Source of the DNA: Styela clava
Taxonomy: Eukaryota
DNA: 64,000 bases
Assembly: GCF_964204865.1 (NCBI RefSeq)
Contig: NC_135256.1
Location: 8,928,001-8,992,000 of the forward strand
Reading direction: 5' to 3'
Positions 1-64,000 of this stretch are shown piece by piece. The position numbers were made by a program, and so were the translations under genes. Under the pieces are notes generated by a model. The model was not told the origin of the DNA and ran no database searches. It worked only from the letters and a program-made list of their open reading frames with translations. How positions within the stretch are numbered: the first letter of the stretch is position 1; every line of letters begins with the position of its first letter.

Positions 1-240
1 AATTTATACAAACCCATCTGTGGGCTTATTTCACTTTCACTCCAAAAGTGTTGTTCAAAAAAATGTTACAATTATTTTAATTGTTGTGCAGCAAGATGTA
101 GCAAAGAATACATTTTTAATATTGAAGAATTTTTAGTTTAATTAAATTTCTACAATTATTTTTTAATTTTAATTCAACTAATTAAATTTAATTTTTTAAA
201 TTATTTTCTAGTAATTAAAACAGCATATAATGATCTAATG

Positions 241-330
241 CAGTGGTTCCCAAACTTTTTTGTACCATCGCTCCCCTACAGTAGTTTATACAACTTCATT
301 GCCACCGGCACTACAAAAAAAATGCAAAGT
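241..330 (+). mobile_element. hAT (Charlie/Buster-type) non-autonomous element end fragment
   Basis: CAGTGGTTCCCAAACTTTTT at 241 is a typical hAT TIR start. It is preceded by ATCTAATG (nnnTAnnn target pattern). The partner TIR was not identified and the right boundary is approximate. Confidence 0.4.
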
Positions 331-3086
331 CAGAAACAAATATATTACAGACCAAATAAGAAGACAAATTATAGATTATAGTGTTTTTTATTGAGATGAA
401 TGAGCCTGGTGTTCTTCAGAGAATTTTCTATTATATCTAAAATTACCTCGTTTACTGATGGAAAGGCGATTTCGTTTTGATAGCAATAGTAGTATACAAA
501 CAGAATACTCTTTATATCAGGATATAACTGAGAAGAGATACAATTGATATTGTGGGACGACTTAGAGTCTTAGATTTATCTATAAAACAATATGCAAAGA
601 CTTTTAGCTCTTGTGCTTTTGATTACCATCTTGCAAGAACTTTCTAGTGCCGAAGGTAATATCACATGCAACACGTTTTTAATAGCTTCTAGCTGATGTT
701 TATTTATAAAGGATGCACGCATTAGTACCAGTCGAAAATCTAGATATAATATAACCAGTAGCGTAGTTTGGAAGTCAGTATATATATGGCTTCTAGAGAT
801 ACGCGTAGGTTTGAAATGGCCAAATCACCACGCTGTAGAATTTGCATTGGTCAGTACACAAGCCAACACAGCATGATAAATACACACATCAAGTAAGATT
901 TCATTTCAGAATCATGTGGGGTACAGCATATCATTGAGTCGTCAATAAGTGGAAGAATTGTTGGCGGCAGTGAAGCTGCTCCTGGTGCCTGGCCATGGCA
1001 AGCAATGCTCGTAGAATATTACCAGGATCTCGATGAATTTGGTTTTGTATGTGGCGGCACATTAATAAAAACGCAATGGGTATTGACGGCAGCACATTGT
1101 ATAAATAGGTAAGTAAGTATGCTAAAATATAAATTAGCTAGACTCATAAATTTTCACAAGATTACTTTTAATGCATGTATGATGTATTCAGATTTGATCA
1201 ATTATGGTCATTTCCAATCTCAAAGGCTTTTATTCCCTGCTACACGTAATCCGCACTTCAGTTCTTCTCATTTTAAACTAGATATGAAGCTGGCGGTATT
1301 GATGCATGTAAAGGAGACAGTGGTGGTCCTTTGGTTTGTCGGTCAAGTAAAGATCAACCATTTGTACTTCGTGGCATAACAAGTTTTGGTGATAATTGTG
1401 CTTTAGCACAGAGACCTGGTGTTTATACGAATGCTACGCAGTTTATCGACTGGATTTAACAAGTAACCACAAACAATGGGAATATTAATAGAGAAGGTAA
1501 ACAAATGAATCGTGAATACAAAACTTCATATCTTCGATCGTCTAATAAAAGATTTATATTTTCTGCTGTAAAATCAGGATTTCCGCCAAACATTGACTAC
1601 GAAAATAAACGCGTTACGTCGATAGTGATATTTTGCTAGTATATGATTTCAAGTTTTCGTATTTAAATTTTTATCTACGAACAAGTTTGTGGTATTTGAG
1701 ACATCGGATGACAGAGTATAAGATTGTATGCGATTTTGACTTCACTGAATTTTTTACACTTAAAAACATTTAATATTAATTTGTTCCCATTCACGATTCT
1801 TCTTCTCAAAATTGGCTGAATCATTTTTGCACTCGGATAAAAAAAAAATCATATTTGATCACTTTATACATATAAATATGTAACAGATGTATGTTTTTCA
1901 ACCACTTCAATCAAAAATTGTGAATCAACAGTAACGAAGAACGGAACAATACTCCGAAGTCCTGTAGTGGACACATCGACTTGGCTATATCCACCAGATT
2001 CAGTATATATTTGCTATTTCCTATAAATTTTTTTTGTACATGGTATATTGTCAAGATTTCATCAACAGAAGTTTGATAGTTAGATGCAATGGAAAATATT
2101 ATAAAATGTAGTAATAATACGTCTGTAGATGTGAAATCAAGTCGAAAAGTACAGTATTCTGTATATACTATATTCATATGATGCCTATATAAATGATTGC
2201 GTTCTTTCGAACGTGTTGACTTTAATTGAGAAACTCGGTTCTGCTTTCAGTTCAATACTATTCCAGGTTGTGTATCCTAATATTAATATCATATTTATAG
2301 TATTGCATTTGGAATATTCTCGCTGATGTTGGATGGGAAATCGAGATAGAATTCATTTGCTTCTTCCATTTACAATATTTTGCTCTGTATGATTTTTGTC
2401 GAGACTATGTTGAAATTAAATCAGTTAATACAGGTAAGGCGCATTTATATGGCGTGATTCTCCAATAACATCACCATGTTGTTAGTCAAGTTGGCAAAAT
2501 AATAGGAGGAGAATTATTGTGAAAGAGTGTGTAGTTTTGTATTAAGACTCACAGTTTATTGTAATATTACATACTTTGTTCGATATATTTATGGTATAGT
2601 TCAATTTTAAGCATCTCAAGAAGTTATTGCTGTTGACCACATAAATCAAAACGATCGAAATCAGCATATTTTGTTTTATTAAAGCTTCAATCTCTCTGAA
2701 CCTTCATTGTGTGTTTTCAGGGTACAGTAAAAGGTTTTGCGGATCAACAATGCCTGAACCAATTCATATTGAAAATAACGAGGCATCTGTCAGATTTTTG
2801 TCAGATGCTAGGTTGGAGTTATCTGGTTTCGTACTGCGAATAACCTTCGTCCCAGGACACCAAATGACAACAACTTCGGAAAAATCCACTGCGAAAACGA
2901 CTTCAACGGTATCGACTCAAAACGTTGACACATCCAAACCTACAACTAGATCAACCTTCATGCCCGAGACAACTTCTACAGCAGAATTCCAACATCATTT
3001 TACTTCTGAAGTCGCTGGAATGCCCCACACGACACTGGCTAAAACTACTCATGCTTTGTTAACCACAGATAAATCATCATCTACTT

Positions 3087-5567
3087 CAGGCCTGGGCAAG
3101 CTCCGGCCCGCGGGCCGCATCCGGCCCGCGGCAACGTTTCATCCGGCCCGCGAGCAGATTTCTAAATTAAGACACTTACATTTTTTATTTACATATAAAA
3201 TATACTTTGAGGGCAAATTTCATTAATGTAATAGAAATAAGCGTTTTGGTAGCTTTGTGTATTTTAGATTAGACCATGGCATAGTACCAACTGCTATCTG
3301 TAGTCATCTTTGTCGCAACGATCAGCGCTTGTTTTTGCACGTGATTACTGAACAGCAGAGTAATCGAAGCGTGAATTTTGCGCGCGTAATTTCGATGAGT
3401 CGCGTTTTGATTCGTGTCCCAATTAAGAAGGATACAGTTAGGCTAGTCAGCTCTGCGCTACTCAGCGTTTCAAATATTGTAGAAGTAGTGGTATGTAGAT
3501 AAATTGTTGAATTGCGCCCAGCTTTATTTTATTCTTTGTTTATCCTTTTATTTATGTAACTTGAACTGTAGCGTCAATTCTAAACCTGTGCTAGATCTAC
3601 AAAGTTGCAAAATGTCAGCCGAAAACAAGAAAAGAAAAGTTGACACAGAATGCAGAATTTTTAACAAAAGTTGGACAGCGAAGTATTTATTCACAGAAGT
3701 CGATGGGATAGCTGTTTGTCTGGTTTGCAAGGAGAAGGTCGCGGTTATTAAGGTTTTTAATTTAAAAAGGCATTTTGAGACAAAACATGCAAAAAAATAC
3801 AAAAATCTAAGTAATAATGAAATGGCGCAAACAGCGGAGAGTATGGTAGCAAAGCTCGAAAAACAGCAAAGTTTTTTCACACGACTCCATGCATCTAATG
3901 ATGCAGCTGTCATGGCCAGTTTCGTAATAGCTCACAAAATCGCTCAAAACAGCAAACCATTTTCTGAAGGGGAGTTCGTCAAAGAATGTTTAGTAGAGAC
4001 GGCAGCAATTGTTTGTCCTGATAAAACAGATGCTTTAAAACAAGTTCCGCTATCGAGAAGAACTGTCACCAGAAGGGTTGAGTGTATCGCAGGAGATTTA
4101 AGAGATCAGTTGCTACATTATGTCAAACAATTTGACTTCTTCACTTTAGCGTTAGACGAGAGTTGTGATGTACGCGACACTGCTCAGTTGCTTATTTTCG
4201 TTCGTGGAATTACTTGTGATTTCAAAATTACTGAAGAAATAGCTGCTATAAGACCAATGAAAGGAACAACAACAGGTGCAGATATTTTTAGCGAGGTAGA
4301 TGCATCCATGGATAAGTTGGGACTTAAATGGGAAAAATTGGCGGGAGTGACGACAGATGAGTGCCCAAATCTTACAGGAAAAAATGTGGGATTGTTGAAG
4401 CGCATGAAAGACAGAGTTAATGAAATTGACCCAAAGCAGCAGTTAGTGTTTTTACATTGTATCATACATCAACAGGTATTGTGCAAGTCAGTGCTAAAAA
4501 TAAGCCATGTCACTGATGTTGTTACAAAACTAGTTAACTTCATCAGGTCTCGAGCACTAAATCACAGACAGTTTATTTCCCTGTTGGAAGAGCAAGAAAA
4601 TGAGCACACTGACATAGGATATCATACAACTGTGAGATGGCTCAGTTTAGGCAAAATACTGAAGCGAGTTTGGGACTTGCAGCAGGAGATTCGAGAATTC
4701 TGTCAAACAAAGAACAAGGATATTCCGCAGCTTTCAGATAAGAAATGGTTATCTGATTTTGCTTTTGTTGTTGATGTCACTGCTCTATTGAATGAGTTGA
4801 ATTGCAAACTCCAAAGTAAAAAACTGTTTGTACATAATATGCACAGCTTGGTAAAATCGTTCATAACGAAATTGCAGTTTCTTTCACGCCAATTACAGAA
4901 CAATAATCTCGCTCATTTTCCCACACGCAACACAGCTACCACATCTGCAAATGATTTTCAAAAGTACTCTACAATGCTAGATGCACTGCATGCTGAATTT
5001 TTAAGACGATTTGAAGATTTCCGATTAATTGAAAATAAAATGAGTATGGTCTCTTCTCCTTTCACCAGTAACGTGGAAAACATACCATCTGATGCACAAC
5101 TCGAGCTTATTGATTTGCAGTGTGACACTTTACTTCAGGAAAAATTTAAATCATCTGAAATTCTGGATTTTTATTCCTCTCTAAATAAAAAAAAGTTTTC
5201 CCAACATAAGGAGACATGCTCAAAAGATGCTAGTTCTTTTCGGATCCACTTATATTTGCGAGCAAACCTTCTCAGTAATGAATTTTACCAAATCGAAATT
5301 TCGGTCGTCTCTCACCGATGAACATCTTTCTGATTTGCTGAGAATATCTACGTCTGTCATTGAACCCGACATTCAAGGACTTGTTAAGGCGCAGCAGAGC
5401 ATACACACGTCTCATTAAAAATAACAATTGTATTAGATTTTGTTTCATTCAATTGTGTAATAAAATACAATAAAAAACGCAATGTGGGTTGACTCAAATT
5501 AGTCCGGCCCGCCACTGCATTTTGATTTGCAATGTGGCCCTCGAGCAAAAATAATTGCCCAGCCCTG
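3087..5567 (+). mobile_element. Full-length hAT DNA transposon (Buster/SPIN/GTF2IRD2-like), 2481 bp
   Basis: TIRs CAGGCCTGGGCAA and TTGCCCAGCCCTG (12/13 match). Perfect 8-bp TSD ATCTACTT at 3079-3086 and 5568-5575. Subterminal CCGGCCCGC repeats. Encodes a transposase. Confidence 0.97.
3612..5418 (+). pseudogene. hAT transposase (GTF2IRD2/SPIN-like) with a single +1 frameshift near 5187-5200
   Basis: ATG at 3612 (MSAENKKRKVD). BED-like zinc finger (CLVC..HFETKH), LALDES, VTTD, HCIIH and VRWLS motifs. The C-terminal dimerisation region FGSTYICEQTFS..RSSL continues in the +1 frame (ORF 5227-5418) after AAAAAAAAGTTTTCCC. Confidence 0.92.
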
Positions 5568-8204
5568 ATCTACTTCAACAGAACCTGGATTTGTTAGTAC
5601 GGCACATACAACTCAAATTGCACGTCGTTTTACTTCCCGGGGAACCGAAATTGGCCTCACGTTGTTTGGTAAAACGACAACAGAATCCGCTGGTACAACT
5701 TCAATCGGTACTACACATTTAACGTATACGAAAGTTGTCAATGCGAGATCTACAACTACAGCAGACTTTGATTTAGTTTCCTCGGCACGTACATCTCAAA
5801 TTTCCCCTCATTTTACTTCACGGGTCACTGAAATTCGCCACACGTCGTTAGGCGAAACAACCCATCCATCTCCAACAGCCACAAAAACGGGATTCGCTGA
5901 AGCAACTGCACCCGGAACTACGAATCTAACATCAACTGAAGTTGTCGATGCGAAAACAACTACAATCTCTTATAGTACATTACGAACAACAGCTTTAGAT
6001 GAAAGTACCGGGAATATGCCAAAGACAACAGCAAAGATCACTGCGTTCAGGACTACGACACCAGCAGTTGCCACTGTTGAAGAGACCACAGCAGCCACTG
6101 AAACGGTAGGCACCAGTGTCGAAACAATTTCACTCGGAGAAACCTCCCTTTTGCCCACTTCATATGAGATACCTAGTCATGGTGGTAGCACGCCATCACA
6201 CGAAGATACTACCCAAAATAAAGATACTACGGCAATTTCTGGTGGCTCAACATTTACAGAATCCATTCCCATTACCTCCGCTTATAGTGCTACTACAACT
6301 ACAAGAATTGCCACAACTAGTCCATCGGCAAACACTAGCCCCGAAACCCCCACTGACAAGCTTACTATTAAACCTGAGACGACACCTACAAAATATAAAA
6401 CAACGGCCATTGTCACATCATCAGAATCATCAACGACACAACCTACTGAGCTAGCCGATCCGATCACATATACTACAATGTTCGAAAGAAGTCCCACTGC
6501 CCGTCTAGCCACATCCAAAATAATTACACGAGAACCCGAAACAACTCACCTATCTGAAACGTCTCTTCCTAATAGAACCACACAACTCGTTCATTTATCC
6601 ACATTTGCACCAAATGGTAAGAACGTGACAAGTGTTGAAAACAACAGTACATCTTCAAAAGCAGAATCTAGTTTACGGAGAACAGCTGTCTCGCACTGTC
6701 AGTTTGTCATTATTCTGTTTTTTGTTGTTGTATTTATTTAATTGGATTGTAGACTCATACAAAATAAAATTAGTTGATCCTTTTTGAAATATATATATTA
6801 CAAACGACTACCGTTATGTTTAAAAGTCAGTTCTGTAGGCATGTTCAAATGTATTTCAAATGTTCATAAAAAATTAAAAAAAAATTCACTCTTTTAAAAG
6901 ATATGGCAATATTTAATTATGTTTTGAGCAGCAAAATTTTGACTTCAATAAAATCACGGGAAATAATTTCTTGTCGTTAGAACTTTGAAATGCTACACGC
7001 TTATCTTGCTTTAAAGAATGTCAAATTCGCATGTATAATCTTTTGGGAAACACGTGGTTATGGGTATGGATAAAATGTATTTTAAACAATTTCAACACCA
7101 CTTACCTTATTTTATGTTAGTTTTAAAATAAACAATAAAATTGAAGAGGCCATTGAAATTGTTTTTAGCGTGATGAAATTTGTGAAATTATGTATGAATT
7201 GTTTGATCTATCGATTGCGTCATCAAAATTGACCTGTACAAATATTTTTTTAAATTCGAGGCGTTGGCTTATTCACTCTTAAGTCTAATTATATTTATTT
7301 TCCATGTACGTGTTTTAAAGTATTGTTCAAGAAGTTCTATTGTTACGCTCAAAAGATTCATACGTTCGACTTACGTTTATGGCACCGTATGATGTTCGTA
7401 TTCAGACGCATTGTTCATTTCATGAACAAATACAATAGCTTTCATATATCTTCCAGTATATTCACACGGTATGTGCATTTTCTGTGGTCTACAGTTTTAC
7501 GACTGAGGCGTGGTAGGAATAAATGTATGTTTAATGGCTTTTATTCATGGAACTCTCCCTTCCATACAACTGTCAATCCATTTTGTCTTCTTGATTCTTG
7601 AAGGTATTACTAATTCAATATTAGTCTCCGGCCAGGACATTTCACACCAACCCTTTCACTTAAATTTTGAATATACCAACTCTATGCTCCCATAAGGACT
7701 TGATTTTGTAGAATTTTGATTCTAGAATTCGCAGAATACAAATGATACATATACTAGAATTTGCAATGTCAAGACGTGTGATCTTCTTCTAAAGTTTTTT
7801 CTCATATTTTGCTTTTCTATTTTATTTTCCTTATATTTGCTTTTGCTATATTTTGCTTTTGCTTTCTTATATTTTTCGGCTCGATCGGCTTTTTCATCAC
7901 TAATTGGCGCAATATGCATTCAGAATAGGCCGTACTTGTCGGAGACATTCACATATCATCTTTTGATCATTTCCTCTCAATATATATATATAAATAGCAA
8001 TCGACTGTATTTGTGCAAAAGCTGATCAACATATCAGCAAAATTATAGTTCCCAATTTCTGCTAGACTACGTTCTTTGTCATCATTTCACGAATCGTATA
8101 GTAAGAGTACACGATCTTTATACCATGTAGTATTCGGTTCGTTCGTAATATTGTGCATTTTAAAAAGTGCGTTTAAAAAGTGGAATTAGTAATTTTATAT
8201 GGTT

Positions 8205-11200
8205 TTAATATATTGCAGTAGCTATAAAATAAGTTGTAAAATATATCCAACTGGACAACTGCATAGTAAAGCTCCTGGCATCTGCCGTTGGACAGTCCTG
8301 CTCTTTGCAAGGTGCTTGTCTCATACCTGATTTGGTGACGTATTCATTTTCACCATCAAGGTCTGGTTTTAAAGTCACTAGACCAGCCGAGGTTGTTGTT
8401 TGTGTACTGTTTGAAGATAAGCAGGGACCAGAAGTTGTATTTTTCGCCGGTTTCGTGTCGCAGGGATTCTCAATTTCATCGACGCCATTTTTTGGACCAA
8501 CTGTGGCTTGAGGTAATGTCTGTTTTGGTGTTGTTGAGATGTAGTGATTAGGATCCTTGACAAAAACAATTTTCAAAACAAAGCCCGATGATTGAACTGA
8601 CGAGTCAGACTTAAATGTAACCTTGGCTCGATTGCTCCTAATGGTTATTGGGCTCAGCAGGGAGCTGCCGCAATATATAGATGTCATATCTAGAAATAGG
8701 AAATATTCGAAGTTTAAGTTACTTACACAGTGATGGATTATATGCTGATGGAGAGTTATAAGCTTGTTAAAGAATATTTTTTCGAACGCTACTTTGTATA
8801 TAGCACTCTTAATTAATTATATCTATTCAGTATGAATGTTAATAGTGGCGTATTTTGTGTGTCCGCAAGGTTTTAAGTTTCAATAACACCTATCAATAAT
8901 CGGTTCACAATGCCAGTGTAAGTAAAACAAACACATATATACTTTTATATATATTCAATACATTTAACTTGGTGGAGTAATTTATCACGAAATCGTTTTA
9001 TACAAATAATATGATATTTTGGCAGTATTACTAGAGATATTTATCGGTAATATATATCGGCCATTTTTTAGGTTTCGGCCATGTATCGGTATCGGCTAGA
9101 TTAAAGCCGATATTTCCGATATATTTACTTTTTTGATTTGATCCAGAATGTTTTAAAAGATAAGTTGAAATTAGGCTTGCACGTAATTGACAAAAATCAA
9201 TTCCGTAATTACGGCAAAATCAATTACGTAATGACCCCGTAATTGCGATATTTTTCCACGCATTTAAACCTATCATAACAACCAATTGAATCCACTTCTT
9301 TTCCGAATGGGACATTGAAGTTGGGTTTTCATATTCTTGGCAGTACTACACGCCGGCGGCAGATGTTAAAGACAAATATCAAGTAGTGAATTCAAATTAA
9401 TATTATTCTTATTTTTATCTTTGTGTTAGCTTTGGTTTTCCTTTATCACCTTCGCAAATTAACCGTCCCATTTTTATGCGATCAATTTTATTTTATCATT
9501 ACCGACACTGGTATACGGATATATATGAAAACGATAGTTTTTTAAAACCACCTTAGTACTGAATAAAAATTACGGGTATCTAATTTATTAACCAACGACG
9601 AGCGTATTCTCTCGTTTGATTATGCTTGCGATTTCCTCGCGACGAAGACTTGTTTTTGCAGCGTCTTCTGCATTATCCGACATTACTGCCTTGTTAGCAT
9701 TTTATAATAATAATTATTGATGTCGACTTATTGACGATATTCCGATTACCATGCTTCATTTTACATTTAATCATTTCGCGGACTGAATGTTTATAACATT
9801 ATTTGCGATAAATTTAGATCAAATATTATTTATTTGCGTATATTAAATACCGAACTTATATGATATGCCTTCTCCGAAAATACAAAGTTATATCGCAACA
9901 CAATGCATTTTGTGACATTTATTTTACACTCACGACATTTATTTGCTAACTCAAGTCGGCGATCCTATCGACCAAGTTTGACACAAATTTGGTCGAGTGC
10001 CGGTGGTATTCAAGTCGACGATAAATCAAAATAAGTTGCCGCATTTGGTAAGACAGTTGATCATATATGGCCGAAATATTGAGAGGAATTGTGAAAAACA
10101 TCATGAGCAAGGCCAAGTCCGACCTGATATATAACGATAAAACCGTTAACAGAACATCAAGATTTTGTAATAGAAAATGGATCTCGCACAGAATAAACAC
10201 ACTGGCTCATATTTGATAGCAGTTAAATTTTTAGCGGTCCGCGAGGAATCCGTCGTTTTGTTGTTTCTCTGCCGTCTCAATCGCTTTACCGATGCCGAGA
10301 AGACGAAGTTGCGTTGGTTCATTACGCAATCTCTCTTCTGTCGTCATATTGCTATTTGATAAGGGCGATCAATTATCACTGCGAGGTATTGGCGCGAGTG
10401 ATCAATCGCTCTTTTCGCTTATTTGGTTCCAATTCGTCGCGAAAGCTCTTCGTTAAATTTCACAAGATCGTCGTGTTGAAAGGTTATGGATATTTTCCTG
10501 TTTATACCCCAAGTCTGAAATAAAACAGCCAAAAACAGTATGATATTCCATGTTCGTATATCAAGTGTTGATATTAACAATAAAGAATGGTTAAGCATTG
10601 CTAATCCACACTTGGTGGGGAATTCCCACTATTTAAACGCGTGACTATAAAATAGAAACGGAACATATATACCATAAGTAACGGAAAACTGGAACAAGTA
10701 AATAATAAATAAAAGTAAAATGGATACAAATGTTTGATAGATTGATCTCATGCGTTCATTAGTCATTTCACCCGAAGAAGTTGAAACCGAGCGTGTTAGC
10801 GTCCATCGGTCTTAACACAATTCTTCCCCCTATCTACGGTTATTATGTACATTGGCCATGGCCATGCTAGATAAGATGCGAGAGAAGTTGAAACCAGGTG
10901 TGTTGGCGTCAATCGGTCTCAACGCAATCCCTTACGGTTAAGTTGCGGGAGAAGTTAAGACCAGGTGTGTTGGCGTCAAACAGCCCTACTCAGTTCTTCC
11001 CCCTTAACTACGTTAATAATTTACATTGGCCATGCCAGATAAGTTGATAATAGGTTAGTAAATGGCAACGCGTCACGCGTTCCTTCACCTACGTAACAAG
11101 AGAGAGAAAAGAAAGAAAACAACGGCTGCGAATACCGGAACTCTAACTTCTTCTACTTGTTGAGCTTTCATTTTTCGCAATCGACTAAATTGACTGCTTT

Positions 11201-14200
11201 GAAGAAAGCTCGTTTCAAGGCAATAATTACGACTTTACGTAATTCGTAACTTCCCTTCCGTAACTCCAAATAATTACGTAATTCCGTAAATTACGTGCAA
11301 GCCTAGTTGAAATACTACTTTTTAATTTATTTTTTGTATGAAGAGATCGTGAGCTATGAGCCATACATGTCCCCACCCCCGCGAGGGAATAGGATTCACC
11401 TGTTTTCAGCTATTTATCAGCCAAACTAGCTCAACTAATTTGGCTGTTTTTGCTGTCAAATTTTTATATTGACGTTTTTAATATTACATAGTATTTATGA
11501 AGAAAAATATCAACACAACACATAACAAAAAGCAACTAGGCGCCCAGTTTTAAATCATACAGTGGAATTGGAGTCCTTTTTAACGGCCTTTGGGCACGGC
11601 TATAAATTCTGAGTGTTTGTCGTTAAGTACGAGTGTCATTTAGTCCGTCGACATCTATAAACTAAGTTCCGACCCAATTTTCCCTCTACGCAGGTATTAT
11701 TTTTAATTTTGTTAACTACACAATTTCATTATAGATATATTGACATGACCAGCTAGAGCCCTATAGACTTTCTCAAAATATATGATAGCAATTGTAAAAT
11801 ATTATAAAATAGAAAAGAAAAAAAAACATCCTCGACGGTTATAGGTAGGCCTTCTTATTATCGGTGCTGATTGATATTCTTTCATGTTGGCTTTGATTTA
11901 TTGCGTCGACGATTACGATTAACCACAAAATAAAATATTTGTAAAATGCTTTTAATTTGAACGTAGGACGGCGGCGCTAGAATGTGTGTGCGATCTTCGA
12001 TATACTTTTAAACACGAATAACGATATTCGAAGGTCGCGATATTAACATTAAATTCGAATTGTACATCCCGGCTTCCCGGAATTGGAAAGTCCCGGCTTT
12101 CTAATTGAACACCGAAATTACTAGTGGCACTGTACAATGCATCTTAATCAGTTAAAGCCTCTGGATACCAAACATCAATTTCATATTATGTGTTATATCT
12201 CTTTTTTCGATCTGAAATAGTGTGTGTACTATGAACAACGCTTAAATATCATTGTTTTAGCCCTACACATCAGCACACCTAAATTAAGTAATAATTATAT
12301 AGTAACTGAATATCGGTATTTTTGTGGTATCGGTATATCGGTATCGGCGTTTTTAGCTGGTATCGGTATCGGCAACAAAAGTCGGTACATCATACAAGTA
12401 TTACAAATGACTCACTTAATATACCAAATTGTAATATAAAGGCTGAAGGTCTATTGGCCATGATTCCAGTGGTTGTCGAAATAATACCTCACACTACCAC
12501 GTGATATCTATGTCCAAGAGCATGGTCTTTGTCATACTTGTACTTAGGCTTGATCGGTGAAAATACCACATGAACAGCGTAGTGGGGATATTTTTAGTAG
12601 AAAGCGAGTTACGATGTTTGAAAAATTAAAAAACTTTATGCACGCCATGAGCAGAAGTACTATAAAATTTAATCGAGCTATATTTGGTTATGGAACTAGA
12701 AATGCAACGTCCTTAAATGACCGTATGAAACGATGAATCGTAAGGCAATAGCATAATACATGAGGATGAGCTATTTAATTTATAACGCGTGTTAATTGAT
12801 GATTTTGTAAAATGTTAAGTATTACACATGTAGTGTCAATATTTAGTTACATCACAGCATTAAATGTTATAAACATGAATCATGGTTGCACATACGTTAT
12901 TGCGGACACCCGAAAGCTATAACAGTGACAGGAAATTGTTAGTGAACATTGTAAAATCCACTTAGTAGAGATGGTACGAAAAGGCACGGAAATGAAGAAA
13001 AATATAACGGATAAACAGAGATCCACTCAAGTTCTACAAATACTTATTCATTTACTAATGTGAGTGTTTGTAAAGTGGGTAATGTCCCTTCCTAGAAATA
13101 TTACATAAATTGGCCAATTTTTAACCTAAGAACATTAACTTTAAAGCATCATTCCACGTTATTACAACATATAGTTTCACGGATTCTAGATGATTAATTC
13201 TATTGATTTTATCATATCGACTTAACTTTCAGTTTTACTTGAGACTTCAACAACTTGAATGAGTGAGCCTAACTAGAACTAATCCTCACGCGTTCGGAAT
13301 TTTCGTGAAACAGTTTGATAATCGGTATGATTTAACTGAACAATGCAAAATATAAAACGATATGTAGAAATCTTCGAATATGTATTTAAAAATATACCAA
13401 TAATAATATCATACTGACCTGCCTCGGCTGATGTAATCAACATGTAGTCGTAACATTCTTGAGTGTTCAACGGGTTTATTTCAACGTGAAAAAAGCATTC
13501 AAATTCTATTTTGACGAAATAACCTTTTGGGGCAGCAATATTCCATGTACAGTCCTTTTATAAATAAAATTATTACGTATATCCTTTATAATACGCCATA
13601 ACTACACAAAAACTAACTTTGGAAATTCCAGAAGTGAGGTATTTGCAAATTGAATAAATATTAACTCATAAAACAAATATGACAAATAATTTTGAGTTAT
13701 TGTGTTACGTTTTATGACGTTCTGCTCTCGATTAGACTTATACGTCCAAGAAAGACTTCATTCGTACTAAACTAGCACGTAACCTGCTATGAGTAAGCCC
13801 ACCTTTTGTACATTGAACCCAAAACGAACCAGTAAATACAAGCACGAATCTGAACAAAACGTTATTTCAGTAATATGAAAAGCTGATATATATATCCAAA
13901 TATTGCTTGAAAAAACACCAAGTTGCACCATAAGACTAAATATTTTTCAAAAGTGTTGTCATTACAATAATTGGATTATATCATTACCGTATTTGGTGGA
14001 TACATCCATGTTTGACTGTCTGATATAGGAGTTCTTAACTTTGTTCCGCTGCGTTGTATAACTGAAGAGCAAGCAAATATATCCGATTGTAAAAAACAGC
14101 TCTCTTTCCCTTTAAAAGATATTATCCTTGGTTATTCAAGCAGTCGCGAACAAAAAACTCATTTCCAGCTAAAACTTGCTTACCTGTATACTTCGATATT

Positions 14201-17200
14201 TGAGTTTGAATCCATCCCATGTAGTTTGAAACATCGACGTAAACTCCGGGCCTGTGCTTGAGTGCACAACCTATACCAAAGCTTGTGATTCCAAACATGA
14301 CGGTGATTTTTTGTCTGATACAAGTTAAAGGACCTCCACTGTCACCTTGGCATGAATCAACTCCACCATTTTCAAGTCTGTCACGTCATAAATTTAAAAA
14401 AGTCAACATGAACAGGCGACTTGACGAATGGCAAAAAAATACATTTAAACGTTTCCAACACCGATTCTATGTATTTGCAGTGATTATTGAGGGATCCTTT
14501 GGTTCCATTAATAATCTAAGAATTAGATGGGGTCGGATTATGTCGGTAGGAAACCTAGCCAAACAATCTAATTTGAAATTTCCAACGTACCCAGCACAGA
14601 AATGATTTTGTGGTAATATTACTCCGACTTGCTTGTACCAAGTTTCACAAGCTGATTTTTTGAGTATGAGAATAGCTGCATTTTGTAACACTCTATTGCT
14701 ACTGGTTCCTGAAATAATAAATTGTTAAATGTATCAGTGCGGACGCGACCCCGTGTTTCAGAGGTAAGTAAATCACTCACTGATCTACATTTTGCAAATT
14801 GGTCACTATTACCAGCTGAGCAAATATTCTAAATTAAAAATTAAAGTTGCGAGTAGTGTAGTTTAAATCGGGGTGGAATGACATTAAAACGAACTTATTA
14901 AACCAATAATAACGATATACTCCACTAAATCAGGCCGATCAAACATAGCTTCACACTACTACCCATACCCTACCCCTCCTTGGTTAGAATTTCATATTGA
15001 CATCTTGATTTGTTTCAATTTAATGATTTATTTTAACGAAATATATATAGGCTATATAATTCTTTTCTTCAGTTTTTCGCCCCAGCGACTTCAGTAAATT
15101 ATTCGAGTGTTATTTGTTCAGAGATTTATATTCTTTTGAATTCTATTTTCTGACAAAAATTCATATACCTAGTCTTACAAAAAAATGAGCAATTACGAAT
15201 TTCCATTTTAGACATTTTAACCCTTTTTTCCAGAATATGAATTTTGGATAACTAAACCTAGAATGACAATCTGTGATATATTAAGCATGAGTATATTATT
15301 ATAGATAGTTTGTTATGCAACCACAATTATTTTAACCATTTACATCCCTCGCCTCTATAAAGTAATATTGTACCATCAGTTGTTTGAGAGGTTGATGAGA
15401 AACTGAAATACACATGATCTAATATAAAGTCATTTCCAAATGTCACATTTCTGCATAAATGAGGAAATAAATTAATGACTAACATGTGTGTAAAATATGT
15501 AAAAGCACCGAGATTTTTAAATAATTTTTTTGGCAAAATAAACTTCCAAATTTTTTGTTTCTGATGAAAATTGTAAAATAAAAATAAATCGAACTCTTGA
15601 AGGTAGTTTGTAGTTGTATACTACGAAAAAATTGGTAAATTTAATATATACTATGTGGCTTGAATGTTCAAATTCAACGTTCTACCACTAACCTTGCGTT
15701 TCTCCCCATCCGGCAATTCGGCACGTTTCACCGTTTATGACATTTTGATCGATAGTTGGAAAGCATACTGGTCTGATATAGTTCGTGTATTCTACTTCTC
15801 CCGCCAGTTTGATTAAACATACATCGTCAACAAACGCATTTGACGAACCAATAAATACTGGAAAAATACCCCGAAACAATAAACAATATCTTGTAACAAA
15901 ATACAGAATTATGCAAACCAAACTTACAGTGATGGCAAGTATATCTCGCAATTGCAAATCTTTTGACCGAATCGTCCTTCAGGTCTTTTTGATGAGCGCC
16001 AAGAGCGACGTGTGTGTATGAAATCGGATTACTGTGGCAAATGTGAACATAATTTAATGGGGGGAAGTATTGTATATATTTAAACAAAAGAAAAGCCCAA
16101 TAATTGAAAATGGGGAGAAAAGAACAGACAAAGTAAAAGAAGAGAAAATGTGAAAATAGAAGAGTACATAACAAAAAAGGAATCCGCAAATACTTACTTG
16201 GAAAAGCAATGTGCTGCGGTAAGAACCCATTGCTTTTTTATCAGACTCCCTCCGCATACAAACGCAAACCTATTTGCACCTGCATCATTATTATAACTTT
16301 TGTAATATCTCAATATCATGGCCATCCAAGGCCAGTCTCCTCTCAGAGAATCTGAACCCCCAACGATTCGAGGTGAGTGATCAACTGAACTTGTGTATCT
16401 TATTCCGCATTTTGCTATAAATAAAAGCCAAACACAATCTGTAACCTTTTTGTATGTGTGCACCATGTCTATTATGTTAAACATTATATCGTCACGCTAA
16501 TAACCGAATTGCGTAAGCCATTTTTGGCGATTTTGAGATTTTATAAAATAGGTATTTATGTAATGCTGCGCACCTGTCCGTTAACTCAGATTTTATTTTA
16601 AGAATTCCGAAACCCATAAAAATGGAGATAACATGTACATTTGTGCAATTGTTTGGTCATAATGAATTATCCTTGTTACCGCAGGACTATTGTGACGTCA
16701 CAAAGGCAAAATAACCTCGGCGACGTATTTTCGAGTTTTTGCATTTCGGATTCTAGCTTAGTGCGTATTAATTTGAGTTTATACTACAGTATAGGAAGAC
16801 GTGCACTTGTGATATTCACTGTCCGAGTCCAATTCACCTTGGTTGGCTTTTATATTGGGTGCATTGCTGTTTTATTCTTTATATTTAATCTTAGTCTTAT
16901 TTCGGTGGGTGTGCAGAACGTGTTATATTGATGAAATATATATGTTTAAACATAAAAAAAAATGTAATTGAAACGGATTAGCTATTTTGGGGATTAGACA
17001 TTGTAGATACTGAGAATTACATTCGTTTTTGAAATGTTTAGTTTTCAGGACTGGTGCATATAGTAAAGTTGCAAAATTGCGTATGTCCCCAAGTCATAGA
17101 CACATTTCTGCCTAAGTCACAGTGCGCCTTTATGACGTCACTTAACAGCGTCATACAATTTAACTTAAATCCGGCTACGATCAAAAAATTGAACCATGGC

Positions 17201-18435
17201 AAATTGTTGACTCTCAATGGCATAACAATATCATTAGGAAGTGCTAAAAATGACTTACGCAATTTGGTTATTAGCGTGACGATATGGTATCCCTATTTAT
17301 TTGTGGACGCGATTACCTAGTGGATTCGAATGTTGAACTTAACTCGGTCGGCATCGCAGTTGAAATTCTAGGGTTCAAATCCTATTCCAACCAATGAGCC
17401 TGCCCGCGGAAACAAGTATTATTCTCATGACAGGATAAGAAAATTGGGTAGACGATATGCCGAACAGTGAAAATTTTGGATATAAAACACAGCGACCCCC
17501 TTACTTAGAGTGCTTACTTATCCAGACAAAAATATATTAGAAAATATGAACACGATTTTTATTTTTCCAAACAAATTCGTTGGAAAAGATGGTTTCATAC
17601 AAGACAGATCAAGTTTTTCGACAATTAAATGTCATTATTTGTGTCCTTAATTGTCACATATTCCAGCTTTAATTCAGAATCCTTGTATGTGAGACATTCG
17701 ATAGAAATTTATTGAAACATCAAAATGGAAATACGAAAATATTCGTCTTTGTCATTAAAAGTTGTTAAGAATCAACCTACGTTCATTTTGCCAAGTTGAT
17801 CCTGAGATTGATATTCTTCCTTCAATTTCAGTTTCATTTGTATAAGTTCCATTTACTTTTGTGAAATTGATAGGCTGTAAATTTGACATTCTCATCATAA
17901 CACCATCTGTGAGAAATACATAAATGAAGGCTTCTGCTATTTAGTTTGAAAATTGGTTTCAAATCTGTGTTTTATTGTGAGCAATTACAAACTCAAGAAA
18001 CGAAAATTTATTGATTTTTTCTTTCATAGACCGGTTACATTTTTCCTTAAGATACGGATTCGAAAATTTAGCAATAAAATGGATACGGTTTTTAAAAAAA
18101 TATATCATTATTAAAGAATCACTCTGTATTCTATATATCTAATTAATTATCGAATAGCATTCGTCATTTTACCATATTTGAATAGACAGCGAAATAATAA
18201 TATTGATTTTTCAACCAAGATTGATTCTAGTTTTTCATCCCAAACTTTGAAGTTTCATCATTATTTTGCTACCTTTCATGTTTATAAATCATTGTTTATT
18301 TTAAAAATGTGGTTTTTCGAAACGATATAGCAAAATCTTGATTCCATCCAACTTACGTTTTCCATTCGAATTTGTTACAGCCGTATACATAAGACTCTTC
18401 AAAAAAAGACACTGCAGTAATATTTTAATCCACAT
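8205..18435 (-). CDS. Trypsin-like serine protease + CUB + short stalk + GPI-type tail (family member B, about 581 aa)
   Basis: Exons (-): 18435-18357 (signal [12 protein letters not shown]..), 17906-17781 (least certain), 16414-16198 (R|IVGG, AAHC), 16031-15928, 15857-15693 (DDVCLIKL), 14708-14591, 14377-14184 ([11 protein letters not shown], Asp189), 14109-13988, 13554-13419, 8689-8205. All introns are GT-AG, the phases are compatible, and the total is 1746 nt with no internal stop. Confidence 0.88.
9172..11305. mobile_element. Non-autonomous hAT element, 2134 bp
   Basis: Perfect 17-bp TIR TAGGCTTGCACGTAATT. Perfect 8-bp TSD GTTGAAAT at 9164-9171 and 11306-11313. CGTAATT/AATTACG subterminal repeats. 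No transposase ORF. Confidence 0.92.
10775..11045. repeat. Three imperfect tandem copies (about 70-105 bp) inside the hAT element
   Basis: A core resembling GAAGTTGAAACCAGGTGTGTTGGCGTC recurs at about 10777, 10883 and 10951. Copies 1 and 3 also share TTCTTCCCCCT..TACATTGGCCATG..AGATAAG. Confidence 0.75.
16486..17285. mobile_element. MITE, about 800 bp, with 43-bp TIRs in an intron of member B
   Basis: ATATCGTCACGCTAATAACCGAATTGCGTAAGCCATTTTTGGC at 16486 and its reverse complement ending at 17285 (3 mismatches). The TSD is unclear (possibly TA or AT). Confidence 0.85.
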
Positions 18436-19159
18436 GTTATCCATCTCCGATTCTTGGAGCTCGTTCAATAGCAAAAAGTATAATGCTCGGTTGAGAAAAC
18501 GGCATGTGACGCTATCCATTACGTATTATGCGTCATTTCTTTCCAAGCCATTACTGGGCGTTCATCGATGGATTCTTAGTTAACGAAATTTCCCATAGAA
18601 TTTTAAGTCTTCTAAATATAGCTTCCTCTAATGCACAAAAACGTATACGCCACCACTAGTCAAATACGCCTTTGCTAGCACATGCTCTCGTATAGACCTG
18701 ATCCAAATTACGATATTAACCATGTGCTATGATAACGGTCTGTATTATCTGCCAATCTCTGTCTGTGTGAAGTGATTGTACTCGCAGTCAAAACGCATAA
18801 TTTCCGGCAATTGAATATGACATCATTTCCAGTAGCGTTTAGGACCCGCGTTTGTTTTTCACTATTATGTTACCTCGACTGCAAAGAGGCAGTGTTCATC
18901 ACTGTAGTTGTGACTCAGTGCATTCTAATTCGCGAAACATTCGCGTGTCACGAGTAAAACAAATACATTACCAATGCTACATATTTAAGACTGATAAGGG
19001 ATCTCAAGCTTTCCTATTTAGGTTCGCTTGAAGCGGATGCATAAATTGTTTTTCTAAATTATTGAACGTGTATTTTACCTTAATTATTCTATCCATTTTA
19101 TCGTATTTCAATCCGTAAAGTATTATTTTAAACAAGTTAGCAAATTTGATTGTGACCCT

Positions 19160-19570
19160 CAGGCTTGTCCATGGGACATATTTTTCTGTCCCATTCCCAT
19201 CCCATAGCAATTATGCCTGTCTATACTATGGGATTCCTATTGGAATAAAATTCAATAAATATGACTACATGTACGAATAGACATGCAAAACAACAAAATG
19301 TACGGACTTTGTTAATTTTATATTCATAACTATTATACATGTGGCCATCAGCTTCACTAAGTATATTGTTAATGCTGAATATATTTTGCTCCTTATAACT
19401 AACAAGAGAGCTATGCTTGAATATATGGACACGAAATCCATAACGAAATGTTTTACTGTCATTTTCCCGAAAATCATACGATTTTCGTGTCCCCCGTGTC
19501 TCATGGGAAATGCAAATGTGTGCTGTCCCATGGGATTCTCTTGTGAATCCCATTTCTATGGACAAGCCTG
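19160..19570. mobile_element. hAT MITE, 411 bp
   Basis: TIR CAGGCTTGTCCAT at both ends. TSD GTGACCCT / GTGATCCT (7/8). TCCCAT/ATGGGA subterminal repeats. Confidence 0.88.
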
Positions 19571-21328
19571 GTGATCCTAGCATATTTGTCATACATGTCA
19601 AATTATGAAAATGATGACCCCATAATACCATAAGCACTATATGGCTCATATGAAGGACACTACAAATAAAAATTCCAGCGAGAAATAGCATAAAAAGGGC
19701 ACCGATATCAGGCACATAGAATAAGATTTTAAATTTAATAATAAACAAATCGGTATTGCCTGCACAACAAAATGAATGGAGAAGAAATTTGGTGGAAAAA
19801 AGATGAGTTCATAAAGATATTCTGAGCATTTTATTATATTTACCACAAAGGACCAAGCTTCAATCCAGTCGCACAGAAGTAGATTGTGACAAAAGTTGAC
19901 TAGAGCCAAATTTGTGGATCTGATTGTCCTACACAAACTTAGATCTAAAACCCAGACGTGTGAATGATTCAAATCGACCGATTATAGCTGTTCACGATAA
20001 CTGCAGTATATATTCCTGTTTTAAATGAAAAGAACAGAGAAATGTGTCGATTATTATTTTATTCTTGTGAGCTCCATGTGATTTGTGGGCTCGATGTGAT
20101 TTTAAGTCGAAAGTTTTTTGGCGGTAGCGGTTAGGACTTGTTTTAAAACCTATTTTTTATCATTGAAATACCCCCTGCAACGCCGTAAAACCACGCCAAA
20201 ACGTTTCGTTCTGGCAGCTGCAGCCGGAGTAATAATTTCAAAATTGTAAGTAAAAATCTTTGCATTGCCTTTCCCTTTTATCGCGTACATTTATCGCCAA
20301 GTTTGTCCCTACACCAAAGTCATAAGATTTTAACAGCAATGTTTATCCGAGATATCAGAGAGACATTTTGAGTAAATAAGAAAAAGAAGTTCACGAGCCT
20401 AATACAATCCAAAAACATGTGGATCAAGGGCAGCCTTCGACAAAACAAGTGCGTTACGATGAAAAATATACTTAGATCGATGGCAACCTACGGATTTAGA
20501 CGATGAAACACCCTAGCCTAGGATATGCTAATTGTAAAACCCCTCTGATACAATGACGTAATAACTAATCAGTTAATACGTCATATTATGGATTTTGAGT
20601 TTTTGTATTAAATTTTTTTTCATAAAAAGGGCATTATTACTTTTAAAACTGTTCGGTTAATTAATTCAAATTAGCATACTTTGTTTTTGAGGTTAAAGGG
20701 ATAGCGTATTTCAAAGTTATACGAACTCATTTAATCGGCCGTGTTTTAATTTTTGCACGGTGGTTTCGTCGCAGGGTGGTTCACGCAATCGGTTGCGTCT
20801 TCCTGTACGCAAACCACGTTTGCGGACGCATTGAACTACAGCTTGAGAAGGCGTGTATGGGCAAGTCGTTAATATTTGTGGCATTTCGAAGAGTTTATAG
20901 AGAATATTAAGCACACATATACCCTTCAATTTAGTGTAATTTCAGTATTGATTAACTATATGCATGATTCCGCTAGAAGGCCATCACTTTATTTTTCCAA
21001 ATTTTTTCCGAGTCACCCAAACTTTTGCTGTTTTATTTCAATAAAAGTTATAGTAACACTGTTTTAATATTTGATATTTTAAATTTGATCATATGTTACG
21101 TTTGACGGAATATATGGATAAAATTGAACAGGAAGATTTTAGGTGAAATGTCGGTTCTGCTAGCACTCAACGCTAATTTGAAAACTTTTTGGCGCCATTG
21201 AATACTTCAATGACAGATATCTGTACAATGTTAGCCATTGGTCTTTCGCATGTTTTCCTGTCAAATCAAGTTCACCACGGTAGCAATTCACGTCGGAGAC
21301 TATGTTTGGTAACTCCGTGAATGAGCAC

Positions 21329-21481
21329 GGGTGAGTCGAATCCGTAACGAACTAGTATGACCGATTGCCACCCAGTTTTGCAACATGTCTTCATACTTCA
21401 CCCATATTCTTTCATTCTTAGACATGTTGCAAAACAGGGTGGCAATCGGTCATACTAGTTAGTTACGGATTCAACTCACCC
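21329..21481. repeat. Near-perfect inverted repeat (62-bp arms, 29-nt spacer)
   Basis: Arm 21329-21390 matches the reverse complement of 21420-21481 at 59/62 positions. Confidence 0.93.
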
Positions 21482-21663
21482 ACTTCCATTCGGTGGCTCT
21501 TGACTCTACTTGTAACAAGTCTATGAAAGAGAATTAATAGTCTTGAGTAAATACAGTTCACAAGTTTCGATATTAATCTTAACGTGCGTTAGAGGGCGGT
21601 GCTGGATATTAAAGAATTGGGCGATTTATCCGCTGTACATCATTTGGTGGCGCGAGCAGCAGA

Positions 21664-23877
21664 ATGTCCAGCAAAATGGAAGAACATCGTCATTATTTCA
21701 TGTATGGTTCTAAACTGAAGTTTGACGAAGATTCAACACACGAATTCAAGGTAGGATCCCAGAAGTAGTTAAAATAAAACATGATTAGTTTATTGGTATA
21801 TAATAAAAATTACAATAATGTGGACGTGGAGATCTATCTCAACTTAGCTTTGCATTTTCATAATTTCAAAGGCCTATATTATTGAGATATACAATGCACA
21901 TAACTTTATCAATGCCCAGTCCATACTATGTAGATGTTCCTTGATATATGGTTTGTAAAGCTAAATTTCATATGGATTTTAATGCCAGCATAATATATGC
22001 GAATTAAATTGCGATAATGTCATATGCCAATAGCATATATCTATAAATCACTGTGCCTGCTGGAAGTTAATATTCCAGGGGCATAGACTGATTTCTCATG
22101 CTGATATATCGAATCCGAAATCATTCAACAAAAAGCAGACGAATCAAACAAAACTCCCTCGTACCCGACAAGCTGTGTCTCGTTGTCTGTGCGCTTTCCT
22201 TAACACGGGGAGTGGAGGTGACGTTTATCTTGGAGTAAATGACGAAGGGCGGGTTATTGCTTTGAAGCTATCTCTGCGACAGGTAAGACAGCATTTTGAG
22301 CTCATAAATAATTTTACCACTCGATTATATATCGATCAGTCAATTTTCCAGAAGACTCATAATAAAAAGGTTTTCAGAATCTGGGTTAGCACATGTCAAA
22401 TAGATAAATGTCACAAACAGTCCGAATATGATGAACGTTAATAAATTAGTTTAGTCTTCTGCTCCTATTATGAGAATTCAAGTAGATAATTTTTTTTATA
22501 CTGACTTAAAAACAACATATTGGCTGTGTATTTGTATGGCAGATGGATCACTTACTGCTTCAGATTGCTCAAGTGTTTGACAGTTTTAATCCACCCGTTC
22601 CAAACTATATGTGGTGGTTGGCATTCATTCCCGTGGTAACATCGAGGTCAGAAGTTCACGAGCGGTTAGATCTGATACAAGAGTGGAGATCTCTCAAATA
22701 TGATGACGTAAAACGGTCTGTTGCGCACAGATTCCCATCGCATGGTCTTTGCTGGTGCGATGTCACGCAGCATACGGTTTGTTTATATTTTCATAGTTTG
22801 TAGAATATAATCAGTGTAACACATATGTACATAACTATAACGAAAACATGCACAAATCAAGATATAATACAAATTACAAGCTTTATAACAATATTTGCTT
22901 CATGTAATAAATTTATATAAGAAAGTAACCATGGCGTTACAGTTACATGAACGAATTCCAATGGCAGTTGCTTGATAAACTTCTTTCGTCACTAACTTTG
23001 ATTGTTATAGATGTTTTATAACATTTTAGCTACCGTTACCAAGAGCCTTTCCCACTGGTTGCCATTTTGACTATTTTATACACAAAACAACAAATGTCAC
23101 AGTCAAACACAGTGAAATTCATTTGGGCAGCAAATCCTTAATCGAATCGATTCCGCTTCTTTATCACGTACCATTCGTTGCTTGTCTAGACTCTAGTCTA
23201 CTCTAGACTAGACTATAGCCTCGATAGAAGTTGTGATAACATCCCCTCATGATCTGGTATCAATAAGGTAATATACTGTACCTGCACTATATTTACGAAC
23301 GCCTTTTTATAGGAGATGAGTCATCAATACGTTGTTCGTATTCACCTGAAGTCATCGAAAATGAAAAAATCAGAAAACAACCGACTTTGTCTTCCAACTA
23401 TTTATCAATGTGATAACGGGAAAGCTTATTTTCGAAACTGTGCTAGGTATAGTTGTGAATCACGGTTTAACTTAGAAGTAATTCAGAAACATAGAATAAG
23501 TATGCTTTGGATTGGCTCACCACATATAGTAACTTCATGGAAAACAGTAAAAACATTGCAATGCATAGAATTCACTTCAAAGTTTCAATTCAATTTCAAA
23601 ACAATTTTGAGAACGCCAATTGTAATACTCCCCGATCGACGATCGCCTCTCTCGAGCTCATGGCTGTTTAGTGGGGAATACTTGAACATTATAACTTGTT
23701 TGAAGAAGGAAACTAACAAACTCGATATTCAAATTATACTAATATCGATTACCTATTTTCAGTGTTCTGGGACATACGCCACAACAAGTAGTTCGTCACA
23801 CACGAGATTGCATCGAAAATCATTATCAGCCCATCGTCGATAAATTAAAAGAAGAACTGAAAGCACTCCTACGATAG
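21664..23877 (+). CDS. Stand-alone Schlafen/AlbA_2-domain protein (about 257 aa)
   Basis: Exons 21664-21750 (..FDEDSTHEFK), 22079-22282 (CAFLNTGSGGDVYLGVNDEG), 22543-22776 (FNPPVP..HRFPSHGLCWCD), 23313-23446 (YVVRIHL..GKAYFRN), 23763-23877 (TAG). Total 774 nt in frame. AATAAA follows near 23892. The ExxxxEFK and AFxNxxxGGxxxxGVxD motifs are the Schlafen AlbA_2 signature. Confidence 0.88.
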
Positions 23878-24879
23878 CTTTTGATAATTGGAATAAATAA
23901 ACTTTGCACCAAATTCAAAGTACACAACATATTTCATTGGTGACGTTATATTTATTGTCCACACCATCGCTGCTATTCATCGAAATATTTTTCTAATGAT
24001 TTGAAGACTTTCTTTAATGTTTTTACTTTCCTTTGGAAAGATATTACAGTCTTTTCACTTTATGTCAACACTTTCAAACAATTTCTAATGAATATTTGTT
24101 TCATTTTGTCATCAATAAAATTGACAGAAGCCAGAGAATTTTTAAGAAAGCAAGATATGGAGCACAGTATAAACTCGACATATAACATATTAACGACGTA
24201 TCGTTATCATTATCCATGTGTTTTATTGAATGTTCTTGGATTTCAATGATTAATTTTTTCCGATAAACTGTTTCATTTTTTTCTAAAGTAAACCAGAGAG
24301 ATATTCTTTTTTAAAACGAAGCAAAAATATTTTATAATATAATTCGTTTTCTAAATAAGATGAAACTACATGATAATATCTGAAATATCACACTTTTAGT
24401 TCAGTGAATTCATCCTCTGGGTATTCTGAGGCAACGAAAGAATCCATCTTGTTAAGGTGTGTTTTTAGTCAATCAGTATGCTTACAAGGTCGTGGAATGC
24501 ATCACATTAAATAGGCTTTAATGGCCATAACATATTGGACGTCTTAACTTGAATAATTGACCGGAAGACTTCGAACATCGTAAGCAATCTCGCAGTATAT
24601 CTACTCTGTATCAGAAAATTGTAATATTAGTACTAATAGTAGTACTTAGTAGTTTTCTTTAGCGATACCTTGATCGAACAAAATTGGCATCAGTGGCGAG
24701 GACTTAACTTTGTGCTAACGTTAAAATTGCCGATCCGATAAAGTCTGACAACAACGATGTAACGTTTACAGATGTGCCGGTGCGCACTTGAAGCTCATAA
24801 TTCATTTATAAAATGCATTTCAGCTAGACGTATAAATATTCTTTGTATAAAGAGTATAATGGTACAAACTCACAGATTT

Positions 24880-25006
24880 CAATTTCGAATCCAGAAATGA
24901 TGCTTTAGATGAGCACAGCTGCCACTTCCTTTCTGATACAGACACACAAAAATCAATTTCGAATCCTGAAATGATGCTTCAGAGGAGCACAACTGCCGCT
25001 TCCTTC
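24880..25006. repeat. Local direct duplication of about 52 bp
   Basis: AATTTCGAATCCWGAAATGATGCTTYAGAKGAGCACARCTGCCRCTTCCTT occurs at about 24881 and about 24955. Confidence 0.8.
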
Positions 25007-26626
25007 CAACAATATTTCTGGCTGATATTTGGCGTGGAAATTTTTTACATTTTTGTGCGGATCAAACTTTAATGTCGCATTTAGGCTTCATTTTGATTCA
25101 TCAAATATTCTTTCGGATTCCGAGTTCAGAATATAATAGTTTTCTCCCAGTGCATTATATACATATGTAAAAGAAGAAGCAAAGTTTCATGAATTTTTGA
25201 GAAATTTTTGTGTATTAGGTTGTAAGAGTTGAGTGTCCTAAAACCCTGTTCCAGTGAAATCACTTTTCACTTGTCTTGTAGAGCAGTCATATCCAACCGA
25301 AATGTCATCTTAGGTCACAGATTTTGTGCCACGGGCCGCAAATCAAATACCTCGTCACACAGTATGAATTACTATTTATATAGAGTTTATGATGAATGGG
25401 TTCAAATTAATAATATCTCTTCTGATAATGCCAGAAAACATTTACGCAACATTTCTATATCACTCGCATTTCTGATAATGCGCAACGTAATTGCGTAGTA
25501 ATATTTTCGTTTGTTAGTCAAGTACGATTCTTCGATTTGTCATTTTTAGCAGTAAACTTATCGTTAACCATGTAACTTTTGTAAAAGTCCAGCTCTCGGA
25601 GACAAGTACTTCAATTCTGTAGCCTACTAGTCTGAAGATCAATCAATTCAGTCATGTATATATTGCAATCTCCTCCATCTGGCATAAACACATATCGTCA
25701 TATTTAAATTTATTTCCACCGGCGCCGCTGCGAGACAGGCCATACGTCTTGCTGCACTAGTACGACACAGTGGGGAAAACAACGAGGGTCACAAGAAACC
25801 TTCCGCGGATTTGACACCCATGACATGGTGAACATTTTGACGAGCGGAGATACAACAGAAATGGACCTCAACATTTTCGTAGTTATCCACGTATATGTAA
25901 TTGGTTTCATGTAAAATGCTCATCCCACGTAAGTGCCAGGAAAGCACTTTGCATTAGTTGCACAGAAATGAGGAAGACATGTCAAGCTTCGAATGCTTTT
26001 TAGGATCGCAAATCAAAGCGGCTGACAGTCAGACAGCTAAATGTTTGATCGCATGAACCTTTTGACAGCAGGAAATGCAGTCGGATCTTTAAAAGCGTGA
26101 GCTAACGACAAACATGCACTCATTTGAGTCTTGTTTTGCGCAATTCATGTGGCCCTGCATATGCAAGAACATGTATATATATAAAATATCGACTTTCTGC
26201 TCGAGAATATACTATGATGTCTCTTTGAGGGTAACTGTCTTGGGTTAAAGTGAAACAAGAAAACTTTTTTAAGAAGAAGATGGCACTTATTCAACAACTG
26301 GATAATATAAGTTAAAGCAGTCTTCAGATCTTTAGTGAAAAATTCAGTTTTGGGTCGAGCTTTCTCAAGTAAAAGCTGTTGAATTTATTGTTAGAAGAGA
26401 CATAGCAAGTAATCCATACAATAGTGAGATCCGATACAAACCATGAATAAAATATACAAATCGGAACTATATAAATTTTACAAAAAGTACCGATTTTTTT
26501 TAACAAACTATGAAACTCCAATATAACTTATGTGAATATTTATTAGTAATTCCTATCGAATATTAGTTATTTTTGGCTAATTTATTGTTTTTATTTTTAT
26601 AAAAGTTCAAAAAACTCATTGTCAAA

Positions 26627-28919
26627 ATGATAAACCAGATTTCAGTTATCACTACGGCGCTGTTTTGGGGTAAGTTGTTTGTAATAAAAATTCGAAATAT
26701 GAAAATTAGAATAATTCTTATTTGTTAAATAAGAATAAAAAATACTAGTTCAATTGTCGACTTATGATCACTGTTGAGACGAAGTTATTACGTTCTCGTG
26801 ATAATTAAAAGATACTAAAATAACAGGATATACTCGATTCTTGTTTAATTACTCGTTTCCATGTTAAATTATTGAAATTAAATTTAGGTCTTGGTGCAGC
26901 ATCAACGTGGGATTACTTAGAGCATGGTGAGTTTGTGCTACGATAGATTCATTTATACCCGAAATTGTGTATCGGAGTGATGCAAAATGTTTGTATAAAC
27001 CCCAGAACAATTTTTATATGTTTTGAGAATGATATTGTAGTTTATTTATTTTATTGGTACTTTATTCTAAATAACTATTCTATAAACAAATCATAACTAT
27101 TTACTGGAGTAATCGAAATTGTGTTAATAATCGACAACTTAAGGCCTTCCTAAGTATATATATAGAGTATAATATACTATAGACTGACCAACTTGAAAAT
27201 GAAAGATTCATCTATCGTGTTGGGCAATTGATACGTTATTTAACCTATTTTGAATATTGTTAAAGAGCCCGTTTCAGTGTTGAGGTACGAGATAATTTTT
27301 AAAAAATAATCTACATTTTTCTTGATTTTGTTCACAGGACCTATCAATTGGGGTCGTGAATTTAAAGATTGTGACGGAAAAAAACAATCACCCATCAATG
27401 TGAGGACGGATTTAGCACAGACAGATCCAAATCTTGGAATGGTTGATCGTTCAATGTTCTCAAAACTACCAACATTTATGGACATCGCGGATAATGGGCA
27501 CACGCGTAAGTCCTGTTATAACTATATTCTAAGCATAAAACATGTTTCTCCATCATTCTTCTTCCTCCATTTCAAATAATTGCACCCCTGCAAAACAGAT
27601 TGTCTGTAATTGGCGGAAGCTGTGTCCATGCAAGTAAATTATGCTCAAACTTTGTTTAGTGGTTGTTGGTGACTTCAAAGGAACTTATGAAATTAATGAT
27701 CCGAGTTTGCTTCCCTTCACGGCTGTTCTTGAACAATATCATTTCCACTGGGCTGAAAACGCATTTGCGACGGGTTCTGAGCACCTTCTCGATGGCAGAC
27801 GATTTTTTGGTGAAATGCATGCCGTACATTTCAATAAGAAATATGGATCGGTCGCTGCAGCGGCTGACAAACCAGATGGACTTGCCGTTTTTGCTTGGTT
27901 TATTGATGTAAGTTCATTATATATAGTTGTGTTCTGAGTTATAGTGAATTCATTCCAAGGAGCATTGTATAAATTTGGATCAGTGTATAATTTGATAAGG
28001 TAATATAATGATTTGGGAACAATTGATGCATGCGATTCTATTTTATTCAAAACATTGACTGAAATTTGCTATCTCAAATTATATCTTGGCGTGCGTGTAC
28101 ACTTTTTAGACCAACAATCTGCACACAAATCCAGCATTTGAGAATTTATTACATCATGCTTTGAATGGTGCCCGAGATGCGGATGATCAAGTACGCATTG
28201 AGCCAACATTCTCCCTTGCGTCTCTGCTTCCTGAAAACCTAGAAGTCTACTATCGTTATGCCGGTTCTTTGACGACGCCCCCTTGCTACGAATCAGTGAC
28301 TTGGACAGTTTTCAAGGAGCCGATTCAGATTCACATAAGACAAGTATTTGTATATTATATTCACATTGACGTAATTTGGCATCTCGTATGGGGTTTATTT
28401 CATTAAAAGAGCAAATATATATAAAAGCGTATAAACTAAATCAAACAACATTTCCTTGCAAATATAACATTCTCGGTAATATCTTTCATAAAATTTTTAC
28501 ACAGTACTAATCAATATAGGGTGTTTAGACAGTGAGCTATGAATAAAATAAAACCTGTTAAAATGTATAGGAAACATAAGTTTGTAAATACAGTCTGTCC
28601 AAATTACGGGTGTCAATACAAAGCAGACACTCTAATCCAACGATTGGATGTATGGAGGCAATACGACGCCAATCAACGTAATATTTTGATGAATATTACA
28701 ATGGTGAAATTATGTTGAACGTTTAAAATTTTACGTAAATTGAGATCAAATTATTGGTAAAATTTACAGTTCTCGCATCTTCTATTGTTACAGGCAGCCA
28801 TTCTAACAACCAAGTTTTATGAAAACAAAGAAGGAACAATTTTGCTCCGCCATAACTATCGTCCAGTCCAGAAACTCAACGGGCGAACAATTACTAAACC
28901 TCCTACATCGCATAAATGA
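26627..28919 (+). CDS. Secreted alpha-carbonic anhydrase (about 285 aa)
   Basis: Exons 26627-26669, 26888-26926, 27338-27505, 27660-27907, 28110-28343, 28794-28919 (858 nt). Signal peptide, WDY, C..QSPIN, NGHT (His64 equivalent), [36 protein letters not shown]. No C-terminal membrane anchor. Confidence 0.94.
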
Positions 28920-29312
28920 AGAGAACATTTACTAATAAGATATAACACACATGTATATTCAATGTTAAATACCAGATCAAAGAGTGAGATATGAAAGCTG
29001 ATTTTTATATCCTCATTAAAAATATATACAGTATACTCAGTATGTCGTGGTGTCTTTCTTTGTCACAAATATTCCGCATTGGTTTCATTTAGGTGATGAT
29101 AACAAAAACACAATAGAGTATTTTACTCTGTTTTAAAGCATATATCGAGAATAGCTTTGAAAGACAACGAGTTGATTAAGAAATATTCTGGGCGTCTGGC
29201 CAACATCAGTGCAACACTTTTCGTATACTTAAAAAACAGGCAGCTTGTCAAGTAATTAAAATACTCACACTGCCGGTGTATGAGGCCTGCCCACTGGATG
29301 ACTGTTTCTAGT

Positions 29313-30828
29313 CTATGCATAAACATGTAAGCTAAAAGTTACAAAAAGCCCCAAAAGTAGAAATATAAGGTTAATTTTGTTCGACTCTACATTGCTTGTC
29401 GTTGATTCAGGTTGAGATGTGGATATGACACTCGGTGTCGCTGTTGGAAGCTCTTCGCCAATGAATGTTATTTTTACAGTAAAACCTAAATCTCTCGGCA
29501 TTCCATCTTTGTAATAAACTGTAAAATTGGCTAGATTGCTCTGAACAAGCCCTTGGACAAGATAACCGTTCCCACACAGCTTTGTTTCAGTCCAGTTTGG
29601 ATGGTCTATCAAGATACTTGTACATGTTCGATATTCATCTGTATAATTGATGTGATAATGATGATAGCAAGTTGTTTCCAGAAAAACTTTTGTTCCAGAT
29701 GGTGCCTGAATTATCCAACGACAGTCCTAGAACAATAATATATCACTTGTGATCCAACCCTATTCAAGCGATTTCATTACTAATTCATCCTACTGTCGAG
29801 CGATATCAATTTTAATACCGGTTTATGGTGATTATGTACACACTGGTTTACAATTTTCATTTACTCCACGAAAATCTTTTTTATTATTTTTTTAAAATAA
29901 TGTCTCATTATAAGATTTTTCCCGTACGTACGTTGATGAGAATACTGTTTAACAAATGTAATGTTTGGAAGGCCACTATAAATAATAATATAAATAAACA
30001 AGTGAGCAATGCTCAAATATATGGACACGCGGACCAGAATGATGTAGTACGGGTACCGGTTTTCTATCTCTCACAGTAGACAACCGGTAGGGTAATATTA
30101 TAATTAACTTAATAGTAGTATTCACGACAACCGCGACAGCGAAACCGCCATGAAGTGCGCAATTTTTATGACGTCACCGTACACAAAAAACGAATCTCAT
30201 GGAGCCCACAGAAATTTTTGAAATAGATAAAAGTAAAGACCTTCTGGCAAAAAATACGATTTCCAACCACTGAAAATTTCAAAGCAAGTGGTCCAGTAGT
30301 TTCCAGCGATTTTTTCATAACCGTGAGAATAAAAATACCAACAAGAACAACAACAACAACGTAACTTGATAACAGAACGATCCATATAAACATTTCGTGT
30401 CCAATAGCCTACCGTTCTCAGTAGACTTCATGACACTTTCACTTACCTCGCTAGGAACTGGTTTCGAGGAAACCGTTGAATTTAATCTTTCATATCTTAA
30501 CACTGTATTGTTTGTATTGACAACTTCTCCACACGGTATAGAATCGCCTTCTGGACAACTTTCCCATTCTGTTTACAAATATATCACAAGGCATATTAAT
30601 AACTACGAAATAGTAGTATTGGCACGCATAAAAAGAACTAGTCGATCAGCATAAACTATACTCTTTCCCACGTATTCAAGCATCAAAATCACATTCACCA
30701 AAGGAAGTATGAAATATAATGGATTTCAACTTACCCTTAGAAGGTACTAGGTAGACATAATCTGGATCAGATCCATGAATTTCAGCAACAAAATACCAAA
30801 TAACGCAGATAAAAAGCCTCTTGTTCAT
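29313..30828 (-). CDS. Protease-less CUB + short stalk + GPI-type tail protein (family member C, about 209 aa)
   Basis: Exons (-): 30828-30735 (signal MNKRLFICVIWYFVAEIHG), 30568-30447 (ESC..IPCGEVV), 29726-29313 (DCRWIIQAPSG..LETTC..TC..KLCG..GFTVKITF, S/T stalk, NLIFLLLGLFVTFSLHVYA). Total 630 nt in frame. Confidence 0.82.
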
Positions 30829-31049
30829 TTTGCTGTGTAGCCAACCTAAATGTTTATTGACCACCTCGAAAAGCTATATGAAGTGACTACATTGAAAAAC
30901 ACATTACGCATAAATACGTCATAAAATAATGGGGCTTTTACAGTGTTGTTTGTAGTATTCAAACAACGAACTAAGCAACTCGTGACCGCCCCACGTTAAA
31001 TCGACTGGAATTTTTGTGATACCATTAAAAACAACGGATCGGCTACTTG

Positions 31050-31061
31050 TACGTGACGTCA
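31050..31061 (+). promoter_or_regulatory. Overlapping HRE-core (TACGTG) and full CRE (TGACGTCA) in the divergent promoter between member C and hexokinase
   Basis: Sequence TACGTGACGTCA at 31050-31061. This is a motif match only. Confidence 0.3.
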
Positions 31062-31624
31062 GGCATGTAACTCGGGAGAAAGCAGAATATGATGATTATG
31101 TCGTTTTAATATCGTCTACGTCTACGACATTTCATAGGACTTAGGTTAGGCTCGTTATGAAATATCTGGAGAGGAGGGTGAATATCAAACACTACAACTA
31201 AGTGCTGAACGTCACATGCATCAAATATTGAAAATACCATGCCGTTGAATTCACATGAAATATCAGCGGAACAAATAAATAAGTCCACTCAAGCCGTGTG
31301 TGTGAGGATTTGTTTATCGCGATTCGCTAACGAAATGAACAGTCGCAGAGCTTGATCGAATAGTCACTGGCGCGTGAAGCAATACGAGAATGTTTTCGAC
31401 ACTCACTCAACCGTCCTTGTTTCCTTTACATCTCTCGTTGCCTTCACTCGCAGCGCTTCGAATACCGATCGACAGGACTGCTGCATTATCGGTCGCTATA
31501 TATACATTATTTTTGACGGTTTAAATGTTTGCAGCATGCAACGTTGGTAGTAGTTCTGAAACGACTGAAATTACAGTTGTAGCAAAACATCGATAGTAGC
31601 TGCTGTAGTAATCCATAAAAAACT

Positions 31625-33040
31625 ATGGCGGATGTAGCAAAACCGCGACCAAGGTTGGAAAGGCGTGCAACGCTTGTTCGAACACCTTCTATTTTATACT
31701 TTCTGGCGGATGCTATGAAAGACTTTTATTTGTCTGATGCAAAGTTAGAATTGGTAACACAGAAAATGGAAAATGAAATGATGAAAGGCTTGAATAAAGC
31801 AACTAACAAGAATAGTACTCTTCGAATGTTGCCGACATTCGTGCAGTCACTAGCTGATGGTAGCGAGAGTGGTGCATTTTTAGCACTAGACCTTGGCGGC
31901 ACAAACTTTCGTGTTCTTCTGGTTAGATTGAGTGCGGGAGAGCGACCTGAAATGGACAGCCAGATATATAAAATGCCATCAAGTATAATGACTGGGACCG
32001 GTGAAAAACTATTCGATCATATCGCATTGTGCATGGCAAAGTTCCTACAACGTCTAGATATGCACGATAGAAATTTGCCAGTCGGCTTCACGTTTTCTTT
32101 TCCATGTGAGCAAGATGGATTAGATAAGGCAAAGCTACTTACTTGGACTAAAGGATTTAGTTGTGAAGGTGTCGTGGGCAACGACGTTGTCACCCTCTTA
32201 CGGGAAGCTATCGATAGACGGGGAGACATAGACGTACAAATTTGCGCAGTCGTGAATGATACAGTTGGCACCATGATGAGTTGTGCGTATGAAGAAAATG
32301 ATTGTTCCATTGGACTTATCATTGGCACTGGGAGCAATTGTTGCTACATGGAAAAAATGACAAATATAGGAACTATTGAAGGCGAGGAAGGTGATATGTG
32401 CATTAACATGGAATGGGGAGCATTTGGAAACGATGGTTCCTTAAATGATATCAGAAATAGCTACGATAAACTTGTTGACGAGGCGTCTATTAACCCTGGA
32501 CAGCAGTTGTATGAGAAAATGATTAGCGGCATGTATATGGGAGAGATAGTCCGTTTGGCTCTTTGTCAACTCACCGAAGACAGAGTTTTATTCGACGGAA
32601 TCGGCTCAGAAGAACTTTACACCAGAGGTAAATTCGAAAGTGTAATCGTATCACAGATTGAACGCAACGCACCTAATGGATTTCATGCTTTACAAAATAT
32701 TTTGTATAATTTGGACCTTGGAGCCATAAGAGAGGATTGTGAGATAGTAGAGTACATTTGCGAGGCAGTTTCCACAAGAGCGGCTTATCTCTGCGCTGCC
32801 GGAATTGCCGCTGTAGCTCGTAAAATTAAATCTAATTATCCAGAGAAAAACGAAATAAACATAACCGTAGGAGTCGACGGAACTGTATACAAAAAGCATC
32901 CAACTTTTGCCAAAAATCTCAAACGTAAAGTGGATACCTTGACTGAAGGACGTGGTATTGGTGTGAAATTTGCACTTTCTTTCGACGGTAGTGGAAAAGG
33001 AGCTGCATTGATTGCCGCTGCTACGAAGAAAGAGGACTGA
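31625..33040 (+). CDS. Hexokinase, single-domain (about 50 kDa) type, intronless CDS, 471 aa
   Basis: LALDLGGTNFRV, GFTFSFPC, WTKGF, VNDTVGT, GTGSNCCY, INMEWGAFG, EKMISGMYMGE, GVDGTVY and DGSGKGAAL motifs. Confidence 0.97.
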   Translation: MADVAKPRPRLERRATLVRTPSILYFLADAMKDFYLSDAKLELVTQKMENEMMKGLNKATNKNSTLRMLPTFVQSLADGSESGAFLALDLGGTNFRVLLVRLSAGERPEMDSQIYKMPSSIMTGTGEKLFDHIALCMAKFLQRLDMHDRNLPVGFTFSFPCEQDGLDKAKLLTWTKGFSCEGVVGNDVVTLLREAIDRRGDIDVQICAVVNDTVGTMMSCAYEENDCSIGLIIGTGSNCCYMEKMTNIGTIEGEEGDMCINMEWGAFGNDGSLNDIRNSYDKLVDEASINPGQQLYEKMISGMYMGEIVRLALCQLTEDRVLFDGIGSEELYTRGKFESVIVSQIERNAPNGFHALQNILYNLDLGAIREDCEIVEYICEAVSTRAAYLCAAGIAAVARKIKSNYPEKNEINITVGVDGTVYKKHPTFAKNLKRKVDTLTEGRGIGVKFALSFDGSGKGAALIAAATKKED

Positions 33041-34512
33041 TTGTTAGCGAAATTCTCGTTTTCTCTTTTATCAGCATGTTTGTACAGAATGTGTCAACAA
33101 AATCTTCTACCTCGGGTTTTGTTTCATTGCTGCTGTTTACATCGCTTAACTATTATCCAAACTTATAGCGTCAATATTTGTGCATGTTGTTTATATGTCT
33201 CTTATTTGTTATGTCAAAGAATAGCATGGGCTGTGTTGTGACATACAAATTGAGATTAAAATGTTGCCAGAAATGAGAGTACATCACATCATCTGTGTTC
33301 TGATGTACCCGCATTTGCAAATTTGTTAATATTTTATATATATCATCTATTAGCTATGTGCATGCTTGTGAAGTTACGCAGAGAATAGCCAACATTTTTT
33401 GTATTGTTGTAAAGCAGAAAAGGTATTTTGAGCATTATCGTAGGTGATTTTGAAACTACAGATTCATTGAGACTGAGAGTATGATTATCTGACTTTGTTT
33501 GTAACCGATAATTTGAAAATTGTATTGGCCAGAAATCACCGCGAATCACTAATAATGCTCTATTTGTATTTTTATACAAATTTCAAACAAAAATATCCTC
33601 TTGTGTAAGTATGTATTATATTGCCCAGCCCTAAATAGAGCATATGTACATAACAATTGATCATGGCATTTGGTAGTCAGATTCAAAAAGTATTGCAAAA
33701 TTTACAATATACCTCAAAAAGAATCCACAGTGATACTGTTGTTGAAATTTTAATTGCTATCATTTTTTCGTTTTACTGTTTTCATCTTTACTGCAGTCAT
33801 TTTCACCATTAAGCTAGTAAAATAAAAGATTTGTGTGACAGCAATTTTGAATTAGAATAACTGAAAACATAATTCTTCAAGCCTATCGGGTTCGCTGCAG
33901 TATTTATTTTACTCCAGTTTTCGTTGAAACGCTAGTGATCGAGTGCAGACAGAATGGCGATATGTAAGCTATATTTCAGACACAATAACCATTTAATTGA
34001 TTTTATATCATTGCAGTATAACTACACCGATATCTTATATATAACTTGTGTATAGCTACTTCAGTATATTTAAATTTACATCAACTATAGTTGAGCAGCA
34101 TTTTTCATTACCTTGATCTGCTACGGCTGTCAACAAATCCTTGCCTCCGGCAATTGCGTCTTATGCATAGGAACTGGCCAGGTATTTTTCTAAATTCATT
34201 CAAACAAGAGCATCGTCATGCATGACAATCTGAGAATATGGAAACTTGCGCTTTTTCTGACAATATGAGTAGACAATGTTACTGTATATCAGAGAACCTT
34301 TTTAAAACTTATTCTGAGAAATAATAAACACTAAAATGCGAAGCTATATATAGGTGCGGTTGTGTCATGACTTCAAGTGTATGTGTGGTGGAAATATATT
34401 TTCCAGTTTTCAAATATTTTAATCATATCTTCACAAACGCATCATTAAAAAGTACACATAAGTTTACACAGTTGCTCATTGTTTCAGCCGGCGTTGCCTG
34501 ATGTCAAAAATA

Positions 34513-40718
<6,206 letters not shown>

Positions 40719-41987
40719 AATTTTTTAACAAATTTGAACGTCAACTAACTATTGAGTATTCTTGGAAATTTATTTCATTTTCGTACCCGACTAGCAGTTG
40801 AAGCGCGAATATATATAGTAGATACGGAGTGACGCAACGTAAAAATAGTTAAACCCAGCCGATCGCACTGGAGTCGGGGTAGTTAAGGGGTCTACGTTCC
40901 AGTTATTAGAGCGAATCATTTATCTTTCTAGCCGACGGGATTTAGTTATTTCATCGAGGTTTCTGATTTGTCTATGAGCAATTGTGATGGCTATTCCAAC
41001 TGATCTAACACGAGACCTTTCAACAACATCATTTCCATGTCAAACATGCCTGAGTATAATGTCTTTCAGGGTGCATAAAAGGTTTACGGTTTTACTCGAC
41101 AAATTTTTAGTTTTCGTCGTAAAATGGTAGTTCATTCTACGAACTTTTTTTTTTATAATATAATGAAACGTGCGTTACCCACATAGTGAATCCAGATGAT
41201 ATAATTTCTTGGTTTTAGATGAGACGACTTCTATAGGGTGATTCAGCCTTTCCACCAGCCGATATAATAAGTCGAATCATATATGACCTCATTATAAATA
41301 TGACCCATTCCTTCTGTCCAGATACCCATTCGCGTATATATATATATATATAACTAGAAATATATTTTGAGATTACAGGTAACTTTATTTTGCTGGGGAC
41401 GAGGATAACCAAATACATAACAACTCAATTACCCATTACGAACAAACGTTGTCCTTTATTAATTCATTGAAATTCACTTTGAGTGTTGTATCAGTATCCG
41501 CGAGAACAAGTAGAATGGGGCTACACATACATAACATCATAATTACTCTTTACGAATGTACGTTTATGCTCAATAAAATACAGATGGATCACTTTCACTG
41601 ATTTTTGCCCTGACTGCTGTATCGGTACTCGCGAGAATGGGTAAAGTGGGGCAACTTTCTATTGAGATCCCTAGAATTTTATTGGATGATGACGATATTA
41701 AAAAACTCGGAGGGTAATTTTAAAAAAATGTATATTTCAAGTAATTGAAATGTAATATTAATTTAACATTAGCATTGGGTTTATGAAACATTAAGATGCG
41801 TCACGAAACACGCGCTCAAACTAGGTTACTTTCCGTTTTACTGATTTTCTTTCTGGGTAATTTCATATCAATCATGTTGCCTTGTGTTGTTTATATTTGA
41901 AAAAACAAATACAAATGATTAGAGAAAATGAATTTTTAAATATATATATATATATAAATTGCTCAAATTTTTCATCAGACAAACTTT

Positions 41988-43152
41988 TTAGTTACTGTCG
42001 GAGCTACTGCTACTACTGCTATGTCGACCATTGGATAGTTTTTCTTTGGATATTTTGGACTGATCAATTATTGTTTTCTTTGGATTACCGTCCTTCATTT
42101 TATTCTTATCGGATCCACTATGTTCAGTTTTTGTTGCGTTTTCGTTGTCAACCTTTGATTTTTGTTCTTGCTTCATTTGCTGTAGCCTGAAAGAGACGGA
42201 ACTTGATTCCTTTTCGTTGTTAGAAACTTGTTGTTGGTTTGTATTTTCCAAGACCATCTTTTTCGTTTTCGAATCAGAAATACCGTTTGTTGTGATTGAA
42301 ATTGTTGTTACGCTGGCAACCTTTTTATTTTTGGATTGTTTGTCAGGACTTGAAGAAAGGGAACGAAGCTTACAAGATGTCTTTTTATCCTTCTTTTTAG
42401 ATGAAAACATCGGCTGATACTACAAGTTAAAAACATAGTTAGTTAAACGTTAGTTAAAAGTAATTTTAGAACAGGGTTAGGTTTAATTCAAGTTTGATAT
42501 GTATAATCAGAATAATCATTTTTCTTTGATTTGTCTAAAAGCTCATTATTTTAATCTTCAAGCAGTGAACAACATAATTTGTATTGTATGTATATATATA
42601 TATATATAAGAATTAAAAACTCCTGGTAAACTGTATTGCGCTAACTTGGCTATCATCTTACCCCTGGATCAGTCCATAGCATTCTCTTATCTTTAAATTC
42701 TCCGGGAATCCTATGTCGCTCCCAAAATTTTTTGTATTCACGGTACCTGTTCAAAGAATCCATATGGTCGTGCTTGAAACCTGTTGAAAATAACAAACTG
42801 TTTCAAGTGTGAATCACTTTATATCAAGTCTTTGTACTCCCATCTATCACATTTTTTTTTTATTTTTCGACACATAGTGAGGTTGAAATAACAAGCCGGT
42901 TACCAATGTCCGACGGTCGCCAGATGACGAACGTTCCATACACACATATTGTCCTTGCGTGAGATGAGTTATTAAAAGCCATTTATCTTCTGATATATAA
43001 AAGACGCTTAGTACAATATCTTACATTTCTAATGATATCTCCGATTTAGCGTCTAGCTTGTATATATGATATACCACAACGCATAAATTATAACTCTATT
43101 GCTCCAAATTAATATTGGCAATACGTAAAAACAAAACAAGATTACCCTCCAT
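41988..43152 (-). CDS. Small protein (about 185 aa) with N-terminal HYLS1-like motif and Lys/Ser-rich low-complexity tail
   Basis: Exons (-): 43152-43146 (AAAATG GAG G|GT), 42780-42662 (FKHDHMDSLNRYREYKKFWERHRIPGEFKDKRMLWTDPG), 42419-41988 (YQPMFSSKKK..SSSSSSDSN stop). Total 558 nt in frame. The motif assignment is from recalled similarity to the HYLS1 pattern DxxxRYxEYKxxWxxxxxPGExxxxxLxW. Confidence 0.6.
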
Positions 43153-44542
43153 TTTTGTTGAGATTAGACGTCCTACAGTCTTGCAAGTATTCTATATTTG
43201 CTTCTACAGGAAAATTTATCAGCTCGTTTTATGGTACCAATAAACATCAAACCAATAAAGTCACAAAATTGACACGGCAAGGTTTATTTTAATAAAAGAA
43301 GTCTTTCCTTGTTTACAAACTATTTTCATTAGCTAATCCACTCTCGGAAACTGTATTTCAGAAAGCAAGAAAGAGCAAGTAAGGACATCAACTACAGAAA
43401 ATATTGAAGACGATTGGTTCCGTCTCCATGCCTGAACAACATATCGAAAATGCTAAAGCTGACCAGCCAGTACAAGTACAACGCAAATATTTACGCATAT
43501 GTAACTTTCTCCGACATCTCTTTCCAGATATTGAAACCTAAATAAATAAAACAAAATATAATAAATGATAAGTAAACCACCTCAAGTGCCGCACTATAGG
43601 GAAACTCGAAGAATCACGTTAAGTTTTAGAATGAAGAAGTTATTTATGTAATATAAACAATAACCTTCAAAGATAATCCTTTGGAATTTTCATTAGTTTG
43701 TCCCACATAAATGTTCGACATTTGCATTAGTGTATTGTAATCAGTGGGCTTTATATAACAAAGGTTTTACTTTAATAAAATGCAAATGTTAATTCAGTTG
43801 AATACTGAAAATATACGATTTCAGACTTCACGCCGAGGCTATCCCGTTTTAAATTTCTTCTCAAATTTGATGAAGCCGGAAACGCTAAATAGCTGACTAC
43901 AAAGCTATGTAAAATTTTACAATTTAAAAATTTGTTCAATAACTATAGACTACGTCTTGTATAAATTCTAGTTGTGTTCATACTTCCTCCTTAATTAAAT
44001 TACGGTTTACTACGACCGACAATAATCAGAGGTAGTATCATTTTAAAAAAAAAAAATTTTTGTTTTCGAGAAAATATTCGTTGAAGAAGTATTGTGTGTA
44101 CTCATTTAATGAATAAAATCCTTGGTTTTTATTAATTTCGTCCAAATTGTTTGTTTTAGTTTATGAAGTGTACTCTCATAGTGGTTGCTACGGCTGGGCA
44201 TTTTCGAATACCTTGTGATTTCAGAATCGGATCGGATAATTTTTTCGACTCGAATCGAATCAAGAACTACTCATCCCTATTATAAACAAAAACGAAGCAG
44301 ACAGAATAGGTAAAAAAAGATCCGCGAGTAGCTTGGTGAACATGGAACAGAGGTTGAAATCACATTAAATCCAGCATAGATCTCAAGATATAGCATGCCG
44401 TTTGTGTTCATTGGATTGATTGGCCGATTGGGCTGTAAACCTGCTGACTGGACTTCACTGTGGTGTTAATGCAATATGATATCCACCACCAGTATGCCAA
44501 TTTCCGGATAAATTCAGCCAAAAGTTGGTAAACGTATTAGTT

Positions 44543-47500
44543 CAGGGTCGTCCAACCCGTGGCCCGCGGGCAATCTGTGACCCGCGGAAGCATTTCGAGT
44601 GGCCCGCGATGTATTTTTTAGAATTAAATAAATAAAATTAAGTATAACTATTATTCGAGCGATTTAGTATGAAAAGTTGTGAACAAACGAAATGTTTATT
44701 TTCCTGAAATGCGTTCTGCCAGCCCTTCCAAACGAGCCATAAGTGCCATTTTGAATCGAAACCAACTGGGAGGAGATATCAATATATAAAGCTGCCGTAG
44801 TTGATACGTACATACATAAACTCCATATTACATACATAAAAGCGAGCAACTTTGTGGCAGAAATATTCGCAAAACAATCCAAGCCGTTTTCACATTGAGA
44901 ATTCGTTCAGCAATGTATTTCTAGGGTTACCAATGTTTTGTGACCGGAAATAAAAGAGGAGTTTGCAAAAATAAGCCTGTCGAGACAGGCATACGATAAA
45001 ACATATCCTTATAGACTACGTTGAAAATCATATGCTATTGCGTACAATTTATATTAACCCATCTGTCAGCCCATTTCACTTTCACTCCCTGTATCTCAAA
45101 AAATGTCTCTGAGACACTAAAGCAATGAAGACACTGGGACTTTGTACATGTGGAATACGGCATTTGACAATAATTTGACAAAGAAAAAAATTACTTTCAG
45201 TATAGTGTGTCCAAACGAGGTATAACATGAAACAACCGTTTATTGATATGGGAATCGTGATGCAAAGTACATTTAATTAAAATGTTCACACAAGTTTTTC
45301 TTTATAGCCTTTGCATTTTACAAGCTTTACTAGGAACATACAACAATTGCAACAGCGTCTTTAAAAAACATAAAATAACGTTTCTTGTTATCAGTGAAAC
45401 TCATGTTTAATTTGAATATTTACCTTCATATACGAACGAATGCTTTACGTGGAAATGCTTGGATGGATATTCGATAACGATTAAAAACAGCGTGACCAAA
45501 ACGAAAAAATAGGGATTTTGAACAATCTGTGGAAAACTATAGAAAGCGTAGCTTTGAAAGAATTACCATTTTGTGACGTCAACTCTTTTGACGATAATAT
45601 AAACAAATTACTGTTCCAGTAGGGAATACTGCAATACTTTCAGCAGTAAAATATTATCTTTGGCTGCAATGTACAGACACGATTCTTGCGGAATGACCAT
45701 GATATCTGCTTGTCAGGCTCCCTAACAATCAAATACGAATCGGAGGATTGATTGGCAGAAGCTCGGCGGAGTATCAAAACACGACAAACAAATGACACTC
45801 AAATATAAGTAACTTGGTAGTGCTCGTCAGCTTATTTTAAAACGATATAATATCATCTACTGGCGAATTGTGTTAGTTTTTGATGCATTAAAATTCTGTT
45901 CACTTCAGGTTGGCTAGACAAAGGAAAACCGAAAGAAAATATTAAAGCAACAGTCAGACATGGGGTCTCAAAGTAAACGATACGAACGATACGCCGTAAC
46001 TGTCTCTTCAGTCGGAGCGGCGCAAATTCTTCCTTAATATTGCGACATCTCAACGGGTCAGGGGAAGGTCGGTGAAAAAACCAAAATCGTAAAAGTAATA
46101 ACCTTACTTGAGACACTTCAATATTTAAATACAGAATATTTAAAAGGGATTAACAAAAAACATAATAGAAAATATCATCATCGACAGAAATTTAGCAAAT
46201 CTCCCGGTATAATAAGTTAATTATTTCATTTCATAAATGTCTCCAATTTATTCATTACTACAGTATTAGAAATGGAATATCGTCAATACGTACAATATGA
46301 GGCAGTGTATCTTAAGACAGTTGTTATAGATTGTCTTTAGAGTCTTCGTTGTTTCGAATAGACAGGCTGAAACGTTAGACCAGGGTCGTCCAACCCGTGG
46401 CCCGCGGAAGCATTTCGAGTGGCCCGCGCTGTATTTTTCAGAATTGAATGAAAAAAATTAAGTATACCTATTATTCGAGATATTTAGTATGGAAAGATGT
46501 GAACAAACGAGTTGTTTATTTTCCTGAAATGCGCTCTGCCAGCCCTTTCAAACGAGCCATGAGTGCCATTTTGAATCGAAGCCAACTGGGAGGAGATATC
46601 GATATATAAAGCTGCCGTAGTTGCCACGTACATACATAAACTCTATAATACATACATAAAAGCGAGCAACTTTGTGGCAGAAATATTCGCAAAACAATCG
46701 AAGCCGTTTTCACATTGAGAATTCGTTCAGCAATGTATTGTTAGGGTTACCAATGTTTTATGACCGGAAATAAAAGAGGAGTTTGCAAAAATAAGCCTGT
46801 CAAGACAGGCATACAATAAAACGTATCCTTATAGACAACGTTGAAAATCATATATGCTATTTCGTACAATTTATATAAACCCATCTGTCAGCCCATTTCA
46901 CTTTCACTCCCTGTATCTCAAAAAATGTCTCTGAGACACCGAAGCAATGAAGACACTGGGGCTTTGTACATGTGGAATACGGCATTTGACAATAATTTGA
47001 CAAAGAAAAAATGACTTTTAGTATAGTTTGTCCAAACGAGGTATAACATGAAACAACCGTTTATTGATATGGGAATCGTGATGCAAAGTACATATAATTA
47101 AAATGTTCACACAAGTTTTTCTTTATAGCCTTTGCATTTTACAAGCTTTACTAGGAACATACAACAATTGCAACAGCGTCTTTAAAAAACATAAAATAAC
47201 GTTTCTTGTTATCAGTGAAACTCATGTTTAATTTGAATATTTACCTTCATATACGAACGAATGCTTTACGTGGAAATGCTTGGATGGATATTCGATAACG
47301 ATTAAAAACAGCGTGACCAAAACGAAAAAATAGGGATTTTGAACAATCTGTGGAAAACTATAGAAAGCGTAGCTTTGAAAGAATTACCATTTTGTGACGT
47401 CAACTCTTTTGACGATAATATAAACAAATTACTGTTCCAGTAGGGAATACTGCAATACTTTCAGCAGTAAAATATTATCTTTGGCTGCAATGTACAGACA

Positions 47501-48192
47501 CGATTCTTGCGGAATGACCATGATATCTGCTTGTCAGGCTCCCTAACAATCAAATACGAATCGGAGGATTGATTGGCAGAAGCTCGGCGGAGTATCAAAA
47601 CACGACAAACAAATGACACTCAAATATAAGTAACTTGGTAGTGCTCGTCAGCTTATTTTAAAACGATATAATATCATCTACTGGCGAATTGTGTTAGTTT
47701 TTGATGCATTAAAATTCTGTTCACTTCAGGTTGGCTAGACAAAGGAAAACCGAAAGAAAATATTAAAGCAACAGTCAGACATGGGGTCTCAAAGTAAACG
47801 ATACGCCGTAACTGTCTCTTCAGTCGGAGCGGCGCAAATTCTTCCTAGATATTGCGACATCTCAACGGGTCAGGCGAAGGTCGGAGAAAAACCAAAATCG
47901 TAAAAGTAATAACCTTACTTGAGACACCTCAATATTTAAATACAGATTATTTAAAAGTGATTAACAAAAAAAATAATAGAAAATATCATCATCGACAAAA
48001 ATTTATCAAATCTCACGGTATAATAAGTCAATTATTTCATTTCATAAATGTCTCCAATTTATTCATTACTACAGTATTAGAAATGGAATATCGTCAATAC
48101 GTACAAATATGAGACAGTGTATCTTAAGATAGTTGTTATAGATTGTCTTTAGAGTCTTTGTTGTTTCGAATAGACAGGCTGGAACGTTAGAC
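44543..48192 (+). repeat. Tandem duplication: 1838-bp unit (44543-46380) and 1812-bp unit (46381-48192); the first about 380 bp recur a third time from 48193
   Basis: Long stretches read identically between units (for example about 45250-45930 versus 47060-47740), with scattered SNPs and indels near the unit ends. Confidence 0.95.
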
Positions 48193-48639
48193 CAGGGTCG
48201 TCCAACCCGTGGCCCGCGGAAGCATTTCGAGTGGCCCGCGCTGTATTTTTTAGAATTGAATAAAAAAAATTACGTATAACTATTATTCGAGCGATTTAGT
48301 ATGAAAAGATGTGAACAAGCGAGTTGTTTATTTTCCTGAAATGCGCTCTGCCAGCCCTTTCAAACTAGACATGAGTGTCATTGAATCGAACCGAAACCAA
48401 ATGGGAGGAGATATCGATATATAATGCTGCCGTAGTTGTTACGTACATACATCATACATAAAAGTGAGCTACTTTGTGGCAGAAATATTCGTAAAACAAT
48501 CGAAGCCGTTTTCACATTGAGAAATCGTTTAGCAAAGAGGCGTTTGCAAAAATAAGCCTGTCAAGACAGACGATTCTCGTCGTGTTGAAGAGCTTAGGAA
48601 TTCAATAACAAAAACTTTAATTGCAAAAGCGGGAAAGTT

Positions 48640-48872
48640 TTCATCGTATTTCTTGACGCCTGACGGAAGCGCTGACATCAAGTCTACTGCTCGTCATGCG
48701 GGGAGTTAATGATGATTTTGAAATTAGCGAAGAGCTCGCGGCCATTGTCCCAATTAAGGGCACTGATTTGTTGAGAGCTGTGATGAAAACGATCAAGCGT
48801 CTTGGCTTTTCTTTGGCCAAACTTTCGGGAATAACCACTGATGGCGCTCCATTGATGGCTAGGAAACAACAG
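48640..48872 (+). pseudogene. hAT transposase fragment
   Basis: RGVNDDFEISEELAAIVPIKGT..LSGITTDGAP aligns by eye with RGITCDFKITEEIAAIRPMKGT..LAGVTTD of the transposase at 3612. Confidence 0.8.
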
Positions 48873-49289
48873 TTGTATTGTTCCAATAATTGTGAAAGTT
48901 TGGCGTGAGGCTATTGTTGCTTTCAGTGTAGCAAAACTAAAACATAACTACCATGTTAAGTGGTCCGCGCACGTATTAGTAAAGTGCACGAGGCCCTTCG
49001 GCCAAAAAGGTTGGACGACCCTGTATTAGTTATTACCACAACAAAAAGTAAGTATTGCTTGGGTTAATGCGCGCTTTTAGTGTATTTTTTGAAAGGATAT
49101 TAAAGAACGAGGCGGTAAACTCCTCTCAAATACAAGTCCAACAAAGTTTATAATAAATGAATTTTCAGCCTACTGTTAATCGGAGGAGAATAAAAACAAT
49201 GATGATGTTACAAGTGATGTACAAACAATCAAGTAATGAAATCTAAAAAATTGGTGGTACCTTGGCAACTTCAAACCTGTTTCACTTTC

Positions 49290-50220
49290 CTCTTGGATCT
49301 ATTTTTTTCGCTTGCCGGCTTTTTTACTTAACCTTTTCGCTTCACCGGCTCTATTTCCTTTCCTGCTTGCGCACTCATGGGAGTGTGTGAGCCACTGATG
49401 GGATGCTCTCTGCCGCTTGGCTGCCGGCTATTTATTATTCCTATTTTTTTCGCTAGCCGGCTTCCTTTCCTTTTCGCTCGGCGGCTTCTCTATTTTCCTT
49501 TCCTGCTCACTGATGGATGATGTAATTTTATTTTTTGCTTGCCGGCTATTTTTTTCCTTTTCCTCACACTCTAATCCTCTCTGCTGACTCCACTTGGCTC
49601 TATACCGCTCAGCTGCTGGCTATTTATTTATTCTTCCTGCCGGCTTCCTTACACTTTGCCTGCCGGCTTCCTTACACCTCTTTTCGCTTCGCCGGCTTCT
49701 CTATTTTCCTTGAGTTGCCGGCTATGGGATCTTTTTTTCGCTTGCCGGCTTCCTTTCCTTTCCGCTCGCCGGCTTCTCTATTTTCCTTTCCTGCTCACTG
49801 ATGGATGGATGTCTATTTTCCTTTCCTGCTTGCTTGCTCTTGATGGCTCTTGATGGCTCTGCCGCTTGGCTGCCGGCTATTCCTTCCTGATCTATTTTTT
49901 TTGGCTGAGGCTCTCGTCTGCCCTTTTTCTCCCACAACTGCTTGTCGTGCTTATTTATTTCGTCCTGGATCTTCTTTTCGCTTGCCGGCTTCCTTTCCGC
50001 TCGCCGGCTTCTCTATTTTCCTTTCCTGCTCACTGATTCTATTTTCCTTTCCTGCTCACTGATGGATGGATGTCTATTTTCCTTTCCTGCTTGCTTGCTC
50101 ACTGATGGATGGCTCTGCTTGACTGCCGGCTATTTATTTATTTCTTCCTTCCTGTTCTATTTTTTTTGGCTGAGGCTCTCGTCTGCCCTTTTTCTCCCAC
50201 TACTTCTTGTCGTGCTTACT
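49290..50220. repeat. Pyrimidine-rich mosaic tandem array built around GCCGGC
   Basis: About 14 GCCGGC cores with recurring modules CTATTTTCCTTTCCTGCTCACTGATGGATG and GGCTGAGGCTCTCGTCTGCCCTTTTTCTCCCAC. Strong strand asymmetry. Confidence 0.85.
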
Positions 50221-50239
50221 GGTCCATACCTAGAACTTA

Positions 50240-50326
50240 GTCTACCACGTAGGGCTCGAACCCCAAACCCTCATACCTATCCCGATGTCTGACCATGTGC
50301 CTACGCTTCCCCTGAGCTACCGCTAC
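50240..50326 (-). ncRNA. tRNA-derived (SINE-like) Pol III promoter head, not an intact tRNA
   Basis: Minus-strand A box GGTAGCTCAGGGG (about 50321-50309) and B box GGTTCGAGCCC (50262-50252). No convincing acceptor or anticodon stem. Confidence 0.5.
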
Positions 50327-51699
50327 TGGTAACGATCGGGTGGGTTAGAATCTTACTTAATTAACGACGTCACGCTTGGCAGCCCACGACGAGGCCAATT
50401 ACCCACAAAAATAAATTTTCATTAAACATGCTTCGTTGATTCAAAGCAGGTTTATTCGTGCCTCAGTTGAAAGCGTTCATCTGGGACTATCGTGTGCGCT
50501 GCTTCAACTATTGAATGTGTGAGTATCACGTTTTAAATTTGTGGATCATTATAATTTGGTTTTTACAATATAAATGCTTTAATTCAAAAGAGTGAATCTG
50601 CAAACCAAATTTCTGACTCTCAGTGGAGGAATACTAAAACTGAAAGACGTGCCGTGATTTTGATCCTTTCCGTCTCTTGTGCCAACTGACCGTCGTACCT
50701 CTAGTTTAGTTTCATAAATTTATAAAACTTCCCAGATCAAAATTGGTGCGGCGCTATACCTTTTAACAGGTTGAAACGATATCATACACCCTAAAAAATG
50801 AAAGACACCGTAAATTTTGTCTTAAGAGCCCCGCGACAAGTTAAACATGCTAGGCACTAAAGATGAAATGTGTAAATTTCTTTAGTTCAAAGATCTTTAG
50901 CCAAAATAAATGGATTAGAACTGGTAAATTGATGATGTCTCATGCATTCTGTGATACCTGCATACAAAAACTTATCAATTGGTGCTGAAAGAAATATTTG
51001 GTGATAAAGTGCTAATTTTTTAAAGACTGAAGGGAGCGAAACGATCATCCAAGCCAGCTCCACCTAATATCCAAACCTTCGGCTTATGTAGCAATATGCA
51101 GGGAAATGAGATACTTTGGAGTAATACCACGATTAGCGGAACACAAGTTTGCTTCTGGGATTACAAAGGTGATAGTGTAGGATTGCTTGTCGAATTTTTG
51201 TGGCGATCTTCGCTACCATGGGCATTGTATTAGATGTTTCTGGTGACAGATATATATAACAGAATCAGAATACTCTTCATAATCACATGTGTAATAATTT
51301 TCTCCACAATGACTTTAATAACAGGCTAAATGAGCATTTGAACGATTTGATATGAACATATATATACCAAATCTCAATGTTTTTACATATTCATTTCATG
51401 GCGTATTATTGTTTTTGTTTTGTTTGTTCACTGTTTTTAAGAACATTGGCTTCATTGATTACATGAACCTACATATTTACGAGTGGTTAGTCAGTTAGTG
51501 TTTTCCTGATAATTGTTTTCATAATTGCCTGAGCGTAGAATTTACCAGCATTGTTTTGATTTGTTTGTATATGTGTCTTGATTCACTGTATCACATTTTT
51601 ACCAATGCCAAATCAATGTAGTTTTTATGGTATTTTGACCCTTTTCGCCACCTTATCACATTACACCTACACACGTTGTCTTTGTATCAGATCGAATTT

Positions 51700-51980
51700 G
51701 TCCTTATTTGCTTGAGTATTTTAAAAGATTACGACAGCCCGAAAGTTTATTACATTCGCATATTTTTGTGTGTGTTTATTTTTGGCCCAAGCCAAAACTT
51801 GTTTAACAAGTTTTTTTTTGTTGTTGTGAATGTGTGTTGGTGAGCGGGCACATAATACTCATCATGTTTTTAACTTTTTTAAAGGTTTTGCTCGCTCTCC
51901 AGAATTCTCCATTTTCTATTTTTTTTGTATTATCATATTGTGGAGTTTTCGAAATAAACTATCTATCTAATATCTATCTA
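51700..51980 (+). mobile_element. Probable 3' end of a non-LTR retroelement
   Basis: T-rich UTR-like sequence ending in AATAAA followed by a (CTAT)n microsatellite tail at about 51954-51980. No recognisable ORF. The left boundary is uncertain. Confidence 0.35.
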
Positions 51981-52159
51981 AATTGCGCGTGCGATGTACC
52001 TTTTTAGTGATTTTGATACTACGTCTCGGCTACGCGTCATATTTCCCCGGACTCTGATGAAATATTAGCTAACCAATGTAAGGGTATTCAATCAGTCTCC
52101 CATTCTTTTATAAATGCATTCATTGCGATTCTATTGCAGTTCGCGAATGGATATTTCTG

Positions 52160-52600
52160 TGGTGCCTCATTTTCCTTGGTGCCCTGGGCACGTACTTATT
52201 TTGCCTAATATACAATCCAGCACAGTTTGATATACATAATTTATCTGTGAAATCTAGATTTATTTATGGCTTGTATTTATCCCATTAAAAAGGTTTAGTG
52301 TTTAAATTAGGTAAAGTAATTTCAACAACTTATGCACATTAATCGGTAAGTAACAATGTGTTGTTTTGTTTTTAAAATCTATTGTGAGCCTCATTGGATA
52401 ATAATTAACCTTTTCAAGGTCTCCGTAACATCAGAAGTTTGAGAAACCCTGTAATACTGGATATCCGAGTCTCACAAGCTTGTCCGTTGACTGCATGCCT
52501 ATGTGTAATACAAATAGCCTTTTTTTCAAATTCCAAAAAGCTCCGCTTTTCAGCACACCTGAAAATCTCTTGCCGTGGCACACAGTTTGAGAAACGCTGA
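52160..52600. mobile_element. Cluster of hAT MITE end fragments
   Basis: GTTTGAGAAACCCTG (about 52437-52450), GTTTGAGAAACGCTG (about 52585-52599) and GGTGCCCTGGGCAC..AATCCAGCAC (about 52178-52223). Confidence 0.45.
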
Positions 52601-52709
52601 ATTAGGTGCTCGGGGAAACATCCATTGTTCGTAGCGTCACGACGATAAGTGTTCCACTGTTCCGCCACCAGAGGACGCAGCAAAATATATATAGCCGTTA
52701 CGACAGAAT

Positions 52710-52985
52710 AGATAGAATTTACATATTTATCCCGGGGTAGAGAAATGTCGATAAAACGGCTTAACTATATGGCAAACTACGGCCTTTCGTCCGGTTACGG
52801 TACCATTCAATGCCGGGTATGGAATTAGTTATTTTTTCCGGAAGCATGGACTTGATGGTTTGGGAAGCCGTACCGACCAGCGGTTACGTAAAACGGCGGC
52901 GAGGAGTCCAGCAATCCTCTCGCACATAAGGATCCCCGCATGGGATTCGAACCTGCGAACCCACGCAGCGTAATCCAGAGTTAGT
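52710..52985 (-). mobile_element. tRNA-derived SINE (5'-truncated)
   Basis: Minus-strand B box GGTTCGAATCCC at 52953-52942 followed by a GC-rich body. The segment AGGCCGTAGTTTGCCATATAGTTAAG resembles AAGCCGTGGTTCGCAATATGACCAAG at about 59125. Confidence 0.55.
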
Positions 52986-53467
52986 AGTAAAGAAAAGTGA
53001 AAAAGAGCGTTGATTACTTTTGAAAAACGCCATATTGGTTATGGCCCTTATGGGCGGTAGTGGGATTCAGCCGGTTCGCACCGGTTCTATAGAAATTCAT
53101 GAGATCAGCAAACAGGTAAGCATTACATGATTTTTTGTAACATCACTACTGGTTATGGAAGTCGCTGCTCGACAACCAGTCTTGGTGTCCCGCGCCTCCC
53201 TTTGCCCTAAAGTATTAGATTACTTATTTTCTGTATTGTGTATCCACAATGTGTGCTTTAGAATGGCGGAAAAAATAAATTACTGATTACCATAAAGCAA
53301 AATAAACAGATTCACGCCCTTTTCATTCATTACCCAGTGTCTGACTCCAGGCACCACCGCGAATCTTGAATCTAATCTGCCAATCTCCGCGCTGTGTCTC
53401 ATTCCACAGTGCAGCCGAGTGGATTTCTTGGTTAGGTTCTGCATAAGAGTGTATCTTAGCTTAGGCG

Positions 53468-55204
53468 ATGTCGTATCCAAAACAAGTTTATGTTCCTGTA
53501 GTTAATCCGATTCCTGTTCAACAAACTAAAGATGAAGAAATTCTCACCGCTATACGAATGTGTAATTTGGATCGATGCAGAGAGATGATATTGTCTGACA
53601 ATGAAATTCTTCACAAAAAAGGATGGAACAATCTAACGCCTCTTCACCAGGCTTGTTTATCTGGAGAACCTTCAATCGTGGGACTTTTTCTGCAACATGG
53701 TGCAAATCCAAATGCAAGAAATTCATTTGAAGAAACCCCTCTGCATTATGCATGTCGAAGAGGAATAGTGTCAGTTGCACATTTGATGATTAAGAATGGG
53801 GGAGATCCATCTCATGTTGACAAGCGTGGTCGAAACTGTATGCATTTTGCTGCGAATGGTGGTAGCGTTGTGATGCTTCATTATCTGCGAGCTCATACTG
53901 ATTTAAACTATGACACACCTGATGATACTGGGAAAAATATTTTGCATATTAGCTGTGAGTTGAGACATTTCGCAACCATCGATTATCTCATGAGACACAA
54001 TAGAGTCGACCCAGGATTGAAAGATCTCAGAGGAGTGACTGCGCTTCATATCGCAGCCGAAAAAGGTGATGGTGAATTAGCCTGGATCATCTTGCGCACT
54101 GGAGGATGTCAACTTTTAAGTATTAAAAATCAAAAAGGCGAAACACCATGTGATATTGCTAAGCATGGTGGAACCGAAACACACAAGAGATTATTTAAAA
54201 CACTCCTTTCATACTCAGGCTCAGAAAAGATACCACGAGGCCCTATATACACTTGGTATTTTTTATGTATTTTACCTTTTTCATACTTAGCTATAGTTTT
54301 CCTGCTTTCAATGTATATGAATAGTTATAGTGGACACTTTGCATTTCTTCTGTGTCTTATTCTGGTTTATAACGTTGTTAAACAAGGTCATCGAATGAAT
54401 CATATCAGTCGATGGCCAAATCCTATATTTATGGGGGCATTTGTTGGTGGAATATTACACTGTGCTATGGCTGAGTTTGGCCACTTACATCGTGCTTTGT
54501 GGCCGTGTCCTACAATAATAATAATAGTAACTCCTTTGGCAGCTTTGTGCATTTATTTATTATGGTTCTTGATTTTTCTTGACCCTGGTAAAAACAAAAC
54601 ACCCAAACTTGATCCTTCTACTGGAAGGCCGATGTCGGTTTTAGATATTGCGGAAGGCCGAGCTTCTGACTCAGAATTTTGTGTTTTCTCTGAAATTATA
54701 CATGGACAAAAAACAAAATATTGCAAATTATGTCAAGCACCGATGTTAGATATGGATCACCATTGCTTGTTTTTAAACAATTGTGTGGCTAGAAAAAATC
54801 ATAAACATTTCATTGTATTATTGATTGTTGTCATGGTTACGCAAACCATGTTTGTAATATGTTCATGCTTATATGCTAGCATGTACTCTGAGGGCAATTT
54901 TAATTCAGGACTTGGCGACCCAATTACACCATACATATTCTACTTATATAAGCATGATGCCTGGATTTTTTGTTTGTCAATATTGTGCATGACATCTTGG
55001 TTGTGGGAGTTAACTCTTGTCTACGCCCAGCTTTCTGTTATAGCAAGAGGTAGTACAACTTACTTTTCTATGAAACGTCACAATCACACTGTTCTCACAA
55101 GAAAGCAAATGTTTTTTAATATTGTACAGTTTTTTCTACGAGACACTGAAGTTAAAAATGTAAGACATATTGATAAACAAAGTGTTTCTTTGTCTCATGT
55201 TTAG
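53468..55204 (+). CDS. Ankyrin-repeat DHHC palmitoyltransferase (ZDHHC13/17/Akr1-like), intronless CDS, 578 aa
   Basis: N-terminal ankyrin repeats (TPLHQAC, TPLHYAC, TALHIAA), several hydrophobic TM segments, DPG, DHHCLFLNNCVARKNH, and a TTxE-like STTY motif. Confidence 0.95.
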   Translation: MSYPKQVYVPVVNPIPVQQTKDEEILTAIRMCNLDRCREMILSDNEILHKKGWNNLTPLHQACLSGEPSIVGLFLQHGANPNARNSFEETPLHYACRRGIVSVAHLMIKNGGDPSHVDKRGRNCMHFAANGGSVVMLHYLRAHTDLNYDTPDDTGKNILHISCELRHFATIDYLMRHNRVDPGLKDLRGVTALHIAAEKGDGELAWIILRTGGCQLLSIKNQKGETPCDIAKHGGTETHKRLFKTLLSYSGSEKIPRGPIYTWYFLCILPFSYLAIVFLLSMYMNSYSGHFAFLLCLILVYNVVKQGHRMNHISRWPNPIFMGAFVGGILHCAMAEFGHLHRALWPCPTIIIIVTPLAALCIYLLWFLIFLDPGKNKTPKLDPSTGRPMSVLDIAEGRASDSEFCVFSEIIHGQKTKYCKLCQAPMLDMDHHCLFLNNCVARKNHKHFIVLLIVVMVTQTMFVICSCLYASMYSEGNFNSGLGDPITPYIFYLYKHDAWIFCLSILCMTSWLWELTLVYAQLSVIARGSTTYFSMKRHNHTVLTRKQMFFNIVQFFLRDTEVKNVRHIDKQSVSLSHV

Positions 55205-56964
55205 AAAAGAGAAAAAGAATGTTTGACCGGGAAATGAGATAATTCAGGCAATGCTATTGTGTGATGTGACGATCACCTATTTAAATGTTTAGTGTATGAT
55301 TTGAATTTATTGATTCATGCATTCCACGGTTATTATTTTAAATTCGATAAAAAAAAATCTGTGGTTCACTGTATTTTAAATTGCTCTTGCCTTTAAATTG
55401 CCTTTTTATCATTCTGAAAACATGAAAATATCACCTTGAACACTAAGCGCTCCAAGTGAGAGGATGGGAGCGAAAGCATTGCTTTTTTTGTCTTGTTTAC
55501 AATATTTCTTTATTATCTGGCATCAGCTTTTTTGGGGGGGTGTGTGTGACTCTAATCTATTTTAAATGAATTTTAGTAAAATAACTTTTCTCATTAGAAT
55601 GGTAAATGTTGCATGCTAAAATTTATTGAATGCATATATTTATATAATGTATTTTGATGCCACTATGTAATTATCTTGAAAATATTTGTTCTGTTTAGCA
55701 AATAGTTTAGAATCTTGTTAATATTTCATATTATTCAGACATTATATTTTGTACTCCTGTATTTTTTAATTTGATTTTCATTGTTATGGGAAACTGTTAT
55801 CCCAATATGATTCAAATTTCTCCAGCACAATTGTTAACGTTATTTGATTATTTTAGGGATCTTTATGGATTCAGCATATTAAGAGCAGTGCTTCACAGGA
55901 AAGCCCAGCTGTTTATTCTAAAATTATTTCACTCAATGATATTCACTTGAAGAGTTTTTGCAGGCATCAGTTTTTCTGTAGGTTGATTAAAACTCATGGG
56001 CTATGGCCAATAAAGTTAATTATTTACCGACCTATTACGTTTCTCACTTGCATATCCCAAGAACGCAATGAATCTTCCAATATATATTAAATTTCAGACA
56101 ATTATTACCATCTAAAATATTCAAGATTTGATTTTTTGTACTCCGCCATTATGTTCATATTTTCTCTCTAGAAAATATATGAGAATATGTCCCTAAAGCT
56201 TTACATGGACTTTCAGATTCACATCTACTGGTAGAAGGAATGCTTGCCTCGAAGGGAGAATGGCTTACGTAGAGGTTATGGCTCCCTTCACCACCTGAAT
56301 TTGTGCGTACGGAATCAGGGTTGCCGGATTGGCTTTTTTAATGCCATGTTTGACAATTCTAGCGTCGGAATTTCCGTTTTGCGTTCTGGCTTTTTTATTT
56401 CTATTGTTGAAATCATATGAATAACAATCTTTTGTGTGCGACAATAGCCTATCGCTCAGCTACTCAACATTTGGATTTCCCACCGTGCATCGATTTCTTT
56501 GTTTATTTTCCTATCTGTAATATGGGAACAAAGACGTGACAACAATTGCAATTTCTGCATCTGCTCAAGACGGATATTCAAGCAGGGTTGTAACTATTCC
56601 CTCGTTTTCATAGTTTTGCGTGTTATTTGTCAGTCGTGTTCCCAAAAAAAGTTGTAAATGAAATAACTTAATTGTCATTATGTCTTTCGAGGGGCTTTAG
56701 TTTAGTTGCAGCAATCAAAATGAAGTCTCGCAAACACTGCGATAGGGCTGAAATATTTTGTTAGTACGGGAGTATCCTACCTATAAGCGGCACTTAGTTG
56801 GATAATTTTAATAAAAATGATGGTTTCAAACATGTAAACCAGTTTATTTATAGTCGCCAACATTCCAAAACAATCTTAAAGTAACCATGAAATTTTTTTC
56901 AAAAGTAAAGTATAGTGAGAACTTTTTAAGCTATATCGTAGGTTTAAGTAAAGACCTGTAGTTA

Positions 56965-58889
56965 CCGTGTTTCCCCGAAAATAAGACCTAGCCTGAATTT
57001 TAAAAAGTGATTTTAGTATAAACCCTCCCTTTAAAATAAGACCTAGACAATAACGCGAATTTTTTTTGACCTAATCGATAGCAAGAAATCTCTCCTACAC
57101 GTTTTAAATGATTAATATAGCCTACTACGCAGTGATTTCCCTAACCCCCTCCCCTAATTTTGAGGTGCGATTATACACTGTGATTCCTAACTCAAGTATT
57201 TGTATTTAAATATATAGAACATGGCATATTTATCAGTGTAGATAAGGAAATCACATACCAATTACGACCGCGTAACGATTTGAAATGGCCCGCCGAACTG
57301 TGAGATAGTTTAACCTTTAACGGTTAAGCTTAACTTAAATAATACTGATACGTTTAATATGCGTTTACCTTTTTGCGTTTTAGATACCACCAATTGTTAC
57401 ATCATTATCATAGTTTAAGCAAGCACGTGTATTTCGTAACAATTCAATCATAGCGATATTATAGCCCGCAAGGCCGCAACGTCGCTAAAAAATCGCCCGT
57501 TTGTTGAAGGGGAAATTTTACGCGAAAACCGTATTTGCTCGTTTAATAGCCCGGGCGCTTATTTTTTTAAACATACTCACTAACCGGGCCGGGCCCTTAT
57601 TCAAACCGGCCTTTATTCAAGCAGGGGCGCTTGTTATTTTTAAAGTAAAATTACACACAAAAATACCGGTAGATAAGATCGATCGTTACAATAATTAATA
57701 CCGTATATTGTCATTTCCAGTTCTCTTCTCGAGTATGATTTAAACGAGAATAATGAAAATTTTGACTTTTTCTACGCACCGCAGGTACAAATCCGCAAAA
57801 AAAAACTATTCGGCGGTTATTCAAGCACCGGCCCTTATTTATTTTTATGTCCTTTTCACACGCTATTCAAACAGGCCCTTAATGAAGACCGGGCGTTAAA
57901 ACGAGCATTTACCGTATATGCTGCAAGTTTTAAAAGTCATTTCTCCAGATATAAAAAGTTAATTTTCCAGCATCAGTCTTTCTAACAACACAATTATGAA
58001 CCTTAACATATCGAAACTTCGGTCCGGTCCAGACTGACAGACAATTACTTGAATTGGAGCCACGTTTTGGATATCTGATTTCAAACCAACCCGAATTACA
58101 CGTACATTACATGTACACATACACTATGTTAACTAAACCAAATTATGTTGGCATTTTGTTATATATATAATATATATACATTAGGATGTTTTTTGTGTAA
58201 CAAAACAAGCCATAAAGAGCCATTCATACGAGGCCATATGCTAGATGAGCAAGTTACTCATCAGTTGCAAATTTCTTGTTGTTGTCGTGCGTGTTATTCC
58301 TCGGGTATTCTATTACCTAACTATTATAATTATTAATTTTATTACATAACAAACTGCGATGCTAGGTGTATCTAAAATCAAGCTTGTAGCCTATTTTAGT
58401 GCCTATTTTTCAAAATTGTCACAGGCCGCTTGAGCACGCCCTGAACCGCAACCGTGCTGTCGCGCTTTTTTGCTGCTCCCCTTTTCTGATCCGCGAATAT
58501 TCTTCTTCTTCGAATTCAACCTTTGCAAAACCCCTAACGTAGATCGTTTGTCAAATATACAACAAAATTTCACAAGTTACAAATAGTTTTATCGCTAACA
58601 GCAAAATATTTACCACCCCCTACATTTCGAAACACCCCCCTAAAATGAAAAGCTGGGGAACATACTGAATTACTACGTTTTGCAGTTATTTTGAATAAAA
58701 ACGTGTTATTTATAAGTAAATGGATTTCGATTTTCATATTTTATCTATTTGAAAATCTCATAATTATCTACCTTGTAATTTTTTTTTTTGATAAATGAAA
58801 ATATAAAACATCCCCCGAAATTAAGCCTTAGTGTTAATTTTCGGAATAAAATTGAAATAAGACCCAGTCTTATTTTCGGGTAAACACGG
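56965..58889. mobile_element. Tc1/mariner-superfamily (Tc2/pogo-like) non-autonomous element, 1925 bp
   Basis: TIR CCGTGTTTCCCCGAAAATAAGAC (22/23 match) flanked by TA at 56963-56964 and 58890-58891. Internal AAATAAGACC repeats. Confidence 0.9.
57529..57914. mobile_element. Diverged Tc2-like MITE nested in the 56965-58889 element
   Basis: CCGTATTTGCTCGTTTAATAGCCCGG at the left and CCGGGCGTTAAAACGAGCATTTACCG at the right (degenerate TIRs). Internal GGCCCTTATT repeats. Confidence 0.6.
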
Positions 58890-59499
58890 TATATCGCATA
58901 CTAATGCGCCCAAGCACTCTGTATTGTATATGTTGAATTATAAAATATTGTCAACTGCGCAAATCCACTATTGTGCCAAGAATTTCAAATCCTTGTACTT
59001 TGTGAAGTTGGCTTTTTTGTGTCTTGACCTGGCTTTTTTTTTATCACTGAAATCTGGCAACCATGTGCACGTACAGAATCATCGACATGATGCACTGGCT
59101 ATCCAGGTGTCATACTTAAACTAGAAGCCGTGGTTCGCAATATGACCAAGTTGCTCGATCGATTTCATTTGTGTGCATTTTGTTTTGTCCGTTTACTTTT
59201 TGTATTGTTTATGTCAGAGAACCAAAATAAATGATTGATTGATTTGGTACGGAATATGTCGTCTTTTTTCTAGACGCCATGTCGTGAGTTGGTTAAAGAA
59301 AGTTACTGCATGAATCCCCGTTTGCCACCTGAATTTAACAAATCTGTATATCAAACTATACAAATGTATTAACCACAAATTATGAAACACTCACGATCAT
59401 CTGCGTGATTTTTTGAAAATACTACTTCAAACAGACATACTTCACAGTGCTTGTTCAACAGCAAAAAGTGCAACAATCATAAAAATAAAGGAATTTAAG

Positions 59500-62740
<3,241 letters not shown>

Positions 62741-64000
62741 AAATACTGTCTTAATCAGTCCACCCCTGCTTTCCACTATTTCCTATTCACAAATCGAGAA
62801 CTAAGTGCTATATTAACCACAGCCGTGTGTCCAATCAAACAGTATTAGCACGATACGTTGTTGAATCCAGTCAGGGTAGATCGCGACAAACAAAAAAAAC
62901 AGCGACCTATTGTCAATATTAAATCCTTTGAATCATATCGATGGCGACAATAAGAAAGAAAACAAAATAAAAATAAGGAACAATACACCTCCAGATAGGC
63001 AATCATATTTGAACAATTTTTATCGCAACATGCCGGTACGATTTGAATAAGTTCGATTCTGATTTACTATCGCTTTACAGTTCTACAATTCCAACATGAA
63101 AGAATCAGTTCTGCTTTGGTTATGTATTATATACAATACGATCAAATTAAGAAAAATCCGTGATTCATATAAGTTCAAGCACGATTTGGCGAATTTAACT
63201 ACAAATCATTCTTAAACATAGAAAATAAGAATACAGGTGTCGACTCTACTGTGGTGATTTCACATCCACCGTCGACGTCACTTATTCGACGTAGAGATTC
63301 TAAGAAAACTCCCAAGCCTTGTTATTCAGGTCTGAGAAGAAAATAATTTTTCCATTAATCACTTTTGAGTATGTTTCTCGTCAAACTGTCAGTTGGGAAA
63401 GGCTATTTGATCTATTTTAACGCTTACTATTACATTTGCTATGAACTGACTGAGTTATATTACAATTTCAACAGTAACATCGTTATTTTATTTATATACA
63501 TATACCGGTAGTTGTTTTCAATTTCAATAAAGCGTAAAATCATAAATACACTAGTCGCAGTTTACGTGAGTTTTTTCTGGCAGTATGACTGGATTAATCT
63601 TCAAGTATAAATACTCAGATGAAGCATTTTTTAAAGCGATAAATTGATGTTAACAATCAAAATTTGTCTTTTTGTATATAAGATATACAGCCGTCTACAG
63701 TGAGTGTAAAATCACAGTCCATTATCATACTCCATAATCAAAATGAAATTTATTTCATATGTTATTAATTATATGTAATTCATATATTACATCGGTCTTG
63801 TTCTGATTAAATGTTTAATATATATTCTGCTAAAATGTAGGCTTAACTTAAACTGATTATATCTGCTAGGTATCTATCAACTTTGAAACTGTTTGTACGT
63901 CTGGTATAGCTTCGAAAAACTTTGTAGAAACAAAATTTATCAATATTCGAATTTTTATGACAATGTAGTTTGTGATTCTAAAATGATTTCTCTATACATT

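Follow-up and report, generated by a model that had tools for sequence, protein, structure and literature searches.

Introduction

The closest studied relative of the protein described here is TOFU-2 of the nematode complex PUCH. According to the part of the PUCH paper on which we draw (PMC10567574), TOFU-2 is inactive without its motif-less partners TOFU-1 and SLFL-3/4, two partners of which one is membrane-bound, and a glutamate of its catalytic motif is required for cleavage. The N-terminal SPRY domain of C. elegans TOFU-2 is dispensable for the complex, and PUCH cuts m7G-capped piRNA precursors with U at position 3. A referee of that paper expected a mechanism limited to worms (PMC10567574, in the excerpt used). 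The Schlafens themselves are treated as a vertebrate family in passages of a review (PMC9256597), and a 2024 survey, in the portion consulted, reports no significant homologue beyond jawed vertebrates, Ciona included (10.1101/2024.01.12.575368).

Our literature search found no description of the family presented below, of its His/Cys set or of a TOFU-2 counterpart outside nematodes; Burroughs and Aravind (2020) may treat eukaryotic Schlafen clades, and an AlbA_2 tree on 993 EukProt proteomes, as seen from an excerpt, may include the clade of the family unnamed (PMC12680541). The AlbA_2 domain and an automatic annotation of the gene of the sea squirt Styela clava are already known. Because databases already hold automatic 'schlafen-like protein 2' names, the homology was latent rather than hidden. 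The Styela gene lies in the window analysed here, by which we mean the whole stretch of 64,000 nucleotides whose positions are used below.

Results

Gene structure and transcripts

The gene comprises five exons on the plus strand, which when joined on the window sequence give 774 nt and a stop-free protein of 257 aa. The introns (328, 260, 536 and 316 nt; phases 0, 0, 0 and 2) have GT..AG borders at all four positions. All four are spliced out in contigs of the runs X2 and X3, while introns 3 and 4 are spliced out in contigs of X1 and X5 (four runs from two studies were compared, their RNA nature being a guess). A search with exon 2 led to the database protein of S. clava LOC120329081 (RefSeq/UniRef, here P0001), which has 257 aa and is named 'uncharacterized'. 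The window product differs from it at 3 of 257 residues (H26L, A106V, N239Y), and all protein analyses below were run on P0001 as the RefSeq version of the window product. The 257-aa product that the earlier note had derived from the letters of the DNA is thus borne out by contigs bridging all four introns and by a RefSeq model that is equally long, and the note's description of the product as uncharacterised agrees with the database name. It had also placed the key motif on an 87-nt exon, which is correct, and had called the gene largely invisible among the open reading frames; this does not hold, as exon 2 by itself clears the Pfam cut-off for AlbA_2 (PF04326, 27 bits) and a RefSeq model already exists.

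Exon 1 (M1-K29, 21664..21750, 87 nt, plus strand like all features of the gene) encodes the Ex4EFK motif with E22 at 21727-21729, E27 at 21742-21744 and K29 at 21748-21750, and its joint to exon 2 is present in the X2 and X3 contigs. Exon 2 (G30-Q97, 22079..22282) contributes the family histidine H31 (22082-22084), an AFLNTGSGG core and the third acid, D84 (22241-22243). Exon 3 (M98-T175, 22543..22776) carries H100 (22549-22551) together with a family-specific insert of residues ~130-175 (22639..22776), in which H159 (22726-22728), C167 (22750-22752), W168 and C169 (22756-22758) mark a putative zinc site. The final strands of the fold and the conserved R216 (23433-23435) are encoded by exon 4 (E176-A219, 23313..23446). 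The coding part of exon 5 runs up to the stop codon (23763..23877), as given by the contigs and the exon joining, and includes the C-terminal amphipathic helix of residues 226-256 (23779..23871). The 3' UTR spans 23878..24314 as far as the contigs reach (ends at 24023, 24054 and 24314), with AATAAA at 23892 and 24114.

Two further observations concern the 5' part of the gene. At 21739-21741, adjoining the catalytic E27, the window encodes H26 where the RefSeq allele has Leu; His is the commonest family residue at this position (42 of 68 relatives). An inverted repeat of MITE-like form at 21329-21481 (62-nt arms, 95% complementary, 29-nt spacer) precedes the start codon by about 180 nt.

Domain, fold and catalytic residues

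PF04326 (AlbA_2) is the sole one of three Pfam matches to score above its own cut-off (32 bits against 25.3, E 1.9e-7); Sina_RING and Sec-ASP3, with scores far below their cut-offs, were rejected as extra domains. The motifs EDSTHEFK (E22, E27, K29) and GVND (D84) are intact in the window protein. An AlphaFold2 model calculated from an 89-row alignment has a pLDDT of 88 and a pTM of 0.85, and the helix 226-256 is modelled with pLDDT >90. Comparison with 48,161 solved chains gives the nuclease domain of SAMD9 as the best fold match (Z 12.7, rmsd 3.0, 156 aligned), followed by SLFN12 (Z 11.7, rmsd 3.0, 124 aligned); further top rows are SLFN5, SLFN11 and two bacterial AlbA_2 proteins, and the first unrelated row has a Z of 4.8. 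Foldseek returned 28 matches at E<=1e-3, which are SLFN/SAMD9 throughout among the matches listed. No PUCH chain occurs among the PDB sequence matches or the fold matches. The profile and fold comparisons thus recover the single Schlafen AlbA_2 fold with intact catalytic residues that had been proposed from the sequence. The absence of helicase, SWADL and RRM regions, claimed at the same time, is supported by a one-lobed protein of 257 aa in which AlbA_2 is the only Pfam family over cut-off, and the proposed C-terminal helix is present in the model.

Passages of the cited papers describe Ex4ExK as catalytic in SLFN11 and in bacterial Schlafens (PMC13056530) and the equivalent of D84 as the third acid of a Glu-Glu-Asp site (PMC9256597); the correspondence of the acids of P0001 to those of SLFN and SAMD9 is given by sequence alignment and not by residue-level superposition. 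The protein is very probably an active metal-dependent RNase.

A conserved His/Cys set in an animal family

A HMMER search over 1.84 billion representatives yielded 280 clusters at E<=1e-3, 110 of them at E<=1e-10. Conservation was analysed in 68 of the best 150 of the 280 relatives, i.e. in those with at least 80% query coverage and a length of at most 450 aa, 82 of the 150 being dropped. In this set, which is drawn from matches selected by likeness to the query, E22 is kept in 65/68, E27 and K29 in 64/68 each and D84 in 60/68 sequences, while H31, H100, H159 and C167 are found in 68/68 and C169 in 67/68. W168 and R216 occur in 63/68 and 64/68 of these near-full-length relatives. The family signature consists of Ex4EFKxH, QxDH and H-x6-8-CWC, and Ex4EF[KR]xH is present in 116 of the 123 motif-bearing matches among those listed. 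The earlier note had pointed to an inserted H159-x4-H164-x2-C167-x-C169 segment. This is literally in the sequence, but H164 is variable, being His in just 6 of the 86 relatives that have a residue there, and the conserved residues are H31, H100, H159, C167 and C169, of which H31 and H100 had escaped the earlier note.

These five conserved candidate metal ligands suggest a zinc site, in which four of the five would hold the ion and H31 would adjoin the active site. As the His/Cys set varies even less than the acids do, the protein might be thought of as a zinc-stabilised RNA-binding adaptor, non-catalytic or weakly catalytic, that keeps its acidic triad for binding metal or RNA; the review passages on SLFN5, which retains its active site but does not cleave tRNA, offer a parallel (PMC9256597). 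We regard such an adaptor as very unlikely, given that E22, E27, K29 and D84 are kept in 60-65 of the 68 relatives and that the equivalent Glu in TOFU-2 is needed for cleavage in the published experiments described in the excerpt (PMC10567574).

Thirty matches were looked up and 16 of them carry names, 14 inside the family and two outside, the latter being an SLFNL1-type protein of Diadema and a Mytilus protein. The named members come from the sponges Sycon and Halichondria, the cnidarian Nematostella, the protostomes Macrostomum, Paralvinella, Strigamia and Anabrus, five clade V nematodes, Saccoglossus and Branchiostoma, so that hemichordates and amphioxus are represented. A Ptychodera member was obtained from a separate word-index search (2 proteins found among 359 candidates). 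In the ESM Atlas the matching clusters are all-eukaryote (114 members, TM 0.76). By these sequence matches the family ranges from sponges to sea squirts.

Genomic surroundings

In a search of the 377-Mb genome P0001 matches its own five exons only, and the gene is thus single-copy. Its neighbours in the window are a trypsin-type protease, a carbonic anhydrase, a hexokinase and an ankyrin-DHHC gene. The hexokinase and the ankyrin-DHHC palmitoyltransferase are intronless frames on the plus strand at 31619-33040 and 53465-55204. On the minus strand, repeated exons of the trypsin type (trypsin being confirmed for one exon) and of a CUB-like kind, an identity that we assume, are located at 8205-16496, 29313-39217 and 59500-60728, which suggests a local cluster. 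An open frame of 610 codons at 3489-5321 on the plus strand, which is located between exons of a Thr-rich gene and encodes a Spin-doc zinc finger (PF18658), is likely a hAT-type DNA transposase.

These surroundings bear on the antiviral tRNA cleavage that the earlier note had offered as one possible function, i.e. on a tRNase of defence or stress like SLFN11/13, SAMD9 and the bacterial Schlafens. The best solved matches are indeed the nuclease domains of SAMD9 and SLFN proteins, and excerpts of two papers present the cleavage of tRNA in defence as the function held in common by such domains from bacteria through to humans (PMC13056530, PMC12680541). However, the protein has no sensor domain, its gene is present in one copy with no immune cluster among its neighbours, and its residues are near-invariant from sponges to tunicates, whereas the vertebrate cluster is fast-evolving and expanding according to the part of the survey used here (10.1101/2024.01.12.575368). 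An arms-race antiviral tRNase is therefore disfavoured by the deep conservation, the single copy and the lack of a sensor domain, and we consider it improbable.

Relationship to TOFU-2 and SLFNL1

The catalytic stretch of C. elegans TOFU-2 was obtained by hand translation of the E216A primers, the protospacer and the repair template given in the excerpted PUCH paper (PMC10567574). It reads E211-D-V-H-N-E216-F-R-M-H220, and the comparison covers ~25 residues deduced from these published oligos. E216 aligns with E27 and H220 with the family histidine H31; the MH form of the TOFU-2 motif is also found in nematode matches. The His corresponding to H31 is missing in four SLFNL1-type matches, in SAMD9 and in SLFN11, and all five His/Cys residues are missing in the four SLFNL1-type matches. 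Since the TOFU-2 stretch carries the family His four residues after E216, the Styela protein probably belongs to the same family as TOFU-2 and is a likely orthologue. With this likely membership in the TOFU-2 family, the tie to PUCH goes further than the earlier note, which had mentioned PUCH as an assembly of single-domain Schlafen-like proteins, had supposed.

A family profile built without nematodes assigns 109-139 bits to five nematode proteins and 66-93 bits to four SLFNL1-type proteins, a contrast that is not independent because both groups were themselves found through the query. The five clade V nematode proteins serve as stand-ins for C. elegans TOFU-2 and are putative orthologues only. 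With a profile of the SLFNL1-type proteins, P0001 scores 79 bits compared to 335-365 bits for the members of that profile. Automatic database names agree with the assignment, namely 'schlafen-like protein 2' and, in the ESM Atlas, a 'tofu-2-like' cluster with a score of 0.93. Against the assignment, trees calculated with no outgroup leave the base unresolved, and a branch at 85/84 in a 20-row tree sets nematodes plus SLFNL1-type proteins apart from the other rows. Also against it, a SPRY domain is absent from P0001, where only AlbA_2 is over cut-off, and also from 4/4 nematode matches scanned. The single-sequence fold of one nematode protein (P0107) reached a pLDDT of 37.7.

A motif-less paralogue and a predicted complex

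Searching the genome with the PF04326 profile gave two places, the window gene and one paralogue on contig C2; exon-wise searches of the genome, which are weak, gave no third Schlafen gene when PF04326, P0001 and a protein of the SLFNL1 type were the queries. The paralogue (P0153, RefSeq LOC120336302, 328 aa; G000:C2:13266300-13270600, corresponding to L008 8347-9901 and L009 1-2780) is homologous to residues 64-257 of P0001 (hhalign 95.5%). It is devoid of Ex4EFK, D84 is replaced by Lys, H100 by Glu and R216 by Asn, and the insert is a gap. The paralogue is spliced in 4/4 runs compared. Two of its contigs extend for ~545 nt past L009:1 on the 5' side, in the direction of an exon with a weak Tudor match and of a helical ORF of 263 aa. 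Because spliced contigs extend upstream, the RefSeq model of the paralogue is likely N-terminally truncated; the Tudor match scores 14.2 bits against a cut-off of 23 (E 0.046), and its joining to the paralogue frame is putative.

At L009 ~2036-3400, contigs of a deeper-covered transcript overlap the last exons and introns of the paralogue; together with a short ORF on the other strand, they point to a likely antisense-overlapping 3' UTR. Upstream of the paralogue, L008 5362-6937 contains Cys-rich exons that presumably resemble WAP four-disulfide domains.

The complex of P0001 (residues 7-257), two zinc ions and P0153 (residues 140-328) was modelled with ESMFold2 in three runs with no custom alignment. 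The heterodimer scores 0.65, compared to 0.03 for the best of three non-homodimer controls. Between runs, at least 98% of the contacts coincide, and the partner has a pLDDT of at least 81. In a microbial calibration the score mark was reached by 51/78 solved and 2/108 mismatched pairs, and in a eukaryote calibration by 39/65 solved and 2/126 unrelated pairs, where the calibration pairs do not cover close relatives of a partner and solved two-lobed structures of Schlafen and SAMD9 proteins could raise the score. The predicted interface consists of a parallel coiled coil between residues 225-256 and 294-326 and of contacts of 199-213 with 273-281. The coiled-coil helices are homologous and in register, with Y241 opposite Y311. 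The hydrophobic face of the helix (I/V229, T/A233, V237, Y/F241, I/L245, L248) is kept in 85 other rows (84 non-nematode and one nematode) and is not kept in three nematode rows; as these nematode members do not have the helix pattern, the joint would differ from that of PUCH. On the basis of the model, binding to the motif-less paralogue is somewhat favoured. The earlier note had suggested an oligomer and envisaged a homodimer; what the model supports is a heterodimer whose second chain, a dead paralogue, that note had not seen.

As the interface helices are homologous and in register, a homodimer may score equally. The protein could accordingly be a self-sufficient homodimeric RNase, whose copies pair by the C-terminal helix and cut endogenous structured RNA (tRNA, rRNA or an snRNA precursor), with the paralogue as at most a dimer-poisoning brake. 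The pseudo-symmetry of the predicted interface and the conservation of the helix face from I/V229 to L248 across the family are both compatible with such pairing, and the bacterial single-domain RorSlfn5 homo-oligomerises according to passages of PMC13056530. Against it stand the closest studied relative, TOFU-2, with its dependence on dead partners (PMC10567574, excerpt), and the spliced motif-less paralogue that is present in the same genome and passes the complex test. We consider a homodimeric enzyme unlikely.

Discussion

The chances are, in our view, evenly balanced that the Styela protein is the catalytic half of a two-part, PUCH-like active/dead RNase formed with the motif-less paralogue of the genome and acting on the animal's own RNA, most likely on short RNAs. 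In this enzyme E22, E27 and D84 would hold Mg or Mn and K29 would assist cleavage, which would leave a 5' phosphate as extrapolated from SLFN13/SLFN11 and PUCH. A lone lobe would require a second lobe for the RNA-binding cleft, and the dead paralogue may supply it in trans, analogous to TOFU-1 and SLFL-3/4 for TOFU-2. The active protein and the paralogue would zip together via their predicted parallel C-terminal helices, and the likely Tudor region of the partner would bring the enzyme to the germ-granule/PIWI machinery. By analogy, the substrate could, at less than even odds, be a short capped RNA or a small-RNA precursor. The Styela genome also contains an HKD exon (G000:C1:9776614-9776760, L011), which we take to resemble Zucchini/PLD6; standard piRNA 5' processing would therefore not need the enzyme, and any part that it had in making piRNAs would run parallel to the standard one.

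On a wider view, which is speculative and rather unlikely as a whole, PUCH would not have arisen in worms but would go back to an ancestral animal endonuclease. This enzyme would unite an active Schlafen of the TOFU-2 type, equipped with a zinc insert, and a dead partner that bears a Tudor domain; it would have been retained from sponges to sea squirts and, next to Zucchini, would process short capped RNAs to the small RNAs that PIWI binds. The vertebrate Schlafens with their two lobes would descend from this split form. If this is true, active/dead Schlafen complexes originate in early animals, and a machine so far regarded as specific to worms is much older. The TOFU-2-like family permits a direct test of the ancestral animal Schlafen substrate in Nematostella, Macrostomum, amphioxus and ascidians.

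Among the known systems, the N-terminal domain of the vertebrate SLFN11/12/13/14 proteins shares the C-lobe fold and the Glu-Glu-Asp site with the Styela protein. The vertebrate proteins (SLFN5 and SLFN11-14) combine two lobes, a linker (SWADL) and a helicase in a single chain, whereas the Styela protein is one lobe, and their own zinc finger is on the back side of the domain according to the review passages (PMC9256597), while the candidate site of the Styela protein is elsewhere. SAMD9/9L and the prokaryotic Schlafens provide the best structural match (Z 12.7) and an Ex4(E/D)xK motif (PMC13056530, in part), but they carry sensor or STAND ATPase parts in the same chain, have a role in defence and possess no His/Cys insert. 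SLFNL1, known here from vertebrates and echinoderm matches and likewise uncharacterised, resembles the Styela protein in that a C-terminal helix comes after a single AlbA_2 domain whose acids are intact; in contrast, the SLFNL1-type matches have an N-terminal extension and a KRGxG-type motif and do not have H31, H100, the insert or CWC.

The comparison with PUCH reveals differences in the accessory parts. The Styela protein has no SPRY domain and possesses a long C-terminal coiled-coil helix that is missing in the nematode matches, and its predicted partner, in which a weak Tudor match accompanies helical repeats, does not have the layout of TOFU-1 or SLFL-3. PUCH has a membrane-anchored third subunit, SLFL-3/4, whereas none was seen in Styela in exon-wise genome searches, which are weak for divergent domains. 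C. elegans has no PLD6-like gene, whereas the Styela genome has the HKD exon, PLD6-like by our assumption. What the Styela protein shares with TOFU-2 is the single Schlafen fold, the Ex4EF[KR]xH motif and, as predicted for Styela, motif-less single-domain Schlafen partners.
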